Shown here piece after piece: positions 1 to 64,000 of a DNA stretch of 64,000 bases; positions within the stretch are counted from its first letter, which is position 1; every line of letters begins with the position of its first letter. The notes under the pieces are model-generated. The model made no database searches. It saw nothing but the letters and a program-made list of their open reading frames with translations, and was not told where the DNA came from. Source of the stretch: an uncultured Bacillales bacterium (GTDB lineage: Bacteria; Bacillota_I; Bacilli_A; RFN20; CAG-826); the NCBI GenBank assembly GCA_947302535.1, contig CAMYVX010000003.1:6593-70592 (forward strand), in the 5' to 3' direction. The position numbers were made by a program, and so were the translations under genes.

Positions 1-423
1 CTGCATGAGGATAGATATTGATACTTCTTTTTCTTGATTCGTCAAATAGTCCCTCGGCTTGTAATCTCTTTTTCAGCTTTTCGAGTTCTATAAGGATGCT
101 TCCTTGACCGACTTGATTCATCTCATAACAAAGTAATTGATAAGTACCACGAGGCGGATAAGCATCAATAGATGCTATTAGAATAACTTCGTCTCCGTTT
201 TTAGGAGTAAATATCAACTTACTAGCGTAGTTAGCAAACATCGCTACGGAAATCATGCACTCTTGGTCTTTTAATGAAAAATATAAGTGTCCACTAGGGC
301 CAGGTTTAAAATTTGATATTTCTCCGCGAACATAAATAAAACGCAAGTTCTCATCATTAGCAAGAACTTTCTTTATATAACGGTTAACTTCACTAACCGA
401 ATGAATTATTGGTTCTGGATCAA
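1..423 (-). CDS. xseA: Exodeoxyribonuclease VII large subunit, N-terminal part (gene continues beyond window start)
   Basis: Hand translation of minus strand from ATG at 423: MIDPEPIIHSVSEVNRYIKKVLANDENLRFIYVRGEISNFKPGPSGHLYFSLKDQ..., typical XseA N-terminus. It lies immediately downstream of nusB as in Bacillus. Confidence 0.6.
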
Positions 424-843
424 TCATTTTAAAACTTTATCTAAGATGGCGTTAACAAATTTGCCTTGTTTCTCTTCAACGTAGGTTTTTGTTAATTCCA
501 CTGCGGTATCAATGATGATACGTTTATCTTCTTTTTCTACTAAGTAGAAATGGACATAACTCACAATTAAAATAGCTTGAGTCAACAAAGGAAGGCGTTC
601 CCATTTCCAGTTTCTTAAGTACGGTGTAAATGCTTGGATGATAGATGAATACTTAGTTAAGGATTGATAGACCATATTTTTAATATATGGACTCACTTCT
701 TCATAAGGTCTTTCACATAGTTCGGCGCATAATTCACGAGCATCACGAACAGATTTATCATCACTAATAATAAAATCGGTTATCACATTATAAATAACCG
801 TCATGACTATAAAATTTTCTTGAGAACGACTCATTAATTCCAT
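424..843 (-). CDS. nusB: Transcription antitermination factor NusB
   Basis: 139-aa ORF of NusB size and sequence character, in the conserved asp23-nusB-xseA order. Confidence 0.7.
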   Translation of the reverse strand: MELMSRSQENFIVMTVIYNVITDFIISDDKSVRDARELCAELCERPYEEVSPYIKNMVYQSLTKYSSIIQAFTPYLRNWKWERLPLLTQAILIVSYVHFYLVEKEDKRIIIDTAVELTKTYVEEKQGKFVNAILDKVLK

Positions 844-1178
844 TAAATCAAAGACTCCACACGAACTTGAACATCAAAAGGAACGGTTTCAGTTGCAACA
901 AGTAAAGATTCATTAATACGGTCTTCAATACGACGGGTAACATCATGAATGTCAGCTTCTTTTTTCATATCGACAAAAACAGAAATATGGACGATACCAT
1001 GATGTATCGAGGTCCTTACCCCTCTTTTTAGTCTAAATTTAGCGCTTGCTGGAAGTCTTTTACTACTTCTAGAACATCCATCAATGTTATGAATGACATC
1101 CTCAACAAGGATATCAAAAACATGGCTAGCAATAGCTAATTTTCCTTTTTCTGAATCGATATAAACGTATTTGGCCAT
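843..1178 (-). CDS. Asp23/Gls24-family (alkaline shock protein-like) protein
   Basis: 111-aa ORF, position upstream of nusB equivalent to the yqhY homolog; Asp23-like composition. Confidence 0.6.
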   Translation of the reverse strand: MAKYVYIDSEKGKLAIASHVFDILVEDVIHNIDGCSRSSKRLPASAKFRLKRGVRTSIHHGIVHISVFVDMKKEADIHDVTRRIEDRINESLLVATETVPFDVQVRVESLI

Positions 1179-1290
1179 AAATAATCTCCGTCTTGTAGTA
1201 TATGAATTTCATTTAGAAGTTGCAACTAGATAAGGATATTAATATCCATATCCACTTCTTACCCATTATATATCATTAGTGTTCTAAACA

Positions 1291-1316
1291 AAATAAAAAG
1301 CCGAAATAATCGGCTT
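1291..1316 (-). terminator. Rho-independent terminator downstream of tkt
   Basis: Hairpin agccgaaataatcggct followed on the minus strand by a T-run. Confidence 0.5.
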
Positions 1317-1335
1317 AATATTGTTTTGTTTATGC

Positions 1336-3312
1336 TTATTTCCTAGCTTCTAAACAGATTTTCACTAAACGTTCAGCAGTGAAATCAAAGTGTTTAATGA
1401 CATCCTTAGCAGGAGCACTAGCGCCAAAGTTATCTAGACCCATATGGAATTTAGCAAATCTATCCCAACCGAAGGTTGAAAGCATTTCTACAGAAACACA
1501 TTTTTCTCTTGGTAAGCAAATAACTTCTTTTTGATAAGCTTCATCTTGATCAAGGAAGAGCTCCCAAGATGGCATAGATACCACTCTGACATCAATTCCT
1601 TGAGCAAGTAATATTTTTTGAGCTTCGATAGCTAAACTAACTTCGCTACCAGTTGCGATTAACACTAATTCAGCTTTCTTGTTTTCTTTAGAAATAACAT
1701 AAGCGCCTTTCGCTAATCCTTTATCACTACTACCTTCTAATAAAGGCAAGTTTTGACGAGAAAGAATTAAAGCAGTTGGACGAGAAGTACTCTTTAAAGC
1801 TTCATTCCAAGCTGCGTAAGTTTCTCTTTCATCAGCAGGACGAATGACACACATATTAGGAATACTTCTTAACATAGCTAATTGTTCAATTGGTTGATGT
1901 GTTGGACCATCTTCGCCTACGGCGATACTATCATGTGAGAATAAATAAATCGCAGGTAATTTACTTAAAGCCGCCATACGGATAGCTGCTTTCATATAAT
2001 CAGCAAAGACTAAGAAACAGCCAACGTATGTTCTTAAGCCACCATGTAAAAGCATACCATTTTGTGCTGAAGCCATCGCGAATTCACGAATGCCCCAGTT
2101 CACATTATGTCCATAACGAGTTGCTGGTTCAAAATTGACTCCACCATCAAGTTTAGTCATGACACTACCAGCGACGTCAGCAGAGCCGCCGATTAAGTTA
2201 GGTAGAGATAACATTAAAGCATTCAATGCTTTTCCGCTCGCAACACGGGTTGATGTAGCGCTTCCACTAGCGAAATCCGGAAGAACATTTGGAAGATATT
2301 TAGCGACATCGAGTTTTAAAGTTGCTTCATATCTTTCAAAATAGCCTTTATGTTTTTTAGCGTATTCTTCTAAATCTTTTTCGTATTGAGCGTAGGCTTC
2401 TTCGCCGCGTTTAATGAAAGTCTCCTTGAAGAGAGTTCTAACTTCTTCAGGAACAAAGAAATCTTCATGATCAAAGCCATAAACATCAACTTTAGCGTGT
2501 TTACCATCTTCTAATCCTAAAGGATTGCCATGGACTTTGCTTGTTCCTTGTTTGCTCGAACCATAACCAATAACAGTGTGGACAATAATTAAAGTTGGTT
2601 TATTTCTGCTTTTCTTAGCTTTGCAAATAGCTTTGTCAATGGATTCGATGTCATTACCATCTTCAACTTCTAAAACATCCCATTCACTAGCTAAGAATCT
2701 ATTTTTAACTTGTTCAGAGAAAGATAAATCTAATGCACCATCAAGTGTAACTTGATTAGCATCATATAAAAGAATTAACTTATTTAATTTTTGGTGTCCC
2801 GCTAAAGAGATAGCTTCTTGGGAAATACCTTCTTGTAAACAACCATCGCCACATAAAGCATATGTATAGTGATTGAATAAGGTTCCACCATCTTCATAGT
2901 TAGCTCTTAAACTTTCTTCCGCCATCGCCATACCAACGGCTTGAGCAATACCCTGACCTAAAGGTCCGCTAGTAGCATCAACGCCTTCAGTCCAATGATA
3001 TTCAGGATGTCCTGGGGTCAATGAACCTAATTGTCTAAATACTTTTAAATCATCAAGAGATACTTTGTATCCACATAAATGAAGCAAAGCATAAAGAAGA
3101 GATGAAGCGTGACCAGCAGATAAGACAAAGCGGTCACGATTAGCCCATTCTGGAACTTTTGGATTCGCTACTAAGTGCTTAGAAAATAAGGTATAGAGTA
3201 TAGGAGCGCTTCCTAAGGCCATACCTGGGTGACCAGAATTAGCTTTGTTAATCGCATCAATACATAAAGAACGAATTGTGCTTACCGCTAATGTGTCGAT
3301 TTGTTTGTTCAT
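1336..3312 (-). CDS. tkt: Transketolase
   Basis: 658 aa; N-terminal NSGHPGMALG thiamine-diphosphate motif; full-length transketolase architecture. Confidence 0.9.
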   Translation of the reverse strand: MNKQIDTLAVSTIRSLCIDAINKANSGHPGMALGSAPILYTLFSKHLVANPKVPEWANRDRFVLSAGHASSLLYALLHLCGYKVSLDDLKVFRQLGSLTPGHPEYHWTEGVDATSGPLGQGIAQAVGMAMAEESLRANYEDGGTLFNHYTYALCGDGCLQEGISQEAISLAGHQKLNKLILLYDANQVTLDGALDLSFSEQVKNRFLASEWDVLEVEDGNDIESIDKAICKAKKSRNKPTLIIVHTVIGYGSSKQGTSKVHGNPLGLEDGKHAKVDVYGFDHEDFFVPEEVRTLFKETFIKRGEEAYAQYEKDLEEYAKKHKGYFERYEATLKLDVAKYLPNVLPDFASGSATSTRVASGKALNALMLSLPNLIGGSADVAGSVMTKLDGGVNFEPATRYGHNVNWGIREFAMASAQNGMLLHGGLRTYVGCFLVFADYMKAAIRMAALSKLPAIYLFSHDSIAVGEDGPTHQPIEQLAMLRSIPNMCVIRPADERETYAAWNEALKSTSRPTALILSRQNLPLLEGSSDKGLAKGAYVISKENKKAELVLIATGSEVSLAIEAQKILLAQGIDVRVVSMPSWELFLDQDEAYQKEVICLPREKCVSVEMLSTFGWDRFAKFHMGLDNFGASAPAKDVIKHFDFTAERLVKICLEARK

Positions 3313-3378
3313 TTACTTTCTCCTTTTTAGTACATTGTTAGTACTTATTTAGTATTTATTATAAACTTTGTTTATAAA

Positions 3379-5106
3379 CTATTCTTTTACGACTTGAATA
3401 CCCAAGTCAATTAATTGTTGTTCATCCACGACTGCAGGTGCTCCTGACATTGGGCAGACAGCAGATAGATTCTTCGGGAAGGCAATAACATCACGAATGT
3501 TATCAGTGCCACCTAAAATCATGGTTAAACGGTCTAAACCAAAGGCCATACCAGCGTGTGGTGGAGTTCCATATTGGAAAGCATCCACAAAGAAGCCAAA
3601 TTTTCTTTTAATATCTTCTTCGGATAATCCTAAGATTTCGAAAATCTTCTTTTGGATATCTTGGTCGTAAATTCTTAAAGATCCACCACCAGCTTCGTAA
3701 CCATTAATAACAATGTCATAAGCATAGCTTAAAATCTTTGTGGGATCAGAATCTAGATATTTTAAATCTTCGTCTCTAGGACGTGTGAATGGGTGATGGG
3801 TAGATGTAATTGCATTAGATTCGATATCTCTTTCAAATAACGGGAAATCAATGACCCATAATAAATCGAAGGTATTAGGTTTAATTAAATCTAATTGACG
3901 GGCATATTGATTTCTTAAAGCTCCTAATAAAGGAGAGACTCTATTATATGGACCGGCGGCAATAATAATAATGTCATCGTTATGAGAATCAAACTCTTTG
4001 ATTAAAGCCGCTTTTTCCTCTTCTAGAAGGAATTTGGTGAAGGATCCGGTTAATTCCTCGTTCTCATTCTTAAGAATGCTTAAACCGCCTAAACCGAATT
4101 TTTTCGCTTCTAAAGTTAAATTATCTATAACTTTACGGCTAGTAATAGAGGCCACGTTATTAACGCAAATACCTTTAATAGCCTCAGCTTTTTGATAAGC
4201 TTCGAAAGTAGTATTTTTAAATACTTCTTTTAAATCATGTAATTCAAAACCAAAACGAGTATCTGGTTTATCGCTACCATATCTATCCATAGCTTGTTTA
4301 TATGGAAGTCTTCTTAAAGGAAGCTTTACTTCGTAATTAATTGTGTCTTTAAAGATTTTTGCAATTAATCCTTCCATCATAGTTAAGAATTGATCTTGAT
4401 CAAGGAAGCTAGTTTCGATATCAATTTGGGTAAAGTCAGGTTGACGGTCCGCTCTTAAATCTTCATCGCGGAAACAACGAGCAATTTGATAATATCTTTC
4501 TAGGCCACCAATCATTAATAATTGCTTAAAGATTTGTGGGCTTTGTGGAAGCGCGTAGAAAGAACCATGATGGATACGAGAAGGAACTAAATAATCCCTA
4601 GCGCCTTCTGGAGTTGACAAAGTCAAAATAGGTGTTTCCACTTCGATGAAACGTAAATTATCAAGATAATTGTGAACACTCATCTTAATGCGATGACGAA
4701 CATCGAGATAATTTTGCATCACTGGTCTTCTTAAATCAAGATAACGGTATTTAAGTCTAGTGTCTTCTAAAGCATCAGTTTCATCAGCGATGATTAATGG
4801 AGTAGTTTTCGCAGTATTAATCACTTCTATATTGTCCGCCACTACTTCAATTTCGCCAGTCTTAAGAGCCTTATTAGGAACATCTTTTTTCTTCACGGTA
4901 CCAGTAACATGGATAACGTATTCATTACGAATATCAGGGCAGTTAATAGAATCATTCACCAGCACCTGGACGATTCCAGAACGGTCTCTTAAATCAATGA
5001 ACATTAAGCTACCAAGATTTCTTTTTTTGCTAACCCAGCCAATGAGACTGACTTTTTGTTCAACGTTTTTAATTGATAAATCAGTGTTAAAACATGTACG
5101 ATTCAT
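3379..5106 (-). CDS. aspS: Aspartate--tRNA ligase
   Basis: 575 aa class II aaRS with N-terminal anticodon-binding OB fold; 11 bp downstream of hisS, the conserved hisS-aspS operon. Confidence 0.9.
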   Translation of the reverse strand: MNRTCFNTDLSIKNVEQKVSLIGWVSKKRNLGSLMFIDLRDRSGIVQVLVNDSINCPDIRNEYVIHVTGTVKKKDVPNKALKTGEIEVVADNIEVINTAKTTPLIIADETDALEDTRLKYRYLDLRRPVMQNYLDVRHRIKMSVHNYLDNLRFIEVETPILTLSTPEGARDYLVPSRIHHGSFYALPQSPQIFKQLLMIGGLERYYQIARCFRDEDLRADRQPDFTQIDIETSFLDQDQFLTMMEGLIAKIFKDTINYEVKLPLRRLPYKQAMDRYGSDKPDTRFGFELHDLKEVFKNTTFEAYQKAEAIKGICVNNVASITSRKVIDNLTLEAKKFGLGGLSILKNENEELTGSFTKFLLEEEKAALIKEFDSHNDDIIIIAAGPYNRVSPLLGALRNQYARQLDLIKPNTFDLLWVIDFPLFERDIESNAITSTHHPFTRPRDEDLKYLDSDPTKILSYAYDIVINGYEAGGGSLRIYDQDIQKKIFEILGLSEEDIKRKFGFFVDAFQYGTPPHAGMAFGLDRLTMILGGTDNIRDVIAFPKNLSAVCPMSGAPAVVDEQQLIDLGIQVVKE

Positions 5107-5117
5107 TTTTATTTCCT

Positions 5118-6404
5118 CTATTCTTCTTCGTTATTTAAAAATAATGTATCAACTTTTTCGATTAATTCATCGAAAGGAATTGTTAGTTGTTCTTTACTAG
5201 ATAAATTCTTTAAGACAACTTCCCTTTTATTCATTTCTTCTTCGCCGATGATCAAAGCAAATTTGGCTCTTTTCTTTTCTGCGCGCTTGAACATATTGGC
5301 GAGCTTAACGTCGTCCATACACATATCCACGCTGTAACCGCTAACGCGTAAAAGCAAAGCAGCTTTAGTTGCGTAACTTCTTGTTTCTTCACCTAAAGTC
5401 ATAACATAGAAATCAATCTCATCGTCTTCTAAAGAAGCTAAGCCGTCATCCTTTAAAACGGCGACAAGGCGTTCCACTCCAAAGGAGAATCCTACTCCAG
5501 GAAGATCTGGTCCACCTAATTCTTTAACGAGTTTATCATAGTGGCCACCCGCTCCAATCGCGCCATAATTCTTTCCGGCTTTGGAGGTGTAATGGAATTC
5601 AAAGACTGTATCGCTATAATAATCCAAACCTCTAACGAGAGTATCATCAATTTCATATTTGATGCCAAGTTCCTCTAAGGCAGATAAGACTTTGTTAAAT
5701 CTATCTCTACTCTTCTCGTTAATATATTTAGACATCTTAGGAGCGTCTTTTACAATCTCTTGATCGCCAGGAACCTTACAGTCTAAAATCCTTAAAGGAT
5801 TTAATACCAATCTTTCTTTACAATCAGAACACATATTACCAATATGCTTAGCAAAGAAAGCTTTTAAAGCTTCACGATAATTATTACGAGATTCTTCGTC
5901 TCCTAAAGTGTTAATTTTAATTGTTACATCTTCTAACCCTAGAGATTGAAGAATAACATACGCCATGGTGATAACTTCAACATCATTATATGGAGAATCA
6001 TGTCCCACACTTTCAACACCAAATTGATTGAATTGACGGTATCGACCAAGTTGTGGTCTTTCATAACGGAAGACAGGACCAACATAATATGATTTAACGG
6101 GTAATTCGTTTGTTAATAAAAGTTTATTTTGCACTAATAAACGCATAATACCTGCGGTAAATTCTGGACGTAAGGTGTTAGAACGACCACCATTATCAAG
6201 GAATGTGTACATTTCTTTTCTAACAATGTCGCTACTTTCACCAACTCCACGAACAAATAAATCACTATATTCTAAAACTGGAACTCTCACCTCTTTAAAA
6301 GCAAAAGTCTCTGCGATAGAAGCGGCTAATGATTCGACTTTTTGATATATTTTTGATTCATCATGAAGTACATCATGAGTACCTTTAACATTTTGAATAG
6401 CCAT
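5118..6404 (-). CDS. hisS: Histidine--tRNA ligase
   Basis: 428 aa class II aaRS; begins only 14 bp after rel, so probably co-transcribed. Confidence 0.9.
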   Translation of the reverse strand: MAIQNVKGTHDVLHDESKIYQKVESLAASIAETFAFKEVRVPVLEYSDLFVRGVGESSDIVRKEMYTFLDNGGRSNTLRPEFTAGIMRLLVQNKLLLTNELPVKSYYVGPVFRYERPQLGRYRQFNQFGVESVGHDSPYNDVEVITMAYVILQSLGLEDVTIKINTLGDEESRNNYREALKAFFAKHIGNMCSDCKERLVLNPLRILDCKVPGDQEIVKDAPKMSKYINEKSRDRFNKVLSALEELGIKYEIDDTLVRGLDYYSDTVFEFHYTSKAGKNYGAIGAGGHYDKLVKELGGPDLPGVGFSFGVERLVAVLKDDGLASLEDDEIDFYVMTLGEETRSYATKAALLLRVSGYSVDMCMDDVKLANMFKRAEKKRAKFALIIGEEEMNKREVVLKNLSSKEQLTIPFDELIEKVDTLFLNNEEE

Positions 6405-6418
6405 ATAATAATTCCTTT

Positions 6419-8635
6419 CTAATGGATTGTTCTTGTGACGTTATAGACACCAGTAATTCCTAGCAATGAATTACAAATATCTGTTAATCGTTTAGAGTCA
6501 CTCACTAATAATGTGATATTAAATGTGGAGGTAAGATTGCTTGGGTTAGCGCGAGCGTGAATAGAAGCTACAGTCACATGATTAGTGGACAACTTATTCA
6601 TAATATCAACGAGTAAATTGTTTCTATCACTAGCCTCCACAACGATGTCAACAGGATAAGTTGCAAATTCTAAATCATCTCTCCAATAAATATCGATTAA
6701 TCTTTGTTTTTCTTTAGCAATATTAGGGCAAGTCCTACGATGGACTGTTATGCCTTTACCTTTGGTAATATAGCCAACAATATCATCTCCAGGGATTGGA
6801 GTACAGCAATTAGCTAAACTAATAGCAATCTTACCTGCTCCCTTCGCATACACTGGACAAGTGTCTCCAGATTTGCTCTTTGCTCTTCCTTCAAAAGCAT
6901 GGAAGGTGAATTCTTTTTTAAGATGTAAATATTCAATGATAGATGCTGGAGTGGGTTTACGTCCTGAAACTCCGACGAATAAATCATCAACACTATTGCA
7001 TTCAAAGTAATCAAGAAGTTTATTATCATTAAGATAATTCATCATTTCTTCTTCATTGACTCCACGATCTTTGAAGGCATCTAAACAAGACTGCTTACCT
7101 TTAATGATTTTCTCGTCTCTTACTAATTCAGAATTCTTCCTAAGAATATATTTCTTAATACATGATTTAGCTTGACTGGTTTTAACAAATTCTAGCCATC
7201 CTTCGGAAGGTCCAGGAGAAGATTTGCTGGTCTTAATTTCCACCATATCTCCAGTCTTTAAAACTGTATTAAGTGGGACCATTTGCCCATTGACCAGTGC
7301 TCCCACGGTTGAATCACCCACCTTCGTATGAATACGATAAGCAAAATCAACAGGAGTTGAGCCTTGAGCTAATTCAATGACTTTACCCTTTGGTGTAAAG
7401 ACATAAACATTCGCATCAAAAATATCATGGGTCAAGTTCGCCATAAATTCGGAGGCGGATTCATTTTGATTATCTTGTGAGATGGAAACAAAGTCTCTGA
7501 ACCAGTGTAACTTATTTTCAATTTCCATCTGTTCTTGTTTGCTGTTATATCCAGTTCCTTCTTTATAAGCCCAGTGAGCCGCTACACCACCTTCGGCGAT
7601 TTCATCCATCTCTTTGGTTCTAATTTGAACTTCATAGAAGTTGCCATCACCAGAAATAATTGTGGTGTGTAAGGATTGATACATATTGGGTTTAGGCATA
7701 GCAATATAATCCTTAAATCTTCCAGGAAGAGGCTTATACACTTTATGAATTAAACCTAATATTTCATAGCAACGTATTTCTGTATCAGTAATGATTCTTA
7801 AGGCCAAGATATCATAGATATCATTAAATGAATGGCCTTTAAGGTACATTTTCGAATATATAGAATAGATGGACTTCACTCGAGAAGAGATTTCAAAAGG
7901 AATGTTCTTCTCAAAAAGAAGGTCCGCAATTTTCTTTTTTAAACCATCAAGAGATTTACTCAAAGTCTTTTCTTTCTTTGAAAGAAGCTTTACAACTTCA
8001 TTATATTTTTCTGGCTCTAAATAGCTAAGACAAATATTTTGCATCTCGTTTTTAATAGAATCTAAACCCAATCGATGAGCAATAGGAACAAAGACTTCCA
8101 TCGTTTCTTTGCATAAAGCAATTTGTCTTTCTGGTTTTAAAGAGGCTAGTGTTCTTAAATTATGTAAACGATCCGCGAGTTTAATCAAAATGACACGGAT
8201 GTCCTTCGCCATACCGATAAAGATTTTACGATGGTCTTGCGCTTCAAAATCTTCACTTTCAATTTTCGAAAGCTTTAATCTTTGGATTTTTGTTAATGAA
8301 TCCACTAAAAGGGCTACTTCTTTCCCCCACATCTTTTCGATCGTAGCGATAGAAGTATCAGTATCTTCCACTACATCATGAAGAAAAGCGGCAGCAATAG
8401 TTGCTGGTCCACACTTTAAAGAAGCACAAATATAAGCAACTTCAATCAAGTGATGATAGTAAGGTTCACCACTTTTTCTTAATTGTCCTTTATGTTTTTC
8501 GATGATGAAATCGTAAGCACGACGAATCATCTCTTTATCTTCTTTTTTAGTAATATAAGTTGAAAAAAGCTCCTCTACATCTTCATAAGTATGTAAAGGA
8601 TAGCCGCCATTAATTAAAACCTTTTTCTCTTGCAT
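6419..8635 (-). CDS. relA: Bifunctional (p)ppGpp synthetase/hydrolase (RelA/SpoT homolog)
   Basis: 738 aa; HD hydrolase motif (FLHDVVEDT), synthetase domain, TGS/ACT C-terminus. Confidence 0.9.
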   Translation of the reverse strand: MQEKKVLINGGYPLHTYEDVEELFSTYITKKEDKEMIRRAYDFIIEKHKGQLRKSGEPYYHHLIEVAYICASLKCGPATIAAAFLHDVVEDTDTSIATIEKMWGKEVALLVDSLTKIQRLKLSKIESEDFEAQDHRKIFIGMAKDIRVILIKLADRLHNLRTLASLKPERQIALCKETMEVFVPIAHRLGLDSIKNEMQNICLSYLEPEKYNEVVKLLSKKEKTLSKSLDGLKKKIADLLFEKNIPFEISSRVKSIYSIYSKMYLKGHSFNDIYDILALRIITDTEIRCYEILGLIHKVYKPLPGRFKDYIAMPKPNMYQSLHTTIISGDGNFYEVQIRTKEMDEIAEGGVAAHWAYKEGTGYNSKQEQMEIENKLHWFRDFVSISQDNQNESASEFMANLTHDIFDANVYVFTPKGKVIELAQGSTPVDFAYRIHTKVGDSTVGALVNGQMVPLNTVLKTGDMVEIKTSKSSPGPSEGWLEFVKTSQAKSCIKKYILRKNSELVRDEKIIKGKQSCLDAFKDRGVNEEEMMNYLNDNKLLDYFECNSVDDLFVGVSGRKPTPASIIEYLHLKKEFTFHAFEGRAKSKSGDTCPVYAKGAGKIAISLANCCTPIPGDDIVGYITKGKGITVHRRTCPNIAKEKQRLIDIYWRDDLEFATYPVDIVVEASDRNNLLVDIMNKLSTNHVTVASIHARANPSNLTSTFNITLLVSDSKRLTDICNSLLGITGVYNVTRTIH

Positions 8636-8719
8636 ATTTATATCTTAAATGTTTTTCTTTTTTTAATAAAGAAAATAATAGAATTAAGTGCAAAATGAAA
8701 TAGATATTACAAAGTATCT

Positions 8720-10501
8720 CTATTTCGCTTCATCGAATTGAAGGCGATATAACTTGTAATAATAACCCCTTTGTTTTAATAAGGTTTGATGAGTTCCTCT
8801 TTCCACTATTTCGCCCTTATTCAAGACGATGATTTGGTCGGCATTTTGTATGGTGGAAAGTCGATGGGCTACGACGAGCATCGTGCCAATGTTTTTGATT
8901 TTATCTAAGGAATCTTGAATCAAGACTTCTGTCTCGGTATCAATATTAGCGGTCGCTTCGTCAAGAATGAGGATTTGCGGTTTTACTAAAACAGTACGAG
9001 CAAAAGATAACAGTTGTCTTTGTCCTTGAGAATAGTTTTCTCCTCTTTCTTTTACTTCTTCGTCTAGTCCTTTTTTGCTTCTATTGATGAACGAATCAGC
9101 ATTCACGTATTTACAAACTTCCATAATCTCTTCGTCGCTATAGGATTCATCATGAAGAGTAATATTGCTTCTAATGGTGCCAGTAAATAAGAAAACATCT
9201 TGTAGCATTTGCCCAATCGCTCTTCTCAAAGAGTTGGTTTTTATATGTCTAATATCGATTTCATCGATAAGAATTTGTCCTTTTTGAATCTCGAAGTTTC
9301 GAACAATAAGACTAAGGATAGTTGTTTTACCAGCTCCTGTAGCTCCTAGAAAGGCAACGGTTTGTCTTGGTTCCACAACGAAAGAAACATCTTTTAAAAT
9401 CCATTCATTTTCTTTATAAGCAAACCACACATTTTTAAATTCAATCTTTCCTTCAAAGTGGTCAATATCAATCGCATCAGCTTCATCAATGAGTTCTGGT
9501 TCAATATCTAATAGATTGAATAGCTTCTCGCTAGCGGTCATAGCTCTTTGGATGTGACTAAGTTGATCAGCAATATTTTGAATAGGATTAAAGAAGCGTG
9601 ATAAATATAAATAGAAAGCCACTATTTCTCCAGGTCCTAGATTAAACCTCATACCATTTAAGAAGGTTAAGGCAATCGCGGAATAATAAATAAATGTGAT
9701 GCTTGGACGGTAAATCGCAAAAGCGATGACGACTTTATATTTAGTCTTTCTAATTAAATCGTTCTTCTCGTCGAATTCTTGTAATTTTCTCTTTTCTTGA
9801 TTGAAGATTTGCGTGATTTTCATACCAGAAAGATTCTCATTAAGGAAGGTATTTAGATCAGAAATATAAGTTCTTTCTTTACGGAACTGCTTCACAATTA
9901 TCTTCCTGAAGATATAAGAGATAACGAAGACCAAGGCTACTAAACCAGTGAGAATGAGGGTTAATTTCCATGATTTAAACATCATGATGGTAAAAGCACC
10001 AATGACTGTGGCAACATTCTTAATAAGATTTACTAATACGTTGGTAAATAAGTCTGACATTGAGGATGTATAATTAGCGACTCTAGTAACCAAAGAACCA
10101 ACAGGCATCTCGTTTAATTGATTCATTGATAAGCTCTCAATATGCTGAAATACTTGATAACGCATATTAAAGACAATTCTTTCCCCGCTTCTTAAAAGAA
10201 GACGGGTTTCAAAATAGCGACAAGCTTGGCTAATAATAGAAATGCCTAAATAACCGCCGGCAATACCAAATATCATCCACACTGTTGTGGCACTACCAGC
10301 ACTTACTTCATCTAGATAATCGATTTCGCTTTGTATTAATTGTGGGAATATCAATTCAATCGCGACATTAACAATCATTAAAAGCAAGGCAATGAAAAGA
10401 TAGAGCTTCTCCTTTCTAAAATAGGAGAAAGTTCTTCTAAATAATGTCATAGGAGGTATCTTACGATCGCTTAAAAGGGTTTGATTATCATCAGTGCTCA
10501 T
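8720..10501 (-). CDS. ABC transporter ATP-binding/permease protein (heterodimeric exporter subunit)
   Basis: 593 aa; six-TM domain plus NBD with Walker A GATGAGKTT and signature LSQGQRQ; no N-terminal C39 peptidase domain. Confidence 0.85.
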   Translation of the reverse strand: MSTDDNQTLLSDRKIPPMTLFRRTFSYFRKEKLYLFIALLLMIVNVAIELIFPQLIQSEIDYLDEVSAGSATTVWMIFGIAGGYLGISIISQACRYFETRLLLRSGERIVFNMRYQVFQHIESLSMNQLNEMPVGSLVTRVANYTSSMSDLFTNVLVNLIKNVATVIGAFTIMMFKSWKLTLILTGLVALVFVISYIFRKIIVKQFRKERTYISDLNTFLNENLSGMKITQIFNQEKRKLQEFDEKNDLIRKTKYKVVIAFAIYRPSITFIYYSAIALTFLNGMRFNLGPGEIVAFYLYLSRFFNPIQNIADQLSHIQRAMTASEKLFNLLDIEPELIDEADAIDIDHFEGKIEFKNVWFAYKENEWILKDVSFVVEPRQTVAFLGATGAGKTTILSLIVRNFEIQKGQILIDEIDIRHIKTNSLRRAIGQMLQDVFLFTGTIRSNITLHDESYSDEEIMEVCKYVNADSFINRSKKGLDEEVKERGENYSQGQRQLLSFARTVLVKPQILILDEATANIDTETEVLIQDSLDKIKNIGTMLVVAHRLSTIQNADQIIVLNKGEIVERGTHQTLLKQRGYYYKLYRLQFDEAK

Positions 10502-12315
10502 TATTTACCTCCTTCCTGTATTTCTCTTTCTAACTCTTGCAGAGTTACCATCTTCTTATAGGTTGGAGAAATCTTCATTAATTCATTATGACTAGCGAAG
10601 GCTTCAACTCTTCCTTCGTTAAAAACAAGAATACGATCTAACTTATTAACAGTGGAAACTCGAGAAGCCACGACTAAAGTGGTCTGGTCTTTTCTTTCGT
10701 TTCTAATGTTATTTAATATTTCTTCTTCGGTTTTGATATCAACCGCACTAACTGAATCATCAAGAATCAAAATGGGAGCTTTCTTTAAATAAGCTCGAGC
10801 AATAGAGATACGTTGTTTTTGTCCTCCCGAAAGAGTTATTCCTCTTTCTCCAGCTATGGTCTGATAATTATCTTTAAATTCAGATATATCGCGGTCAACA
10901 CCAGCAAATTTAGCCGCGGCTTTTACTTCTTCTAAACTTGTTTTTGTATCATAAAAAGCAATATTGTTATTAATCGTATCTCCAAATAAGAAATTATCTT
11001 GAGGAACATAAGAAACGTTATCTCTAAGCGAAGAGACTTTAATCTTCATTAAATCAACTCCGTCAATAAAGACCGTTCCTTCTTTAACGTTATATAAACG
11101 GAGCAAAATATTCACAAATGTGGTTTTACCACATCCAATCTTACCAACAATACCTATTTTTTCTCCTGGATGAATAGTTAAAGAGACATCTTTTAAGGAA
11201 TTATGTCCATCTTCTTCATCGGGATAAGCAAAGGAAAAATCTTTAAACGTGATTTCTCCTTTAGCGTTCACTAAGGTCACTGCGCCTTCTTCATCTTTAA
11301 TATCTTCAGGTGCATTTAAGAAATTAACGATTCTTTTTAACGAGGTACGATAGCGAGAATGCATACTAATAATTTGCCCCATAGCGATAAGTGGCCAAAT
11401 TAAAGCATCAAATAAATAGAAGAATTCCGCTAAATCGCCATTAGTCATAGTTACTGGATGACCAAATAAAGATATTTGGTTACCAGTCAAAGTCTTATAG
11501 ATTAAATAGCCTCCACCACCAAGAATAATAACAGCGATAAAAGCGATAATTAATTCGATGGAAATACTAAATATAGCCGAAAGATGGCCCATCTTAAAGT
11601 TAGCGTCTTGGCTACGCTCAGCTACTTTTCTAAAAGCAAATAATTGTTGATTTTCCTTTACGAAAGCCTTAATGACTCTAATTCCAGTAAAGTTTTCTTG
11701 AGTAAAGTCATATAAAGCATCGTAGCTATTTTGTCTTTCCATCCATCTAATAGAAGAGAATGTTTCAACTAAGAATCCCCAAACAATAATTAATAGTAAC
11801 GGGAATAAAACCACTAATGATAACTGCCACTGCGCCATAAACATTTTTACAAAAGCAAAAATAGTTAAGAATATAGCGTCAATAAACATGATGGTACCCC
11901 AGCCCAAATATTCTTCGATGGTTTCTAAATCATTAGTAAACCAGGCCATGACGGTGCCAACTTTATTCTCGCGATAATAAGTTAAAGAAAGCTTCTCCGC
12001 TTTGATGAACATGTCACGACGAATTAAACTTTCAATCTTATGCGAAGCATAGAAGATAGAAATTCTCCATAAGATTCTTCCTAATAACATGCAAGCACCA
12101 ATAATAAAGACACGGCGGACAATATCAAAAACACAATCTCTTAGGGTATCATTCCATCCTGTATCAATCGCCGTGGTAAAAGCTTGCACAACTTCATTGA
12201 TTTCACTACTTAATCTGATTTGGATCCAGTCCACCGCGATTAAAGCAGCGATACCAAAAAGAAAGAACAGAGAAAATCTTTTATAAAATGAAAACATGTA
12301 TTTACGTGGTTTCAT
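10501..12315 (-). CDS. ABC transporter ATP-binding/permease protein (heterodimeric exporter subunit)
   Basis: 604 aa; TMD plus NBD (GKIGCGKTT, LSGGQKQR); start/stop overlap with partner gene. Confidence 0.85.
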   Translation of the reverse strand: MKPRKYMFSFYKRFSLFFLFGIAALIAVDWIQIRLSSEINEVVQAFTTAIDTGWNDTLRDCVFDIVRRVFIIGACMLLGRILWRISIFYASHKIESLIRRDMFIKAEKLSLTYYRENKVGTVMAWFTNDLETIEEYLGWGTIMFIDAIFLTIFAFVKMFMAQWQLSLVVLFPLLLIIVWGFLVETFSSIRWMERQNSYDALYDFTQENFTGIRVIKAFVKENQQLFAFRKVAERSQDANFKMGHLSAIFSISIELIIAFIAVIILGGGGYLIYKTLTGNQISLFGHPVTMTNGDLAEFFYLFDALIWPLIAMGQIISMHSRYRTSLKRIVNFLNAPEDIKDEEGAVTLVNAKGEITFKDFSFAYPDEEDGHNSLKDVSLTIHPGEKIGIVGKIGCGKTTFVNILLRLYNVKEGTVFIDGVDLMKIKVSSLRDNVSYVPQDNFLFGDTINNNIAFYDTKTSLEEVKAAAKFAGVDRDISEFKDNYQTIAGERGITLSGGQKQRISIARAYLKKAPILILDDSVSAVDIKTEEEILNNIRNERKDQTTLVVASRVSTVNKLDRILVFNEGRVEAFASHNELMKISPTYKKMVTLQELEREIQEGGK

Positions 12316-12372
12316 GGTTAAATACTATAATTTTTATATAAAAAAGCAAAGAAGAAATTACAAAGTAATTAC

Positions 12373-13935
12373 TTAATTGTGCTTTTCATATTCATTAATT
12401 AAATACTCAATGCTGGTAAAGCCTTTATATTGACTGGTTCTTAAGTTTCCAGTGATATCTATATATTTATAACCTTGAAGGGAACTAGAAGAGATATTAA
12501 AGCCGGTTAATTTGCTACTTTGTCCAATCGGAGTTAATAAATGTTCACCATTGCGAGAAAACTTCAATGAAGGAACATAAACATTTTTAATTCTTAATAA
12601 AGGTCGAGGGAAGCCTTCCCCAAATGGGGAAAATGTTTCAATCAAACGATAATTATCTAAAGTAATCTCGGTTAAATAAAAGTCAATCGCTGCTTTTTCG
12701 ACTTTTTCTATTGGTTTACTCAAACAATATGAAAGGAAATGTTCTTTGAAGATATCAATTTTATCAACAGCTACCGAACAACCACCTGCTCCAGGATGAC
12801 CACCAAAAACAATGAGATCATCTTTTAAAGCGTCGAAGCATTCAACAATGCTAAATCCTTCAGGAGCACGAGCACTACCTTTATAAGATTCGCCACTCTT
12901 TTCTAAAGATAAAACGATTGTAGGTACATGATATTTATTTACTAAAGCTGTAGCAATTAGTCCTAACAGCCCTTCTTTAACATTACTGACATAAACGATG
13001 CCCTTATCTTTAAGTGTAAAATCATTAAGGGCTTCTGCAGCTTCTTTTGAAAGAATTTTTCTTTCTTCGTTTACTGCATTTATCCATTCGATGTAGTGTA
13101 ATAGTTCTTCTTTTTTACTCTCGACAAAATATTTGACTAAATTATTGATATCGTTTCCATCAATCATTCTTCCAATCGCATTGATCTTAGGAGCAATTTT
13201 CATACCGATTGTGGTCTCGTTAAATGGTTCCATTTCCTTTAATGCGTCGATAGTAAAGAATTCTCCATCCTTATAATTATTAATAACTAATCGTAGAAGA
13301 TTTCGATTATATTGCTTTAAGGGCATCATATCAGAAATTAAGGAAATTGAGGCTAGAATTGAGAGATATTTATCAAAATAGCCAAGAAATTCAATTGAAA
13401 ACATGAAAGCAACAAATCCAGCTGAAGTCGCTATTTCACCAAAGCAGGAATATTCTGGATGGATGATGTAATCAGCAGGGGGAAGCTCTTCTTGCAGACT
13501 ATGATGATCAAGAACAAGAACCTTAACATTATGTTTTTTTAATAGTTTTATTTGTTCTATAACGGCGACACCGTTATCGACACAGATGAGTAAATCAACT
13601 TTATTATCTATACATTCTTGCGCCTTTTTGAGGGTTAATCCATATCCATCATCATAACGGTTCGGTAAATAGTATTCTGCTTCCACATTCTTATAGCGGA
13701 GCATCTTCACTAATATCGATGTTCCCATCACTCCATCAGCGTCATAATCTCCATAAATGAATATCTTTCCTTTATTCTTTATAACTTCATCTAATAAGGC
13801 TTTAGCTTTTTCGATATCTTTAAAACGGTGAGCATAGGCAAAATTAGATTCATCAACATCTTGAATAAGGGATTGATAATCAGTTTCGTCAATATTGTAG
13901 TAATTTAATAAGCGAGTAAATAAATCTTTATTCAT
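12373..13935 (-). CDS. DHH/DHHA1 phosphoesterase, RecJ-like
   Basis: 520 aa; DHH motifs (DHH at about aa 143) and DHHA1 GGHPGAGG. Confidence 0.7.
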   Translation of the reverse strand: MNKDLFTRLLNYYNIDETDYQSLIQDVDESNFAYAHRFKDIEKAKALLDEVIKNKGKIFIYGDYDADGVMGTSILVKMLRYKNVEAEYYLPNRYDDGYGLTLKKAQECIDNKVDLLICVDNGVAVIEQIKLLKKHNVKVLVLDHHSLQEELPPADYIIHPEYSCFGEIATSAGFVAFMFSIEFLGYFDKYLSILASISLISDMMPLKQYNRNLLRLVINNYKDGEFFTIDALKEMEPFNETTIGMKIAPKINAIGRMIDGNDINNLVKYFVESKKEELLHYIEWINAVNEERKILSKEAAEALNDFTLKDKGIVYVSNVKEGLLGLIATALVNKYHVPTIVLSLEKSGESYKGSARAPEGFSIVECFDALKDDLIVFGGHPGAGGCSVAVDKIDIFKEHFLSYCLSKPIEKVEKAAIDFYLTEITLDNYRLIETFSPFGEGFPRPLLRIKNVYVPSLKFSRNGEHLLTPIGQSSKLTGFNISSSSLQGYKYIDITGNLRTSQYKGFTSIEYLINEYEKHN

Positions 13936-13974
13936 ATTTATATGATAAAGGCCACACTGAAGTGGCCTATATAA

Positions 13975-16677
13975 TTAGTCGTTAATACCAATGAAGATTG
14001 CTTCTTCAGGTTCTGCACCTTTATTAGCACGGACTGGTTTCTTATTCTTTCTTGGTTTGCGTTTTCTTTCGATGTTATCAAGTTTGAATTTAGCATAGAA
14101 GAAATTAGAAATAGGCACCAATAAGGTTGTAACGGCAATAAATGTAACGATACTAGAAATAGCTAGAGCTAAGAACATCCAGGATGTCACAATTGGACCA
14201 AAGCCAAAGAAGTCAATGGCGAGCCAGAAGATAAAGATGAATGAAGATAATGTTAAGGAGAACACTAAGGAGTTGGACTTATTCAAAAGTTCAGCGCGGT
14301 GTTCAGAAGAATTATCTCTTACTTTTTCTTCTAGAATCATATCTCTTTCTTTATTCATGATGGCAATTGCTAAAGCAAAAGCAAAGACACCAACGACAGG
14401 AACAAAGGCAAGAGTGTAAGAAGTGACAGGTAGTCTTACTAAAGCGAAGAATCCCCACATAAATGTCGCTGAAGCAAGGGCTAAGATATAAGCGCCTAAA
14501 CCACGAGACAAACGATATCTAAGGACTAAATAGAATCCAGCAACAGTAACACCAACTAAAGTTGCAAGAGCGGCTGGCCAAGCTACTGGAGAATCATTAC
14601 TATAAGTCTTAGTAACTTTCATAGAAATAGAATCGGTTTCATCATCAAAGCGATCAGAAACGACATATTCAATAGTCTCTTCGAGGCTAGCAAATTTTTC
14701 TACTTTATCATCATGTGTATAAATACCTTTATAGGAAGCTGGATCATAACTACCATCTAAGGTAACTAAGAATGTGTAATGTTCAATTGGATTCTCCTCA
14801 TCATCAGGATTTGGTTCACTCCAAGTATCTTTCTTCTCTAAAGAAGAAACAACATCGGAAAGTTTCTTCGCATCTTCTTCATCTTTTTCATAGAAAGAGA
14901 TTTGTTCAAGAACTTCTCTTACATCCGCTTCTTCAGTTAATCCACTATATTCGTTTGTGGTTTCAAAATAAATTTGTGAGTTGCCAACTTTGCTACCTTG
15001 AGCATAGATTTGGCCTTTATTAATAGCACCAAAGACAATACCTCCAACTAAGGAAGCCACAAATAAAGCGGCAAAGACAATACCAATTGGCTTCTTTTTC
15101 TTAGTGAAATCTTTATCGGCATATGCACCATAATAAGTTTGTTTTTCTTCTTTAGCTAAGTTAGGAACATGTTCACCATTAATACCAAAGACTTCGTATT
15201 TACCTTGTAAGCAAGTTGCATTAGTGGCTAACCACATCATACCTTTTAATAAGGTGACATTTAATAATAAGGAAGCTAAGCCACCAAAGACAGTAATAAC
15301 AGCAAAGGTTCTCATGGCTTGTCCGCCTAAAACATAGCAGAAGATACCAATAATCATTAAGACGACGTTAACGTCGACAATTGGAAGCAAGGATCTTCTA
15401 CTAGCTTCGCTATTGGCTTTCTTTAAGCTCCTACCACGATATGCTTCTTCTTTCATCTTGTGCATATAGATAATGCTACTTGTTAAAGAAGCAAAGGCCA
15501 CAGCAATTAAAGCAGCAACGGCAAATGTTGTAAATTCAGCATTGAATAAGATAGTTGCCCCGATAGCAGCAAAGATAGAAACAACTGCGTTAACAACAAT
15601 ACTTAAAGTAGATAGACGATAGAAAGCCACTAAGATAAAGGCAAGGATAATAAGAGCGGCAATCATAGCAATGAAAGTTTTGCTGAAGCTTAATCCACCT
15701 TCATTAACTAAGGTTTCATTCCAAGCACTAGCGCTCTTTGAGTATAAGTAAGTGACTTTATAATCTAATTCACCAGCGTTAATTAAATTAACGATATAAC
15801 GGGCTTGATTATAGCCGTATTCTTTTTCACTTAAATCAATATCACCGCTACTATCACGGTCCATATTAACCATGGAATAGAGTTTGTTATATTCTCCATC
15901 GTCATAATAGAAGGAGGTTTTGTTGCCATCCTCATCTTCACTTTCAGGAGTAATTTCGAATTTCATTAATAAGCGACTTGTCGCTGATTCTTTTTTCTCT
16001 TTCAAAGCATCAAAAGTACATTTTTCATCATCATAGTCATACCAAAGGTAGAAATAGCAATGATATTCAGTAACTTCTTCGCCATCATCTCCTTGAGAGG
16101 AAGTGGCTTCGCCAAATTCTGATTTCTTGCTATCATCGGCTAAGTCGTCTTCAGTTTCTTGGAGCATTTGTTTATAGTAAGAGTTTTCAACATCAACAGG
16201 TAAAACAACTGATGGGTAACCATTACTAGTAGTTTTCATAATAGCTTGTTCGCCACTTGGGAGGAAGGATGGGTTATCATCGTTATCAGATGTAGTTAAG
16301 ACAGTGTTATGGGCGTTACTTAAACCAAGAGAACCATTGAATGATAAATAGGTTCTAATATGTTCTAATTCTTCTTCACTATAGGATTTTAAAGTGACTT
16401 TAACAGTATCTTGATTTTGAGTCTCGACTTTATAGTTAGAAACTTTATAAATATCAAGTCTTTCAATCATCTTTTCGGCGATATAGTCGGCGCCTTTTTC
16501 TTCGCCCATTCCAATATCTTCACCGTTTTCGTCAACGTTAGTTACTCTAAAGGTCATCTCTGTACCGTTACTATATTCAATATTGAATTGAGATTTCACG
16601 AAAACAGAAACGAATGTTGTACCCACAAGTACAAGCGCGGTAACTGCGGTAATAATGTAAGCCCATAATCTACGCAT
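13975..16677 (-). CDS. secDF: Protein translocase subunit SecDF (fused)
   Basis: 900 aa; N-terminal TM, large periplasmic domain, two 6-TM bundles; fused SecD-SecF. Confidence 0.8.
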   Translation of the reverse strand: MRRLWAYIITAVTALVLVGTTFVSVFVKSQFNIEYSNGTEMTFRVTNVDENGEDIGMGEEKGADYIAEKMIERLDIYKVSNYKVETQNQDTVKVTLKSYSEEELEHIRTYLSFNGSLGLSNAHNTVLTTSDNDDNPSFLPSGEQAIMKTTSNGYPSVVLPVDVENSYYKQMLQETEDDLADDSKKSEFGEATSSQGDDGEEVTEYHCYFYLWYDYDDEKCTFDALKEKKESATSRLLMKFEITPESEDEDGNKTSFYYDDGEYNKLYSMVNMDRDSSGDIDLSEKEYGYNQARYIVNLINAGELDYKVTYLYSKSASAWNETLVNEGGLSFSKTFIAMIAALIILAFILVAFYRLSTLSIVVNAVVSIFAAIGATILFNAEFTTFAVAALIAVAFASLTSSIIYMHKMKEEAYRGRSLKKANSEASRRSLLPIVDVNVVLMIIGIFCYVLGGQAMRTFAVITVFGGLASLLLNVTLLKGMMWLATNATCLQGKYEVFGINGEHVPNLAKEEKQTYYGAYADKDFTKKKKPIGIVFAALFVASLVGGIVFGAINKGQIYAQGSKVGNSQIYFETTNEYSGLTEEADVREVLEQISFYEKDEEDAKKLSDVVSSLEKKDTWSEPNPDDEENPIEHYTFLVTLDGSYDPASYKGIYTHDDKVEKFASLEETIEYVVSDRFDDETDSISMKVTKTYSNDSPVAWPAALATLVGVTVAGFYLVLRYRLSRGLGAYILALASATFMWGFFALVRLPVTSYTLAFVPVVGVFAFALAIAIMNKERDMILEEKVRDNSSEHRAELLNKSNSLVFSLTLSSFIFIFWLAIDFFGFGPIVTSWMFLALAISSIVTFIAVTTLLVPISNFFYAKFKLDNIERKRKPRKNKKPVRANKGAEPEEAIFIGIND

Positions 16678-16773
16678 ATGTGTATCCTCCTAAGCGCATG
16701 AAAGCGCGTGCAAAAACACGTCTAGCAATAAATATACCTAACTTGAATATATATTTCAATATAAATTGAAAGG

Positions 16774-16800
16774 AAAAAATAAAACACCACCTTAATGGTG
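16774..16800 (-). terminator. Rho-independent terminator downstream of ruvB
   Basis: Hairpin caccaccttaatggtg followed on the minus strand by a T-run. Confidence 0.5.
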
Positions 16801-16816
16801 ATGTCATTATCTAACC

Positions 16817-17821
16817 TTAGAATAAGCTTTCTTGGAAACTGATTTTAAGATGTTTATATGCTTTTTCACTCGCCATTCTTCCACGAGGAGTACGATCAAT
16901 CATTCCTATTTGTAGTAAATATGGCTCGTATACATCTTCTAAATTGTTGATTTCTTCACCTATCGCGTTGGCTAAGGTGTCTAAGCCAACAGGACCACCA
17001 TGGAAGCGTTCAATTAATGTTCTTAAATAACGAATATCAACATCATCTAAACCAATACTATCAACCTTAAGAGCGGTTAAAGCATCAACGGCTATTTGAT
17101 ATGTAATCTCATCTTTGCCTTGGAAATTAGCAAAGTCACGGACACGTTTAAATAATCGGTTAGCAATACGTGGAGTTCCACGACTTCTCTTTGCTATTTC
17201 TTTAGCCGCTTCTTTGTCAATCTTTGTGGAGAATACTTTCGCTGTTCTTAAAACAATTTGTTCTATTTCTTCTACATCATAGAAATTAAGTTTTTCCATA
17301 ATGCCAAATCTCGCTCTTAAAGGAGAAGAGAGGTTACCCGCTCTTGTAGTTGCCCCAATTAAAGTAAATGGAGGGAGGTCTAAAGTTAAAGCGCGAGAGC
17401 CACTATCGCGGTTAATAATAACAGAAAATTTAAAGTCCTCCATCGCGGTATATAGCGCCTCTTCCACAACACGAGGAAGACGATGAATCTCATCGATGAA
17501 AAGGACATCTCCTGGCTCTAATTCCGCCAAAATAGCCGCTAAATCGCCGGTTTTTTCTAAAGATGGACCACTAGCAACGTGAATATGTGCATGCATTTCG
17601 TTAGCAATAACAAAAGCTAAAGTAGTCTTTCCTAATCCAGGAGGACCATAGAACAAAATATGATCAATTGGCTCTTCTCTATGTAATGCCGCACCAATAA
17701 AAACTTCAAGATTCTTTTTCAAATCTTTTTGTCCAACGTAACTCTTTAACGTTTGAGGTCTTAACGAATTCTCTTCTTCGCGGTCACTACTACTTAAATT
17801 GGCATCTAATAATCTTGACAT
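16817..17821 (-). CDS. ruvB: Holliday junction branch migration ATPase RuvB
   Basis: 334 aa; Walker A GPPGLGKTT; RuvB-specific winged-helix C-terminus. Confidence 0.9.
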   Translation of the reverse strand: MSRLLDANLSSSDREEENSLRPQTLKSYVGQKDLKKNLEVFIGAALHREEPIDHILFYGPPGLGKTTLAFVIANEMHAHIHVASGPSLEKTGDLAAILAELEPGDVLFIDEIHRLPRVVEEALYTAMEDFKFSVIINRDSGSRALTLDLPPFTLIGATTRAGNLSSPLRARFGIMEKLNFYDVEEIEQIVLRTAKVFSTKIDKEAAKEIAKRSRGTPRIANRLFKRVRDFANFQGKDEITYQIAVDALTALKVDSIGLDDVDIRYLRTLIERFHGGPVGLDTLANAIGEEINNLEDVYEPYLLQIGMIDRTPRGRMASEKAYKHLKISFQESLF

Positions 17822-17830
17822 ATTGACCTC

Positions 17831-18400
17831 CTACTTTTTCTTTTTCATATCGTTTAATTTTGAAAGCGCTTCTCTTAAAATTTCTTCTTCGTTAGCGTTA
17901 GGAAGATTGATATTTGCTAAGACACGGTCAATCGCCGCTCCTTTAAAGCCCATCGCTTTTAAGGCTTCATAAACATCTTCATAAATACCAGGATCGCCTT
18001 TATCGCCACCAGTTAATTCGCCTTTAAGATCAAGGATAATCTGAGCAGCAGCTTTTCCGCCAATACCAGGAAGTTTCTTTAAAAAAGCAACGTTATTTGA
18101 AGCAATAGCGTTAATCACTTGACTTGGAGAAGTCGCACTTAAAGCTGTAATCGCAGTTTTAGGTCCTAAACCTTTAACCTTTATTAAAGATAAAAATACC
18201 GCTTTTTCATCTAAGGAAGTAAAACCAACTAAATATTGTTCGTCTTCTCTAACAACATTATAAGTATATAAAACGATTTCTTCTCCAACTGTATAGTCAT
18301 CAATATGAGATACAAGGACTTGATAGCCGACATCATGGACATCAATAATCACTGTGTCTTTATCAATTAAAGCCACTTTTCCTTTTAGCATGTAAATCAT
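17831..18400 (-). CDS. ruvA: Holliday junction DNA helicase RuvA
   Basis: 189 aa; HhH motifs (GLGPKTA, GIGGKAA); immediately upstream of ruvB. Confidence 0.85.
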   Translation of the reverse strand: MIYMLKGKVALIDKDTVIIDVHDVGYQVLVSHIDDYTVGEEIVLYTYNVVREDEQYLVGFTSLDEKAVFLSLIKVKGLGPKTAITALSATSPSQVINAIASNNVAFLKKLPGIGGKAAAQIILDLKGELTGGDKGDPGIYEDVYEALKAMGFKGAAIDRVLANINLPNANEEEILREALSKLNDMKKKK

Positions 18401-18498
18401 TTGTCTACCTCCTTTATACGTTAACTAATATAAAAATAATAAGAACTAATAAGGCTAATAACGAGCCCACTAAAGATGAAACAATAATTAGTTCTTTC

Positions 18499-19242
18499 TT
18501 ATTTTTCATCCCTAATAAACTCCTCAGCTTCAGGGATAGGAACACGTTTATGTTCACTAATTCTATGTAAATAATTAATTCTATCTAAAACTTCTTTATT
18601 AACAATCTTTCCTAAAAGGAAATCATCTAAATCTTTATAAGTAATACCCATTTCTTTTTCATCAGTCTGGCCTTCAAATAGACCGGCGGATGGAACGCGT
18701 TCCGCTAAAAACAATGGAACACCTTTAATCTTTGCGGCTTCCACAACTTCTTTTTTCACTAATTTAGCAATAGGGAGTAAATCAGCTGCCCCATCTCCAT
18801 ATTTAGTAAAGTAGCCAGTATATCTTTCATCAGCATTATCAGTGCCTAGAACTAATAGATGATGTGTTTGTCCATAAGCATATAAAGTTGACATTCTCAT
18901 CCTCACTTTAAGGTTAGACAAGGAACCTTTATCAAGTTCTATTCCTTGTTCTTTAAAAGTTTTAACAAAGTTTTGGAATGTTTCACTTAGATCGATGACA
19001 TGATAATTTAAATCCAAAGCTTTGGCTAAGGCGATAGCGTCTTTTAAATCATCAGGATGAGAATCAATGGGCATCATAATACAGTGTAATTTGTCTTTAC
19101 CTACAGCTTCTTTGCTTAAGGCTGCGACCAAAGAAGAATCAACTCCACCAGAAAGCCCTAAAACATAGCCAGAGGCTTTAGTTTCAACTAAATAATTCTT
19201 TAAGAATTCTTCGATTCTATCTAAATATCTTTCTAGAGTCAT
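18499..19242 (-). CDS. nadE: NH3-dependent NAD+ synthetase
   Basis: 247 aa; PP-loop SGGVDSS. Confidence 0.85.
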   Translation of the reverse strand: MTLERYLDRIEEFLKNYLVETKASGYVLGLSGGVDSSLVAALSKEAVGKDKLHCIMMPIDSHPDDLKDAIALAKALDLNYHVIDLSETFQNFVKTFKEQGIELDKGSLSNLKVRMRMSTLYAYGQTHHLLVLGTDNADERYTGYFTKYGDGAADLLPIAKLVKKEVVEAAKIKGVPLFLAERVPSAGLFEGQTDEKEMGITYKDLDDFLLGKIVNKEVLDRINYLHRISEHKRVPIPEAEEFIRDEK

Positions 19243-19244
19243 AA

Positions 19245-20522
19245 CTACCTCACATAGTCAAAAGCAAAATCGCCTAAAATAACAGTATCTCCGTCAAGCG
19301 CTCCACGAGCTTCTAGTTCATCATCAATACCGATCTTTCTTAATTTAGTTAATAAGACCATCATACCTTCATCAGTAGAAATATTAGTCATCTTATAGAA
19401 GCGAAGAATCTTATCTCCAATAATCTCCCAAGTATGAGCGTCTCTTCTAATGATTTCATATTCTTTTTCTTCCTCTTCAAGTTCATATAATCTATGATCA
19501 AGTTTTTCTTCCTCTTCATCATATAAAGGAAATAGAGGTGTTTTTTCTAATAAATCAGCAATTTTATATAATAAAACATCAATATTCTCTTCAGTTAAAG
19601 CGGAGATAGGAATAATGTCTTCTTTAATGTGCTTCTTTAATTCTTTCAATCTTTCGTTTGCACCATCTTCATCCATCTTTGAAGCGACAAGAATATGAGG
19701 GCGATTAATTAGACCGAATCCATATGATTCTAGTTCTTTATTAATCACTAAATAATCGTTATATGGGTCTCTACCTGATTCACCCAAATCAATAACATGG
19801 ACAACAACACGACATCTTTCGATATGTCTTAAGAATTGTAGACCTAATCCTTTACCTTGATGAGCTCCTTCAATTAATCCAGGAAGATCCGCCATCACGA
19901 AAGAACGATTGTCTTTAGTAGTAACAACACCAAGATTAGGAATAATGGTTGTAAAAGGGTAATCAGCAATTTCTGGTTTAGCAGCAGAAACTACCGATAA
20001 TAATGTTGATTTACCAACACTTGGGAAACCAACTAAACCAACATCCGCTAATAGTTTTAATTCAAGAATTAAACGTTTTCTTTCGCCAGGTTCACCGTTT
20101 TCCGCAATTTTAGGAGCGCGATTTGTGGAAGATTTGAAGCAGTTATTACCTCTACCACCTCTACCACCTTTAGCCACACGAACAATTCTTCCATCTTCAT
20201 TTAAGTCAGCGATAAATTTATGTTCTTTTTCTTCGTAAATTACTGTACCAACAGGGACATCTAAAATAATATCTTCAGCGTATTTACCATATTGATTTTT
20301 ATTACCACCTCTTTCTCCATCTTTACCGATGAAGGTTTTACTATGGCGATAATTAAAGAGGGTGTTAATTTTGCTATTAGCTCTTAAGTAGATAGAAGCA
20401 CCACGGCCTCCATTACCTCCAGCAGGTCCACCATTAGGTAAGAACTTTTCACGTAAAAAAGCAATAGCGCCATCTCCGCCTTTTCCACTTCTTACCTCAA
20501 TAACGACACGATCAATAAACAT
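19245..20522 (-). CDS. obg: GTPase Obg
   Basis: 425 aa; N-terminal Gly-rich Obg fold, G domain (GFPSVGKST), C-terminal OCT domain. Confidence 0.9.
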   Translation of the reverse strand: MFIDRVVIEVRSGKGGDGAIAFLREKFLPNGGPAGGNGGRGASIYLRANSKINTLFNYRHSKTFIGKDGERGGNKNQYGKYAEDIILDVPVGTVIYEEKEHKFIADLNEDGRIVRVAKGGRGGRGNNCFKSSTNRAPKIAENGEPGERKRLILELKLLADVGLVGFPSVGKSTLLSVVSAAKPEIADYPFTTIIPNLGVVTTKDNRSFVMADLPGLIEGAHQGKGLGLQFLRHIERCRVVVHVIDLGESGRDPYNDYLVINKELESYGFGLINRPHILVASKMDEDGANERLKELKKHIKEDIIPISALTEENIDVLLYKIADLLEKTPLFPLYDEEEEKLDHRLYELEEEEKEYEIIRRDAHTWEIIGDKILRFYKMTNISTDEGMMVLLTKLRKIGIDDELEARGALDGDTVILGDFAFDYVR

Positions 20523-20550
20523 AAAATACCTAGAATTATTATAAAATAAT

Positions 20551-20583
20551 TAAAAGAAAAAGACCACTTTAATTTAGTGGTCT
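20551..20583 (-). terminator. Rho-independent terminator downstream of rpmA
   Basis: Hairpin agaccactttaatttagtggtct followed on the minus strand by a T-run. Confidence 0.6.
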
Positions 20584-20602
20584 TATCGTACAATTCTTTA
20601 AT

Positions 20603-20887
20603 CTAGTCGCTAACAACAACTTTAACAGCCTTGCGATCTTTACCAACGCGGTAATATTTCACAATACCGTTAGCGGTAGCAAAAATAGTATCATCTTTAC
20701 CAATTTTGGTATTTTCACCTGGATAAATTCTAGTTCCTCTTTGACGATAGATAATGGAACCAGAATGGCACCATTGACCATCTGCCACTTTGGCGCCTAA
20801 ACGACGACCAGCAGAATCACGTCCGTTTTTTGTGGAACCGACACCTTTTTTAGAAGCAAAGAGTTGTAAATTTAATTTAAACATCAT
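20603..20887 (-). CDS. rpmA: 50S ribosomal protein L27 with Prp-cleavable N-terminal extension
   Basis: The track ORF starts at an upstream GTG; likely start is ATG at 20887 or 20884 ([15 protein letters not shown]...), preceded by gaaaggg. The [10 protein letters not shown] extension is the classic Prp cleavage site. Confidence 0.85.
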
Positions 20888-20904
20888 AATTGAATACACC
20901 CTTT

Positions 20905-21210
20905 CTATAAAATTTGAATTTTGACGAACTTCTTATTGCTCTCTTCAACAGTTTGAAGTGAGGTAATGATTGTTTCAATCACTACTTCGTCATGAGCGGA
21001 AATATCTTCTAGTACTTTGATTTTTACATGTCCTTCTTCAAAAAGAATTTCATAATTGTCTAAATCGTGAAGATTATTAAGACCTCCGGTGATGATAGCG
21101 CTGACTCCAGCACACACTAGATCTTTGCCATATTCATCACTATGAGCGTGACCTTTTATTTCTAAGCAAGTCACTTTCTTTCCGTCTTTTTTGATTAATA
21201 TATTAATCAT
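20905..21210 (-). CDS. prp: Ribosomal-processing cysteine protease Prp
   Basis: 101 aa between rplU and rpmA; His/Cys dyad context [19 protein letters not shown]. Confidence 0.8.
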
Positions 21211-21212
21211 GA

Positions 21213-21521
21213 TTAAGCATTAATGGCTTCGATAAGTAAGCAAGTATATGGTTGACGATGACCAATGGTCTTATGTTCATTGGCTTTGCTCTTATACTTG
21301 TAGACGCGAATCTTTCTTGCTTTGCCTTGCTTAACAACTTTAGCTGTGACGGTGGCACCTTTAACATATGGTGTTCCCACTTCTGTTGATTTGTCAGCAA
21401 CTAATAAAACTTTATCAAGGGTAACAACGGATTCAACTTCAGCATCTAATTTTTCAACGAAAATCTTAGAGCCAACTTCCACACGGACTTGTTTACCGCC
21501 AGTTTCAACAATAGCGTACAT
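21213..21521 (-). CDS. rplU: 50S ribosomal protein L21
   Basis: 102 aa; [11 protein letters not shown] start typical of L21. Confidence 0.9.
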
Positions 21522-21713
21522 AATGTCCCTCCTTTTTATAGATTCACTAATGACTCGCTATTAAGGTAACCGAAGTTTTTATAGAACCTTTTCTATGCGG
21601 TTGTAGCTAGTGAGGCGACAACGCTAGTAATATAACAAAAGTTATAAATAATAATCAACTAAAATTTTTAATTAATTAAACAAAGAGGCTAAAAAAGTCC
21701 GTGCAAATACTCT

Positions 21714-22388
21714 TTATTTCGGTTGATATATCGAATAATCTTCATTAGAAATTACAATAGATGTTATAACCTTCAAATTTAATCTTTTTGCCTCATAAGA
21801 TAATTGATTCAAAAAAACAATATCACTTTGAGAATGATCTGGATTTTCTCCTGGATGATTATGGATTAAATAGAAATTCTTGCAATTATGTCTTAAAACT
21901 GAGGCTAAAATCGGCTGAGTTGACGCTGGCATATCGCTTTCAGAACCAATAAATATCTCTTTTTCAAAGACCATCTTATACTGAGCATCCACACCAATTA
22001 GCATTAACCTCTCTTGTGTTTCTTTACTCAATACATCTTTGTAACGTAAATAAAGATATTCACTATCGACTTTCCTTTTGTTTAATGCAAGGTTATCTTC
22101 TTCATAAGTTATTCTTCGCATCAGTTCAAAAATAGCAGCTAGTTTAATTGCACTCACTTTTCCCAAACCTCTATAAGCAAGAAGGTCTTGATAATCCAGT
22201 TTTGCTAATTCTTTCATCCCATGATGATCATCAATAAGATGAAATGCGATTTCTAAAGCGGAATAATTACTAACACCTTGATTAATAATGATGGCTAATA
22301 ATTCATAATCCGCTAATTGTTCAATTCCTAAACGATAAGCTTTTTCTCTTGGCCTATTGTAGATAGGTATATCTTTAATCTTACCCAT
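21714..22388 (-). CDS. radC: RadC-like JAMM-domain protein (UPF0758)
   Basis: 224 aa; HhH N-terminus, JAMM motif HNHPG region. Confidence 0.75.
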   Translation of the reverse strand: MGKIKDIPIYNRPREKAYRLGIEQLADYELLAIIINQGVSNYSALEIAFHLIDDHHGMKELAKLDYQDLLAYRGLGKVSAIKLAAIFELMRRITYEEDNLALNKRKVDSEYLYLRYKDVLSKETQERLMLIGVDAQYKMVFEKEIFIGSESDMPASTQPILASVLRHNCKNFYLIHNHPGENPDHSQSDIVFLNQLSYEAKRLNLKVITSIVISNEDYSIYQPK

Positions 22389-22391
22389 TAT

Positions 22392-22616
22392 TTAATTCCA
22401 TGAGAAACGCCATCCACCAGGAATTTGTGCCGTTCCTTTTTTAGAGCGGTAAAGTTGATAAACAACTACTACCATAACAGCGATAATAGCAATCGACATG
22501 ACCGATGCTACCGTAATCGCTTCTCCCACAGATGTTTGTTTCATTTCTTTTTCATTTAAAAGTCTATAGTTCATAAATAGTCCTCCTAATATTTGTAAGA
22601 GGGCAAAAACGAGCAA
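22392..22616 (-). CDS. Small membrane protein, unknown function
   Basis: 74-aa ORF with two hydrophobic segments, tightly packed between radC and the valS terminator. Confidence 0.35.
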   Translation of the reverse strand: MLVFALLQILGGLFMNYRLLNEKEMKQTSVGEAITVASVMSIAIIAVMVVVVYQLYRSKKGTAQIPGGWRFSWN

Positions 22617-22646
22617 AATTGTAAAAAGAATTTCATGATGTTTTTA

Positions 22647-22677
22647 AGAAAAAGAAAAAGGAGTCTTTGACTCCTTA
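22647..22677 (-). terminator. Rho-independent terminator downstream of valS
   Basis: Hairpin aaggagtctttgactcctt plus a T-run on the minus strand. Confidence 0.6.
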
Positions 22678-22694
22678 ATCTATAAAATATTTTA

Positions 22695-25271
22695 TTATAG
22701 AGAAGCTAACTTCTTCTTAAGTTCTTCTAAGACAAGACGATGTTTGGCTAATTTTTCCTTTTCTAGTTCCACTTTATCTTTAGGAGCTTTAGCTAAGAAG
22801 TTCTCATTACCAAGCATCTTTTCGCCACGCATTATTTCATTTTCTTCCAAGGCAATGTCTTTTTCTAGTTTGGCTCTTAGTTCACCACTATCAACATTGC
22901 TATAAATAGTCATTTGTCCAAGAGGATAGTTCTTGATTTCTCCTTGCTTGTTTTGTAAATCGCCAAGTTTAGAGAAAGTAAACCTTTCTAGATAAACATT
23001 AAAGTCTTCAAATAATGTTTTATTAGTTTTTAAGCTTAATTCTAATTTAGCATTAGGTGCTAATTTGTTAAGAATCTTATAATTACGAACATCTTTAATT
23101 AAATCAAATAAGAATTCGACTTCTTCATCGTGTTCTTTATCAATTAATTGAGGATGATATTTTGGATAAGATTCAAGCATGATGGAATCTAAATGTTTAG
23201 GAAGATTCAAATATAATTCTTCAGCAATAAATGGGGTATAAGGATAAATCAAAAGAATAATATTCTTTAAGCAGTGATATAAAACGTGATAAGTTGCGTT
23301 TTTCTTTCTTTCATCATCGCTAGATAAAGCCACTTTAGACATTTCTAGATATTGAGAGCAGAAATCATCATAAACGAAATTATATAAATGCGTACTAGCG
23401 GCGTTGAAGTCATATTTTTCCATATTGCTTTCAACATTCCTAATTGTTTCTTCTAAACGATTAACAATCCAATGGTCCATGCTTGATAAGCACACCATCT
23501 TTTCTTCATTAAAATCGCTTGGTAAAACGCTTAAAACATAACGCGCGCTGTTCCATATCTTATTTAAATAGTTCGCGCTAGAGACGACCTTTTCTTCGAT
23601 ATATCTCATATCTTGTCCTGGAGTGGAATTAGTAGTTAAGAAGTATCTTAAAGCATCCGCTCCATAAGTATCGATAACCGCAATTGGATCAACGCCATTA
23701 CCTAAGGTCTTAGACATTTTTCTACCTTTTTCGTCTCTTACTAATCCATGGATAACGACTTTCTTAAATGGTATAGACTTTGTCATCTCTAAAGATTGGA
23801 AAATCATTCTTGAGACCCAGAAGAAAATAATGTCATATCCTGTCACTAAAACATCAGTGGGGAAATAGCGTTTAAAATCTTCGCTACTAGTATTAGGCCA
23901 ACCGAGTGTTGAAAACGGCCATAAAGCAGAAGAGAACCAGGTATCAAGAACATCTTCTTCTTGAATGTAATTCTCCATATCCTTAGGAGGTTCAATAGAA
24001 ACAATGCAATCACCTGAATCTTTATGGTAATAAGCAGGTATACGATGTCCCCACCATAATTGACGAGAAATACACCAATCATCAACTTTTTCCATCCATT
24101 GGCTAAACACCTTAGCAAAACGAGGTGGAATAAAGTTTACTTTATTTTTGCCTTTTTGATTAGATAAAGCTTGGTCCGCTAATGGGCGCATTTTTACAAA
24201 CCATTGTTTGGAAAGCATTGGTTCCACAACAGCATTACTTCTTTCAGAATGTCCCACTGGGTGAACAATTTCTTCCATCTTCACAAAGTTACCATCTTTT
24301 TTAATATTCTCAATCAATGCTTCGCGGCATTCAAAACGGTCCATACCTTGATAGACACCACACTTTTCATTCATAGTGGCGTCTTTATTAAAGATAATTG
24401 GTTTTGGGAAATGATATTTTTCGCCAATTAGGAAGTCGTTCGGATCGTGAGCTGGCGTACACTTCATAGCACCTGTACCAAAACTTAAATCAACATATTC
24501 ATCAGCGATGATAGGTAAAACATCTCCGTTCGCTGGATTAATAACCTTCATTCCTACATATTTGCTGTAGCGTCTATCCTTAGGATTCACCACTACACAA
24601 ACGTCACCAAACATGGTTTCTGGACGTGTTGTAGCGACGATTAATTTCTCATTACTATCAACAATTGGATAGGAGAAATAATACATGTAGCCTTTATCAT
24701 CTTGGTGAATTACTTCCACATTAGAAAGGGCGGTTTTTTGTACCGGATCCCAGTTAATAATTCTTTCTCCGCGATAAATAAGTCCCTTATTATATAAATC
24801 CACAAATACAGTTCTAACAGCGAAATTAAGTCCTTCATCAAGAGTGAATCTTTCTCTTGAATAATCTAAAGCAAGACCCATTTGTTTCCACTGTTCATGG
24901 ATGTTATTAGCGTATTCTTCTTTCCATTCCCAAGCGGTCTTGAGGAAGTCTTCTCTACTAATTTTCGTTACATCCACGCCATTTTTACGGAGTTTTTCCA
25001 TAACTTTGGCTTGAGTAGCAATACCAGCATGGTCCATTCCAGGAAGATATAAAGTATCAAATCCTTGCATCTTTTTATAGCGGATAATGATGTCTTGAAT
25101 CGTTGTATCCCAAGCGTGACCAAGATGTAATTTTCCAGTAACGTTTGGTGGAGGAATAACAATGGTAAACGGCTTTTTAGAAATATCTCCAGCTTTAAAA
25201 TAACCTTTATTTTTCCAAAGCTCATATTTACCTTTTTCAACTTCTTTTGGATTATAACGTTTTTCTAGCAT
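22695..25271 (-). CDS. valS: Valine--tRNA ligase
   Basis: 858 aa; HIGH (HLGHAW) and KMSKS (KMSKTLGN) motifs, editing domain, C-terminal coiled coil. Confidence 0.95.
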   Translation of the reverse strand: MLEKRYNPKEVEKGKYELWKNKGYFKAGDISKKPFTIVIPPPNVTGKLHLGHAWDTTIQDIIIRYKKMQGFDTLYLPGMDHAGIATQAKVMEKLRKNGVDVTKISREDFLKTAWEWKEEYANNIHEQWKQMGLALDYSRERFTLDEGLNFAVRTVFVDLYNKGLIYRGERIINWDPVQKTALSNVEVIHQDDKGYMYYFSYPIVDSNEKLIVATTRPETMFGDVCVVVNPKDRRYSKYVGMKVINPANGDVLPIIADEYVDLSFGTGAMKCTPAHDPNDFLIGEKYHFPKPIIFNKDATMNEKCGVYQGMDRFECREALIENIKKDGNFVKMEEIVHPVGHSERSNAVVEPMLSKQWFVKMRPLADQALSNQKGKNKVNFIPPRFAKVFSQWMEKVDDWCISRQLWWGHRIPAYYHKDSGDCIVSIEPPKDMENYIQEEDVLDTWFSSALWPFSTLGWPNTSSEDFKRYFPTDVLVTGYDIIFFWVSRMIFQSLEMTKSIPFKKVVIHGLVRDEKGRKMSKTLGNGVDPIAVIDTYGADALRYFLTTNSTPGQDMRYIEEKVVSSANYLNKIWNSARYVLSVLPSDFNEEKMVCLSSMDHWIVNRLEETIRNVESNMEKYDFNAASTHLYNFVYDDFCSQYLEMSKVALSSDDERKKNATYHVLYHCLKNIILLIYPYTPFIAEELYLNLPKHLDSIMLESYPKYHPQLIDKEHDEEVEFLFDLIKDVRNYKILNKLAPNAKLELSLKTNKTLFEDFNVYLERFTFSKLGDLQNKQGEIKNYPLGQMTIYSNVDSGELRAKLEKDIALEENEIMRGEKMLGNENFLAKAPKDKVELEKEKLAKHRLVLEELKKKLASL

Positions 25272-25490
25272 AATCTTTCCTCCAAAAATAAAACGTCCTC
25301 TCTAAGGACGCTATACGCGCGGTACCACCTTAGTTCACTTATTCAGTGCACTTCATTAACCTATTTCGCTAGGCAGCTATCCTCCAAAGCGACCTTCGCT
25401 TATTCTTTTAGCCAAGCTTCCACCATCCTCGGCTCTCTAGATAAAAGAGATAAGTTACTCCTCTTCTTCAACGGAACAAATAAATTATAG
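25272..25490 (-). promoter_or_regulatory. T-box leader (tRNA-sensing riboswitch) of valS
   Basis: Minus-strand sequence contains the T-box core AACTAAGGTGGTACCGCGCG. It is followed by a terminator hairpin CGTCCTTAGAGAGGACG plus TTTTATTTTT just upstream of the valS start. Confidence 0.75.
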
Positions 25491-25492
25491 AT

Positions 25493-26074
25493 TTATTGGA
25501 CTATCTTTTCAATTGCTTGTTTTAAGGAAGTTAGTGTTCTAGTTTCTTTACTTGAAACGTAATAAACGTTTTCCTTATTAATATCAAGCTCTTTGAGCCT
25601 TTTGTCCACTAAGGCTTTTTCTTTTTGATTGACCTTATCAATTTTTGTAATAACAATGAAATATTTCTTATTGTTTTGTTTTAAGTAAGACAGTATCTCT
25701 AAATCGTTATCAGAAAAATCACGACGCGAATCAATTAATAGAAGTACTAAAGCTAATCTAGAGGCTTCTAATAAATAAGAATTCATCATCTTGGCGAATA
25801 ATTCATCAAGATCAATTCCACCTTTAGCATAGCCATATCCAGGAGCGTCTACTAAATAAAAGGTATGGTCAATGTCATAATAATTTAGCAAACGTGTATG
25901 TCCTGGTTTGGAGGAGGTAAAAGCAAGTTGGTTTCTTGAACACAAAGCATTAATTAATGAAGATTTACCAACATTACTTTTACCCACAATTAAAACTTCT
26001 TTATATCCCGCTTGTGGAGCGTCGGATATACCAGTTGCAGATTTTATAAAAGTGACATTTTTATAATTAAGCAT
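25493..26074 (-). CDS. engB: Ribosome biogenesis GTP-binding protein EngB/YihA
   Basis: 193 aa; G1 GKSNVGKSS; overlaps the lon stop by 8 nt, matching the Bacillus lonA-ysxC arrangement. Confidence 0.85.
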   Translation of the reverse strand: MLNYKNVTFIKSATGISDAPQAGYKEVLIVGKSNVGKSSLINALCSRNQLAFTSSKPGHTRLLNYYDIDHTFYLVDAPGYGYAKGGIDLDELFAKMMNSYLLEASRLALVLLLIDSRRDFSDNDLEILSYLKQNNKKYFIVITKIDKVNQKEKALVDKRLKELDINKENVYYVSSKETRTLTSLKQAIEKIVQ

Positions 26075-28403
26075 CTTTCCTTAATAAGGCCACTTCTACA
26101 GCGTCCGCGACAGAAGTCATATAAATGATTTTTAAAGATTTTTTAACTTCCTTTGGAAGTTCATCCACATCTTTTGCGTTTTCTTTAGGAACGACAATAG
26201 TCTTAATGCCGCTTCTTAAAGCCGCTAAAGATTTTTCTCTTAATCCACCAATTGGAAGAGCATTTCCTCTTAAAGAAACTTCACCCGTCATAGCGACATT
26301 AGGATTAACTGGAGTATGAGATAAAGAAGAGATAATCGCTGTTGTAATAGCGACACCTGCGCTAGGTCCGTCCTTTGGAACTGCTCCTTCTGGAACATGG
26401 ATATGAATATCGTTATCCATGAATAAATCAGGATTAACGTTAAATCTTTCTGCATTAGCTTTGACGTAGTCTAAAGCAATGGAAGCACTTTCTTTCATAA
26501 CATTGCCTAAGTTACCAGTCAAAACAAGCGCTCCCTTACCTTTGAAGTAATTAACTTCAATTGGAAGAATATCTCCGCCATATTCGGTATATGCTAAACC
26601 AGTAACAACACCGATTTGGGGTTCTTTTTCTTTTTGTGAATCTTCAAAGATTGGTGTTTTTAAATATTCACGAATCTTCTTTTCATCAATATCGATATGC
26701 TCGATACTTGGATCTTTAACAATTGCAACAGCAACTTTTCTTAAGCAAGAAGCAATCTTTCTTTCTAAATCACGAACACCAGCTTCACGTGTATAGTGAC
26801 GAATAATAAATTTGATTGCATCATCGCTAAATGAAGCTTGTCCTTCTTTTAGACCATTAACTTCGATTTGCTTTTTCACTAAGTGTTGCTTAGCAATTTG
26901 TACTTTTTCTAGTTCTGTATAAGAAGAAAGTTGAATTAATTCTAAACGATCTCTTAATGGACCAGGAATTTGGTCTAAATAGTTAGCGGTACAAATAAAT
27001 AAGACATCGCTTAAATCATATGGTTCTTCCATATAATTATCGTTAAAAGCGTTATTTTGTTCTGGATCAAGGACTTCTAAAAGCGCACTGGCGGGGTCGC
27101 CCTTATAAGAAGAAGCTAATTTATCAACTTCATCTAAAAGGAAGACAGGGTTAGTAACACCGGCTTTTCTCATTCCTTGAATGATTCTTCCTGGTAAAGA
27201 ACCTACATAAGTTCTTCTATGTCCACGAATTTCCGCTTCATCAGAAATACCACCCAAAGAAGCTTTAAAGAATTTTCTTCCTAAAGCGCGAGCAATGGAT
27301 TTACCTAAACTGGTTTTCCCAGTTCCTGGAGGACCAAAGAAACAAAGAATTGGAGACTTTAAATTACCTGTTAATTTTTTAACAGCTAAATATTCAACAA
27401 TTCTCTTCTTAGGTTCTTCTAAACCATAATGGTCTTCATCAAGAATCTTTTCGACATTCTTTAAATCGTTATTATCTTCAGTTTTTTGCCACCACGGAAC
27501 ATTCATGATGACATCTAAATAAGATTGGATAAGAGCAGCTTCTAAAGAACCTCCTGGCATCATTTCCATCTTTTTAATCTCAGCTTTCACTTTAGCTTTG
27601 ACATGTTCTGGATAAGGATTCTTTTCTAGTTTCTCTAAGATGGTATCAGGATCATTAGATGAATTAGCGTCTTCCCCTAATTCTTTCTTAATAGCTTTAA
27701 GCTTTTCTCTTAAATAGTATTCTTTTTGCGACTTTTCAGTTGATTCTCTAATGGTGTTATTGATATCACGATCAATTTGTTCTTTTTGGTTTTCACCATT
27801 AAGTAAAGTAACAACATAAGGGACTAATAAGTCAATAGAATCAATTTCTAAAGCTTTTTGCTTTTGTTCTTTATTAATCTTTAAAATGCTTACTAAATTA
27901 TAACTTAAAGTTATAGGCGATGTAGATTTACCCACCACATTAGCCACACTTCTAGGCATCATTTGAATGACACTTGGAGATTTATCTAAAGCCTCTCTAA
28001 TAGAGCGGACATAGACGTCTTTAACATCATCTGCAGGCTCTTCTAAATTGGAGATTTCGCCTTTGGCGATATAATAGCCATTCGCATCAGGAGCGATGAT
28101 ATGAGAGAGTTTAACTCTTTCAACGACTTCGATACGGATTTTAAGTTTATCTCCACGATCCGTAATAGCGACAATACGGCATAAAGCGCCGGTTTCAAAA
28201 ACTTCTTCGCTAGTTGGATGTTCAGGAGCTTCGTCTTTTTGACAAGTCGAGAAGAACAAGGAATCAGTTTCATCTCTACTAGCCTTAATCGCGGCGATGG
28301 AAAAATCACGACTCGCATCAATTAGTTGTTGCGTTTCTGGAAATAACACCATGCTTCTTGTGATAAGAAGAGGTAAGGTTAAGGATTGTGTCTTTTCAGG
28401 CAT
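26067..28403 (-). CDS. lon: ATP-dependent Lon protease
   Basis: 778 aa; LON N-domain, AAA+ (GPPGTGKTS), protease domain with catalytic Ser in PKDGPSAG. Confidence 0.9.
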   Translation of the reverse strand: MPEKTQSLTLPLLITRSMVLFPETQQLIDASRDFSIAAIKASRDETDSLFFSTCQKDEAPEHPTSEEVFETGALCRIVAITDRGDKLKIRIEVVERVKLSHIIAPDANGYYIAKGEISNLEEPADDVKDVYVRSIREALDKSPSVIQMMPRSVANVVGKSTSPITLSYNLVSILKINKEQKQKALEIDSIDLLVPYVVTLLNGENQKEQIDRDINNTIRESTEKSQKEYYLREKLKAIKKELGEDANSSNDPDTILEKLEKNPYPEHVKAKVKAEIKKMEMMPGGSLEAALIQSYLDVIMNVPWWQKTEDNNDLKNVEKILDEDHYGLEEPKKRIVEYLAVKKLTGNLKSPILCFFGPPGTGKTSLGKSIARALGRKFFKASLGGISDEAEIRGHRRTYVGSLPGRIIQGMRKAGVTNPVFLLDEVDKLASSYKGDPASALLEVLDPEQNNAFNDNYMEEPYDLSDVLFICTANYLDQIPGPLRDRLELIQLSSYTELEKVQIAKQHLVKKQIEVNGLKEGQASFSDDAIKFIIRHYTREAGVRDLERKIASCLRKVAVAIVKDPSIEHIDIDEKKIREYLKTPIFEDSQKEKEPQIGVVTGLAYTEYGGDILPIEVNYFKGKGALVLTGNLGNVMKESASIALDYVKANAERFNVNPDLFMDNDIHIHVPEGAVPKDGPSAGVAITTAIISSLSHTPVNPNVAMTGEVSLRGNALPIGGLREKSLAALRSGIKTIVVPKENAKDVDELPKEVKKSLKIIYMTSVADAVEVALLRKDA

Positions 28404-28428
28404 ATAATATCCTCCTTTAACTAGTTAA

Positions 28429-29697
28429 TTAGTTATTTTCTTTTAAGAGTTTTTCAACTTTTTGTAATTTTAAGTTATCAGCAAAGGCACCCATATTTTG
28501 TGCTAAGGCTTTCTTCACGTCTTCTAACTTCATCTTGTATTGTTCAGCAAGTTTCTTCATTTCTGCTTCAATATCAGCTTTATTGACTTCGATTTTTTCA
28601 ACTTCAGCAATCTTATTGATTAAGAAATAGTTACTCACTTCTTTTAAAGCGTCTTTTTTAATTTGAGCGACGAATTCTTCTTCTTTTTGTCCCACTAAAG
28701 AAAGGTATTGTTCTAAAGTCAATCCAGATTGAGAGATTCTATTTTCTAAATCTTTCTTTCTACTTTCCACTTGAGCATCAATAATTTCTTCTGGAACATC
28801 AACTGTGCTGGTCTTAAGGATTTCTTCAATAAGATCCGCCATAAATTTATCGTTAATTTCTTTTTCTTTCGCGCTCTCTAATTCTTTTTGTTTATGAGCT
28901 TTGAGTTCTTCTAAAGTATTAACGTCTTTAATAGATAATTCTTTAACAAATTCATCGTTTAATTCAGGCAATTTCTTGGCTTTCACTTCGTGAATATCAC
29001 ATCCAAAAACAGCATCTTTGCCTTTTAATTCTGGAGTGTAGTTTTCTGGGAATTTGACTTTAACATCAACGTGTTCGCCAGCTTTTTTACCCACTAATTG
29101 TTCTTCGAAGCCAGGAATGAAGGAATTGCTACCAAGTTCTAATTCATAGTTTTCAGCAGAACCACCTTCAAATTCTTTATCATCGACGCGGCCTTTGAAA
29201 TCCATAACGACGACATCGCCTAAAGCGCTTTCGCCTTCTTTAATCGCTAAAGAAGCGTTTTCTTTTAATAAATCATCTAAAGCTTTCTTAACTTCTGCTT
29301 CGCTAACTTTCGCACTTCCTTTTTTCACTTTTAATCCTTTATAGGTACCTAAAGTAACTTCTGGCTCAGTGACGATAACGAATTTTAATTCTAAATCGGT
29401 ATCACTGATCTTAGTAACATCAACCTTTGGTTGAGCATGTGGATTAATGCCTTCCTTAATAATTTCTTCATAAGCTTTTGGTAAGACTTCGTTGACAGCT
29501 TCTTCTAAGACTTTGCCTTGATCAACGCGAGATCTCACTAATTGTTCTGGAGCTTTGCCTGGTCTAAATCCATCGATTTTGATTTTGCTAGCTTCTTTAT
29601 CAAATGCTTTCTTTTGAGCAGCTTTCCATGTTTCCACATCAACACTCACTAATACTTCAACATGAGAATGTTCTAATTTTTTAATTTTCTTTTCCAT
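28429..29697 (-). CDS. tig: Trigger factor
   Basis: 422 aa; ribosome-binding N-domain, FKBP-type PPIase, C-terminal arm; upstream of lon. Confidence 0.9.
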   Translation of the reverse strand: MEKKIKKLEHSHVEVLVSVDVETWKAAQKKAFDKEASKIKIDGFRPGKAPEQLVRSRVDQGKVLEEAVNEVLPKAYEEIIKEGINPHAQPKVDVTKISDTDLELKFVIVTEPEVTLGTYKGLKVKKGSAKVSEAEVKKALDDLLKENASLAIKEGESALGDVVVMDFKGRVDDKEFEGGSAENYELELGSNSFIPGFEEQLVGKKAGEHVDVKVKFPENYTPELKGKDAVFGCDIHEVKAKKLPELNDEFVKELSIKDVNTLEELKAHKQKELESAKEKEINDKFMADLIEEILKTSTVDVPEEIIDAQVESRKKDLENRISQSGLTLEQYLSLVGQKEEEFVAQIKKDALKEVSNYFLINKIAEVEKIEVNKADIEAEMKKLAEQYKMKLEDVKKALAQNMGAFADNLKLQKVEKLLKENN

Positions 29698-29796
29698 ATT
29701 TAATGGTCCTCCTAAATAAAACGTGCGTCATAGATTATAAACTAAACGCACGTATCAACGCAAGTAAAACGCACACACAAATGTGCATATGTAAAA

Positions 29797-30708
29797 CTAA
29801 AAGTTTTGACAAGCCTCTTCTATCTCATCAATCAGTCTTTCAACATCCTCTAATTCCACACCCATCTCTAAACAGCGAGAGGCTAAATCAATATCTGGTT
29901 CGCTTTTTAAATAACGATGGGCTTCTTCAATTAACGCCACTATCATTTCTTGGGTGTATTCGTGATCATAAACAGGGTAGTTATATATAATATAAGTGGC
30001 ATGTAACTGCATCGCTGTTTCTAATAAAGAAGGATTCTTAAAAAGAGCGGTTAATCTATTGGTGAAATAATTGAATTCGTCTCCAGTAAAAGGTTGTTCT
30101 AATTCTTTTGGGATAACTTCAAGTATTTCTCCTTTATGGTTGAATTTCACTTTTTTATCAATCTCTTTGCTAACAAATACTAGCAAGGTAAAGGAACGAA
30201 CTGATTGGACCTTATGATAAATCATAAGATTGCATAAAGTATCATAAAAAGGAATAATATCTCTATTTCTTGCAATATCTAGTGCAGGGACAACATCATC
30301 AATATTCGAGGATTTCAATAACCCATTTAGTTCTTCGTTAGTAATTCCTTTTTCTTCTGTAAGTCTCTTTCTTTCTTCGGCCCGTATATAATTTGGTAAA
30401 GAAGCGAGTAATTCTTCGACTTCCTGGCTTTCATACGGAAGGTTTTTGTAATATTCAAGTTCAGTAAATGCTTCATCAAAATATCCTAATGTACAAAGGA
30501 GTTCTAAATGTATTTTTATAAGGATAGAGAGTCTAGTTTCAAGTATTTTTCGATGACGATGAATAACAAGAATTGCCTCATCTCCACGGTTAAGCGCGGT
30601 CAAAGCTGCAATACGATAAAATAAGTCGGTCGCAGTTTCACTTTTTTCAGTTAGTTTAACAACCAATTCATATTGTTTTTTATCCATCAAACTTTTTAAA
30701 CTGTCCAT
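29797..30708 (-). CDS. Hypothetical helical (TPR-like) protein, possibly YsoA-like
   Basis: 303 aa all-helical composition; position upstream of tig as ysoA in Bacillus. No motif recognised. Confidence 0.45.
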   Translation of the reverse strand: MDSLKSLMDKKQYELVVKLTEKSETATDLFYRIAALTALNRGDEAILVIHRHRKILETRLSILIKIHLELLCTLGYFDEAFTELEYYKNLPYESQEVEELLASLPNYIRAEERKRLTEEKGITNEELNGLLKSSNIDDVVPALDIARNRDIIPFYDTLCNLMIYHKVQSVRSFTLLVFVSKEIDKKVKFNHKGEILEVIPKELEQPFTGDEFNYFTNRLTALFKNPSLLETAMQLHATYIIYNYPVYDHEYTQEMIVALIEEAHRYLKSEPDIDLASRCLEMGVELEDVERLIDEIEEACQNF

Positions 30709-30986
30709 ATATTAGTATTTTGTTAGTAATAAATTAGTAGTTATTAATATTTTATATTAAATTGCGTAGGTTAACTTTTTTTGAGCATTTTTATATATAA
30801 CCTTCGAAGTTCAACGAATAATCTCTATTTAAAATCGCAATTAATGCAATTTTGACAAACTGTTTTAACGGTGATTATTCACACTACTACACCTCTAATT
30901 TACTAACTATTTTCCTCCTTTGTGGCTATATTATATCATGTTTATTTCCTCTTAACGCGAATATATATAAGGAGTATAATTCTCGT

Positions 30987-31625
30987 ATGCTAAGAAAAGA
31001 CATTGATCAGTTTTTATCTACACTACCAAGTGACGTTACTCTAGTCGCGGCTACTAAGTATGTCGACTCCACTACTATGAGAGAAATGTTTGCTCATCAC
31101 ATAACTAACTTTGGAGAAAATAGAGTTGATTCTTTTTTATCAAAGTATAACGAGCTCAAAGATTTGCCAATAAAATGGCATTTTATCGGTCACCTGCAAC
31201 GAAATAAAGCTAAACATGTAATTAATCAGATTGATTATTTACATTCCTTAGATAGCCTTTCTTTAGCGGACCTAATTAATAAGCACCGTTCCACTCCTTT
31301 AAAGTGCTTTATCGAAGTCTCTATCAATCATGAAGAAAGTAAGAATGGTGTATTAATAGAAGACTTATCAAATTTCTTTTCCTCAGTTATTAAATATCCA
31401 AACATTGAAATAGTCGGATTGATGATGATGACAATATCATCCTCTTCTTCAGAAGAAAAAAGAGAGCAATTCCATAAATTAGTAATTATAAAACAAGAAC
31501 TAGAAAACAAGTTCAATACAAGAATCCCTTATCTATCCATGGGTATGAGTGATGATTATCAAGAAGCTCTTAAAGAAGGAGCCACTCATATTCGATTAGG
31601 AAGAATACTATTCAGTGATAAATAG
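30987..31625 (+). CDS. yggS: PLP homeostasis protein YggS family
   Basis: Start placed at internal ATG 30987 (RBS aaggagt 8 nt upstream; 213 aa, typical YggS length) rather than the ORF-track start 30852; VTLVAATKYV Lys context. Confidence 0.8.
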   Translation: MLRKDIDQFLSTLPSDVTLVAATKYVDSTTMREMFAHHITNFGENRVDSFLSKYNELKDLPIKWHFIGHLQRNKAKHVINQIDYLHSLDSLSLADLINKHRSTPLKCFIEVSINHEESKNGVLIEDLSNFFSSVIKYPNIEIVGLMMMTISSSSSEEKREQFHKLVIIKQELENKFNTRIPYLSMGMSDDYQEALKEGATHIRLGRILFSDK

Positions 31626-31696
31626 TCAGTAAAGAATATCTTTTGATATTTTTTCTTGACCATTTTATATATAATAAAGTCTCAAAAGGGTAGCGC

Positions 31697-32347
31697 ATGA
31701 AAATACTTATTGGCGAGAATAATCGCGAACTTCTTCATACCCTCCAAAGGGGATTAGACCACTATCAAATGACCTCTGATATTGTTTTTGATGGGGTCCA
31801 AACATTAGAAAAGTATTCAAATAATAAATATGATTTATTACTTCTTGATGATTCTTTAGCAAGGATATCCGGAAATGATGTTAGTAAAGAAATAAGAGAG
31901 AATAATAAAACCATTTCTCTTATCATCATGAGTAATCAAAGTGAAATTAGTGAAAACATACTTCTATCCAATTCGCATGTTGATGATTTTATCACTAAAC
32001 CATTTAAGCTCATCCAACTTGTAGAAACTATCAATCTATTAACTGCCTTAAAAGGGAAAGGAAAAGATATCCATCTAGGGGATTTCCTTATCAAACAGAA
32101 TTACCTAGAACTAGAAAAAGATTCTTCGGCAAAGATTATCTTACATGAATATTACATTATTTCTTCATTAGAAGAAAAATCATATATAACCCACGAAGAG
32201 TTATTAAAAAGATGTCCTAAAATTCAAAAGGGAAGATTGGAATTATTCATCAAAACTATCAATATTAAACTCCATAACATCGGTTCATCATATGAAATAA
32301 CTTTCGAAAAAGGGAAAGGATTCAAATTGGCAAAAATTCATGATTAA
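31697..32347 (+). CDS. OmpR-family response regulator with atypical receiver (Asp-Asp pair replaced by Asn-Asn)
   Basis: 216 aa; receiver has LLLLDD (acceptor Asp), S at the Thr87 position and TKPF Lys, but N-terminal GENN where the E-D-D acid pocket is expected. C-terminal winged helix. Confidence 0.8.
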   Translation: MKILIGENNRELLHTLQRGLDHYQMTSDIVFDGVQTLEKYSNNKYDLLLLDDSLARISGNDVSKEIRENNKTISLIIMSNQSEISENILLSNSHVDDFITKPFKLIQLVETINLLTALKGKGKDIHLGDFLIKQNYLELEKDSSAKIILHEYYIISSLEEKSYITHEELLKRCPKIQKGRLELFIKTINIKLHNIGSSYEITFEKGKGFKLAKIHD

Positions 32348-33569
32348 AAAACTACGTTTCAAATTTATCTTATATTCGGTATTATCGGTTTTTGCTTTAC
32401 TTGTTCTCATTCTCAGCACGATTAATATCGTGAATTTCAATATGGTGGCTTCTGATGCTGATAATATAACTCAAATGATCGCGGATCATGATGGCGGATT
32501 TGAGCCCAATAAAGAAAGGGAACCTAGACCCGGAAGTATGGGTCCAGATTCACCTGATACTCCGATGAGTACTAGATATTTCACTGTTCGTCTTAGTAAA
32601 AACGAAGATATTGCCTATGAGCTCATCCATTACAATATCTCTGCTTTAAGTAAAGAGACTTGCTTAAAATGGGCCGAAGAGTTATCAAAGAACAAAGCTA
32701 AGACTGGGTGGAAAGATTTCTCTTACCGCTATCGTCTTTATGACGATAAAAATAACAAAGATGTCTCTTACGTCACTGTTATTGATCAAGGAAGAGAATT
32801 GTTACCATCTTTACGCGTTCTTATCGCTTCAGTTATTGGAGGAGTAAGTGGAACACTGATTACCTTCTTAGCCATTCTTCTAGTCTCTAAAAAGTTCATT
32901 AAACCAATTGAAGATACTTATCATAAACAACAACGCTTTGTTGCCGATGCTTCCTATGAATTAAAAACTCCTTTAACTATCATCTCCATGAATAATGAAA
33001 TATTAGAACTTGAACAAGGAGAAAATGAAGAATGTAAAGCTATCTCTAAAGAGATTAAACATTTAAACAAAGTATTAGATAATCTTGCTAACTTAGCTTT
33101 ATTAGATGGAACGCTTCCAGAAAAGATAAATAAAAATAACTTTGTTATTTCTGACTCTGTTAATCAAATCGCAGAAAAATACATCTCTTCATTTAATAAG
33201 TTACATAAGAAATTAGATGTAAATATTGTCCCTGATTTAGTCTATAAAGGCGATAAAGATATGATTATGCAATTAATCGATATTCTTTTAGATAACGCTT
33301 TAAAATATTCAACTAGCGAGGCTTCCTTAGATCTTCGTAGAGAAGATGAAAGAATTATCATCATTCAAACCAATGATAGAAAAGACATTAAAGACGGGCC
33401 ATTAGATATCGTCTTTGAAAAATTCTATCGTTTTGAAGCTGACCGTAATAGCAAAGTCGATGGCAGCGGTCTTGGTTTATCCATCGCTAAAGATATTGTA
33501 AATCTTCATAAAGGTCGTATTTACGCGAAAGGAAATGAAGGCAAGTTCATCATCAAAGTTGAACTTTAA
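32340..33569 (+). CDS. Sensor histidine kinase-like protein with H-box His replaced by Tyr
   Basis: 409 aa; two TM segments flanking a ~130-aa extracytoplasmic domain; H-box reads ADASYELKTPL (consensus S-H-E-L-R-T-P-L); N box LLDNALKYS and G2 GSGLGLSIAK present; 8-nt overlap with the RR gene. Confidence 0.8.
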   Translation: MIKKLRFKFILYSVLSVFALLVLILSTINIVNFNMVASDADNITQMIADHDGGFEPNKEREPRPGSMGPDSPDTPMSTRYFTVRLSKNEDIAYELIHYNISALSKETCLKWAEELSKNKAKTGWKDFSYRYRLYDDKNNKDVSYVTVIDQGRELLPSLRVLIASVIGGVSGTLITFLAILLVSKKFIKPIEDTYHKQQRFVADASYELKTPLTIISMNNEILELEQGENEECKAISKEIKHLNKVLDNLANLALLDGTLPEKINKNNFVISDSVNQIAEKYISSFNKLHKKLDVNIVPDLVYKGDKDMIMQLIDILLDNALKYSTSEASLDLRREDERIIIIQTNDRKDIKDGPLDIVFEKFYRFEADRNSKVDGSGLGLSIAKDIVNLHKGRIYAKGNEGKFIIKVEL

Positions 33570-33596
33570 TATCAATATTAAAAGAAAGGAATAGGC

Positions 33597-34319
33597 ATGT
33601 CAGACGCGATCACAGTCATGAAACGTGTGGAACTTAAATATATCTTGTCTAAACAGCAGACAGATTATTTAATCGAGCATTTAAAAGGACATATGGAAGT
33701 TGATCAATATGGCTTAACTTCTATTGCCTCGCTTTATTATGATACGCCTGACTATCGTTTAATTCGTACCTCAATAGAAAAACCGAAGTTTAAAGAAAAG
33801 ATCCGCCTTAGGTCTTATGGTCTAGCTACAGAAAAAAGTAACGTCTATCTTGAATTAAAAAGGAAATATGATGGAATCGTTTATAAACGACGAGCGGAAA
33901 CGACTATTCCTGCAGTTAAAGCCTTCTTCAACGGAGAAGGAGATATATGCGCTAATGGGCAGATAGCCAAAGAAATTACTTATTTCCGAGATTATTATAA
34001 AAATCTAGTCCCCTCATGCTTAATCATATACGATCGAACCGCTTATATAGAAAAAGAAGGGGACTTAAGGCTCACCATCGATGCTCGTCCTAGATATCGA
34101 GTTGAAGACTTAGTATTAACTAAAGATATGGAAGGAATACCACTTTTACCAGAAGGGTGTTGTATCCTCGAAGTTAAAGTACAACAGGCTTTGCCTCTAT
34201 GGCTTATCAAGATATTTAAAGAAGCAGATATTAAAATCAATACTTTTTCTAAGTATGGAGAAGCATATAAACAACAAATGAACAAATTAGTTTCAGAAAG
34301 GATTATCAATTATGTTTGA
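33597..34319 (+). CDS. VTC-domain (polyphosphate polymerase / triphosphate-tunnel-like) protein
   Basis: 240 aa; N-terminal RVELKYIL...LYYDTPDY pattern characteristic of bacterial VTC-domain proteins; basic residues throughout. Confidence 0.7.
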   Translation: MSDAITVMKRVELKYILSKQQTDYLIEHLKGHMEVDQYGLTSIASLYYDTPDYRLIRTSIEKPKFKEKIRLRSYGLATEKSNVYLELKRKYDGIVYKRRAETTIPAVKAFFNGEGDICANGQIAKEITYFRDYYKNLVPSCLIIYDRTAYIEKEGDLRLTIDARPRYRVEDLVLTKDMEGIPLLPEGCCILEVKVQQALPLWLIKIFKEADIKINTFSKYGEAYKQQMNKLVSERIINYV

Positions 34320-35004
34320 ATCAGTATTCGCTAATAACACCGACGTCGCACTCGTATTTGCGATGGCAGGAATTGCCGTAGTTATTGGTATCTTATCAAC
34401 CTTCTTATTCTCTTTAAGAATTCGTTCTACCGCCGGGTTCTTTGTAACAGCATGTTTATTACCGCTTGTTGTCTCACTTGCTATTTGCTTAGTAGGAGCC
34501 TTCTTACAAGGAGCCACCAGTGTGACAGCAAGAATAGTAACTATCGCTGTGGCTTTAGGATTAATTAGATTTAGAAGCGCTCAAGGAAAAGCGGAAGAAT
34601 TATTAGCCCTTTTATCAAGTGTTGTAATTGGTCTAATCCTTGGATTAGGTTTCCTCCTTTTAGGTGCTATATTTGGTATTGCTATTCCTATAGTCTTCTT
34701 ATTGGTTAGTTATTTACCATTCTTTGAACACAAAAGATTTGCTAGAGAAAAATTATTAAAGATTACTATCCCTGAATCTTTAGATTATTCTGATGTCTTT
34801 ACTGCTACTTTTGATCACTATTTAAAAGAAGTCGAATTAGTGGAAGTTAAGACTACTGGTATGGGTTCTATGTTTAAACTCTCATATCGAGTCGTTATGA
34901 AAAACCAAAAAGAAGAAAAAGAAATGATTGATGAACTCCGTATTAAAAACGGTAATTTAGAGATCTCTTTAGTCCCATATAGTGAACCTCTTGGAAAACT
35001 ATAA
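34312..35004 (+). CDS. DUF4956-family membrane protein (usual partner of bacterial VTC proteins)
   Basis: 230 aa; four N-terminal TM helices plus soluble C-terminal domain; 8-nt overlap with the VTC gene. Confidence 0.65.
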   Translation: MFESVFANNTDVALVFAMAGIAVVIGILSTFLFSLRIRSTAGFFVTACLLPLVVSLAICLVGAFLQGATSVTARIVTIAVALGLIRFRSAQGKAEELLALLSSVVIGLILGLGFLLLGAIFGIAIPIVFLLVSYLPFFEHKRFAREKLLKITIPESLDYSDVFTATFDHYLKEVELVEVKTTGMGSMFKLSYRVVMKNQKEEKEMIDELRIKNGNLEISLVPYSEPLGKL

Positions 35005-35018
35005 TAGGAGGTAATTTT

Positions 35019-36695
35019 ATGAAAAAAAGCCTATTTTTAGCCACTTCTTTACTTTTAACATCCCTTTTAGCGGGTTGTGGCTGTAACGCTAATTCAAGCA
35101 AAAGTAATGACGATGATGATAGCCAAACAGTCGATGTCGTCACACCAGACGAAGATATGTTTGGTGACGCTGATAAAAAGATTATTGATTCCGTTGATAC
35201 CGTAATTACTTTAAGCGATAGCGGTGCTGATATTTCTGGAAGCACAAGTGGAGCTTCCTATTCTTCAAATCTCGTTACTATCTCTTCTCCAGGGTATTTT
35301 GAAATAACTGGAAGTAGTAACAGTGTCACCATTCTCGTTAATGATTCTTCAAAGAAAGGTAATATCTATCTTCTTTTAAACGGGGTCTCTATTACTTCAT
35401 CTAGTAAGGCTTGTATCCTCATTAATTCCGCGGATAAAGTTCTTATCCAACCAAAAGAAGGAACAATTAATAAGTTAACTAGCACTTTTACTAGTTCTTA
35501 TTCCTATGGATCTACTAATGTGGACGCAACCGTCTATTCTCGCGATACAATAACATTCTCTGGAAACGGAGATTTAACCGTTACCGGACAATTAAAGGCC
35601 GTTGAATCTAAAGATGATATGCGTATATATGGAGATGGAGGTTTTATCTTTACTTCTAATAAGGATAAATGTTTAAACATCAACGATTCAGTTCGTATCG
35701 GTGGTAATCCTGGTGTATATGTGAACGGAAATGAAGACGGCATTCATGTTGAAAATTCTAGTGGGGATAGTTTCTTCTATATGGAATCTGGCACATTAAC
35801 CATTAATGCTTCATATGACGGTATTGATGTTTCTACAGAGGCCACAACTTTCTCTGGCTATACGAAATTAGTCGCAGGAACAATAGATATTGTTACTACT
35901 TCAACTTCTTCAAGTGCATCAAGAAAAGGAATTAAATGTTTAGGCGATATCTATGTTGGCAAAATGGATATCACCATTAACTCTAAGGATGATGGCTTCC
36001 ATAGCGGCGCTTCTATTTCCTTTACTGATGGAACTTATGATATTTCAAGCGGAGATGACGCTATTCATGCGGATAATACTTTCCATATGTCCGGAGGAGC
36101 AGCCGTTGTCAATAAAGCTTCTGAGGGCGTTGAAAGTAATCATGTTGATATCGTTGGAGGCTCTCTTACTATTTATTCCTCTGACGACGGTATAAACGCT
36201 TCTAAAAAGATAGATGAATCACCAACAATCAAAGTTACTGGTGGCTATTTAGATATTACGGTTGGTTCTGGGGATGTTGATGGTATTGATTCTAATGGTA
36301 CCTTCACTCAAACAGGAGGCGTTGTTATTACTAGAGGCGCTCCTAATTCTACAGGCGGAACCGCCACTGGTATTGATACTGATGGCGGTATCAATCTTAG
36401 TGGAGGCACATTTATTTGTGTTGGCCCATATGAAGGAACTTTAACCAAAGACAGTGGAGTTTATGGATTTGGTTTAGGTACAACTACTGGTGGACCTGGT
36501 GGAGGTCCCGGAGGACCAAAAAGAGCTAGCAGTATTACCTTAACTAGCGGTACTTGGACCGTTTCAGGAATTGATATTAGTTTTGCTATTACAGGAAACT
36601 ATTACGGTATCAGTGTTTATTCTTCTGATTTCTCAAGTGGATCAACTTATACCGTTTCTAGCGGTTCTTCTTCCTATTCAGGAACAGCCTCATAA
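35019..36695 (+). CDS. Secreted lipoprotein with repetitive Ser/Gly/Thr/Asp-rich beta-rich domain (carbohydrate-binding-domain-like)
   Basis: 558 aa; lipobox LLAGCGC; recurring GxDxxGxxT-type segments; GGPGGGPGGP low-complexity stretch; RBS taggagg. Confidence 0.65.
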   Translation: MKKSLFLATSLLLTSLLAGCGCNANSSKSNDDDDSQTVDVVTPDEDMFGDADKKIIDSVDTVITLSDSGADISGSTSGASYSSNLVTISSPGYFEITGSSNSVTILVNDSSKKGNIYLLLNGVSITSSSKACILINSADKVLIQPKEGTINKLTSTFTSSYSYGSTNVDATVYSRDTITFSGNGDLTVTGQLKAVESKDDMRIYGDGGFIFTSNKDKCLNINDSVRIGGNPGVYVNGNEDGIHVENSSGDSFFYMESGTLTINASYDGIDVSTEATTFSGYTKLVAGTIDIVTTSTSSSASRKGIKCLGDIYVGKMDITINSKDDGFHSGASISFTDGTYDISSGDDAIHADNTFHMSGGAAVVNKASEGVESNHVDIVGGSLTIYSSDDGINASKKIDESPTIKVTGGYLDITVGSGDVDGIDSNGTFTQTGGVVITRGAPNSTGGTATGIDTDGGINLSGGTFICVGPYEGTLTKDSGVYGFGLGTTTGGPGGGPGGPKRASSITLTSGTWTVSGIDISFAITGNYYGISVYSSDFSSGSTYTVSSGSSSYSGTAS

Positions 36696-36711
36696 AATAA
36701 ACAAAAACATG

Positions 36712-36742
36712 ACAAAAGCGCTCATTTTGAGCGCTTTTTTGT
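36712..36742. terminator. Bidirectional rho-independent terminator
   Basis: Hairpin aaagcgctcattttgagcgcttt flanked by an A-run and a T-run; sits between convergent genes. Confidence 0.7.
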
Positions 36743-36744
36743 GA

Positions 36745-36960
36745 TTATTTGATTATTTCTTCTTCTTTAATGTTATAACGGAATGATGGGCATTCTCCTC
36801 CAACTTGGAGGGTATAAATCACTTCGTTATTTTCATTTAATTTCACTTCGTAGATATATCCAGGACACACTCCGTCTTTTTTATCTTTAAAGCGGACAAA
36901 GTCGCCAAGATGATATTTACTATGAATAACTATCTTGTTCTTTTTCTTTTTAAAGCACAT
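36745..36960 (-). CDS. Small hypothetical protein
   Basis: 71-aa ORF, Lys-rich N-terminus; no family recognised. Confidence 0.35.
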   Translation of the reverse strand: MCFKKKKNKIVIHSKYHLGDFVRFKDKKDGVCPGYIYEVKLNENNEVIYTLQVGGECPSFRYNIKEEEIIK

Positions 36961-37550
36961 TATGCATTAATGTTTTTACCATCTAAAGCGAGATAAAAAT
37001 TGACTCTTGTTGCTTGATGATAAGGAATAACCCAAAGAACACCAAAACCGAAGCAAAGCATACCAACGATATACCAGCCTAAGAAACTTAAATCTAAAAT
37101 GAATAATTCAAATTTATGGCCGTACATCATTTGTCTAGATTTTTCATGAGCTTGTCTCCAATCAAGTGAAGGATCTTCTAAAAGAAGATATTGGCTCATG
37201 GAATAGGAATAGGATTTAACAATTCCAGGAATGACAAATAAAAGTGACCATAACATAATGAAAATCATTTCTAAGAAACCCAATAAGAAAGAATCTTGGA
37301 ATCTTTCAGAAAAGGCAGAAAAGACATCATTAATAAGAGGTTCTTGTTTCTTGTGAAGTTTAACAAAGTATTTTATTAAACCATAGGTAAGTGGCCCCAC
37401 TAAAAGGAAGAAACCAATAATGGTATAAACTGATAAGGATAATAATAAATTAGAAATTAAGCACATTAGCAACGCTAATAGCCATGGTTCAGCAAAAATA
37501 TGAATTAATTCATTTCTTGCTTGTTGTTTTAAATATGGACGATCAATCAT
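36960..37550 (-). CDS. Integral membrane protein (possibly DUF975-like)
   Basis: 196 aa; four or five predicted TM helices; overlaps the P-type ATPase stop. Confidence 0.4.
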   Translation of the reverse strand: MIDRPYLKQQARNELIHIFAEPWLLALLMCLISNLLLSLSVYTIIGFFLLVGPLTYGLIKYFVKLHKKQEPLINDVFSAFSERFQDSFLLGFLEMIFIMLWSLLFVIPGIVKSYSYSMSQYLLLEDPSLDWRQAHEKSRQMMYGHKFELFILDLSFLGWYIVGMLCFGFGVLWVIPYHQATRVNFYLALDGKNINA

Positions 37551-40224
37551 CGACTTTTAATCCCCTTTCTTTTAATTGTTCAACTTCTAAAGCATATTTT
37601 CTTTCTAACCCTTTGTTAATAGCCCTTAATAAGACAATATAAATTGGAAGAGCAATAACAAAGAAGATTAATATGACTAAGAAGTTATAACCGTTACTGA
37701 AGAAACTTTGTACCGCACTGGAATTCCATGGTTGGAAGAATTCACGGACAATTGGCCAGTTACCAATACTATCTTTACCACCTGCATCAATTACTGCTTG
37801 TGGAGTTCTAAAATGGCTTGGTGGTAATGGTTGGCCCATTAAGAATGTTGTTGGTAGCATCATTGATAAACCAATACCAGTAAAGGCGACGCCTCCTAAA
37901 ACGAACCATCTCCATTTATTAAATGGAATACACATAGCAACGGTAACAATAACACCGGCCATGACGAGCATAAGAGTCATTAATGAATGAGCGTCAGTTT
38001 CGCTGATATGAGGTGCATAAATACCAGTGACAACTTCTTTATAGAAGAGAACGTGGTTCACACCCATTGTGTGAATAATAACAGGAATAACAATTGCTAA
38101 AGCCGCTAATAATCCACTTGCTAGAGCTTTACGAGCAATGTTATCAATAAACTTACCTCTAATTGGTAATTTCGCTCCTTCAAGAGATAACAAGAAGCCG
38201 CCAGTACCAATAACTGTAGATTCTAATAAATAAGCGTTTTCCACTGTGTACCACATTTGACCTTTCTTAAATGGAATTAAGGCAAATGCTAAAGTGATAA
38301 TAGCAATAGTCTTCATTAAGAAGAGGATAGAAGTTCTTTGGATGTTATTAATAACCCTTCTTCCTTGTCCCACAACTTCTTTTAGGTGTGAGAAATCATT
38401 ATCAAGTAAAACGACATCGCTACAACTCTTAGCAGCGTCTGTAGCTTTCGCGAATGTAATAGAGGAATCGGCCTTTCTTAACGCTAAGATATCGTTAACA
38501 CCGTCTCCAGTCATCGCCACTTTATGGCCTTCACTTTGTAAAGCTTCCACTAAAGCTGCTTTTTGTTCAGGAGAAACACGAGCAAAGATTGTATATTCTT
38601 TGGCAACTTCTTTAACTTTTTCTAAAGGCATACCCTCTAAGGAAATAGCCTTATCCGCATTTTGAATACCACATGTTTCCGCAATTTTAGAAACAGTTAA
38701 TGGGTTATCACCGGAAATAACTTTGACGTTCACCGCATTATCACGGAAGAATTTTAGTGTTTCAGGCGCGGACGCTCTTATTTGATCTTCAATAACAAAG
38801 AACGCTAATAAATCATCATTGAGTTTAAAAGCGATAACACGTTTACCTTCTTTAGCTTTTTCTTCAACAAAGGCTAAACGTTTATCATTCTTTTCTAAAA
38901 GGTATTCAGGTGCACCTAATGTTAAGGTATCACCATTTTCATAAATTAAACCACTAGATTTCTTTTCACTAGAGAATGGTAAATATTGTTTAAATTTAAC
39001 ATCTTTATTTTCACCAAATGCATTAAATAATGCATCAGCGGTTTGGTTTCTATTGTCCATCGCTCCAAGAAGGTTTTTAATATGATCATAAATATCTTCT
39101 AAGTGAGCAAATCTTTCCACGTGCACTAATTTCATCGTGCCATCGGTTAATGTACCAGTTTTATCTAAACAGATAGTATCAACACGAGAAAGATTCTCTA
39201 AAGAGTATAACTGTTGAATTAAGGTATTTTGTCTAGACAAGGAGGCAATAGAAATCATTAATGTGACAGAAGTAGTAAGAATTAAACCAGATGGAATAAT
39301 GCCAATAGCGAAACTACCCGCTGTAATCATGATTCTCGCCCACGTAACTGGACTATCTAAGGTAAGAGTCATACCATCCCATATTTCGGGCACAGAACCA
39401 GTTTTATTAATCTTATAGACCAATGTTCCGATAATTGTAGCGGTCACAATTAATAAAACGATAGACAGAACCTTTAAAATTTTAGTAATATCGCTCATTA
39501 ACTCTGATTTATGAGAGCCAACACTTTTAACTTTTCTTTGAAGTTCAGATACATAAGTATCTTGACCAACTTTTTCAACACGTGCTTTGGCTTTTCCAAC
39601 AATAATCGCAGAACCAGAATAAACTAAATCTCCTGGCATCTTTTTGACATGATCAGCTTCACCAGTAAGCATAGATTCGTCGACATGTAAGTTACCTTCA
39701 AGAACAATCATGTCGCAAACAGCTTGTTCACCCGCTTTTAAGCAAACGACATCATCAGTAACAATAGAAGCAGATTCAATTTCTTCTTCTTTACCGTTAC
39801 GAATAACTCTAGACTTCATAGAAGTCACAATCTTAAGTTTATTTAAAACATTACGGGAATGAATCTCTTGAATTGTTCCTACAGTCACATTCATTAATAA
39901 AGGAATTAAGAATATGAATTTTGAGAAACCAAAATGCTTATCAATAACATCTTGATTGCCTGTGCTACTTAAATAAATAATGAAGACTAAAAAGATAATC
40001 GCGATAATGAAAAGCAAGCAGTTAAATAATGTAAAAACATTATCAAAGATAATCTTACCGATACTTTTGGTTTGAGTATCTTTAACAACGTTGACATATC
40101 CTTTGGCTTTTCTTTCATTCACCTGTTCGTCATTTAAACCAAAATCAGGTTTACTTTCAACACGATCAAGAGCTTCTTTCTCTAAAATCTTAGCCATAGT
40201 AATACTCTCCTTTGATGAAGTCAT
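37543..40224 (-). CDS. Cation-transporting P-type ATPase (P2-like)
   Basis: 893 aa; phosphorylation motif CLDKTGTLT, hinge TGDGVNDILALRKAD, ten predicted TM segments. Confidence 0.9.
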   Translation of the reverse strand: MTSSKESITMAKILEKEALDRVESKPDFGLNDEQVNERKAKGYVNVVKDTQTKSIGKIIFDNVFTLFNCLLFIIAIIFLVFIIYLSSTGNQDVIDKHFGFSKFIFLIPLLMNVTVGTIQEIHSRNVLNKLKIVTSMKSRVIRNGKEEEIESASIVTDDVVCLKAGEQAVCDMIVLEGNLHVDESMLTGEADHVKKMPGDLVYSGSAIIVGKAKARVEKVGQDTYVSELQRKVKSVGSHKSELMSDITKILKVLSIVLLIVTATIIGTLVYKINKTGSVPEIWDGMTLTLDSPVTWARIMITAGSFAIGIIPSGLILTTSVTLMISIASLSRQNTLIQQLYSLENLSRVDTICLDKTGTLTDGTMKLVHVERFAHLEDIYDHIKNLLGAMDNRNQTADALFNAFGENKDVKFKQYLPFSSEKKSSGLIYENGDTLTLGAPEYLLEKNDKRLAFVEEKAKEGKRVIAFKLNDDLLAFFVIEDQIRASAPETLKFFRDNAVNVKVISGDNPLTVSKIAETCGIQNADKAISLEGMPLEKVKEVAKEYTIFARVSPEQKAALVEALQSEGHKVAMTGDGVNDILALRKADSSITFAKATDAAKSCSDVVLLDNDFSHLKEVVGQGRRVINNIQRTSILFLMKTIAIITLAFALIPFKKGQMWYTVENAYLLESTVIGTGGFLLSLEGAKLPIRGKFIDNIARKALASGLLAALAIVIPVIIHTMGVNHVLFYKEVVTGIYAPHISETDAHSLMTLMLVMAGVIVTVAMCIPFNKWRWFVLGGVAFTGIGLSMMLPTTFLMGQPLPPSHFRTPQAVIDAGGKDSIGNWPIVREFFQPWNSSAVQSFFSNGYNFLVILIFFVIALPIYIVLLRAINKGLERKYALEVEQLKERGLKVDD

Positions 40225-40280
40225 TCATCAGTTTAGTCTATTATACATCATTATTTATATAATGCTCAATATTAATAAAG

Positions 40281-40312
40281 CAAAAGAAAAGACCCAACCT
40301 TCCGGTTAGGCC
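40281..40312 (-). terminator. Probable terminator downstream of lipoprotein gene
   Basis: Imperfect hairpin gacccaaccttccggttaggcc followed by a T-run on the minus strand. Confidence 0.35.
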
Positions 40313-40338
40313 TTATATTCTTAATTTAAATGATTAAA

Positions 40339-40770
40339 TTAGTCGGACCATTTTAAGGTCATTTCTTCTTCGTATTTAATGCCGTTAACTTCTCCAGAAG
40401 CGCTTGTTTTGGTGACATAACCATATTTATCGAATTCGACATAGCCTTTTAAGCCTTCATCTTCGGCTTCGATTTTGAAACCATCACCAACATAATAAGT
40501 CGCACCCTTTTTTTCGGCAACAGCATAAACGTCGATCTTATAGCCTACGGCAAAAGCTTTTAATTCATCGCCTTCATAGGTTGCGCTATCTTCAACTTTC
40601 GCATCACCCATTTTGACATAACCGCTAACTTCGACTTTTTTGTATTCGTGCTTTTCAATTTTTTCAACTTCAGCTTTGAAATCTGCAAAGGAGACTTTCT
40701 TTAAGTTGGAGCAGCCAACTAACATTGTGGTAGCAGCGAGACCAAGAATAATTTTGTTAAAAACTTTCAT
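40339..40770 (-). CDS. Lipoprotein, unknown function
   Basis: 143 aa; signal peptide with lipobox MLVGCSN. Confidence 0.6.
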   Translation of the reverse strand: MKVFNKIILGLAATTMLVGCSNLKKVSFADFKAEVEKIEKHEYKKVEVSGYVKMGDAKVEDSATYEGDELKAFAVGYKIDVYAVAEKKGATYYVGDGFKIEAEDEGLKGYVEFDKYGYVTKTSASGEVNGIKYEEEMTLKWSD

Positions 40771-40874
40771 TGTGTTTTTATCCTCCGCTTTTTATTATCT
40801 CATACAAATATCTTTTTTCAACAAAAAAATACTTTTCTTTAGAACGTTGCTAGAAAAGTCTTGAATCTAGAGCA

Positions 40875-42341
40875 TTATTTATCGATTTTATTGATATCTT
40901 CGTTTATTTCGTCGACCTCTTCACTCAAATGATGAGTGACAGAGGATATGGCTTCTCCGATTGCCTCACGGATGTTATTAATGCCAAACACGCCATTATG
41001 TTTAAGATAGTAATCTTTTCTTTTGCCTTTCAAGCCACGAATACCGATGATAATAACAGCAACAGAAACATAGAAAGAATAAACACTAACAAAGATGCCA
41101 ATGATTGTGGAAGTCACTCTTAAGGCTTCGCTCTCTAAAGAGAAGGAAAGCATCACTATTGTTTTTGCTAAAGTAAAGATTGATATTAGAATATCAATAT
41201 AAGCATTAACTAAAAACATTGGTTCGATATTCTCTTTAGCAAACTTATAACTCTTAGCGCCGATAAATATCTTGAAAAAAGCCCAAGGGACAAATACACC
41301 AAACGCCACGAAAGCTTTTGTGTCGTTATAATCAAGTTTTTGGAAAGCTTGAACGCCAAAAATAGAACTTAATACACCATAGGCAATCAAGAGAATGGCG
41401 GTATAGATAAGCAATTGATGCTTCTTAACAAATTGTTTGTATGGATCTTCTTCTCTTCTTTCGATTTGTTTCTTTTTAAAGAAAGATGGGATTTTAATAA
41501 GAAGAATAATCAAGTATAAAATGGCAAAGGTACCATAAATATCAGGGAATTGGAATGAAAGTACAGTTGATATAACAAGCAAGATGAAGCATGAGAAAAC
41601 ACTAAACCAGAAAGGAATATCGTGTTGGATAAGCACTTGTTTAGTGTGCTCTAGGTTATTTCTTAAATCGAATGCCTCGTCATCAACCCCAGAATAATAA
41701 GTAGCGATTGAAAAATAGAGATTCTGCATCAAAAGAATCATGCCTAAGATAATCTCAATAACGCTTAAGATTAGATAAACATCGCTAAGTCCCAATAGAC
41801 CATCACGAGTAACAACATTTAAACTGTTACCCATAATCTTAAAATTACTTAAAAAGTAAAATAAGAAAATAATGAACAAGTATAAGGTAATGTTAGCGTA
41901 GTGATTTCTAAAACCAATATAACCAGTATCTCCTTGTTTCATTAATTTATTAAAATAAATTACGATAAAGATGCGGAAACAAATAGCCATAAAGACTAAA
42001 GAAAGATTAACGAGAGCTAGCCAGTTATCCGTTCCAACTGGGAATGCCACCGTCAAGAAAAGCACTGTTAAAACAAATAAAGGATTGACCGCCAATTCAT
42101 AACGGGCAAGTTTTTTACAAAACTTCGCTGGTTCGATCTTCTTTTTTAGCATAATAGCCCATCTTAAATTCATTATTCCTTCGAATAAAGCTGAGAAAGA
42201 GAAAATGGTATATGGCAAACCATAAATCCCTAACTTATTAGGAAAGAAATGCTGGGTAAGAAAAAGCGGCACCATAGCAAACGAGAATATGGATACGATT
42301 AATAAGAATCTATATGCCCTCTTATCGAAACTTAATTTCAT
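40875..42341 (-). CDS. Polytopic membrane protein, unknown function
   Basis: 488 aa with at least ten hydrophobic segments; no catalytic motif recognised. Confidence 0.5.
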   Translation of the reverse strand: MKLSFDKRAYRFLLIVSIFSFAMVPLFLTQHFFPNKLGIYGLPYTIFSFSALFEGIMNLRWAIMLKKKIEPAKFCKKLARYELAVNPLFVLTVLFLTVAFPVGTDNWLALVNLSLVFMAICFRIFIVIYFNKLMKQGDTGYIGFRNHYANITLYLFIIFLFYFLSNFKIMGNSLNVVTRDGLLGLSDVYLILSVIEIILGMILLMQNLYFSIATYYSGVDDEAFDLRNNLEHTKQVLIQHDIPFWFSVFSCFILLVISTVLSFQFPDIYGTFAILYLIILLIKIPSFFKKKQIERREEDPYKQFVKKHQLLIYTAILLIAYGVLSSIFGVQAFQKLDYNDTKAFVAFGVFVPWAFFKIFIGAKSYKFAKENIEPMFLVNAYIDILISIFTLAKTIVMLSFSLESEALRVTSTIIGIFVSVYSFYVSVAVIIIGIRGLKGKRKDYYLKHNGVFGINNIREAIGEAISSVTHHLSEEVDEINEDINKIDK

Positions 42342-42481
42342 GTTTGTTATTTTAATAAGAAGAGACGAAAAGTCAAAGCGAAAATAATGTGCGTATACGT
42401 AAAAAAACGGTTATTTTATACATATTTAACTACTAGTTTTCTACTAACTACAAAATGTAATACTATGTATTAAAAATAATT

Positions 42482-42508
42482 TTAGCACTTGCACTTGTAG
42501 AGTGCTAA
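42482..42508. promoter_or_regulatory. CIRCE operator (HrcA binding site) overlapping the clpB promoter
   Basis: TTAGCACTT-N9-GAGTGCTAA matches consensus TTAGCACTC-N9-GAGTGCTAA at 17 of 18; followed by TGTTACAAT extended -10 and RBS aaggagg. Confidence 0.8.
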
Positions 42509-42555
42509 TTTTGTGTTACAATATAATTGCTTGAAGGCAGAAGGAGGTATATTTT

Positions 42556-44673
42556 ATGAACATGAATCAAATGCCTGATTATGAAAATGATAAAGATGTC
42601 CTTCAAAAATTTGGTCGTAACATTAATGAAGAAGTCAAGAAAGGGAAGATCGACCCAGTCATCGGACGTGACGAAGAAATAAGAAAGATTATCGAAATAC
42701 TCGCACGCAAAACCAAGAACAACGTTATTCTTTTAGGTGAACCTGGTGTTGGTAAAACCGCAATTCTTGAAGGTTTAGCGGAACGTATCGTTAAAAACGA
42801 TGTCCCCACTATTCTTAAAGATAAAACTATTTATGAATTGGATATGGGCGCTCTTGTTGCGGGTGCTAAATATCGTGGTGAATTTGAAGAAAGGCTAAAG
42901 GCAGTTTTAAATAAGATCAAAGAATCAGAAGGAAAGATTATTCTTTTCATTGATGAAATCCATCTAATTGTGGGAGCCGGTCGTACTGATGGAGCTCTTG
43001 ATGCTTCTAATATGTTAAAGCCTATGCTAGCTAGAGGTGAAATCGATTGTATCGGTGCCACTACTCTAAAAGAGTATCGTGAATATATTGAAAAAGATAG
43101 GGCCCTAGAAAGAAGATTCCAACCTGTTCTAGTTAATGAACCTAGTGTAGAAGATACTGTCACTATTCTTAGAGGCTTAAAGAACCGCTTTGAATCTTTC
43201 CATGGTGTCAAAATCCTTGATAGCGCTCTTATCGCAGCTGCTACTTTATCTAATAGATACCTTACCAGCAGATTCCTTCCCGATAAGGCTATCGACTTGG
43301 TCGACGAAGCTTGTGCTTCTATTAAAGTGGAACTAGCTTCTATGCCCGCTAGTTTAGATGACTTACAAAGAAAGATCCGTCAATTAGAAATTGAAAAAGT
43401 CGCTATCGCTAAGGAAACGGATAATGTTTCTAAGGCTCGTTTAGAAGATATTGAAAAAGAGTTAGTCTCTTTAAAAGAGAAAGAAAAAACTCTTCACGAT
43501 AAATGGCAAAAAGAAAAAGAAGAAATCTTACATATTCAAAAATGTAAGGAAGAACTCGAAAAAGCTCGTTTTGATCTTGAAGTGGCTTTGTCTAATTCTG
43601 AATACGAAAAAGCGGGTCAACTTAAATATAAGACTATCCCTGAACTAGAGAAGGCTTTAAAACAAGAAGATAACGAAACCACCAAAGGTGAGAAACTCTT
43701 ATCTCAAGTTGTTGATGAAGAAGAAATCGCTAAGATTATCTCTAAACAAACTAATATTCCACTATCTAAGATCGAACAAGGTGATAGAGAAAAGGTTTTA
43801 AATTTAAAACAAACTCTCAGTAAACGTGTTATCGGTCAAGACGAAGCCTTAACTTTAGTTAGTGATGCGATTATCCGTCAAAGAGCGGGTATTAAAGATA
43901 CAAATAGACCAATCGGCTCGTTCCTTTTCCTTGGTCCTACTGGCGTCGGTAAAACCGAAGTCGCTAAGGCGCTCGCGGAATCCTTATTCGATTCTGAATC
44001 TCATATTATTAGAATTGATATGTCGGAATATATGGAGAAGTATTCTACTTCCCGTCTTATCGGTGCTCCTCCAGGATATGTTGGCTATGAAGAAGGCGGC
44101 CAATTAACAGAAAAAGTAAGAAGAAGTCCATATAGTATCGTCTTATTCGATGAAATCGAAAAAGCGCATCCAGAAGTCTTTAACTTATTATTACAAATGC
44201 TTGATGATGGTCGTTTAACCGACTCTCAAGGACGTGTTGTTGATTTTAGAAACACTATTATCATTATGACTTCTAATTTAGGAAGCGAGTATTTACTTAA
44301 TAATGAGAGAGATAAAGTAGAAACTTTACTCCATCAAACCTTTAAACCTGAATTCTTAAATCGTATTGATGAGATTGTTTACTTCTCTCCTCTTTCTAAA
44401 AAAGTACAAGGTAAAGTTGTTGATAAACTCCTCAATATTCTAAAGAATAGACTTGCAGAATCTCATATTGAAATCAGTTACTCCGATAAGCTCAAGAACT
44501 ATATTTTAGAGAATGCTTATTCTCCAATCTATGGAGCGCGTCCTATTAAACGTTTCATTCAAAATAAGATTGAGACCGCGATCGCAAATGCGATTGTCGC
44601 AAATAAGATGGCGCAAGGTCATCACTATCTCATCGATATTGAAGAAGACATCATTATCAAAGAAACAAAATAG
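42556..44673 (+). CDS. clpB: Chaperone ClpB lacking the N-terminal domain
   Basis: 705 aa; two AAA+ modules ([18 protein letters not shown]) with coiled-coil middle domain between them; no ~150-aa N-domain. Confidence 0.9.
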
Positions 44674-44682
44674 AAAAATAAG

Positions 44683-44714
44683 AACCTCTTGGTTATCTAA
44701 GAGGCTCTTTTTTA
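44683..44714 (+). terminator. Rho-independent terminator downstream of clpB
   Basis: Hairpin cctcttggttatctaagagg followed by ctcttttttat. Confidence 0.65.
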
Positions 44715-44843
44715 TACTAAATTATCTACTAGTTTTATACTAATAATGCTTTCTTTACTTAGTAACTACTTTCCGCTTTCTTTAAAGCATGGGAAGAAGT
44801 CATGTTCACCATAATGACTTAGTGGTTCCGTTTACTAATTTCA

Positions 44844-45785
44844 TTATTTAGTAAACTCCTCTATAGATATATATCTATCTCCTGAATCAGGAAGAAGAAC
44901 AACAATGTTTTTTTCTTTGTTTTCTACGCGCTGGCATAATGCAAGTGCAGCTTTATATGCGGCTCCAGAAGATATTCCCACTAGTAAACCTTCCTTAGTA
45001 GCTAACTCTCTAGCGCCATCATACGCATTTTCGTTACTCACAGCGATGATTTCGTCATAAATCGACTTATCTAACGTTTTTGGCGCAAATCCCGCTCCAA
45101 TGCCCTGAATTTTGTGTTTTCCGGCTATTCCTGTAGATAAGAAGGCACTAGATTCTGGCTCTACTCCCACAATTTTGATCTTTGGATTCTTTTCTTTTAG
45201 GTATTTTCCGACTCCAGAAATAGTTCCACCAGTTCCAATGCCGGCCACAAAGATATCAATCTTACCATCAATATCAGAATATAATTCTGGTCCAGTAGTT
45301 AAATAATGAATCATAGGGTTAGAAGGATTTTCAAATTGCGATGGGATAAAGGAATTAGGATATTGTTCTTTAAGTTCATTTGCTTTAGCAATAGCCCCTT
45401 TCATCCCTAAAGAAGAATCGCTTAATACTACTTCCGCTCCATAGGCTTTCATAAAGTTAATGCGTTCCACTGACATATTAGAAGGCATAACGATAATAGC
45501 TTTATAGCCTCTAATCGCACACATTAAAGCTAAACCGATACCAGTATTCCCACTAGTGGGTTCGATAATCACAGTGTTTTGATTTATCAAGCCTTTATTT
45601 TCCGCGTCATCAATCATCGCCTTAGCAATTCTATCTTTGACACTACCTCCAGGATTAAAGAATTCAACCTTAGCAAAAAGCTTGGCTTTAAAGTGATAGG
45701 TATTTTTAATGTTCTTTAATTGCACTAAAGGAGTTTTTCCTATCAACTCATCAACGGAATTATAAATCTTCATATGTCTCACCAA
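44844..45785 (-). CDS. cysK: Cysteine synthase A (O-acetylserine sulfhydrylase)
   Basis: 313 aa; PLP lysine context and G-T-G-G-T loop (GIGTGGTISG); true start may be the second Met (MKIYNS). Confidence 0.9.
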   Translation of the reverse strand: MVRHMKIYNSVDELIGKTPLVQLKNIKNTYHFKAKLFAKVEFFNPGGSVKDRIAKAMIDDAENKGLINQNTVIIEPTSGNTGIGLALMCAIRGYKAIIVMPSNMSVERINFMKAYGAEVVLSDSSLGMKGAIAKANELKEQYPNSFIPSQFENPSNPMIHYLTTGPELYSDIDGKIDIFVAGIGTGGTISGVGKYLKEKNPKIKIVGVEPESSAFLSTGIAGKHKIQGIGAGFAPKTLDKSIYDEIIAVSNENAYDGARELATKEGLLVGISSGAAYKAALALCQRVENKEKNIVVLLPDSGDRYISIEEFTK

Positions 45786-45819
45786 CCTATAGAGAAATTA
45801 TACAAATAATTTAATCTAA

Positions 45820-45847
45820 GCAAAAGAAAAACGCTTGCTAGAAGCGT
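45820..45847 (-). terminator. Rho-independent terminator downstream of lipoprotein gene
   Basis: Hairpin acgcttgctagaagcgt plus a T-run on the minus strand. Confidence 0.5.
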
Positions 45848-45871
45848 CATTCCTTAATTAATCAGAGAGAA

Positions 45872-46981
45872 TTAGTCTTTGTTATAAATCAAATTATAGA
45901 TGATATCCATGCCATAGATTCTCGAGAAATCGTTATAGCATTCTTTAAGCGCGCTATTCTCGGTAGCGGTTTTTTCAATAAACGCTTGAGCGTTAATATC
46001 AGTGGAATTCATCTTTAAGCCAGTAAAGAATGCTTCAAATAATAGTCTAACCCTATCTTTGCTCATGGATTTAGCTTTATAGAAAGTATCATTGATAAAC
46101 CAAGACCAAGCATCAATACGTACTTCTGTTCCATCATCTAAATAAGAATAGCCATCAGGGTGAGTAGCGTCTTTATATAGACGAGTAGAAGAAGAAACGC
46201 AGAATTTTCTCCATTCCTTAATGCTGTTATTCACTACTTCGACATAATCATATTCAATAACGTATGGTTCTCTCATGTATGTGAGTTCGTGTTCGTCATT
46301 ATCAGTTTTCATCCTCATCATATAAGTAGGAGAAGCACTATTCATATCGTAATCAAGATCCATGTGGATATACCAAACTGTATGTCTAGTCTCCGCACCT
46401 TTACTTAAATTAATATTGAAAGAAACATCCGCGGTAATAAAATCAGTATCGTCAATATCAATATCTATTGATAAACCAAAGGAATAGTTGACTTTATTCT
46501 CCTCTTTTCCGTCTAATATCTCTCCAGTATTTAAATCAAAATAAATAACACCAGTGATATCGTAATAATACTTAGTTCCTAAGGAGTAGTTATCCCCAAC
46601 CTTATCTAAGACCGCATTTAAATAACGGAATTGAATCATTGGCGGTTGGTCATATGAAAGTCCTTCAATGCTGTGGCCTCTAATATCTTGATCAGTAAAA
46701 GTAGAAAGGATAGTGTCTAAGGCTACTGGATCATCATCAATTTTGCTTGCTTGGCCACCAGCATCTTCACCTTCATAAGCGCGATTAAGTCTATTGCCTC
46801 CAGAATATTTCTGGAAAGAAGTATCCACCCCTTTAAAAGCGTATTTCACTTTCTCTAATTTGCTTGTTGGTGTGGAAGGTGTGGGACTAGGAGTATCTCC
46901 GCCTTCGTTTTTATTACCACCACAACCAGTAAGTAGCAAAGAAAGAGTCATAAAAGCATAAGCAAATGGTTTCTTTTTCAT
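45872..46981 (-). CDS. Lipoprotein, unknown function
   Basis: Start moved to ATG 46981 (MKKKPFAYAFMTLSLLLTGCGG lipobox; RBS ggagg). The ORF-track 5' extension to 47086 would overlap the upstream gene. Confidence 0.6.
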   Translation of the reverse strand: MKKKPFAYAFMTLSLLLTGCGGNKNEGGDTPSPTPSTPTSKLEKVKYAFKGVDTSFQKYSGGNRLNRAYEGEDAGGQASKIDDDPVALDTILSTFTDQDIRGHSIEGLSYDQPPMIQFRYLNAVLDKVGDNYSLGTKYYYDITGVIYFDLNTGEILDGKEENKVNYSFGLSIDIDIDDTDFITADVSFNINLSKGAETRHTVWYIHMDLDYDMNSASPTYMMRMKTDNDEHELTYMREPYVIEYDYVEVVNNSIKEWRKFCVSSSTRLYKDATHPDGYSYLDDGTEVRIDAWSWFINDTFYKAKSMSKDRVRLLFEAFFTGLKMNSTDINAQAFIEKTATENSALKECYNDFSRIYGMDIIYNLIYNKD

Positions 46982-47075
46982 AAATTGCCTCCAAGGGAAT
47001 GTTCTAACTTCATAATAACAAATAAATAAGTAATAAACAAAAAAAGAAAAGAACGAATTAAAAGATTCGCTCCTT

Positions 47076-48407
47076 CTAGATATCACTCACTTCCCCTAAA
47101 TAATAAGAATTAAGCCATGTTTCTCTATCTTTAAGCCAATTAATTAAATAATCAACTTGACCGTCAAAACTCTTAATCTTCATGACCGCGCTTGGCTCAC
47201 GATTAATCTTTTTAGAAAAGATTTTCCATCTAGTAAAGTTCTCCAGGAAGTCATCGTGATAGGTTTCTCTCATATAATCGATATGCTCAATTGTTTCATC
47301 AATATAGTCTTTGATAGTAAAGAATCTTTCTTTAACCATATCATTAAACCAAGAACACTCTCTTAATAAGAGATACCAGCTATGTTGTTGCATATATCCT
47401 TGGAAATAATCATTACCAACATAGGTATACTTATTTGAACTAAACTTACTATCTTTATTATCACTATCGGCGTTGCCGCTTGATAAATCAAAATCCCAGA
47501 CTGGGCCAAAATGTAACTTACCACCTTTAGGTTTAGTGTAATAAAAGCTACCCCAGCCAACATCAAGGTTCTTAAATACTTCTTCTACGAGATAGGCATC
47601 AATCATAGATGGTAAATCAATTAAAGAAGATATTTCATCTTTATTACCACTTTGAATGGCATAGTAACAGTCATTCATATAACTCTTAAGAAAATTAAGT
47701 TGTGATTTATTAACATAATCAGATTTAACTTCATATGTTTCATAATCATCAGTTTCAATAACATCTTCCTTCGCGTTCTTATCAAGTTCTAAAAGATAGC
47801 CAATATCATCTTGCTCACCACTATCATCGATATCAACACGGTTCTTATTCACTTGGATTTGATCACACAGTTCATAAACACCTTGATATTTATCATTAAG
47901 ATAAAGTTGAACAAAACTAGAAGAAGAAACAAAAGGTAAATTGCCTAACTTATAAGCGAAATAAAAGGCGGCATCACTTCTTAATAAAGACTTGTCGCAG
48001 TGGAGTGCAAGTAAAGTCCAAGATTTAGCTTTTCCTTTGCCTTGACCTAATGGCTGATATTTTTCATTAAATTTAATACGATAAGACTTCTTCTCGGTTC
48101 CACTCCAAGAGTAGTTACCTCTACCTCTAATACCTAAAGATAAATCTTTATCATCATATTTTCCGGCGTTATCAATGTTCATTAAGGCATTAACATAGAC
48201 TTCCTTAGAATTAATAGGAGCCCCGCCTTCAGTGTTGATTGAAAATTTAGGTAAGCCCACTATTTCCTCTTCTTCCTCTTCAGGAATTGGGTCGAAAATC
48301 TCTTCTTCTTTTTCTTCCTCGCTAGATGGGTCTACTTCCTTTTTTGAACAACTTGTAAAAAGAAGAGAAGATAACAATAAAAGCAAAAAGAATTTATTTT
48401 CTTTCAT
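47076..48407 (-). CDS. CotH-kinase-family lipoprotein
   Basis: 443 aa; lipobox LLFTSCS; CotH motifs IRGRGNYS...KKSYRIKF and YYTKPKGGKLHFGPVWDFDLSSG; acidic low-complexity linker after the lipobox. Confidence 0.7.
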   Translation of the reverse strand: MKENKFFLLLLLSSLLFTSCSKKEVDPSSEEEKEEEIFDPIPEEEEEEIVGLPKFSINTEGGAPINSKEVYVNALMNIDNAGKYDDKDLSLGIRGRGNYSWSGTEKKSYRIKFNEKYQPLGQGKGKAKSWTLLALHCDKSLLRSDAAFYFAYKLGNLPFVSSSSFVQLYLNDKYQGVYELCDQIQVNKNRVDIDDSGEQDDIGYLLELDKNAKEDVIETDDYETYEVKSDYVNKSQLNFLKSYMNDCYYAIQSGNKDEISSLIDLPSMIDAYLVEEVFKNLDVGWGSFYYTKPKGGKLHFGPVWDFDLSSGNADSDNKDSKFSSNKYTYVGNDYFQGYMQQHSWYLLLRECSWFNDMVKERFFTIKDYIDETIEHIDYMRETYHDDFLENFTRWKIFSKKINREPSAVMKIKSFDGQVDYLINWLKDRETWLNSYYLGEVSDI

Positions 48408-48882
48408 CTTCTCTTAACTCCATCATATTGATGTGACAGTATCCATGAGGATTCTTATCTAAATATTTTTGATGATATTCTTCCGCTAAAAAGTATTTAT
48501 TTAAAGGTAAGATTTCAATCTTATGATTAACTAGATTAATAGAGTGAAAATAAGATAAAATCTTATCATTATCCATATCATCTAGATAATAAATACCGCT
48601 TCGATATTGGATTCCTTCATCTGCTCCTTGTTTATTTAAGGAAAAAGGATCCACCACTCTTAGATATAATTCAAGTAGTTTTTCTAAAGAAATAATATTT
48701 TCATCATAATCTATTTTGACAGTTTCAGAAGCATCATCTAATCCACTTTTTAGATCTAAATAAGTAGGATTATCCAAGTGACCATTCGCGTAACCAGAAC
48801 AAGTAGAAATAACTCCCTTAACTAAAGAGAAATATTTTTCTACTCCCCAGAAACATCCACCTGCAAAATAAATCGTCTTCAT
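48394..48882 (-). CDS. msrA: Peptide methionine sulfoxide reductase MsrA
   Basis: 162 aa; catalytic GGCFWG motif at the N-terminus; no signal peptide; 14-nt overlap with the CotH-like gene. Confidence 0.9.
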   Translation of the reverse strand: MKTIYFAGGCFWGVEKYFSLVKGVISTCSGYANGHLDNPTYLDLKSGLDDASETVKIDYDENIISLEKLLELYLRVVDPFSLNKQGADEGIQYRSGIYYLDDMDNDKILSYFHSINLVNHKIEILPLNKYFLAEEYHQKYLDKNPHGYCHINMMELREDERK

Positions 48883-48920
48883 AATGAGATATTATGGACC
48901 AACTTATTTTAATAAGCAAA

Positions 48921-49262
48921 TTATGCATATAAAAGAATTAACAAAGTAAATAATTGACTATGAGTTAAAAACCCATCGATCTCATAACGATAAGGACCAC
49001 AGTAGTCTCTAATCTTACCGTTCTCTACTTCAGCGATATATGGGCCACAATATCTTCTTAGTCTTCTACCATCAAATTCTAAAATATAAGGCCCACAATA
49101 TTGTCTAGCTCTATTCCCTTCAATCTCGTAGCGGTAGGCTCCACAATATTCTCTTATTTTATAACCATTTATTTCATATCTATATGGCCCACAATATTCC
49201 CTAATACGATTACCATCAATCTCTAGAATATAGCGACCACAATATTCTCTTACTCTTGCCAT
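48921..49262 (-). CDS. Small protein of six tandem 16-aa Cys-containing repeats plus hydrophobic C-terminal tail
   Basis: 113 aa; repeats (R/K)IREYCGPYRYEI(D/E)G(N), one Cys each, six in total; C-terminus LFTLLILLYA hydrophobic. Confidence 0.5.
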   Translation of the reverse strand: MARVREYCGRYILEIDGNRIREYCGPYRYEINGYKIREYCGAYRYEIEGNRARQYCGPYILEFDGRRLRRYCGPYIAEVENGKIRDYCGPYRYEIDGFLTHSQLFTLLILLYA

Positions 49263-49319
49263 AATAAAAATCTAGCACACTTTGCTTATTTTACGAAAAT
49301 AATTTAATTATATTGACAG

Positions 49320-52300
49320 TTATTTCTCTTCTTTTCTTTGGAAATAGAAGTATCCAACAACACCTGTTACCGCTAATAAAGAGATAGCAATAATAATGCT
49401 TAAAGATTCACTATTAGAGGTATCAATAATCGGATTCAAAATATGAGAATTAGAAATAACATAATCCCCATTAGAATATGTAATAGTTTTTCCTAAATGA
49501 GTAGCCCAAGCTTGTAATCTAGTTCTTGCTGTAGAGATGACATAATCGCTAGAAGTCATAAATGTTTCTCTTTGAGCAGCAGTCAAACCTTCAAAATACC
49601 CTTTAGCCACACTAAACTTTGTTTCACATTGATTATTTGTATCTTCATACATAATGTAGTTAGCAACATTTAATGCAGTTTCATTACCTGATTCTACTTT
49701 CTTATATATTTCAGTTGTATTACCTGTTGTCGCGTTTGTTGCATAACAACTAAAGATAGAAGGATTGTTATTATAGTTCGATCTAATTTGTCCTCTGTTA
49801 GAGGAGGCTGTAGCTTCAATGCGAGTAACACCATCAGTGATAGTAATGACGAAAGCACCGTTGATGTCATTGTTCTTTTGAGTTTTCAAGTGGTTAGCAT
49901 TAGAAGAAGCGGCGTACAAGAATCCACTACCTGTACTTAAACCAAATGATCCACTTGGTGCGCTAGAGATACCAGAAGTACTAGTTAAAGTTAATTGCTG
50001 AGGAACGTATTCTCCAGTGGTCCATGAAATTGTATTATTTGATTTTGTAACAGAAACAGCACCACGGTTAGAATTTCTTTGCTCATCACTAAGCGCTAAA
50101 TTATTACCGCTATCAGCAATAATAATCATATCTCCAATTTCTAAATCTGAAGCATCTGTCACTTTATTCCAGCTTGCTGTTCCAGTAGGAGTCTCGTAAG
50201 CTTTTCTTTGCACTTGAACAACTAAAGTTGTTTGTAATTCAGAATAAGTGATATTGAATTCTTTATTGGTTAATGAGCCACCACTAGCAGCGTCATTATA
50301 AGTGAATTGATACCCATTATTAGCGAATGTAAAACCTGTTACTTCGTTACCTAAGTTATCTTCGACATAAATATCACTAGTAGAAATACTATCTCCAGGA
50401 TGAAATGTCTTATTAACTGAAGCATAAATCGCGGTGATCTCCGCTGATAAAATTGTAATTGTATAAGTTGCGGTCTTTGTTACTGCATTTTCTGTATAAG
50501 TAACAGTGACTGTCTTATCGCCCACTGTGGACATATTAGGAGTAGAGACATTACTCGGTGTCACTATATCTTCGGTCCCGTTCTCATAATGGGCGGTAAC
50601 CACTAAACCAGAATAGTCAAAAGTATCACCACTATAGAATTCAGTTTGAACATTAGAAGTATTCAAAGTGATACTAGTTAAAGGTGAGGTTCCGGCTGAT
50701 TCAGTGGAATAATAGACCACCACTGAAGTGAACCCACAAGTTCCTCCAATAGTAGCTGATATAACATTAGCCCCATTAGTTGGAGTGACAGTTACTGTTG
50801 TGGTAGAAGCACTCGCACTAGCATTTGTCCAAGTGCTATTACCCAATGCACTAGCATAGTTATTTGATGTTGCAGTAAAAACAATACTCGTAATTGTGTA
50901 ATTAGTCGCAGGAGTAATTTGCAAAGCATTACCAGTATAGAAACGAGATGAGGTTCTATTATTTGCATCTCCGCCTAGATAGTTATTAGCGGCAGTTTTA
51001 CTGCTATCAGTTCTAATAGCTTCCATCGTGGCATAAGAATGACTCCAAGTGACAGAATTTGCTGTCGGATTAGCGTCATATGATGCAATAGCAAGATTCC
51101 AAGTGAAATCACCAGTGGATGAACCTCCTCCACCACCTCCACCAGAAGAATCAGCAACACTGATAGAGGCTGAAGCTGATTTATTACTGTTATAGGTTGA
51201 AGTCGCTGTAACTGTGCAACTACCTTTAGCTTTTGCAGTCACAACACCACTACTAGAGACAGTAGCAACGTTAGTATTAGATGAAGTCCAGTTCACAGTG
51301 GTAGGCGCACCATTAGATACATTAACAGTCGCACTTAAAGTGCCAGAGGTTGTCCCATTTAAGTCAAGACTTAATGAGGAAGGAGAAACACTAACCGAAT
51401 TAACTCTTGGCTCTGAAGAACCTCCTCCCCAAATATCATCGGCATAACCGCTATTGTCAATAAATGGGTTTCTATTACCTTGATAAGTAGCAACTTGTTC
51501 GTTTCTTCTTTGTTCAATCTCATCAACTGGATCAGAAGTATTCCAGCTCAAAAGCATTTCTAAAGCTTTGGCTTCTGTAGATTGATTTGTAATTTTAGTT
51601 AAAGATAATAAGGAAGTAGAGAAATAAGATGAGCTTCCACTTCCGTTCGTAGTTCCATGACTACCAAATAAAGTTGTGACACTATATGAATTATAATGTA
51701 GATACACGTATAAGATAATACGGGCAACATCTCCCTTTTTCGAATCTAATGGTTCAAAAGTACCGCCAGAATTGTAGCCACCTAGAGCATAGGTTGCATT
51801 GGTCCCAAACTTAGCATAAACCTTATAAGAATCTCTATTTGAAATTTCACCGTATTCATTATTGCTACGAGTAGAATTTAATCTCACTTCAGCAGGACGA
51901 AGATGATGCATATCTGCACCACCACCAGTTGTTCCCCACATTTGTGTGCCACTTGTATTAACAGAGTTAGATTGGCACCAACAGTGTTCTCTATTATATC
52001 CACCAGTTGTGCTTCCTGCGGTGGCAGACCAAGCATCAGGCCACTTCACTCCTGAATAAAATTCATAGATATAACCAGATTGCGCAACACCATTCTCATA
52101 ATAACGGTCAGTGTTCTTTTGATAACCATTTGATCCGTTATCATCATAACTTGTGTAATAACGATGTGTTGAAGTGATTAAATCATGTAACTGGGCCGCT
52201 AATTGGGTCCCACTAGTCGCGGTAATCGAATTGTAATAAGTACTGGCGTCAGTAGAATAATTACCAATAGCTTGAGCCTTTTCTATGTTTTTAGCTTTGC

Positions 52301-52376
52301 TAAAAGAAACGGCTAGACCGATAACTAAAGAGGCGCCTAAAAAAGCCACCATGATTTTACTAAAAAGATTTTTCAT
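49320..52376 (-). CDS. Surface-anchored extracellular nuclease (Endonuclease I/EndA family) fused to Ig-like (Big_2-type) domains
   Basis: 1018 aa; signal peptide; EndA-family motifs NREHCWCQS, DMHHLRPAEVRLNSTRSNNEYG, KGDVARIILYVY, YQGNRNPFID; Gly7 linker; Thr/Ser-rich Ig-like repeats; C-terminal TM helix followed by RKEEK. Confidence 0.7.
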   Translation of the reverse strand: MKNLFSKIMVAFLGASLVIGLAVSFSKAKNIEKAQAIGNYSTDASTYYNSITATSGTQLAAQLHDLITSTHRYYTSYDDNGSNGYQKNTDRYYENGVAQSGYIYEFYSGVKWPDAWSATAGSTTGGYNREHCWCQSNSVNTSGTQMWGTTGGGADMHHLRPAEVRLNSTRSNNEYGEISNRDSYKVYAKFGTNATYALGGYNSGGTFEPLDSKKGDVARIILYVYLHYNSYSVTTLFGSHGTTNGSGSSSYFSTSLLSLTKITNQSTEAKALEMLLSWNTSDPVDEIEQRRNEQVATYQGNRNPFIDNSGYADDIWGGGSSEPRVNSVSVSPSSLSLDLNGTTSGTLSATVNVSNGAPTTVNWTSSNTNVATVSSSGVVTAKAKGSCTVTATSTYNSNKSASASISVADSSGGGGGGGSSTGDFTWNLAIASYDANPTANSVTWSHSYATMEAIRTDSSKTAANNYLGGDANNRTSSRFYTGNALQITPATNYTITSIVFTATSNNYASALGNSTWTNASASASTTTVTVTPTNGANVISATIGGTCGFTSVVVYYSTESAGTSPLTSITLNTSNVQTEFYSGDTFDYSGLVVTAHYENGTEDIVTPSNVSTPNMSTVGDKTVTVTYTENAVTKTATYTITILSAEITAIYASVNKTFHPGDSISTSDIYVEDNLGNEVTGFTFANNGYQFTYNDAASGGSLTNKEFNITYSELQTTLVVQVQRKAYETPTGTASWNKVTDASDLEIGDMIIIADSGNNLALSDEQRNSNRGAVSVTKSNNTISWTTGEYVPQQLTLTSTSGISSAPSGSFGLSTGSGFLYAASSNANHLKTQKNNDINGAFVITITDGVTRIEATASSNRGQIRSNYNNNPSIFSCYATNATTGNTTEIYKKVESGNETALNVANYIMYEDTNNQCETKFSVAKGYFEGLTAAQRETFMTSSDYVISTARTRLQAWATHLGKTITYSNGDYVISNSHILNPIIDTSNSESLSIIIAISLLAVTGVVGYFYFQRKEEK

Positions 52377-52741
52377 AAGATTTCCTCAGTTCGTAATGAA
52401 CTTTAAAGAAGAGATATTCCCTACGCTTGGTCAGAGTATCAACAGAAATATCTAATCTCAAACTACCACTAGGGTAGCCACGGTCATCTAACGTTCATAT
52501 AAATTAGACTTAGGCTTACTTTTGGTAAGTCACAAATACTTACTGGTGATAGATAAATCTATTCTTGTTCTCCGCATAGGAGGGAAAGGAAACCAATAGT
52601 ATTTGCCCGAACACATCAATTCTTCATTTATTTATAAAGTATGCACGGGACATTGATGTGTTGAGGTTGATTCTCCTCTTTAAAATTCATTAAAAGGGAA
52701 AAGGGACCCTTAGTTTCCCAAAGGTCCCTAATTATTAATAA

Positions 52742-55700
52742 TTATTTTTCTTCTTTTCTTTTTCTAAAGAAGAAGTAAGCACCAACGGCAGTTGCACTAA
52801 GCATAGAAATAACTACGATCAATGAAACAGCGTTATTAGTGTTCATAGAAACACCGACAAGGCTAATGCTTGTTGGAGCAGAACCTAGAGGTTTAAGTTC
52901 CTTCATGAAGGCAGTCATTCCGTGTTTTTGGACACAGACTTCATAAGTCTTCATCATTCTTTCAATACAAGCTTCACCACTGTCATCAGAATATTGTGCA
53001 GTTGCATACTTAATCAAGTTCTTTGCGTACGCTTCTTCAGCGGAACCTAAAGCGGCAGCTTCGGACTTAAATGTATTATATGCAGTTGAACATGCTGACC
53101 ATGCATCATCTAATCCTTTTGTGCAGTTTTCAGTTTCATCCATTGCAGCATTAAATGCTTGAGCGAAGGCTACTGCAACTCTTTGAGCAGCTTTGTGTGA
53201 TGCGTTATTAGCTATATTTTCTGAACCACTAACAGTGTTAACAACAATTTCTTTAACATAAATGGCTTTAGAAGAACTGTTAACCCAATCAATGGAAATA
53301 GTTCCAGATTTGCCACCTAAATCGAAAGTGTAAGCAGTATTTGTGTTGGTGATTGTTTGAGCTGATCCATAAGCAGTTCCACCGACACTAACTTGAACTG
53401 TTGCATTGATGCTATTAGCACCAGATGTATAAACAGTTACAGAATCAACTGTTCCGCTAAATGCGGATGATTGTAATGAAACAACTGAGTATGGATGTGT
53501 TCCAGAACCAAATTGTTGTCCTTTTGTAGCATCATAGCCAAAATATGGCGTTCCATCATCTGTGCCAGACATGGTCCATAATTTTTCGCTAATTGTCCAG
53601 TCACCAGCAGCACTCCAAGCTTTTGCTGTGAATGTATGATCCCAAGAATCTGTTAAACTAGCATTAACAGCGTTAATTGTTTGAGTAACAGTAACAGCTA
53701 CAGATGAAGAAGAAATTCCACCGTATTCGACATGTAATGATTTGCCATCATCTTCGGTCACAAATGTGTATGGAAGTGAAGTAATTTCTTTGCTTCCTAC
53801 ATATAATTCATAATCACCAAATGTAATGTAATCGGCATCACCATTATTCTTCTCGTAGTTAACTTCCCAAGTATCATCGATATTAGATGGGATAGTTGCG
53901 CCGGAGAAGACATCAAAAGCAGATGCGCTCCAATTAACTTCAGTAACTGCACTAGCAATGACACTAAATGTCACGCTGGCAGAATCTGATTTGCTGTTAG
54001 AATCAGTAACAGAACATTGAAGTGTAACACTACCAGCAGCGCTACCACTTAGGGTAACTGTTGCACTTGATCCACCACTTGAAATAGAAGCATAGCTTCC
54101 GCCTGATGTGATTGACCAAGAATATGAATATGGACTTGTTCCACCTTCAACAGATGCTGTAACAGTTGTTGTTTTTCCAGTATACAAAGTTACTGAATTT
54201 GGCAATGTAACAACTGGGTTACCAGAAACTGTTAAGACAAATGTTTGATATTTGCTTGAATCAGCGGTTGATGTACATTTCAAGGTGATTGTACCTTCGG
54301 TACTACCGGCTTCGACAATATCAGCCTCAAATGTATAGTCATTATTGACTGTATTGCTTAAGACAGTCCATTCATATGTTTGAACTGCATCAGCAGGCAA
54401 AATGGTAACTCCAATTTCTGACATATCAAATAATTCAGTTGTTGCCACTTTTCCAGTATTAGAAGCAATTGTTAAACTGCTAACAGGAGCATTAGCAACA
54501 CTAATTGAGTAGGTTGCTGTTTTTGTAATACCACCTTCAGTGTATTTGGCATAAATGGTATGACCATCATGAGCAGCGTGTGTCATGGTAACACCAGACA
54601 TACTTGTCCCTTCAGCAGAATCTAGGTGGAATGTTGTGCTACCAGTAACAGCTTTTGGACTATCAATTGTGTAACTTGCAGTTACAGTTCCACCAAATGA
54701 GAATGTTTCTCCACTAGCGAACGAAGTCTTGTAATCACCGGAAAGAGCAATTGAACTTAATTCGTTTTGAGGTGGAATATAAGCAAACATGTAAACATCG
54801 CCAACACCACTATCTGTCTTGTAGTTTCTCATATCGTGATAACTTGTGTTCATTCTCCAAACACGGCCACTACCAGTAGAAGATGTACATGTGAAGAGGA
54901 TGTATTTGTTGTCTTTGATAGAAGCACTGAATGTTGAAGCATTAGCTTCAGTGTCAAAAGCGTCGTTGCCATTTGAAGTTCCGGTGAATTTCAAGTACTG
55001 ATCACCACATTTAATTTTCCATCCAGATGATGATGAACCTTTTAAAGTAAGAACCATGGCTTCAGTAGAAACGAGTGTACTACCAGAAGCAACACCGTTT
55101 GAAATTGTTGTTGCAGCTGTCTTTGCAGTTAAAGCAACGTGATTGCTAGAAATAGCAGTGTCAACATAATATGTTCCAGAAGTTTCATAAACTAATACAA
55201 ATGTTGTGTCTTCGACTAAGTTAGCAACACTTGTAACGATTGTGTATGTTGTTACTTCTTGATAAACAGCAGTAACTGTTGTAGCACCACTAATAGTTAC
55301 AGTAGCACCTTCGGCGTATTCAACGCCTCCAACACTCCATTTCTTAAATGAATAACCGCTTGAAGCTGTAAATCCTGCAGTAGCAAATGTTACTAATGTG
55401 TATGAACCACCATAAACATTGTTTACAACATAGTTGCTACCTGTTCCGTGATCACCATGAATATAGGTCACTGTATATTTTGCATCTTCAGTCCAGTATG
55501 CAGTATATTCGATATCATCGCCTACTGCTGGTGATTCGTCTCCTGCATCATATAAGGTATTACCACCATCGCTACTCCAACCATCAAACGAATAGTGCGT
55601 TTTTGTACCTGGAGATGGGAATTCGAATTTTTCTCCATCTTCTACGCTCATATCAGCAATAGAGGCACCTCCATCACTATCAAAAGATACTGTCCAATAG

Positions 55701-56641
55701 GTAACACTGTCATCTAGTGCGGTCACCACTAAATCGACATAGACAGAAGTTTGAGTATTACCGGAAATTCTAAATGTTTCAGATCCGGACGTATTACCTT
55801 TTCCTGTAACAGTAAATGAACCAGAACCACTTGAGCATGTAGCAGAACTGCTTACTGTAAAGAGGCCAGATGTTCCGCTTTGGTGAGCAATATTGACTTT
55901 TTGGTCAGTTGCACCAGATGGATTTAAGGTTACAGAAACTGTTTTGGCTGTAAGGTCGCTAGATCCAATTGACAATGCGTTTTGAGATGCAGCACCACCT
56001 AAGGTAATTCCAGTTAATGGTGTCGATCCAGCAGTATAAACTTTAATGGATTTTAAATACGTCCTATATTTTTTGGCAGTTGTATCGACCTTAATCGAAG
56101 TAAGTGTTGTCGATCCATCCCAGGCAAGCTCTTTATCAGCAAACGAACCAGAGGTTGAACCAGTAGTATATGTTGTATATCCTGTACCACTTGTTGCGCC
56201 ATTCAATGACAATTTGATAGTTTTGCCAGTGTCATTTGCCGCAGCTAATTCAAAAACGACCTTTGTTGCCTTGACTTGTCCAGTTGATGACAAATTGAGC
56301 GTTAAAACACCGGCATAGTTGCCAGAGCCAAGTTTAACACCGCAGTTAGATTTGCCTTGATAAACATACGACGCTGTGACACTCGAAACATAAGAATTAC
56401 CACTACTAACAATGTCAGCTAGAGCGGTTTTTGCTGCTGTTCCATCGCTAGAATTGCCGCTATCCTTAAGCGTAATTGTATAAGCCAGGGAATCTGCAGC
56501 ATGTACTGGAGTAGCTTCTTTGCCACTACTAGCAAAAGCAACACCAACACCTACAGCCATCGCTAAGCCGACAAAAGCTATAGCGATTTTTGTAAATAAT
56601 TTATTCATAAATCTAAATCTCCTTTCAATAAAAGTCTCCAA
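52742..56641 (-). CDS. Large surface-anchored protein with Listeria-Bacteroides-type (Flg_new) and Ig-like repeats
   Basis: 1299 aa; signal peptide paralogous to the nuclease gene (MNKLFTKIAIAFVGLAMAVG vs MKNLFSKIMVAFLGASLVIG); YSFDGWS Flg_new motif; C-terminal TM helix plus RKRKEEK; followed by terminator hairpin gggacc...ggtccc. Confidence 0.65.
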   Translation of the reverse strand: METFIERRFRFMNKLFTKIAIAFVGLAMAVGVGVAFASSGKEATPVHAADSLAYTITLKDSGNSSDGTAAKTALADIVSSGNSYVSSVTASYVYQGKSNCGVKLGSGNYAGVLTLNLSSTGQVKATKVVFELAAANDTGKTIKLSLNGATSGTGYTTYTTGSTSGSFADKELAWDGSTTLTSIKVDTTAKKYRTYLKSIKVYTAGSTPLTGITLGGAASQNALSIGSSDLTAKTVSVTLNPSGATDQKVNIAHQSGTSGLFTVSSSATCSSGSGSFTVTGKGNTSGSETFRISGNTQTSVYVDLVVTALDDSVTYWTVSFDSDGGASIADMSVEDGEKFEFPSPGTKTHYSFDGWSSDGGNTLYDAGDESPAVGDDIEYTAYWTEDAKYTVTYIHGDHGTGSNYVVNNVYGGSYTLVTFATAGFTASSGYSFKKWSVGGVEYAEGATVTISGATTVTAVYQEVTTYTIVTSVANLVEDTTFVLVYETSGTYYVDTAISSNHVALTAKTAATTISNGVASGSTLVSTEAMVLTLKGSSSSGWKIKCGDQYLKFTGTSNGNDAFDTEANASTFSASIKDNKYILFTCTSSTGSGRVWRMNTSYHDMRNYKTDSGVGDVYMFAYIPPQNELSSIALSGDYKTSFASGETFSFGGTVTASYTIDSPKAVTGSTTFHLDSAEGTSMSGVTMTHAAHDGHTIYAKYTEGGITKTATYSISVANAPVSSLTIASNTGKVATTELFDMSEIGVTILPADAVQTYEWTVLSNTVNNDYTFEADIVEAGSTEGTITLKCTSTADSSKYQTFVLTVSGNPVVTLPNSVTLYTGKTTTVTASVEGGTSPYSYSWSITSGGSYASISSGGSSATVTLSGSAAGSVTLQCSVTDSNSKSDSASVTFSVIASAVTEVNWSASAFDVFSGATIPSNIDDTWEVNYEKNNGDADYITFGDYELYVGSKEITSLPYTFVTEDDGKSLHVEYGGISSSSVAVTVTQTINAVNASLTDSWDHTFTAKAWSAAGDWTISEKLWTMSGTDDGTPYFGYDATKGQQFGSGTHPYSVVSLQSSAFSGTVDSVTVYTSGANSINATVQVSVGGTAYGSAQTITNTNTAYTFDLGGKSGTISIDWVNSSSKAIYVKEIVVNTVSGSENIANNASHKAAQRVAVAFAQAFNAAMDETENCTKGLDDAWSACSTAYNTFKSEAAALGSAEEAYAKNLIKYATAQYSDDSGEACIERMMKTYEVCVQKHGMTAFMKELKPLGSAPTSISLVGVSMNTNNAVSLIVVISMLSATAVGAYFFFRKRKEEK

Positions 56642-56930
56642 ACCCGTTTTGGTTATTTAGGTTTGTGAGTATGAATAAATATTTGATTAGAACATCAATT
56701 GGTAGGCTTCCAATTACAGCCTATAAGATGACTAATCGAAAATTGTTTGCTCGTTACCTTTTCGAGGGGTAACTCGCAAGATTTGAAAGAAGGTATCTAC
56801 TAAAGAATTATGCATCTATTCTTTAACGATAACTTTTTCAATCAAAGCGTGACGCGGTTTTTGACCTTCTGACCACCAGTCTCACACCTCACACTTATGC
56901 GTATATAATACAAAGAAGAAGAAGAAGAAG

Positions 56931-56957
56931 CAAGCACTCAGTTATATAGAGTGCTAA
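56931..56957. promoter_or_regulatory. CIRCE-like inverted repeat in divergent intergenic region
   Basis: CAAGCACTC-AGTTATATA-GAGTGCTAA, 16 of 18 to the CIRCE consensus; right half is followed by AAGCACTC giving a nested palindrome; overlaps the predicted -35 of the minus-strand promoter. Confidence 0.45.
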
Positions 56958-57203
56958 AGCACTCTAAAAAGTTTGATTATCGTCTTGTTTGATGAAAAAA
57001 TAGGTTCAGTTATAGTAGAAAGAATATGCAATAATTTTTTATCCTACTTAACCAAAATTCAAACAAACATAATAAAAGCTGTTTCCTTTAGAGGCATCAA
57101 TGAAAACTGTCTTTTTAAATATTAATATACAAATAAAATATTAATTTTATTATTTAGGATTGTGTATGATTACAAACAATAATTTAAAGGAGGGTTTTAA
57201 ATT

Positions 57204-57809
57204 ATGAAGAAAATATCACTATTACTTGCCACTTCCGCTCTTAGTGTTATCGCTGTTGGTGCGGTATTAGCAACAAACTATAGTAATGGCGCTCCATTTG
57301 CTAAAGCGGAAAAAAGAAGTGAGAGCGATCCATACACTATCACTATTGACTCAACTAAAAAGGAATTCCATACTGGTGGATTTGATATTAAAACCGAATT
57401 AGGAAACACTATTAGTTTTTCTTCTAATGGTGTTGTTAATCCTTCTACTAGAGAATTAGTTAGTGGCGGTGATGGCTTATATGTTTATAACGATGTTACT
57501 TATTCTGGCCATGACGAAGTTTTAGATAACTTAATCACCAGCATCACTTCTGTTACTGTTGAATTCACCAACAACGATACTGAAAATCCACTATCTATTT
57601 ATGCAGAGACTGATTATTATGATGAAAACGAGCCTAGTAAATATAGCTTTGATTATTATATTTTCTATGATGATGTTGATGAGATTGAAATTGAAAGCGG
57701 TGTAACGTGTGAATTCACCGGAGACAATCTCCCTACAGCTTTTACCATCAATACTGATTCAAACGAAATATCCATTTCTAAAATCACCATCACATATCTA
57801 TGTGCATAG
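57204..57809 (+). CDS. Secreted/anchored protein, family shared with 59297..60679
   Basis: 201 aa; N-terminal signal/anchor; conserved EPYTITIDS block shared with the 460-aa paralog; RBS aaggagg. Confidence 0.55.
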   Translation: MKKISLLLATSALSVIAVGAVLATNYSNGAPFAKAEKRSESDPYTITIDSTKKEFHTGGFDIKTELGNTISFSSNGVVNPSTRELVSGGDGLYVYNDVTYSGHDEVLDNLITSITSVTVEFTNNDTENPLSIYAETDYYDENEPSKYSFDYYIFYDDVDEIEIESGVTCEFTGDNLPTAFTINTDSNEISISKITITYLCA

Positions 57810-57828
57810 TAAAATAGAGTTAAGATTG

Positions 57829-57856
57829 AAAGTCGACAAACAAGGTCGGCTTTTTT
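57829..57856. terminator. Bidirectional terminator between convergent genes
   Basis: Hairpin aagtcgacaaacaaggtcggctt plus a T-run. Confidence 0.55.
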
Positions 57857-57888
57857 GTTTAACGCTATTTTGGTTTTAATATGTTCTA

Positions 57889-58902
57889 TCATTTAATAAA
57901 CTTATTAATTTCTTCTTCAGTAGGCAAGTATTGTTCGATTGCATAGGATGTCACTCCTATCGGGGCATTGCTAGATTTTAAAGACCACTCAACAGAATAC
58001 CTGTCTTTGTTTTTACATAATAGCAAGCCAATCGTAGGATTATCACCTTCTTGTTTAAGTATTTCATCGATAGCGGTAATGTAAAACTGAAGCTGCCCTA
58101 TATATGATGGGTCAAAATCAGTGTTTTTAAGTTCTACAACAACAAAACACTTTAAACTCAAGTGATAAAACAAAAGATCGATATAGTAATCCTTGTGGCC
58201 AGTACTAATTCGATATTGATTGCCAACGAAAGAAAACCCTTTTCCAAGCTCTAATATGACTGTCTTTATACGTTCAACCATCCTTTTTTCGATGGCTGTT
58301 TCTATCATCTTTTCAGATAGTCCATTAATCTCAAAAATGTAAGGATCTTTTAATAAATCCATTGCCAGTTCACTTTGTTTAAGTGGCAAGTTTTTATCAA
58401 AATTAGCAAGTTTTCTAGTATTAATGCCTTGCCTTTCAAATAGTTGTAAATCAATTTGGTGATTGAGAACAATATAGCTCCACCCATTTTCAAAACATTT
58501 GTTGGCATACCAGATTCTTTTGTCTGTATTTTCTATTTTGTCTATTAATAGACAATTAAAAGACCATGGCAATTTTGCCAATGCCGTTGGCAAATTTGAT
58601 AAATCTAAATAAGATTCATAAAATTTCTTCATTCGTGAAAGATTTCTTGGCGAAAAACCTGTATTGTTTGGATAATCTATTTTCAAAGACATGGATAAAG
58701 TATTGATAAAATTAGAACCATATTTTTGATTTTCGCTTATCACTTTCCCAATTCTAAAATACAAACAAATAAGTTCCATGTTGGCATCACTCAACATTTT
58801 ATTTCTTGTTAGTACAATGTCTTTTTTGATGTCTTTAACTAATTTCATCATTTGATCTAAATCAATTGTATCTGCTACTTTTTTCATTAATAAAACCTCC
58901 AA
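57889..58902 (-). CDS. YhcG-like PD-(D/E)xK nuclease-domain protein (DUF1016 family)
   Basis: 337 aa; C-terminal IDLLFYH...VVVELK PD-(D/E)xK signature typical of DUF1016/YhcG proteins. Confidence 0.65.
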   Translation of the reverse strand: MEVLLMKKVADTIDLDQMMKLVKDIKKDIVLTRNKMLSDANMELICLYFRIGKVISENQKYGSNFINTLSMSLKIDYPNNTGFSPRNLSRMKKFYESYLDLSNLPTALAKLPWSFNCLLIDKIENTDKRIWYANKCFENGWSYIVLNHQIDLQLFERQGINTRKLANFDKNLPLKQSELAMDLLKDPYIFEINGLSEKMIETAIEKRMVERIKTVILELGKGFSFVGNQYRISTGHKDYYIDLLFYHLSLKCFVVVELKNTDFDPSYIGQLQFYITAIDEILKQEGDNPTIGLLLCKNKDRYSVEWSLKSSNAPIGVTSYAIEQYLPTEEEINKFIK

Positions 58903-59296
58903 ATCTTCATTTTCGTGTCACTCTTGAAATGATGAGGACTACTGTCAAATTCGTTTTTCATTCGTATTAATATGGTGTTTTTTGGGTAGAAAACAAAAAA
59001 CCATCCAATCAAAACACCTTTTTCAAGATAACAAAACTATTTAAATAGTTTCTACCTTTGATGGTGTTACATTTGATACTGGATGGACTTTAAATAATTA
59101 AGTTCAACAGGTGTGTGGTAAAATGATGCCTTGTTCCACACTTAGGTGCCCTAACACTCACGGCACAATAGTCATATGCACTAAGCATATGATCAAAATT
59201 ACTATAACAAATTGTGCGAGTTATGTATAGTATTCTCTCGCATATTGTGGAAAAAATGTGAATGAATAAATCTAGTGCCTTGAAAACAAAAAATAA

Positions 59297-60679
59297 TTAT
59301 CTATAGACAACTTTCATTCTCTTAATCCAAATATTGTGTTTTTTGATGTTGTCTGGGTCTCGGTACTCATTAGGAACATAAAATTCAGCCTTATCAGATG
59401 TGAAGTTCGTCCAAACAACCTTACTCATAGCCTTATTTCCATCTGTTTTATCTTTTAAACCGCTGTATGTTGTAAGCGTTCCGTTTGTTGTTTCAAATTG
59501 ATCAATTCCAACTGGGTCGGATTGTGAAGGTTGATCCATATTCATATAGAAGATAACTGCTTGAATTTTGTCTGGATTAAATGGTTCACAATTGCCGTGG
59601 CCTTTGCGATCAACATTTAATTCAAGATGGGTCAAGTAATTACCCCTATTGAAATGTTGTGCAATAAATAATTCGTTAACATTGTCTGTTAGCGCTGTTG
59701 GGAAAGATGTTTTATCATCTTTCACGCTGTTGAGTGGATAATACTTGTTATTCTTGTTTTTTACATAAGTAGTTAATTTATCGCCTGAAGTGTCTACACC
59801 TTGGTCAAATAATTCTGTTTCAGCTTCTTCAAATTCTGCCACATAAACATAGGATTGATTTGGTTCTGAGGTGAACGTTATATCGAAATCTCTACTTACA
59901 ATTTCTTCACTGCCATTTAAATGCCAACCTTGGAATGATGCAAAATACTCAGTTTCATAATTGGTGAGTGGATTGGCGTGAATTGTGATTTGAGTTCCAT
60001 TGGTCACAATTTGTTCGTTGCTTCCATAGCCTTCGATTGAAACAGTTCCATAACTTTCGTTTGTGGAAGAGACTTTTACTAAGTTTTTAAGATTGGAACA
60101 ACTAAAATAAAATTTGACTGATGTGACTTCTAAACGATATGAATATGCCATGTTTTCGTTTAATTTCATAGAAATATAATTTCCATGACTTTGGCTACTA
60201 GGAATATCTATTGAATAAGTTTGAACCGATGTTGCACCAATTATCTTGTCAGCGCTATAAACTGAACTTGTTTGTTTTGGGTCAATCCTTGTTTCTGTTC
60301 TAAGAGTTGCGGCGGTTGGACTTGAACCTCCATAGACATAAGCGCTTATATCGATTTTATATAGGCCAGTCATAGCAGTTTCGTTTTTTAAATACCCAAT
60401 ATTTCTTTGCCAATAAAAAACATCTTCACCAATAAAATTAACTGAATTGGTAACAAATGTGACATCGTTACCAAGACCTGTTTTGAATATGCCTCGATAA
60501 ACATCGCCATCTTGAACAAAATTAGATCTATTCGATGCGTTAATTGTTAATGTGTATGGTTCGTTCTCAGCATTTGTAAATGAAGAAAAACCCGATTTGT
60601 TTGATAATAAGGCAACTGAAGCAAAAACTCCAATAGCCATTGTGCTAGTTAATAAGAGGGTCACACTTTTCTTTTGCAT
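59297..60679 (-). CDS. Secreted/anchored protein, paralog family of 57204..57809
   Basis: 460 aa; N-terminal signal/anchor and EPYTLTINAS block. Confidence 0.55.
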   Translation of the reverse strand: MQKKSVTLLLTSTMAIGVFASVALLSNKSGFSSFTNAENEPYTLTINASNRSNFVQDGDVYRGIFKTGLGNDVTFVTNSVNFIGEDVFYWQRNIGYLKNETAMTGLYKIDISAYVYGGSSPTAATLRTETRIDPKQTSSVYSADKIIGATSVQTYSIDIPSSQSHGNYISMKLNENMAYSYRLEVTSVKFYFSCSNLKNLVKVSSTNESYGTVSIEGYGSNEQIVTNGTQITIHANPLTNYETEYFASFQGWHLNGSEEIVSRDFDITFTSEPNQSYVYVAEFEEAETELFDQGVDTSGDKLTTYVKNKNNKYYPLNSVKDDKTSFPTALTDNVNELFIAQHFNRGNYLTHLELNVDRKGHGNCEPFNPDKIQAVIFYMNMDQPSQSDPVGIDQFETTNGTLTTYSGLKDKTDGNKAMSKVVWTNFTSDKAEFYVPNEYRDPDNIKKHNIWIKRMKVVYR

Positions 60680-60893
60680 AAAAATACCTCTCCACTCAAA
60701 AAGTTATTTATCATTATATGCCTATGCGTGTCAAAGTGTCACAGTTTTTTAAAGAATCCTTAATACCTAAGTATCAAGGATTGGTTATCAACATGGAATG
60801 ATTTACCTTCTTTAATACAATGTCCCTCAGGTATCTCATTTTGTCCCTGAGCCTCTTTTGAAGAACACATTTTATCCCTCTTATTTTTTCAGC

Positions 60894-62174
60894 CTAGTTT
60901 TTTAAAGATGAGAGGGGAACAACATAAACTCCATCCGGGCGTTTATACGCGGCATTTGATAATCCACAAATAATGCACAATGATTTAGCTGGCTTACCAC
61001 CATGATCCGTTATTTCTTTATTTATTTTAAGCAGTTTATTTGCTGCCGAGTCAATTTGATTGGCGCCCAATTTAATTTCTATTGCACACCACTCGCCATC
61101 ATCAAGTTCAATAACGGCATCAATTTCGTTATTAGAATAATCTTGGTAATGAAACAATTCAGCGTTGAATGTTTCAGCATAAATCCTTAAATCTCTTTCA
61201 ACAAGAGCTTCAAACATAAAACCAAATGTATCTAAATCTGATATTAATTTTGTGGTATTTAAGTTTAGAGCAGCACATGCTAAAGCAGGGTCACAAAAAT
61301 GTCTTTTTTCTCCTTGTTTAATTCTTAATGAAGAACGAATCTTTGGGCTGAAAGGTTTTTGATTTTCTAATAGAAATAAGCGTGATAATGAATTCAAATA
61401 TTTGTTTATTGTTTCGTCACTAACAATACTTTTATCCGTTGCTGATATGTCTTTTGATAAAGATAAATTGGTTATTGTTGTAGATTCGTTTCTTGCTAAC
61501 GATCTTAGAAGAAGATTAATCTTACTGGTCTCGTATCTAACGTCCTCATCAAGTTTTTGGATATCCTCAAATAATACACTTTTGAGGTATCCTTTTGGAA
61601 GAATGCCTGCTTTCTCTTTCGAAACACCAATATTGTCTGGCCAACCACCCCTAACAATCAAATATGCAATTGTTTCCAAATCTACATCACCAGTTAACAG
61701 AGTTTGATTAAAAGAATTATCACAGATTTCTTTTAAAGAAACTTTGCCATTAGAATCTCCTGACTCATATAGGCTCATAGTATGCATACGTATCCCGATG
61801 ATTCTTCCAGTTCCTGAATGTAATACACCTTTCCTAACAGGAGTTGATGAACCCGTTAAGATATATTGACCTTTATGATTTGTCTCATCCACTTTCATTC
61901 TTACAGCATCCCACAATGGAGGAACTTCTTGCCATTCGTCTATAAGACGAGGAAAATCACCATTTAAGACTTTTATTGGATCCATTTCTGCGAGTCTTCT
62001 ATTACTGAAATTGTTAGAAGGATCGCCTACATAATAGTAAGAGGTAGAGTGAAAAGAAGAAGTCCAAGTCTTTCCGCACCATTTAGGCCCTTCTATGCAA
62101 ATCGCCTTAGCTAAACCAAGGTACTCATTTATCTTATCATCAATTAATCTTGGTTTATAATTGTCTTTATTCAT
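60894..62174 (-). CDS. AAA+ ATPase with DUF4143 domain (COG1373 family)
   Basis: 426 aa; P-loop GPKWCGKTW, IDEWQEVPPLW...YILTGSS, HSGTGRIIGIRMHTMSLYE, the family-typical blocks. Confidence 0.8.
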   Translation of the reverse strand: MNKDNYKPRLIDDKINEYLGLAKAICIEGPKWCGKTWTSSFHSTSYYYVGDPSNNFSNRRLAEMDPIKVLNGDFPRLIDEWQEVPPLWDAVRMKVDETNHKGQYILTGSSTPVRKGVLHSGTGRIIGIRMHTMSLYESGDSNGKVSLKEICDNSFNQTLLTGDVDLETIAYLIVRGGWPDNIGVSKEKAGILPKGYLKSVLFEDIQKLDEDVRYETSKINLLLRSLARNESTTITNLSLSKDISATDKSIVSDETINKYLNSLSRLFLLENQKPFSPKIRSSLRIKQGEKRHFCDPALACAALNLNTTKLISDLDTFGFMFEALVERDLRIYAETFNAELFHYQDYSNNEIDAVIELDDGEWCAIEIKLGANQIDSAANKLLKINKEITDHGGKPAKSLCIICGLSNAAYKRPDGVYVVPLSSLKN

Positions 62175-62444
62175 ACAATCGACCTCCTGTCAAGATAATT
62201 CTATTTTACGCATATTTAAAAATATATTACAAGAAACTTGGAAACATTTTGCACTTTTACTTGGAAACTTTTTGCACTTTTACTTGGAAACTTTTTCAAA
62301 TAAAAATAGTCATTGTTTTTTATAAAAAAGTCAGAAATTTCGTTCGTTTCTGACTAGATATCCAGATGTCTAAGTACTACGAAAATAATACAAGGAACAC
62401 TTTTTGATAAGTGGTAACACTTTTTAAATGTTAACACGAATAAA

Positions 62445-62744
62445 TTATCTATTCTTGGTCCATTGACGTTGACATTTTTTGCATTCGTAATGAACGGTTT
62501 CATGCCCATCTGCAAAACGTTCACTCCAGAACATAATGTCATCATATCCAGCGCCACATTGAGGACAATTATTTTCAGTTGAACATATTAAACCTCCACC
62601 GGATATCGCATTTAACTGTTCGTCGGTTAATTCCACGCCTTGTTCTTTAGCTAATGACAACAATTCTTCGTGACTTTTACACGCTTTTACTCTAGCGATT
62701 TGTTCATCAGTTAAACCTTTTAATAATTCTTGTTTCATGTTCAA
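62445..62744 (-). CDS. Nif11-type leader peptide precursor with double-Gly cleavage motif and Cys-rich core
   Basis: 99 aa; leader ...ELLSLAKEQGVELTDEQLNAISGGG matches the Nif11-like leader pattern; 47-48 aa core with CPQCG ... CKKCQ plus a fifth Cys. Confidence 0.6.
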   Translation of the reverse strand: MNMKQELLKGLTDEQIARVKACKSHEELLSLAKEQGVELTDEQLNAISGGGLICSTENNCPQCGAGYDDIMFWSERFADGHETVHYECKKCQRQWTKNR

Positions 62745-62955
62745 AGTTCTCCTTTATCGAATCTACTTTATCACAAGTCTTGCCACAAAAGTGTCACAGA
62801 AATTAATTGAATAAAAAGGATTCAAGAAATCCTTACTCTATCTCAATGAGTCCCTTGTTCGATTTTAACACATCGCAAGTGAATTCGTTAATTTTGTCAT
62901 CAATTCGCAAGCAAAACTCGTGCACCTAAATAAAGCATCGCACAAGTGCGTGCAA

Positions 62956-63285
62956 TTAAGCGAAGCAATAATCAATTTTTGTTTTTGTAATCAATACCGC
63001 ATCGGTATTAATTATCTTTTTGAGTCTTTCGCTTAATAATCTCACTTCATTCTCATCAATTCCGATAATTATGATTCTTAAGCTTGTCTCGGTTGTGTAA
63101 CCCTTACCATGTTTATAACCACCGGTTTGAGTTAATAAAGAGAAATTAATCTTTTTTGTATGGCAAATATCACAAAGGATATTCTTAAAATCCTCAACAC
63201 TAAGAATTTCTTCATAAGAATCCTTATCTTTGATGCCGATATAAATCTCGTATTTTATGCCACTATTAAACTTTAAATCTTCCAT
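62956..63285 (-). CDS. Small hypothetical protein, tandem paralog A
   Basis: 109 aa; shares NFSLL..GGY, IIG.D and AVLI.K.K blocks with the adjacent 105-aa ORF. Confidence 0.45.
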   Translation of the reverse strand: MEDLKFNSGIKYEIYIGIKDKDSYEEILSVEDFKNILCDICHTKKINFSLLTQTGGYKHGKGYTTETSLRIIIIGIDENEVRLLSERLKKIINTDAVLITKTKIDYCFA

Positions 63286-63288
63286 AAT

Positions 63289-63606
63289 TTATACTATTTC
63301 TTTTTGAAGCTTGTTTTTAACGATCAAAACAGCTTCTTGATTCATATACATTTTGAAGGCTTTGGCTAAGCTAATAATCTTTTCATCATCAGAACCAATA
63401 ATCGTGACACAGACACCATTTTCAGAGACATAATTGCCGCTTTCATATGAATAACCACCATTAAGTCTCAACAAAGAAAAATTGGCTTCTTTTTTTGAGA
63501 AAAAACCAACAATAGTCTTGCTTAGTTCTTCATCATTAACAATTTCGTTATTAAGATATGGATCATTGCATCCAACGATTATTTGATATTCAACATCCTG
63601 ATTCAT
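63289..63606 (-). CDS. Small hypothetical protein, tandem paralog B
   Basis: 105 aa paralog of 62956..63285; 3-nt gap to paralog A; no SD, pyrimidine tract upstream. Confidence 0.45.
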   Translation of the reverse strand: MNQDVEYQIIVGCNDPYLNNEIVNDEELSKTIVGFFSKKEANFSLLRLNGGYSYESGNYVSENGVCVTIIGSDDEKIISLAKAFKMYMNQEAVLIVKNKLQKEIV

Positions 63607-63730
63607 GTTTTAATTTTATAGGTGGAGGAGAGGAGGAGCAAGCACTTTGTGCTAAAGGTCACTATTATACATGTTTAATGCTTAACTCTATACATTGCAT
63701 GAAGTTCCGCGACATTTTTAATTTTGTCCT

Positions 63731-63766
63731 TTAATATAATAAAAGGATATACTTATAGTATATCCT
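63731..63766 (-). terminator. Rho-independent terminator downstream of partial gene at window end
   Basis: Hairpin aggatatacttatagtatatcct followed on the minus strand by TTTTATTATATT. Confidence 0.55.
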
Positions 63767-63899
63767 TAGCCTACTTTTTGGTGCCCCTTGCCAGAGTCGG
63801 ACTAGCGTCAAAGCATTACCATTGCTCCGTACTACCGTTGTACTAAAGGGGCATAACGCAAGAATTATAAATATAAAGAAGAGTAATATCAAGAAAAAG

Positions 63900-64000
63900 T
63901 TAGTCAACAAGTTTACCTTTTAAATCATAAACGGAAGCTTCTTGAATAAGGGCCTTAACTTTTTCTCCTATTTTTAATTCTTTATTCTTACTCTCAACAT
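63900..64000 (-). CDS. C-terminal fragment of a gene continuing past the window end (possibly TRAM domain of a MiaB-like methylthiotransferase)
   Basis: Open frame ...VESKNKELKIGEKVKALIQEASVYDLKGKLVD-stop. The IGxKVxxxI.EA...L.G.LV pattern resembles a TRAM domain C-terminus. Fragment only. Confidence 0.3.
   Translation of the reverse strand, partial: VESKNKELKIGEKVKALIQEASVYDLKGKLVD

Follow-up and report, generated by a model that had tools for sequence, protein, structure and literature searches.

Proteins that have the fold of a histidine kinase (HK) and lack at least one HK function are termed pseudo-histidine kinases, a concept of Collins and Childers as given in a passage of a 2025 review (PMC12632262). 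Studies of histidine pseudokinases are very scarce, and the examples that we found are DivL of Caulobacter crescentus and PsmA of Streptomyces venezuelae. DivL carries a tyrosine (Tyr550) in the phospho-acceptor column of its HisKA/HATPase_c core, a residue that is described as found only in DivL, where it is important for optimal function; the protein has neither kinase nor phosphatase activity and binds its response regulator (RR) through the normal docking surface (PMC4211667). PsmA, a cytoplasmic hybrid HK-like component of the polarisome, is without an H-box histidine, was shown not to autophosphorylate and works by protein-protein interaction.

On the regulator side, a pseudo-receiver is defined as a recognised receiver that is missing one or more of its five active-site residues. 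Those that have been characterised are nearly all orphans, and their on/off switching has been called 'a mystery' (PMC12632262). ChxR, HP1043, GlnR, RitR and NblR are atypical OmpR/PhoB regulators that combine a receiver with an incomplete quintet and a winged helix, and in the CmrRST system of Clostridioides difficile a pseudo-receiver regulator is encoded together with a normal two-component system (TCS). In A. baumannii PmrA the clinical point mutation D10N slows phosphorylation without abolishing it (PMC12654582), within an otherwise normal TCS that has an active kinase.

The RR-HK pair and its operon

The window, the whole 64-kb stretch of DNA analysed here, carries on its + strand a gene for an RR-like protein of 216 aa (31697..32347), composed of a receiver domain and a probable, strongly diverged OmpR/PhoB-type winged helix, and a gene for an HK-like protein of 409 aa without a phospho-histidine (32340..33569). 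The RR stop and the HK start overlap by 8 nt, ATGATTAA (32340..32347, + strand), implying that the two genes are probably translationally coupled; the open reading frames are as the first-pass annotation had described them. The HK stop is followed after 27 nt by the start of a gene for a 240-aa VTC-domain protein (33597..34319, +), which resembles the catalytic domain of polyphosphate polymerase. This gene in turn shares an 8-nt overlap with that of a DUF4956-like membrane protein of 230 aa (34312..35004, +), and 35019..36695 (+) encodes a beta-helix protein of the Cthe_2159 family (558 aa) whose N-terminus is of lipoprotein type (…LLAGC). A bidirectional terminator-like hairpin (36714..36738, both strands; 11 bp stem, T-runs on each strand) ends the + strand operon. 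Scanning the 71-nt gap 5' of the RR gene revealed no convincing sigma-70 site, and the counts of the promoter scan were overall below the shuffled expectation. An Rfam search found no regulatory RNA within or adjoining the operon. T-box and L21 leaders, together with the sources of the homologs, mark the DNA as that of a low-GC Firmicute.

The HK-like protein matched Pfam HisKA (E=1.1e-8, residues 197-256) and HATPase_c (1.4e-15). It is laid out as TM1, an extracytoplasmic alpha/beta domain of the PAS/PDC-like kind (residues ~50-150), TM2 continuous with DHp helix 1, and a CA domain, with no HAMP. Its AlphaFold2 model (pLDDT 91.6) matches the folds of CpxA, HK853 and WalK, and DivL structure 4q20 was among both its sequence and its fold matches. 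Profile and phmmer alignments confirm the earlier observation that a tyrosine stands in the phospho-histidine position. Tyr206 of the H box ADASYELKTPL (codon TAT, 32955..32957, +) lies opposite the phospho-His of HK853, VicK and CpxA, with 'fvadasYelktpl' in the window aligned to the canonical 'fianisHelrtpl', and the column is His in 156 of 262 relatives. His195, 11 residues upstream and the only His in the vicinity, was considered as an alternative phospho-His and rejected, as its column holds R, E or K in relatives; a search of the relatives' alignment found no conserved alternative His in the HK-like protein. The protein therefore has a HisKA-class fold and lacks the phospho-acceptor His. 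Because Tyr206 occupies the site and there is no conserved alternative His, autophosphorylation at the canonical site is predicted to be impossible. At the level of sequence the protein is a pseudo-histidine kinase, one that has presumably lost its activity.

The N box (LLDNALKY, Asn319) and the G2 box (GSGLGLS, G377 and G379) are both intact, as had been noted. The G1 box reads N-D-R-K-D against a DxGxG consensus, and its Asn345 is found in 100% of His-bearing and 97-100% of His-less relatives. We asked whether this degeneracy marks an inactive ATP site and found it uninformative: the G1 form is a family-wide trait shared by the His-bearing relatives and thus says nothing on activity. The protein also keeps Glu207 and Thr210, which make up the E-x-x-T phosphatase motif.

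The RR-like protein matched Pfam Response_reg (E=2.7e-16), and its receiver quintet is E7-N8-D51-S79-K101. In the alignment to DrrD, 'iliGENNrel' lies against 'vlvVEDErdl', which aligns Asn8 (codon AAT, 31718..31720, +) with the second of the metal-binding acids, an Asp (CheY D13, PmrA D10). The earlier description of GENN as standing in place of the E-D-D pocket is right in that Asn8 replaces an acid, but Glu7 is kept and Asn9 lies outside the catalytic quintet, so that only one catalytic acid is lost and the change is not 'DD-to-NN'. The acceptor Asp51 (GAT, 31847..31849, +), Ser79 in the Ser/Thr position and Lys101 are retained in the alignments, as the first-pass annotation had it, together with the switch residue Phe98; one conspecific RR variant (P0144) has Val in the Asp51 column. 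With Asn8 replacing the second residue of the DD pair, the protein is a pseudo-receiver by the published definition. Its designation as OmpR-type needs qualification, since a Pfam search found no Trans_reg_C match at E<0.01, but full-length matches to NCBIfam TctD (residues 1-213) and PDB BasR (1-212) support it. So does the AlphaFold2 model (pLDDT 90.8), which was built on an alignment dominated by canonical homologs and matches PrrA, RitR and MtrA over its whole length (TM ~0.7); RitR and HP1043 structures were among its fold matches. The conserved Arg and Trp of the winged-helix recognition region are replaced.

Relatives of the pair

The RR-HK-VTC-DUF4956(-Cthe_2159) gene order recurs widely among Firmicutes, and the HK family numbers about 1,650 representatives at E<=1e-30. 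The phospho-acceptor His is absent from 106 of the 262 HK family members of at least 350 aa (~40%) and from 57 of the 150 representatives of 50% clusters. The column holds 13 kinds of residue in the 106 His-less relatives, mostly K (39), R (22), S (15) and N (10), then F (4), Q (4), A (3), Y (2), L (2), D (2), M, T and I, and the closest ortholog, the syntenic locus L001, has Ser. This variety indicates that no particular side chain is required there, and the suggested Tyr-based signalling does not hold for the family. Orthologs had been proposed as a check for the same states. In L001 both His and Asp are indeed lost, but the residues found in their place are Ser and, in the RR quintet E-G-D-T-M, Gly.

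We compared 42 non-redundant VTC-adjacent pairs in an alignment checked by eye; this VTC-seeded sample is biased towards gut and rumen metagenomes and close VTC relatives. The HK is His-less in 38 of them, and all 38 partners are without the Asp13-equivalent. Three of the remaining four pairs have the His together with a canonical EDD[ST]K quintet, leaving one exception, and the non-adjacent TCSs in the same loci were canonical throughout (8/8). In this sample an HK without the His comes with an RR without the Asp13-equivalent, and across the family the two proteins have degenerated jointly. The ATP pocket of His-less members is conserved to the same extent as that of His-bearing ones (N319 100%, N345 97-100%, G377 100%, G379 98%). 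A neighbour-joining tree, star-like and without bootstrap, placed the window HK within a His-less clade. When contigs were searched with generic H-box/F-box patterns, 80 loci were obtained, mostly of unrelated kinases, with ~13 full-length relatives and only a handful with VTC.

In many relatives the gene order is canonical RR and HK, Cthe_2159, pseudo-RR and pseudo-HK, VTC, DUF4956. The proposal that the pair controls the VTC/DUF4956 genes is borne out as far as linkage goes, which is strongly conserved, but control was read from gene order and is overstated. In many relatives the RR-like partner is devoid of a DNA-binding domain, and a canonical TCS of its own kind lies upstream. The window pair belongs to a large, apparently undescribed family of doubly degenerate, conserved pairs that always adjoin VTC/DUF4956 genes, and it is among the least degenerate of them.

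Comparison with described systems

Like DivL, the window HK has a tyrosine in the His column, with the DHp-CA fold and the surface for RR docking preserved. In contrast, DivL is a cytoplasmic multi-PAS protein that binds ATP weakly (PMC4211667), whereas the window HK has two TM segments, an extracytoplasmic domain and conserved ATP-pocket motifs. DivK, to which DivL binds, is an ordinary single-domain RR that is phosphorylated and is encoded at another locus; the partner in the window is co-transcribed and degenerate. Tyr is moreover one of many residues tolerated in the column in this family, unlike in DivL. With a different architecture, a different partner and a Tyr that is unconserved in orthologs, the window HK is not a DivL-type pseudokinase. 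The absent H-box His also recalls PsmA, a likeness drawn from sequence; however, the window HK is a two-TM sensor with an E-x-x-T motif, a dedicated pseudo-RR partner and a link to VTC, whereas PsmA has no E/DxxT/N motif and neither of these associations.

The window RR differs from the atypical OmpR/PhoB regulators in its apparent translational coupling to a cognate HK-like protein, in having lost only the second DD acid while D, S and K are kept, and in a probable winged helix too diverged for Pfam. The change in PmrA D10N (structure 9of3) is the same Asp-to-Asn exchange in the same OmpR-family receiver column, D52/S79/K101 of PmrA corresponding to D51/S79/K101 of the window RR, but there it is a point mutation in a system that is otherwise intact, unlike the pair described here. 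The CmrRST arrangement resembles that of many relatives; however, CmrRST is without a pseudo-kinase, and no canonical TCS was found within the 64-kb window. A further comparison is offered by canonical VTC-linked TCSs of this protein family, among them L006, L098, L005 and the divergently oriented L014/L016/L017/L038/L071, which have the HK architecture and sensor domain of the window protein at 45-53% identity and the same VTC-DUF4956(-Cthe_2159) synteny. These systems show FISDASHELKTPL, an RR quintet E-D-D-[ST]-K and a Pfam Trans_reg_C domain, against Tyr and E-N-D-S-K in the window.

Candidate mechanism and alternatives

Our preferred reading, to which we assign a probability of about 0.6, is that the pair descends from an EnvZ/OmpR-class TCS, remains functional and under selection, is dedicated to VTC-DUF4956-Cthe_2159 and signals by contact, independently of phosphotransfer. 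The joint loss of His and the Asp13-equivalent in the 42-pair sample suggests that the module no longer relies on canonical His-to-Asp transfer. This supports the phosphorylation-independent module proposed by the first-pass annotation, although to regard the RR as dead to phosphorylation goes too far, given that PmrA D10N is only slower. The conformation of the DHp domain would be set by the sensor domain and by the nucleotide state in which the CA domain finds itself, and the RR-like partner would read this conformation by direct binding, through allosteric coupling rather than phosphoryl transfer, as in DivL-DivK or in kinase-driven allosteric activation of response regulators. The window partner, in which a winged helix is apparently retained, is probably an autoregulator of the operon. 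Elsewhere in the family, many partners consist of a receiver alone and a canonical paralog stands at the head of the operon; there the pseudo-pair would more likely act post-translationally, its target being the adjacent VTC/DUF4956 machinery.

Each of the two substitutions is a single transition away from the canonical codon (CAT to TAT for Tyr206, GAT to AAT for Asn8), as might befit a sequencing or assembly error in a single genome. Independent NCBI, ENA and Logan assemblies refute such an error, leaving it next to no probability: Y206 is kept in 6/6 full-length HK variants and GENN in 5/5 RR variants (90% clusters), and the syntenic Logan contig L092 carries the same HK Tyr and RR GENN. 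L092 and L093, which differ from the window at 2.4% of nucleotides, have the same residues, and a close relative of the window locus was reached via the RR sequence. The earlier view that these are not random sequencing errors therefore holds. A real but non-functional relic nearing pseudogenisation, with the operon regulated otherwise or constitutive, would be consistent with the D51V variant, with the failure of Pfam to detect the RR DNA-binding domain, and with the RR being the fastest-evolving gene of the cluster (identity to L001: RR 41%, HK 56%, VTC 78%, DUF4956 83%), a rate also expected under partial relaxation of constraint. However, the frames of the pair are unbroken in every assembly compared. 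Relative to L092 (97.6% identical), dN/dS was 0.20 for RR, 0.19 for HK, 0.17 for VTC and 0.26 for Cthe_2159, and neutrality was rejected for RR (p=4e-4) and HK (p=2e-5) on the basis of 22 and 30 substitutions, respectively; both genes are under purifying selection. As the pair is also kept in the L001 ortholog and in dozens of distant loci, His-less members conserve sensor and ATP-pocket residues to 97-100% and both AlphaFold2 models are confident, we regard decay as very improbable.

Catalytic roles for the pair deserve more weight. Some HisKA kinases retain phosphatase activity after mutation of the His, and the HK might act only as a signal-responsive phosphatase on an RR whose Asp51 receives its phosphate from acetyl phosphate or from a non-cognate kinase. 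In favour of this, the window pair keeps Glu207 and Thr210 in the HK and D51, S79, K101 and Phe98 in the RR, and phosphorylation persists in PmrA D10N, which BeF3- also activates (PMC12654582). These residues are incompletely kept in the relatives: L001 has Ala in place of Thr(H+4) and Met in place of RR Lys109, one conspecific RR variant has lost Asp51, the H+4 position is V, L or I in 67% of His-less relatives, and Lys109 and Asp57 are kept in only 4 and 23 of the 38 partners of His-less HKs. Since DivL, the precedent for the His-to-Tyr exchange, is also without phosphatase activity (PMC4211667), we consider this explanation unlikely. It is still less probable that the ATP pocket phosphorylates Tyr206, an RR residue or VTC/DUF4956 in the manner of a GHKL Ser kinase. 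Such catalysis would account for the 97-100% conservation of the N box, G1 Asn and G2 box in His-less members, which seems beyond purely structural need when set beside the poor ATP binding of DivL (PMC4211667). With 13 kinds of residue in the His column and Tyr in just 2 of 106, however, Tyr is not the mechanism of the family; a conserved alternative His is absent, no conserved Ser/Thr/Tyr acceptor was identified, and 15 of the 38 partners have lost the RR Asp57.

Contact signalling by a phosphotransfer-independent pair thus remains our favoured interpretation. Pseudo-kinase and pseudo-receiver are here co-encoded, co-degenerate and under selection, a natural and abundant case in which canonical sister systems in the same gene context allow direct comparison and which makes phosphorylation-independent kinase-regulator signalling directly testable. 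The family further draws attention to a conserved regulatory partner of bacterial VTC/DUF4956 genes. Searching the literature for DUF4956 together with VTC gave no result, and for bacterial VTC function it gave only gene lists, with no function for VTC/DUF4956. A more speculative extension, which we put forward tentatively, is that the VTC-linked pseudo-TCSs form a widespread undescribed class of obligately paired modules, derived from a canonical TCS, that serve as ATP-binding and signal-sensing regulatory subunits of a polyphosphate-polymerase-like VTC/DUF4956 membrane machine. Their role would then correspond to that of the SPX domain, which regulates eukaryotic VTC, and transcription would fall to the canonical paralog wherever there is one. 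The sensor's outer face, rich in Arg and strictly conserved, could detect the exported anionic product. Sensor-domain residues R79, G123, W124, R130, D149, R152 and E153 are 100% conserved in His-less members, and the window HK-like protein has all seven.

The gene pair and its operon

The response-regulator-like gene (RR; 31697-32347, 216 aa) and the histidine-kinase-like gene (HK; 32340-33569, 409 aa) lie on the forward strand, and their open reading frames overlap by 8 nt (ATGATTAA), as the first-pass annotation had claimed. Downstream on the same strand, ORF calling and domain searches placed three genes at successive spacings of 27, -8 and 14 nt. They encode a protein with a VTC domain (33597-34319; Pfam 1e-38), a membrane protein resembling DUF4956 (34312-35004) and a member of the Cthe_2159 family whose N-terminus is of the lipoprotein type (35019-36695). 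A bidirectional hairpin (36714-36738) ends the operon. The pair and this unit form a plus-strand island in mostly minus-strand surroundings, and searches of the whole 64-kb window revealed no further HK or RR. Given its N-terminal lipobox (MKKSLFLATSLLLTSLLAGC) and the weak resemblance of its N-terminus to the acidic lipoprotein LytA, the Cthe_2159-family protein is probably a surface-anchored beta-helix protein. Upstream, a YggS-like (Ala_racemase_N) ORF of 257 aa (30852-31625, + strand) begins with TTG. Its homologs are 220 aa in the syntenic contig L092 and 210 aa in the orthologous locus L001, so the true start probably lies further downstream. In L001 an additional gene of 219 aa, encoded on the other strand, lies between the YggS-like gene and RR, so synteny places the YggS-like gene outside the conserved operon.

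Pfam found both HisKA and HATPase_c in HK. In phmmer alignments to the solved kinases HK853 and VicK, Tyr206 stood exactly opposite the phospho-histidine, confirming the tyrosine reported for this column, and none of the relatives compared pointed to an alternative conserved histidine in HK. The alignments show that HK lacks the canonical site of autophosphorylation. Its N (Asn319) and G2 (GSGLGLS) ATP-binding boxes were intact, again as claimed. The G1 box reads N-D-R-K-D, not DxGxG; since its Asn is also 100% conserved in His-bearing relatives, comparison within the family marks this form as a family trait and no sign of decay. An AlphaFold model (pLDDT 91.6) predicts a long TM1 helix, an outer domain, a TM2 that runs directly into DHp helix 1 (residues 151-226) with no HAMP domain, and a normal CA domain. 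The modelled outer domain is a small alpha/beta PAS/PDC-like fold with strands at residues 80-86, 92-99, 122-125, 129-135 and 142-149 and a helix at 105-116. The best fold matches were WalK, CpxA and HK853, and DivL was also among the matches.

When RR, in which Pfam found Response_reg, was aligned with DrrD (ILIGENN versus VLVVEDE), Glu7 filled the first acidic position, Asn8 stood for the second, metal-binding Asp, and Asn9 fell outside the catalytic quintet. The change first described as DD-to-NN is therefore one catalytic loss, at Asn8. Asp51, Ser79 and Lys101 are kept, as had been stated. Pfam did not detect Trans_reg_C in RR. RR matched TctD and BasR end to end and shared 25-30% identity over its whole length with canonical regulators of the OmpR family; an AlphaFold2 model (pLDDT 90.8, pTM 0.86), whose input alignment held mostly canonical homologs, superposed on whole PrrA, RitR and MtrA with TM ~0.7. 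Together these comparisons point to a probable OmpR/PhoB architecture in which the winged helix has diverged strongly.

Maintenance of the pair and histidine loss across the family

Clustering at 90% identity across NCBI, ENA and Logan assemblies yielded HK in six full-length variants and RR in five, with ADASYELKTPL in 6/6 and GENN in 5/5, agreement that upholds the initial argument against random sequencing error. Relative to L092, whose HK gene is 97.6% identical, dN/dS was 0.20 for RR, 0.19 for HK, 0.17 for VTC, 0.10 for DUF4956, 0.26 for Cthe_2159 and 0.06 for Lon. Neutrality was rejected for both RR (p=4e-4, 22 substitutions) and HK (p=2e-5, 30 substitutions), and the substitution pattern shows that both genes are maintained under selection. 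Variant agreement and dN/dS rule out a pseudogene or a sequencing error. Each change is a single transition from the canonical codon, CAT to TAT in HK and GAT to AAT in RR.

The phospho-histidine was missing in 51 of the 120 best HK database matches, in 57/150 representatives of 50%-identity clusters and in 106 of 262 family members of at least 350 aa. Substitutes among the 106 were Lys (39), Arg (22), Ser (15), Asn (10), Phe (4), Gln (4), Ala (3), Tyr, Leu and Asp (2 each), and Met, Thr and Ile (1 each). With 13 residues tolerated and Tyr in 2 of 106, the Tyr-based signalling suggested in the first-pass annotation is not supported. The ATP pocket of His-less members was conserved on a par with that of His-bearing ones (N319 100%, N345 97%, G377 100%, G379 98%, L380 99%), and their extracytoplasmic domain was more conserved. 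Within the sensor region (residues 79-153, window ~32574-32798), R79, G123, W124, R130, D149, R152 and E153 were invariant in the His-less kinases (n=106) but varied in His-bearing ones, and R132 reached 90% in the former. Phosphate, polyphosphate or another anion could be the ligand of this Arg-rich outer face.

A star-like, unbootstrapped neighbour-joining tree made without the His column placed the window HK and the related protein P0002 inside one large His-less clade, with the His-bearing P0145 and P0155 nested in it and, outside, a sister clade of His-bearing proteins that includes P0003 and P0004. Near relatives of the window carry differing HK/RR residues at the two sites (Y/N, S/G, F/Q, M/H and N/N), most of them one step from the canonical codon, which makes several independent histidine losses plausible.

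Degeneration of both partners beside VTC genes

To sample pairs without selecting on kinase state, we scanned metagenomes for relatives of VTC, a well-conserved protein, kept the best 80 loci of at least 600 matches (those nearest the window VTC, mostly from gut and rumen metagenomes) and scored neighbouring genes with family HMMs. Together with loci fetched earlier, these gave 42 non-redundant complete VTC-adjacent pairs. A His-less HK accompanied an RR without the Asp13 equivalent in 38/42, a His-bearing HK accompanied a canonical E-D-D-[ST]-K RR in three, and one pair combined a His-bearing HK with a degenerate RR (Fisher p=3e-4 on this adjacent set, whose pairs are not phylogenetically independent). 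The distribution shows that the two partners degenerate together. All eight two-component systems in the same loci that were not immediately next to VTC were canonical. RR columns, alignment-dependent for matches of 20-60 bits, were confirmed by eye in a separate MAFFT alignment, in which the usual pseudo-RR N-terminus was MKILxA[DAS]PxRDLL with Pro in place of Asp13. The sole exception (L133:344-2171) has His in the H-box column (FIKSVNHEFRLPL) of an H box otherwise of the His-less type, beside an A-P-D-V-Y pseudo-RR.

Among the 38 degenerate partners, Asp57 was kept in 23 and Lys109 in four, the window RR included, and 16 were shorter than 180 aa, mostly receiver-only proteins of 116-158 aa lacking a DNA-binding domain. 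By these measures the window pair is among the least degenerate members.

The closest ortholog (L001-L004), which also has the upstream YggS-like gene and a 303-aa gene, is 56% (HK), 41% (RR), 78% (VTC) and 83% (DUF4956) identical to the window in L001; it carries Ser in the His column and an E-G-D-T-M quintet. Next in line is L005 (53%), with His in that column and an E-D-D-S-K quintet. The order RR-HK-VTC-DUF4956(-Cthe_2159) is co-directional in L001-L011 and divergent in L014, L016, L017, L038 and L071. HK and VTC are ~380-460 nt apart in a canonical, His-bearing relative (L006:7272-7736, L007:7272-7655) and 10-40 nt apart beside His-less HKs; the longer gap may hold a promoter of its own or a regulatory region.

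A seven-gene layout recurs in L106, L110, L111, L115 (L115:89-6383), L127, L129, L137/L138 and L155: canonical RR, canonical HK (a His-bearing paralog of the same family), Cthe_2159, pseudo-RR, His-less HK, VTC and DUF4956. L124 and L164 carry a canonical system, Cthe_2159, VTC and DUF4956 with no pseudo-pair. These arrangements suggest that duplication of the two-component system already in the operon gave rise to the pseudo-pair. Where present, the canonical copy would handle transcription, leaving the pseudo-pair another task next to VTC.

Signalling by the pair

From the absent site, the lack of a substitute histidine, selection, co-degeneration and the preserved ATP pocket and sensor, we infer that the module signals by conformation and binding and not by phosphoryl transfer. 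DivL offers a precedent: it bears the same H-to-Y change and, without kinase or phosphatase activity, docks its regulator by the usual surface (PMC4211667). For this pair the chief competing reading is a sensor that works solely as a phosphatase, on an RR that receives its phosphate from another source. In keeping with that reading, the window HK retains E-x-x-T, including Thr at H+4 (YELKT), the RR keeps D51, S79 and K101, and the identical Asp-to-Asn change in PmrA slows phosphotransfer without abolishing it (PMC12654582). Most His-less members have Val, Leu or Ile in place of this Thr, which belongs to the phosphatase motif. P0144, a conspecific RR variant on a 3.4-kb Logan contig, has Val for the acceptor Asp51 (LLLLVDS; window 31847-31849), a single observation that could reflect either a dispensable acceptor or an assembly error.

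Under binding-based signalling, the simplest output in this genome would be phosphorylation-independent autoregulation of the operon, as the partner is predicted to retain the winged-helix fold and no canonical two-component system lies nearby. Across the wider family, such pairs are more likely to act on VTC/DUF4956 post-translationally. Both pseudo-receivers and pseudo-histidine kinases, among them DivL and PsmA, are established categories; in open-access papers and preprints we found no co-encoded, co-degenerate kinase/receiver pair, no mention of a VTC-linked HK/RR family and no function assigned to VTC-DUF4956 clusters of bacteria.

Between Cthe_2159 and the next gene, L092 has an extra 453-aa AAA_14/DUF4143 gene (L092:13185-14546) that is absent from the window (36696-36744), a difference that reads as a strain-level insertion or deletion just after the operon terminator. 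Elsewhere on the minus strand, a T-box leader (25301-25480) precedes an 858-aa ORF (22695-25271) whose L092 counterpart has valyl-tRNA synthetase domains, and a leader of the ribosomal protein L21 type lies at 21540-21612; both leaders fit an origin in the Firmicutes. A tRNA gene occupies 63782-63852.

Follow-up and report, generated by a model that had tools for sequence, protein, structure and literature searches.

A Firmicutes-recurrent operon joining a VTC-type triphosphate-tunnel protein to a DUF4956 membrane protein, a kinase-like sensor pair and an acidic lipoprotein

The locus described here raises the question of what a polyphosphate-polymerase-like VTC protein does when it is encoded together with a membrane protein, a kinase-like sensor pair and a surface lipoprotein, and whether these products could together make, and perhaps export, polyphosphate. 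The initial annotation of the window, by which we mean the whole 64-kb stretch of DNA analysed, had proposed an undescribed system, but VTC and DUF4956, along with CotH and DUF4832, have already been reported to form a cassette accessory to the pel operons of Gram-positive bacteria (bioRxiv 10.1101/768473). The pairing has also been discussed for S. intermedius (10.1101/2024.04.20.589940) and is present in C. perfringens NELoc-2 (PMC11677781). The further claim that bacterial VTC-DUF4956 pairs are functionally uncharacterised agrees with the literature that we searched, which holds no functional study of the pair and no enzyme assay or other biochemistry of any bacterial VTC protein.

Operon layout and conservation across Firmicutes

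Five ORFs occupy positions 31697-36695 of the window, all in one direction on the + strand, and are followed by an intrinsic terminator:

31697-32347, + strand: receiver-like protein, 216 aa (Pfam Response_reg)
32340-33569, + strand: histidine-kinase-like membrane sensor, 409 aa (HisKA and HATPase_c)
33597-34319, + strand: soluble VTC-domain triphosphate-tunnel protein, 240 aa, polyphosphate-polymerase-like (PF09359)
34312-35004, + strand: divergent DUF4956 membrane protein, 230 aa (PF16316 via homologues)
35019-36695, + strand: acidic Cthe_2159-type beta-helix lipoprotein, 558 aa (PF14262, lipobox)
36714-36738, no strand assigned: bidirectional intrinsic terminator (hairpin with T-runs on both strands)

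The receiver-like and kinase-like ORFs overlap by 8 nt, as do the VTC and DUF4956 ORFs; 27 nt with an internal AGGA ribosome-binding site separate the kinase-like ORF from VTC, and 14 nt separate DUF4956 from the lipoprotein. The hairpin, with a perfect 11-bp stem (5 G-C pairs) and a 3-nt loop, scores as a terminator in both directions and closes both the operon and the convergent genes downstream. ORF coordinates and hairpin scoring bear out the annotated layout of five same-strand genes, with its overlaps and gaps, and the bidirectional terminator.

The same operon is found in further assemblies, either of this organism or of a close relative. In a neighbourhood survey of 80 other genomes, all rumen Firmicutes and counted at informative loci only, the kinase-like gene adjoins VTC in 74 of 78 loci and DUF4956 adjoins VTC in 70 of 72, an arrangement far beyond chance, and the only families that recur in these neighbourhoods are the receiver-like, kinase-like, VTC, DUF4956 and Cthe_2159 proteins. 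All five are found in Paenibacillus too, and among distant Firmicutes carrying the full set the order is unchanged at two loci (L093, L094) and rearranged at a third (L092). Gene order is kept well beyond related genomes, and the window locus is a local copy of an operon that recurs across Firmicutes. VTC is almost always encoded beside DUF4956, with no fusion of the two among the best 150 VTC representatives, and in most cases an extracytoplasmic protein is encoded as well, which is the acidic beta-helix lipoprotein here and CotH elsewhere. Of the rumen loci covered in full, about half have such a partner, as do six of seven contexts from outside that set, the exception being Acetoanaerobium with a PLD-like gene instead; CotH takes the lipoprotein's place on an E. 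faecalis plasmid and in Pseudobutyrivibrio pNP95, where the VTC cassette lies inside an exopolysaccharide cluster. Because the third partner varies among Cthe_2159, CotH and a PLD-like protein, the extracellular step may differ between loci.

Fold and tunnel residues of the VTC protein

The assignment of the third ORF to the VTC/triphosphate-tunnel family in the initial annotation was confirmed by a 133.7-bit match to PF09359 (cut-off 23) and by a nearest fold that is the Vtc4 catalytic domain. The AF2 model of the protein (pLDDT 87.4) has yeast Vtc4 as its top Foldseek match in the PDB (3g3r_B, E 6e-12, TM 0.73), and the leading matches are all Vtc4 structures (3g3r, 8i6v_E, 3g3q; E ~1e-11; TM 0.70-0.73), which outrank ygiF, CYTH cyclases and other CYTH enzymes, and thiamine triphosphatase.

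The tunnel residues, mapped by HMM alignments and one fungal fragment (P0244) rather than by superposition, follow the same pattern. R10 and K194 are basic, like R196 and K428 of Vtc4; R10 takes the place of the first Glu of the canonical ExExK motif, and K194 falls at what we take to be the Glu two residues past the metal-binding Glu (the ExE of the metal-binding strand) in hydrolytic triphosphate-tunnel metalloenzymes (TTMs). R70, R72 and E192 align in the HMM comparison with Vtc4 R264, R266 and E426, the three residues whose combined mutation gives a catalytically dead yeast complex (PMC9911596), and the lysine of F-S-K219-Y is likely the counterpart of the catalytic Lys458 of Vtc4. Across 143 diverse representatives (34-57% identity to the window protein) all six of these window residues are invariant or nearly so, and a basic tunnel run of K88, K90, K97, R98, R99, R147 and R158 is invariant, which would be consistent with guidance of a long polyanion. 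Taken together, these comparisons identify the VTC protein as a soluble triphosphate-tunnel enzyme whose fold and tunnel residues are closer to Vtc4 than to the hydrolytic tunnel enzymes.

One tunnel position departs from this pattern, since E12 is invariant at a site occupied by Thr198 in Vtc4 and by the second Glu in hydrolytic TTMs, and this residue keeps hydrolytic or two-metal chemistry conceivable. The protein could accordingly be a hydrolase- or cyclase-type enzyme (a tripolyphosphatase, a polyphosphatase or an NTP-acting enzyme) that works alongside the pseudokinase and pseudo-receiver in a signalling module, producing or clearing a small phosphate signal, a reading in keeping with E12 as the second Glu of the ExExK motif, with the tight linkage of VTC to signalling-type proteins and with the functional diversity of the TTM superfamily, in which the Vtc4-like structure of AtTTM3 did not predict polymerase activity (PMC4641920). 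We nevertheless consider this quite unlikely, as Vtc4 leads every hydrolase or cyclase TTM in the fold ranking, with E-values some four orders of magnitude lower, the positions of the acidic patch present in hydrolytic TTMs (PMC4641920) are basic and Vtc4-like at R10 and K194, and the invariant basic tunnel run would suit the guidance of a long polyanion.

Membrane, surface and sensor proteins

The window copy of the membrane protein scores 20.3 bits against PF16316, below the 30.6 cut-off, but all 26 aligned homologues match that family (best E 4.3e-11), and DUF4956 is also the NCBI name of the homologues. Five helices are predicted (12-34, 41-65, 71-83, 94-111 and 115-134), followed by a C-terminal cytoplasmic ferredoxin/ACT-like domain at residues 146-222; the homologue alignment contains an invariant G83-L-x-R86-F-R88-S89 loop and, inside the ACT-like domain, an invariant K180-T-T-x-M-G-S186 loop. 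In Foldseek searches with the AF2 model (pLDDT 76.5) the C-terminal domain gave weak PDB matches to S6, PII/GlnK, ACT and NikR-C, and the membrane part matched no PDB fold, neither the Vtc1/3/4 channel nor any other.

The fifth gene had been described as a repetitive secreted lipoprotein. Its lipobox (LLAGC, Cys at residue 20) and the DG[IF][DH] motifs that recur along it agree with that description, which falls short only in making it merely repetitive, since the protein is a Cthe_2159 beta-helix of a family with a solved structure: it scores 183.5 bits against PF14262 in two stretches, and residues 73-291 match PDB 4peu at E 3.7e-18. The mature protein has a pI of 4.24, and a lipobox is found in 27 of 34 operon-linked homologues, with mature pI values of 4.05-4.55 in those 27. 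A protein this acidic (pI ~4.2) would be unable to bind a polyanion directly. The frequency of an extracytoplasmic partner, with 27 of 34 linked homologues being lipoproteins, argues that the output of the system lies outside the cytoplasm.

The system could instead act on an extracellular or envelope polymer, either by taking up external polyphosphate and running the reaction in reverse to ATP, or by supplying phosphoryl groups for the modification of a surface glycan or protein; the outside enzyme or binder would then be Cthe_2159, CotH or the PLD-like protein. The exchange of the extracytoplasmic partner for a secreted kinase (CotH) or a PLD-type phosphotransferase, the location of the cassette within exopolysaccharide clusters, and the structural relationship of the beta-helix family to polysaccharide-binding and lyase folds are all compatible with such a role. 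Against it, the operon has no transporter-like fold or ATPase, its sequences carry no sign of a glycan or lipid acceptor site, and the scheme adds steps for which additional evidence is lacking, so that we regard it as very improbable.

Envelope-signal control by the sensor pair, as initially proposed, cannot here take the form of a His-Asp phosphorelay. The kinase-like protein retains HisKA and HATPase_c and can be aligned from end to end with a canonical operon-linked kinase (28% identity, E 1e-49), showing that it shares a family with the canonical kinases linked to the operon elsewhere in Firmicutes, although the phospho-acceptor His is gone. Its H-box reads FVADASYELKTPLT, with Tyr206 where that His is expected, and the Tyr recurs in three other assemblies at about 98% identity. 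Among 71 orthologues the site is His in 4 and another residue in 67 (K, R, N, S, Q or Y), and the family has lost the His repeatedly, to differing residues (Y, F, D, K, N, R, S). The His is retained by canonical kinases, both those encoded within these loci and those of distant operons. With Tyr at this site, the pair cannot operate as a His-Asp phosphorelay. The receiver-like protein (Response_reg, 60 bits) retains D51, S79 and K101 and has E7-N8-N9 in place of the N-terminal acidic pair; of 63 orthologues, 41 retain D51 and only 5 retain K101. BLASTP aligns only residues 1-112 with a canonical operon-linked response regulator, Pfam finds no Trans_reg_C match and no relevant match to the C-terminal 99 aa even at E<=10, and by sequence this ~100-aa region has no recognisable OmpR-type winged helix or DNA-binding domain. 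Two TM helices of the kinase-like protein (about 10-33 and 160-183) enclose an extracytoplasmic loop of ~125 aa, which has no Pfam match and is the best-conserved region among orthologues.

A membrane-tethered polyphosphate synthase might act in the cytoplasm without export, with DUF4956 only anchoring or regulating it and sensing a metabolite through its ACT-like domain, and with the lipoprotein as a separate, co-regulated binder of surface carbohydrate or fibre. Cytoplasmic retention was preferred for S. intermedius on the ground that no other VTC-complex subunits are present (10.1101/2024.04.20.589940), the DUF4956 membrane part lacks a channel-like match, ACT/PII-like C-terminal domains are typical of ligand-sensing regulators, and Pfam describes the Cthe_2159 family as carbohydrate-binding. 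We hold this account to be unlikely, as it leaves unexplained the frequent membrane-anchored or secreted partner, the location of the cassette in exopolysaccharide or pel clusters, and the top conservation of the kinase's extracytoplasmic loop.

Proposed mechanism and comparison with known systems

Our preferred reading, which retains the initial proposal of a membrane-associated polyphosphate system and to which we give a probability of roughly 40%, is membrane-coupled polyphosphate synthesis, possibly with export, controlled by protein binding. VTC docked on DUF4956 would use ATP to polymerise phosphate on the inner side of the membrane, and the growing chain would pass to DUF4956, at its RFRS loop and cytoplasmic ACT-like domain. 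Oligomers of DUF4956 may hold the chain or thread it through the membrane, on the model of the eukaryotic VTC complex, which couples synthesis to translocation. The acidic lipoprotein would handle the product at the outer face, probably via Ca2+/Mg2+ bridges, and the kinase-like sensor and its partner would tune the system by protein-protein contacts, much as DivL does, rather than by phosphotransfer. If true, this would provide Firmicutes with a non-PPK route to make, and perhaps export, polyphosphate. Weighing against the reading are the lack of biochemistry on bacterial VTC proteins in the literature searched, the missing fold match for the DUF4956 membrane domain, the absence of VTC-DUF4956 fusions among the best 150 representatives, the invariant E12, the strong acidity of a lipoprotein whose family Pfam lists as carbohydrate-binding, and the changing third partner.

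The eukaryotic VTC complex (Vtc4 tunnel domain with a Vtc1/Vtc2/Vtc3 channel; PDB 3g3q/3g3r, 7ytj, 8i6v) has PF09359 in common with the window protein, which keeps the Arg-x-Arg, Glu-x-Lys and Ser-Lys tunnel residues and is likewise encoded with a dedicated membrane partner. Unlike its eukaryotic counterpart, the window protein has no SPX sensor domain or C-terminal VTC1-type transmembrane domain and carries E12 for Thr198, its partner, built of five helices and an ACT-like domain, does not detectably resemble the Vtc channel, and its control would come from a kinase-like sensor, not inositol pyrophosphates. The pel cassette of CotH, polyphosphate polymerase and DUF4956 (with or without DUF4832) and NELoc-2 share the VTC-DUF4956 pair, are also uncharacterised and also have a secreted partner; the window operon differs in carrying a Cthe_2159 lipoprotein instead of CotH, in incorporating the kinase-like/receiver-like pair, in having no polysaccharide genes nearby, and in a VTC only 27-36% identical to those of CotH-type cassettes.

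CYTH-CHAD tripolyphosphatases such as E. coli YgiF (PDB 5a60), the next fold class after Vtc proteins, are also bacterial triphosphate-tunnel enzymes linked to a polyphosphate-related partner module (PMC4641920, PMC6537752). They hydrolyse PPPi with an acidic ExExK patch, whereas RxExK and a Lys at the ExE position are found in the window protein, which lacks a CHAD domain and has a membrane protein as its partner. The lipoprotein is a clear member of the family of Clostridium thermocellum Cthe_2159 (PDB 4peu/4phb; PF14262), for which carbohydrate binding is reported, and differs in being a very acidic lipoprotein about twice as long and encoded in a VTC operon. Caulobacter DivL is a pseudokinase that has Tyr for His and signals by protein contacts. 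The window kinase differs from it in its conserved extracytoplasmic loop, and their sequence kinship is limited to the kinase fold, but both pair an otherwise well-preserved HisKA/HATPase_c module bearing Tyr for His with a receiver-domain partner, which implies signalling by binding rather than by phosphotransfer.

Operon layout and linkage

Our reading of the operon below, to which we give a probability of about 0.4, is that of a putative system in which polyphosphate (polyP) synthesis is coupled to the membrane and the product is probably passed on to the exterior; the polyP interpretation offered by the initial annotation is reasonable but unproven. The layout that the annotation had described was recovered in full, as ORF listing found the five plus-strand genes exactly at the coordinates claimed, with overlaps of 8 nt between the first two genes and 8 nt between the VTC and DUF4956 genes, and a gap of 14 nt from DUF4956 to the lipoprotein gene.

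31697-36695, + strand: five-gene operon coding, in order, for a receiver-like protein (RR-like, 216 aa), a histidine-kinase-like sensor (HK-like, 409 aa), a VTC protein (240 aa), a DUF4956 membrane protein (230 aa) and a Cthe_2159 lipoprotein (558 aa)
36714-36738: bidirectional terminator, a perfect 11-bp hairpin
Downstream, converging on the terminator: a 71-aa ORF, a DUF975 gene and a P-type ATPase gene
37543-40224, - strand: this P-type cation ATPase, just downstream of the operon

The HK-like and VTC genes are separated by 27 nt that contain an AGGA ribosome-binding site, and the strong bidirectional terminator proposed earlier is borne out by T-runs on both strands and by calls in both orientations. 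A sigma-70 promoter scan returned fewer sites than in shuffled sequence and none convincing upstream of the first gene. Against Pfam, the first protein matched Response_reg only, the second HisKA and HATPase_c, the third VTC, the fourth DUF4956 below threshold and the fifth Cthe_2159 (PF14262, 183.5 bits). An anti-phage defence reading was rejected, PADLOC having given a generic ATPase-domain match for the kinase alone (28 bits) and nothing for the other four proteins.

Conservation of this gene order is extensive. Assemblies in ENA with an identical DUF4956 protein share both the operon and its chromosomal context, and three Logan assemblies carry the operon with proteins 95-99% identical to those of the window. 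A genome survey, in which one genome per species was scanned with the VTC alignment, confirmed 527 relatives, and the best 80 of these (65-73% identity) are all metagenome-assembled genomes (MAGs) of rumen or other ruminant gut origin, labelled Clostridia, Lachnospiraceae, Oscillospiraceae, Ruminococcus, Bacilli, Acholeplasmatales and Erysipelotrichaceae. When neighbours were counted by tblastn with the five window proteins at loci with enough sequence, VTC had an HK-like gene as its immediate upstream neighbour in 74 of 78 cases and DUF4956 as its immediate downstream neighbour in 70 of 72. A Cthe_2159 homologue lies within the module at 15 of 31 fully covered loci, 12 times upstream of the RR/HK pair and three times downstream as in the window. 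These five families are the only ones that recur near VTC in all-against-all clustering of 860 neighbouring ORFs, the next clusters being antisense artefacts. This linkage is among the strongest obtainable by comparative genomics.

Identity to the window copy falls from VTC (65-73%) through DUF4956 (42-62%), HK-like (30-44%) and the lipoprotein (24-38%) to RR-like (19-34%). The nearest loci are shared between HK-like and DUF4956 (L010, L021, L029, L051, L052 and L063, all among the best 80 matches), and the module therefore appears to travel as a unit. Since the best 80 matches are all from ruminant gut and their VTC proteins are 65-73% identical across classes, the comparison suggests lateral spread of the module through the rumen community and a niche-specific benefit. 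A longer form occurs at many loci of rumen Clostridia, in the order canonical RR, canonical HK, Cthe_2159 lipoprotein, pseudo-RR, pseudo-HK, VTC and DUF4956 (L004, 2633-9386; L008, L012, L014-L017, L022, L031, L038, L041, L044, L057 and L080); there the degenerate RR/HK genes seem to have arisen by duplication of the canonical ones, which remain upstream as the working copy. The window locally holds the degenerate pair alone, without a canonical pair. In two loci from close strains (L001, 13285-14646; L002, 7295-8656) the lipoprotein gene is separated from the 71-aa gene by an AAA_14/DUF4143 ATPase gene; as this gene is present in strains with proteins 95-99% identical and absent from the window, the region of the terminator has gained or lost it at strain level.

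The host itself hints at a Mollicutes-related, possibly wall-less, Bacilli lineage. The best match of a 900-aa SecDF-like protein (13975-16677, - strand) is the mycoplasma-type SecDF model NF046001, and among the closest matching operons is that of an Acholeplasmatales MAG (L052) with the gene order of the window. Elsewhere in the window, an ORF of 303 aa flanked by the genes for trigger factor and YggS (29797-30708, - strand) has no Pfam match at E<=10 and is conserved in related strain contigs (L001, 6205-7116), and large ORFs at 45872-62174 (- strand; 404, 443, 1018, 1299, 337, 460 and 426 aa) have no NCBIfam match at E<=1e-10.

Beyond the rumen set, two 50%-identity cluster representatives (L093, L094) have the order RR-HK-VTC-DUF4956-Cthe_2159 of the window, and a further locus (L092) reads VTC-DUF4956-(70 aa)-Cthe_2159-RR-HK. 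A divergent HK-RR pair adjoins VTC-DUF4956-Cthe_2159 in Paenibacillus cellulosilyticus, an E. faecalis plasmid carries VTC-DUF4956-RR-HK-CotH, in Acetoanaerobium noterae a PLD/cardiolipin-synthase-like gene comes after RR-HK-VTC-DUF4956, and in plasmid pNP95 of Pseudobutyrivibrio xylanivorans CotH-VTC-DUF4956 lies within an exopolysaccharide cluster (RefSeq annotation). These distant contexts yield a general formula of a two-component pair, VTC, DUF4956 and an extracytoplasmic protein of the Cthe_2159 or CotH type. In the A. noterae locus the PLD-like gene (L087, 8513-10069; PLDc_N and two PLD motifs) is the fifth gene, replacing Cthe_2159 or CotH, and two Ca/Mg-type P-type ATPases flank that operon (L087, 836-3484 and 10255-12909). 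A conserved P-type ATPase link, which would have been suggestive of a tie between polyP and cations, was rejected, as that family was not recurrent in the clustering of 81 non-redundant loci. No VTC-DUF4956 fusion occurs among the best 150 representatives of the VTC family, all of which are stand-alone proteins of 123-351 aa.

The VTC tunnel and its membrane partner

The assignment of the third gene to the VTC family is secure, with a PF09359 score of 133.7 bits against a cut-off of 23 and coverage of profile positions 2-233 of 235; a phmmer search of the window protein against PDB sequences gave marginal matches only, and a profile search did slightly better. The AlphaFold (AF2) model is confident (pLDDT 87.4, pTM 0.81) and forms a closed eight-stranded beta-tunnel that Foldseek places closest to Vtc4, the yeast polyP polymerase. 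The top PDB matches are all Vtc4 (3g3r_B, 8i6v_E and 3g3q_A; E 6e-12 to 4e-11, TMq 0.70-0.73), and Vtc4 entries comprising the catalytic domain and the cryo-EM complexes span E 6e-12 to 1e-10 at a TM of about 0.7. They are followed by Vtc2 and then by YgiF, CYTH cyclases, archaeal triphosphate-tunnel enzymes (TTMs) and thiamine triphosphatase (E 1e-7 and worse).

Profile alignment to 3g3q pairs R70/R72 with Vtc4 R264/R266, E86/K88 with E279/K281 and E192/K194 with E426/K428; for the cryo-EM structure the complex had been impaired in catalysis by R264A/R266A/E426N in Vtc4 (PMC9911596). Vtc4 uses Lys458 as its catalytic residue (Martinez et al., PMC4641920), and the counterpart of this lysine, which falls outside the printed alignment, is likely K219 in the invariant motif F-S-K219-Y. 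R70, R72, E192 and K219 are conserved in 141-144 of 144 sequences. Across 143 VTC representatives that are 34-57% identical to the window protein, the invariant or nearly invariant positions are R10, E12, K14, R70, R72, E86, K88, K90, K97, R98, R99, R147, R158, D162, E192, K194, S218 and K219. Taken together, the tunnel is intact and very basic, which is consistent with binding of a long polyanion.

An exon-sized fragment of fungal Vtc4 (P0244) has R-Q-T-T-K-Y-W-V as its first (beta1) strand, by which R10-V-E12-L-K14-Y15 of the window protein corresponds to R196-x-T198-x-K200-Y of Vtc4. Where Vtc4 has basic residues that guide the chain outwards, hydrolytic TTMs have four glutamates, whose acidic patch makes up a second metal site (PMC4641920). 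Three of these positions could be mapped: R10 and K194 are basic as in Vtc4, and E12 is acidic where Vtc4 has Thr198. The retained glutamate leaves room for hydrolytic chemistry, and the protein could thus be a hydrolase or a signalling enzyme; however, with R10 and K194 basic and Vtc4 folds matching ahead of all other TTMs, we regard this alternative as distinctly improbable.

The neighbouring membrane protein scores 20.3 bits against PF16316, below the gathering score of 30.6. All 26 of its aligned homologues (52-85% identical) match PF16316 at E<=1, the best at 4.3e-11, and NCBI names such proteins DUF4956; on this basis the assignment holds, and we accept the window protein as a divergent DUF4956 member. 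Its AF2 model (pLDDT 76.5) places five helices at 12-34, 41-65, 71-83 (short), 94-111 and 115-134, followed by a modelled soluble domain at 146-222 with a beta-alpha-beta-beta-alpha-beta order. One invariant cluster occupies the loop between helices 3 and 4 (G83-L-x-R86-F-R88-S89, then E96), and the second lies in the soluble domain and includes a glycine-rich hairpin, K180-T-T-x-M-G-S186, whose likeness to phosphate-binding loops is only a resemblance. Placing the basic stretch after the last helix inside puts both conserved features on the cytoplasmic side, where by this predicted topology they could form a dock for the exit of the VTC tunnel. A cytoplasmic polyP synthase simply tethered at the membrane is an alternative that we consider unlikely, and synthesis with hand-over to the outside remains our preferred reading.

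Foldseek against the PDB matched the soluble domain alone, and weakly, to ribosomal S6, PII/GlnK, ACT domains and the NikR C-terminal domain (E>=3e-3), and gave no fold match for the membrane part, including to the membrane chains of 7ytj and 8i6v. The result for the soluble domain fits the published account of the S. intermedius homologue, in which an ACT domain forms the C-terminal part of a membrane protein (10.1101/2024.04.20.589940). A relationship to MgtC, which also would combine membrane and ACT-like domains, was dropped, as none of the 26 homologues matched a Pfam MgtC model at E<=1.

Degenerate sensors and an acidic lipoprotein

The initial annotation had placed the operon under the control of a sensor pair, and a kinase/receiver pair does adjoin VTC; control by phosphorelay did not stand. 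The H-box of the window kinase reads F-V-A-D-A-S-Y-E-L-K-T-P-L-T, with Tyr206 at the phospho-acceptor position. In 71 VTC-adjacent orthologues this position is K (29), R (13), N (10), S (7), H (4) or Q (3), the rest being Y, F, D or other, within surroundings (F200, E207, P211, L212 and T213) that are conserved. Many of these loci encode a second kinase at a distal position; all such distal kinases have S/G-H-E-L-K-T-P and standard OmpR-type regulators, and VTC-adjacent kinases of the distant operons keep the histidine; canonical kinases of both groups are without exception S/G/A-H-E-L/I-K-T-P. Because both controls retain it, loss of the histidine is specific to the degenerate kinases. Sequencing error was rejected as the source of the tyrosine, which is also found in three other assemblies that are about 98% identical. 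Among the nearest relatives of the window, L010, L021 and L051 keep His and others have Y, F or D, a distribution that points to repeated loss.

The remainder of the kinase is better preserved. Its alignment to a canonical kinase linked to the operon runs over the whole length (28% identity, E 1e-49), it retains the N-, F- and G2-boxes, and the best-conserved part of the family is an extracytoplasmic loop of ~125 aa with the motifs GPMGP-SPE, RYFT, GWT---YRYRVY and VTVIDQGRE, for which no Pfam match was found. The window receiver has D51, S79 and K101, with E7-N8-N9 in place of the acidic pair; across 63 family members the acidic pair is mostly A-P/S, D51 is kept in 41 and K101 in five, the window included, and about a third are receiver-only proteins of about 125 aa. 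No Trans_reg_C winged helix was matched in the full RR-like protein, nor in residues 118-216 at E<=10, and BLASTP against the canonical partner aligned the receiver part alone; the sole hint of a remnant is a weak full-length alignment to NCBIfam TctD (67 bits against a cut-off of 337). Tyr206, the eroded receiver and the want of a recognisable winged helix together make phosphorelay control not credible, and by its sequence the pair is a former two-component system rather than a working phosphorelay. DivL is a pseudokinase that has Tyr for His and signals by binding, and by analogy DivL-like signalling by binding would be the natural alternative. Repeated loss of the histidine with retention of the sensor loop is a clear-cut case from nature of a histidine kinase evolving into a pseudokinase, and we found no description of this loss in the searched literature.

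The fifth protein has a lipoprotein signal peptide and lipobox (MKKSLFLATSLLLTSLLAGC, Cys20), and a lipobox was recognised by pattern in 27 of 34 operon-linked homologues. The earlier description as a repetitive secreted lipoprotein stands as to its lipobox and its repeats, which include recurring DG[IF][DH] motifs, and is corrected in that the protein belongs to a known fold family, the Cthe_2159 beta-helix, matching the founding member (4peu_A) at E 3.7e-18 over residues 73-291. The mature protein has a pI of 4.24 (4.05-4.55 across 27 homologues), and such acidity would preclude direct polyP binding and require cation bridging, a weakness of the export model. That the operon serves envelope modification or uptake instead is, in our estimate, the most remote of the alternatives considered.

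Function and comparison with known systems

Bacterial polyP is attributed to PPK1 and PPK2. Neither ppk1 nor ppk2 turned up in the ORFs scanned (220 aa or longer) within the 64-kb window, the portion of the genome that was covered. In a tentative extension of our preferred reading, possible but on balance unlikely, VTC and DUF4956 would form a putative synthase-exporter, a third, PPK-independent polyP route with surface use and sensor feedback. The polymer would be threaded out of the cell during synthesis, and once outside it would either be arranged at the cell surface by the beta-helix lipoproteins, which are acidic and would bind cations, or be put to use by CotH kinases that are secreted; a possible role in pel-type biofilms would be to cross-link Pel, a cationic polysaccharide. 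The kinase-like sensor would monitor the polymer outside and act back on the enzyme by a route other than phosphotransfer. In the searched literature we found no explanation for the placement of polyP outside bacterial cells.

The initial annotation named this locus as its best candidate for an undescribed system in the window; the system is not wholly undescribed. Whitfield et al. noted cotH, a poly-phosphate polymerase, DUF4956 and DUF4832 as an accessory group beside Gram-positive pel operons (bioRxiv 10.1101/768473), a preprint on S. intermedius described the CotH, polyP-polymerase and DUF4956-group proteins from models and left their role open (10.1101/2024.04.20.589940), and NELoc-2 of C. 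perfringens contains two VTC-type genes and CotH (PMC11677781). The VTC-DUF4956 pair had thus been noted near pel operons already; what holds of the claim is the five-gene arrangement that includes a sensor pair and a Cthe_2159 lipoprotein, for which the searched literature gave no description, and that literature likewise yielded no functional study of a bacterial VTC protein. If the enzyme is active, a function would follow for DUF4956, for the pel-adjacent cassette and for the virulence-associated locus of C. perfringens. VTC-type enzymes with a membrane partner are spread over thousands of protein clusters, the family numbering 7,735 representatives (50% identity) at E<=1e-3 and 977 at E<=1e-30.

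Among the window ORFs scanned with Pfam or NCBIfam, which are a part of all ORFs, there was no SPX or Vtc1-like protein. In contrast to the eukaryotic VTC complex, the 240-aa window protein carries the VTC domain alone, without an N-terminal SPX or a C-terminal VTC1-type transmembrane domain, and a VTC-type enzyme of this kind with its own membrane partner would, if active, constitute a separate polyP route and possibly a secretion route.

Follow-up and report, generated by a model that had tools for sequence, protein, structure and literature searches.

What purpose could a perfect trinucleotide repeat serve between the −35 and −10 hexamers of an envelope-protein promoter, and why should a CIRCE-like inverted repeat run into the same −35 hexamer? 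Both features are present at one locus of the window, by which we mean the whole 64-kb stretch of DNA that was analysed, which comes from an uncultured rumen bacterium. On the + strand, positions 56913..56930 are a perfect (AAG)6 array, which reads (CTT)6 on the minus strand (TRF, 6.0 copies, 100% identity). TRF finds no other trinucleotide array in the window, and CTTCTTCTTCTT occurs in it at this site only, against 0.07 matches predicted by shuffles, confirming that the tract noted in the preliminary description is perfect and above chance. In minus-strand order, the CIRCE-like repeat is followed by TTGCTT, by 17 nt consisting mostly of (CTT)5, and by TATTAT, i.e., a perfect simple repeat is positioned between two promoter-like hexamers (TTGCTT-(CTT)5TG-TATTAT, 56933..56905; Table 1). 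The overall explanation that we put forward, with a probability of about 0.6, is a hypermutable promoter-spacer switch that is gated by HrcA and followed by a leader masking the translation start.

Table 1 Features of the locus, with positions in the window and the basis of each assignment
Feature	Position	Strand	Basis or remark
Opposite-strand −10-like TATAAT	56904..56909	+	Part of CTCACA-17 nt-TATAAT; overlaps the minus-strand −10
Perfect palindrome GAGTGCT-TT-AGCACTC, third CIRCE half-site	56949..56964	−	Sequence reading; stem comparison with shuffles
CIRCE-like inverted repeat TTAGCACTC-N9-GAGTGCTTG (minus reading), presumed HrcA operator	56931..56957	.	About −59 to −33; 2 mismatches
−35 hexamer TTGCTT	56928..56933	−	TTG shared with the right CIRCE arm; CTT is repeat unit 1
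CTT repeat, fills the promoter spacer	56913..56930	−	TRF; shuffle expectation 0.07; 3–8 units over 46 distinct cassettes
17-nt spacer CTTCTTCTTCTTCTTTG, −35 to −10	56911..56927	−	Sequence reading; spacing in relatives
−10 hexamer TATTAT	56905..56910	−	TAnnnT at the equivalent position in all relatives
Structured 5′ leader, ~290 nt	56609..56898	−	MFE −75.1 kcal/mol, z = −3.7 versus shuffles
Hairpin H1, loop UGGUCAG (family consensus UGGUCAA)	56845..56896	−	Covariation, 25 sequences
Hairpin H2, UAAAGAAU / AUUCUUUA, self-complementary loop AUGCAU (most relatives GUGCAC)	56801..56825	−	Covariation, 16 sequences
CU-rich anti-Shine-Dalgarno element CCUUCUUUCAAA	56782..56793	−	10-bp duplex with the SD region, −11.9 kcal/mol
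Anti-start element UUUAUUCAUA, complement of UAUGAAUAAA (start codon and two codons)	56670..56679	−	Covariation; MFE fold
Shine-Dalgarno GAAAGGAG	56619..56626	−	Conserved in all family leaders
1288-aa envelope protein gene	52742..56608	−	Signal peptide MNKLFTKIA..., Flg_new and PKD-like repeats, C-terminal membrane anchor and RKRKEEK
Intrinsic terminator GGGACCTT...AAGGGTCCC followed by a T-run	52693..52729	−	Sequence reading

The preliminary description read the two hexamers as a sigma-70-type promoter directed towards the surface-protein gene, and relatives bear out both the reading and the direction. Orthologues with 84–90% protein identity share an unchanged CIRCE-TTGCTT-(CTT)n-TAnnAT block, while they differ in the remaining intergenic region and in the upstream neighbour. 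Equivalents of the −10 hexamer in relatives are TAGAAT, TATAAT, TAAAAT, or TAACAT. In particular, three orthologous or family genes possess neither the CIRCE nor the repeat, and their hexamers are separated by non-repetitive spacers of the same length: TTGCTT-17 nt-TAGAAT in L068, TTGCAT-17 nt-TAGAAT in L069, and TTGTTT-17 nt-TACAAT in L062. Because these repeat-less and CIRCE-less relatives retain the 17-nt spacing, the hexamer assignment is validated. In addition, the cassette is located 25–60 nt ahead of the start codon at the short-leader loci (n = 8), and covarying RNA hairpins start ~20–35 nt 3′ of the −10 hexamer. TTGCTT-17 nt-TATTAT is a putative active promoter, and the position of its −10 hexamer predicts a transcription start near 56898. 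The −35 hexamer of the window agrees with the consensus at only three of six positions, and an automated promoter scan did not list the minus-strand TTGCTT/TATTAT promoter and scored the opposite strand better. The extended −10 element originally described is dropped: the TG directly abuts the −10 hexamer, off the TGn position, and is not conserved among relatives, which have an A there (TTTA-TAGAAT).

The gene served by this promoter starts at ATG 56608, which is preceded by the ribosome-binding site GAAAGGAG and opens the conserved N-terminus MNKLFTKIA. Since translation starts there and not at TTG 56641, the protein has 1288 residues and the leader about 290 nt, in place of the 1299 residues and ~265 nt given previously. 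The protein is secreted and membrane-anchored; the label adhesin-like was a guess, as Pfam gives only Flg_new and PKD-like domains. All of its 90 homologues are from MAGs or metagenomes. Judged by the terminator that follows it, the gene is monocistronic, and an operon with the downstream 1018-aa nuclease gene is rejected on the same evidence.

Rumen or gut MAGs and metagenomes yield 46 distinct cassette sequences, with up to three copies per genome. The pattern scans demanded TTGCTT and both CIRCE cores, so that the conservation of these elements in the scanned loci is partly ascertainment. The unbiased set consists of the 11 loci retrieved by protein, among which the CIRCE and (CTT)n are both present in eight, both absent in three, and never found one without the other. 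Among the 46 distinct cassettes, 3, 4, 5, 6, 7, and 8 units are seen 1, 2, 2, 30, 6, and 5 times, respectively. Spacers of 11, 14, 17, 20, and 23 nt are seen 2, 5, 25, 8, and 3 times, respectively, in the 44 cassettes that were scored, with 17 nt as the mode. The distance from −35 to −10 is 17 ± 3k nt in 43 of these 44, although the bases at the junction of repeat and −10 vary by locus. In L042 and L070, for example, the −10 hexamer takes in the final T of the repeat, and seven units, not six, yield 17 nt. Changes in unit number take the spacer away from the optimum of 17 ± 1 nt, to the 11, 14, 20, and 23 nt observed, and the genes downstream of non-17 spacers are intact. Copies in one genome can differ in state: the cassettes of RGIG3320 have spacers of 17, 11, and 14 or 20 nt, and those of RUG14307 have spacers of 20 and 23 nt. 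Decayed-looking repeat ends (CCCTC, CTGTT, and CAT) are present in L008, L017, and L050. Six trinucleotide units make a short tract for high-frequency slippage.

Single-unit differences are seen between loci that are otherwise identical. L058 and L059/L060 align over 6273 bp with 0 mismatches and one 3-bp gap, corresponding to one CTT unit (8 versus 7), and L071 and L072 align over 6282 bp with 0 mismatches and are also one CTT unit apart; the members of both pairs are independent assemblies. The loci encoding P0008 (identical protein) have 6, 6, and 7 units. Two contigs of the metagenome Ga0256405 carry 6 and 8 units, and their 126-bp overlap up to the repeat is identical, which is the one hint of heterogeneity inside a population. 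Among orthologues of the window gene, eight of nine close sequences have 6 units and UBA2450 has 4. The window’s own locus is a single sequence, and exact-protein look-ups with the window surface protein and the 201-aa neighbour found no further contig; the unit polymorphism comes from family members. With this scope, the slipped-strand design that had been suggested is supported by the two 0-mismatch pairs and the 17-nt mode, and the proposed check for repeat-number heterogeneity among strains returned one-unit differences in family loci.

The inverted repeat upstream, CAAGCACTC-AGTTATATA-GAGTGCTAA, differs from TTAGCACTC-N9-GAGTGCTAA at two positions. The earlier claim of a match at 16 of 18 positions is thus correct, the 9-nt spacing is exact, and the window contains two CIRCE-like sites with three or fewer mismatches against 0.00 expected. 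The two mismatches generate the TTG of the −35 box, i.e., the right arm gives part of the hexamer, in a position where binding would block the polymerase. Among relatives retrieved by protein, conservation covers the arms and leaves the N9 free to vary. The second site of the window (42482..42508, one mismatch) is located ahead of a Clp ATPase gene, over the −35 region of its promoter. In Mycoplasma gallisepticum, functional CIRCE elements have at most two mismatches, and four regulators, HrcA among them, are conserved across Mollicutes groups (PMC5138195); with two mismatches, the window CIRCE is within this limit. No hrcA is found among the window ORFs of the right size range, and we infer its presence in the genome from the canonical clp CIRCE only. 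The cargo of the cassette is not of the chaperone or protease type (dnaK, groESL, clpB, lon): every downstream gene with a complete start encodes a secreted, lipo-, or membrane protein. Short-leader cargo genes considered as hrcA, dnaK, and groEL (338, 625, and 515 aa) turned out to be multipass membrane, secreted, and collagen-like lipoprotein genes. A role of the CIRCE as operator of the divergent 201-aa gene (57204..57809) is rejected, as it is 247 nt upstream of that gene, which has its own promoter-like site. In addition, the divergent neighbour is a different gene in every related locus.

The extra arm reported next to the CIRCE is confirmed. GAGTGCT at 56964..56958 (−) and the left CIRCE arm form the pairing GAGTGCTTTAGCACTC. 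A palindrome with 7–11-bp arms that either stops 2–3 nt short of AGCACTC or, as in the window, overlaps the left arm is present in 38 of 40 cassette loci, where its sequence differs per locus group; the median best stem of shuffled controls is 4 bp. The palindrome is retained ~26 nt upstream of the −35 hexamer even in CIRCE-less relatives. In L067, the left CIRCE arm is mutated (three mismatches) and the compensation is in the third arm, not in the right arm, a pattern that fits selection for the hairpin as well as selection for HrcA binding. The palindrome as terminator of the upstream gene is ruled out for L062, whose upstream gene has its own GC-rich terminator.

Downstream of the promoter, conserved sequence islands are present across 19 leaders. 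No curated Rfam model matches the leader, and the only hit with E ≤ 1 that Rfam 15 gave over 56000–58000 is a chance-level sRNA model (20 bits versus a gathering score of 80). For whole leaders, the MAFFT alignment was poor and RNAalifold recovered hairpin H1 alone from it; anchored local analyses were used instead. For H1 (25 sequences), 81% of cells pair compared with 57% in shuffles, the covariation score is 0.67 compared with 0.23 in shuffles and at most 0.25 in slid controls, and all seven pairs show changes on both sides. For H2 (16 sequences), 85% of cells pair compared with 63.5% in shuffles, and the covariation score is 0.49 compared with 0.13 in shuffles and at most 0.08 in slid controls. 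The segment directly 3′ of H2 is the best SD complement of the leader in 15 of 19 leaders. The anti-start element is paired with the start region in the MFE fold, and in 20 of 21 loci it changes in concert with the synonymous second codon, UUUAUUCAU going with AUGAAUAAA and UUGUUCAU with AUGAACAA. Thus, the leader RNA is structured and conserved, and its pairings are predicted to mask the ribosome-binding site and the start codon in vivo.

We propose the following model. The sigma-A-type minus-strand promoter would consist of TTGCTT, 17 nt, and TATTAT, with a spacer made nearly entirely of (CTT)n. Slipped-strand mispairing would add or remove 3-bp units to give a spacer of 14 or 20 nt (or 11 or 23 nt), and such departures from the optimal 17 nt, and returns to it, would switch the promoter heritably but reversibly between ON and OFF. 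The window copy, with 6 units and 17 nt, would be in the presumed ON state. The CIRCE would act on the same promoter, as it is joined to the −35 box and its last operator bases are the TTG. Because the end of the CIRCE supplies this TTG, bound HrcA would exclude RNA polymerase. The HrcA gate would be global, responding to proteotoxic stress or temperature. In the ~290-nt leader, the anti-SD and anti-start elements would cover the ribosome-binding site and the AUG, adding a third, translational layer. Because the cassette is repeated before many envelope genes in a lineage of uncultured rumen or gut Bacilli, each gene would be independently switchable. The ON/OFF effect on expression and the binding of HrcA are predictions made from the sequence. 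Repeat-driven switching of the cassette genes seems likely. The CIRCE probably adds HrcA repression, and for HrcA control of the cassette we see an even chance.

Other explanations of the repeat have to be weighed. The locus could be an ordinary conserved promoter-operator, the CTT spacer of which slips occasionally, with variants that are neutral or mildly deleterious noise or a tuning of expression and not a selected switch. The strong modes (6 units in 30/46 and 17 nt in 25/44) would be expected in this case, as would the 6 units in nearly all of the closest orthologues of the window gene, the short tract, and the decayed ends in some loci (L008, L017, and L050). However, the repeat stays pure across lineages with diverged flanks even though non-repeat 17-nt spacers work equally (L068 and L069), one unit is the sole difference in two 6.3-kb pairs, and 41% of the scored cassettes are off the optimum with intact genes. 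Moreover, copies of one genome differ in state, and the cargo is limited to envelope proteins, like that of known contingency loci. We regard an unselected spacer as decidedly unlikely. A mechanism like that of vlhA, in which activity is set by a protein counting GAA/TTC units or by non-B DNA of the purine-pyrimidine tract and not by hexamer spacing, is very improbable. The repeat unit is identical to that of vlhA, for which an activator recognizing exactly 12 units has been proposed and unusual physical DNA properties have been reported (PMC6258824), and the constant association of CIRCE and repeat hints at a joint function beyond spacing. Nevertheless, the tract is positioned exactly between recognizable −35 and −10 hexamers, the modal length is 17 nt whatever the junction bases (7 units in L042 and L070), and repeat-less relatives retain 17 nt. 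The promoter-spacer switch remains our preferred reading of the repeat.

For the CIRCE-like repeat, it is conceivable, if rather unlikely, that it is not an HrcA operator but forms, with the adjacent palindrome, a structural element (cruciform or hairpin) or an insulator or terminator flanking the promoter, or else is the site of another, lineage-specific protein. The cargo genes are not heat-shock genes, the perfect but variable palindrome abuts the CIRCE in 38/40 loci and persists in CIRCE-less relatives, and the compensation in L067 preserves the third-arm hairpin and not the CIRCE symmetry. A terminator would be compatible with the CIRCE hairpin followed by a U-rich CUU tract in the forward (gene-direction) reading, and with the T-rich runs that follow the palindrome on the reverse strand in about half of the loci. 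However, a terminator scan of the region found none, and 9-nt arms with exact 9-nt spacing match the universal CIRCE consensus far beyond the needs of a hairpin. The other palindromes have weak stems made up of A and T alone, and a canonical CIRCE is present at the Clp ATPase promoter of the same genome. Those T-rich runs also bear on a + strand unit, in which TATAAT would drive a short HrcA-controlled RNA comprising (AAG)n, the CIRCE hairpin, and the palindrome as terminator, with the CIRCE in the canonical position just downstream of the start. CTCACA-17 nt-TATAAT is the top consensus match in the region (10/12), and the TATATT of relatives overlaps the forward −10. This unit is very unlikely, as relatives have TATATT or TATATG at the position of TATAAT without a conserved −35, the window has no T-run after the hairpin, and the divergent neighbour varies between loci. 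In addition, the 17 ± 3k spacing, the relatives L068, L069, and L062, and the short-leader loci favour the forward promoter. The + strand TATAAT could still give weak divergent transcription into (AAG)n-CIRCE.

Promoter-spacer repeats underlie phase variation of Neisseria meningitidis porA (poly-G), Haemophilus influenzae hifA/hifB ((TA)n), Bordetella pertussis fim, and Mycoplasma hyorhinis vlp (poly-A) (PMC3899988). As in these systems, the promoter of a surface-protein gene has a perfect repeat separating its −35 and −10 hexamers, the units alter a critical spacing, and their number is polymorphic between near-identical strains. Here, however, the repeat is trinucleotide, and its 3-bp steps would produce a near-binary ON/OFF response and not a graded one, the switching itself being predicted. 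Further differences are that the first unit is within the −35 hexamer, that a conserved repressor operator is fused to it, and that many unrelated envelope genes of uncultured commensal rumen Bacilli share the cassette. The comparison with vsa-type genes in the preliminary description is withdrawn, since vsa switches by site-specific inversion and, of vlp and vsa, vlp alone has a promoter-spacer repeat.

The cassette shares with vlhA (pMGA) of M. gallisepticum a GAA/TTC unit upstream of a variable surface-protein multigene family in a Mollicutes-like organism, a unit number that varies among orthologues or strains, and highly conserved repeat flanks. In classical families such as vlhA, most copies are OFF; in the present family, the 17-nt state is found in most cassettes (25/44). 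In vlhA, the coding strand carries GAA ~40 nt ahead of the transcription start, outside a promoter that is not sigma-70-like, 12 units correspond to ON, and a repeat-counting activator is proposed (PMC6258824). In contrast, the coding strand here reads CTT, the tract itself separates the −35 and −10 hexamers of a sigma-70-like promoter, and the modal count is 6, with 17 nt reached at 6 (or 7) units. Pfam detects only Flg_new and PKD-like domains in the window protein, with no VlhA homology, and the cargo of other loci is heterogeneous.

The match to TTAGCACTC-N9-GAGTGCTAA (16/18) and the overlap with a sigma-A promoter are features of the HrcA-CIRCE regulon. The targets differ, being envelope genes and not chaperone or protease genes, there are many copies per genome, and HrcA binding is predicted. 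The operator is also placed differently, upstream of and over the −35 hexamer and fused to a hypermutable repeat, whereas the classical operator is past the transcription start, as in Bacillus subtilis. In this respect the window operator resembles the clp CIRCE of its own genome, which also overlaps a −35 region. SD-sequestering leaders include RNA thermometers (ROSE and fourU) and translational riboswitches, with which our leader shares elements that are complementary to the SD and start regions and that covary. It is much longer than these (290–400 nt) and has two extra conserved hairpins with loops UGGUCAA and GUGCAC or AUGCAU. In the adhesin gene nadA of N. meningitidis, a TAAA repeat is located between NadR operators (PMC3899988). 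As there, a repeat lies beside a repressor operator, and unit number and repressor would jointly set expression, combining stochastic and environmental control. The nadA repeat is upstream of the core promoter and alters operator geometry, whereas the repeat described here forms the core spacer, with the operator shifting in step with the −35 hexamer. Searches of the literature on CIRCE or HrcA in connection with phase variation or adhesins turned up no such cassette.

Surface-protein phase variation is known mostly from cultured pathogens. Its logic is now recovered, from sequence alone, in abundant uncultured rumen commensals, and natural ‘experiments’ support the switch, namely one-unit differences in identical 6-kb loci and orthologues with a non-repeat 17-nt spacer. 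More tentatively, a lineage of uncultured, Mollicutes-like rumen Bacilli might use one standard cassette for its variable envelope proteome that combines a stochastic switch for each gene, a shared HrcA gate answering to host temperature or protein-folding load, and a translational sensor, the leader, in the large MNKLFTKIA family, a three-layer design that would have no described counterpart in cultured organisms. The leader, whose pairings are clear and testable, is a candidate for a new cis-regulatory RNA, and the cassette is short and sharply defined, making it directly searchable in metagenomic reads. The finding is relevant to the ways in which gut and rumen bacteria escape phages, protozoa, and host antibodies, and to the interpretation of ‘strain variation’ at such loci in MAG-based surveys. 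Should the CIRCE prove to be a functional HrcA site, the best-conserved heat-shock operator of bacteria would have been recruited to gate a whole envelope-protein family, combining a random with an environmental switch.

Read on the plus strand, the region upstream of the surface-protein gene carries a perfect (AAG)6 tract (56913-56930), the sole trinucleotide array detected by TRF in the window. The sequence CTTCTTCTTCTT occurs once in the window, and shuffles predict 0.07 matches. Adjoining the tract, CAAGCACTC-N9-GAGTGCTAA (56931-56957) follows the consensus of CIRCE, the heat-shock operator, with two mismatches; the entire window holds two CIRCE-like sites at ≤3 mismatches versus 0.00 expected. 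The tract and the overlapping CIRCE-like palindrome of the preliminary description are thus confirmed, neither being expected by chance.

Features of the cassette in the window and of promoters in three relatives without CIRCE and without repeat
Feature	Location	Strand	Remark
Third arm GAGTGCT	56964-56958	-	sequence reading
CIRCE TTAGCACTC-N9-GAGTGCTTG	56957-56931	-	sequence reading
-35 TTGCTT	56933-56928	-	sequence reading
17-nt spacer CTTCTTCTTCTTCTTTG	between TTGCTT and TATTAT	-	sequence reading
-10 TATTAT	56910-56905	-	sequence reading
Palindrome, window copy	56949-56964		formed by third CIRCE half-site
TTGCTT-CAAAAGCATATTCTTAA-TAGAAT	L068		without CIRCE, without repeat
TTGCAT-17 nt-TAGAAT	L069		without CIRCE, without repeat
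TTGTTT-17 nt-TACAAT	L062		without CIRCE, without repeat

The claimed minus-strand promoter, with a -35 element, a 17-nt spacer and a -10 element, is borne out by relatives that have lost neither hexamer. Three family members (L068, L069 and L062), retrieved via the protein and not via the cassette pattern, have neither CIRCE nor repeat, and in each of them a spacer of unrelated sequence still separates the hexamers by 17 nt. Together with the short-leader loci and the covarying RNA hairpins that begin just downstream, these controls establish where the promoter lies and which way it reads. An automated promoter scan does not include the TTGCTT/TATTAT promoter among its listed matches, because the -35 fits the consensus at 3/6 positions only. 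The scan gives a 10/12 consensus match on the opposite strand, for which no conserved -35 is found among relatives; weak divergent transcription from it is possible. The promoter and repeat-switch reading of the cassette is well supported by sequence comparison. At the usual place of CIRCE, a few bases upstream of the -35, L068 (~880-900) and L069 (~1000-1020) have a common GCACCCCCTA box, which may be a different operator.

The number of repeat units varies among related loci. In 46 distinct sequences, 3, 4, 5, 6, 7 and 8 units occur in 1, 2, 2, 30, 6 and 5 cassettes, respectively. Between TTGCTT and the best TAnnnT lie 17 nt in 25 loci; another 18 loci have 11, 14, 20 or 23 nt (43/44 in sum), despite differing bases at the junction of repeat and -10 (TA, CCCTC, CTGTT, CG, CC). 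Where the -10 begins with the last T of the repeat, 17 nt is reached at 7 units. Locus L058 differs from L059/L060 over 6273 bp by a single 3-bp gap and zero mismatches (8 versus 7 units), as does L071 from L072 over 6282 bp (6 versus 5 units). An identical protein, P0008, is encoded at loci with 6, 6 and 7 units, and two contigs of a single metagenome, identical across a 126-bp overlap up to the repeat, have 6 and 8 units. Orthologues of the window gene have 6 units in eight sequences and 4 in UBA2450. Copies inside one genome are in different spacer states, and the genes downstream of off-optimum spacers are intact. By these comparisons the repeat changes far faster than every other site of the loci, and only in whole units, as a contingency locus does. 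The expected repeat-number heterogeneity among strains is found for family members, in the 6273-bp and 6282-bp pairs; the window locus is represented by one sequence, and exact-protein look-ups of the surface protein and its 201-aa neighbour found no second.

A scan of species-representative genomes and metagenomes with AGCACTC-N9-GAGTGCTTGCTT(CTT) gives 15 loci in the former, with a maximum of three in one genome, and 37 in the latter; the metagenome matches that contain 3 or more units represent the same cassette. The genomes are labelled uncultured Erysipelotrichaceae (rumen RUG MAGs), Bacilli bacterium (RGIG ruminant-gut MAGs) and Bacillales UBA2450. At loci with the start codon on the contig, the cassette precedes a large MNKLFTKIA-type surface protein with a leader of 300-400 nt, a lipoprotein, or another secreted or membrane protein with a leader of 25-100 nt. 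In orthologues whose proteins are 90% and 84% identical, the upstream regions have diverged and the upstream neighbour is different, and the block TTAGCACTC-N9-GAGTGCTTGCTT(CTT)5T-TAnnAT is unchanged. CIRCE and (CTT)n are both present in 8 protein-retrieved loci and both absent from 3, and neither occurs alone; by this distribution, the two behave as one cassette.

Among the protein-retrieved loci the CIRCE arms stay conserved, and the N9 varies freely. The complete 9-nt left arm TTAGCACTC, whose TT is not demanded by the search pattern, is present in ~40/46 cassettes, and both consensus departures in the window CIRCE are bases forming the TTG of the -35. The second site in the window is a canonical CIRCE with one mismatch (42482-42508, +), overlapping the -35 region of a TGnTACAAT-type promoter upstream of the gene for a 705-aa Clp-type AAA+ ATPase (42556-44673). 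The tig-lon pair (26067-29697) has no CIRCE at ≤3 mismatches, and hrcA is absent from the window. In M. gallisepticum functional CIRCEs carry ≤2 mismatches, and the repressor HrcA is one of few regulators conserved across Mollicutes groups (PMC5138195). An HrcA dimer bound at ~-59 to -33 should repress the promoter, given the -35 overlap shared with the clp CIRCE, the conserved arms and the Mollicutes precedent. HrcA control of the putative operator is plausible; against it speak the lack of hrcA in the window, cassette target genes other than chaperones, and the arm change in L067 described next.

Ending 2-3 nt before AGCACTC, a perfect palindrome (7-11-bp arms, 2-4-nt centre) is present in 38/40 loci; the best stem in shuffled controls has a median of 4 bp. 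Its sequence varies between locus groups, and it persists ~26 nt upstream of the -35 in CIRCE-less relatives (L062, ~745-760; L068). The left CIRCE arm of L067 has undergone a C-to-A change, and the compensating change lies in the third arm, not in the right one, as would be expected under selection for a hairpin. The palindrome may insulate against or terminate divergent transcription, form a cruciform, or serve as a binding site.

The leaders of the MNKLFTKIA family (window 56609-56898, -; related loci among L001-L073) are conserved structured RNAs of 290-400 nt with no match in Rfam, and the window leader folds with z = -3.7. Hairpin H1, with loop UGGUCAA, pairs in 81% of cells versus 57% in shuffled controls (covariation 0.67 versus 0.23), and hairpin H2 in 85% versus 63.5% (0.49 versus 0.13). 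In the H2 loop, a self-complementary hexamer is retained as GUGCAC or AUGCAU. Right after H2, a CU-rich element is the best Shine-Dalgarno complement in 15/19 leaders. An anti-start element occurs as UUUAUUCAU or UUGUUCAU, pairing in the respective forms with AUGAAUAAA or AUGAACAAA; in 20/21 loci its form matches the synonymous second codon, AAU or AAC, with which it covaries. From this complementarity and covariation, the translation start is predicted to be masked by both elements. The leader is present also in relatives without CIRCE and without repeat.

The surface gene starts not at the TTG chosen by the ORF lister, but at ATG 56608, as judged by its ribosome-binding site (GAAAGGAG) and by MNKLFTKIA, the N-terminal sequence common to all homologues; the protein therefore has 1288 aa and the leader ~290 nt, in place of the 1299 aa and ~265 nt first proposed. 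The protein is secreted, contains repeats of the Flg_new and PKD-like types and has a membrane anchor at its C-terminus; its gene is followed by an intrinsic terminator. Homologues come from MAGs and metagenomes only. The divergent 201-aa secreted protein (57204-57809, +) ends in ISKITITYLCA, resembling a module in the secreted proteins encoded behind the cassette in L014 and L050 (ISKIEITYLC, ISKVVLNYSC); it may belong, as a small member, to the cassette-driven envelope-protein repertoire. Genes for a YhcG/DUF1016 PD-(D/E)XK nuclease (57889-58902, -) and a DUF4143 AAA ATPase (60894-62174, -) adjoin the surface locus and recur at related loci (downstream in L058-L061, upstream in L070). Beside the ATPase gene lies an intergenic 23-bp tandem repeat, ACTTGGAAACTTTTTGCACTTTT (62236-62296; 2.7 copies, 97% identity). 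The window otherwise has the content of an ordinary chromosome (ruvAB, obg, nadE, recJ, relA, valS, tig-lon, SecDF). Mycoplasma-specific NCBIfam models match at 13975-16677 (-; SecDF_plasm, the best model, for SecDF) and 8720-10501 (-; Mbov_0121-type, lower-ranked, for the second ABC transporter). These matches hint at a Mollicutes-like lineage, despite the NCBI label Erysipelotrichaceae or Bacilli.

Switching through a repeat between -35 and -10 is classical, as in porA (poly-G), hifA/B ((TA)n), B. pertussis fim and M. hyorhinis vlp (PMC3899988). The GAA/TTC unit is common to the cassette and M. gallisepticum vlhA; however, the vlhA repeat lies upstream of an atypical promoter, with 12 units being ON (PMC6258824), whereas that of the cassette lies inside the spacer. 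No description of such a cassette came up in full-text literature searches that paired phase variation or adhesins with CIRCE or HrcA. New are the trinucleotide unit within the -35/-10 spacer, the fusion of a repeat spacer to a CIRCE operator, the leader associated with the cassette, and the deployment of one cassette upstream of many envelope genes that are unrelated to one another, in uncultured Bacilli of the rumen.
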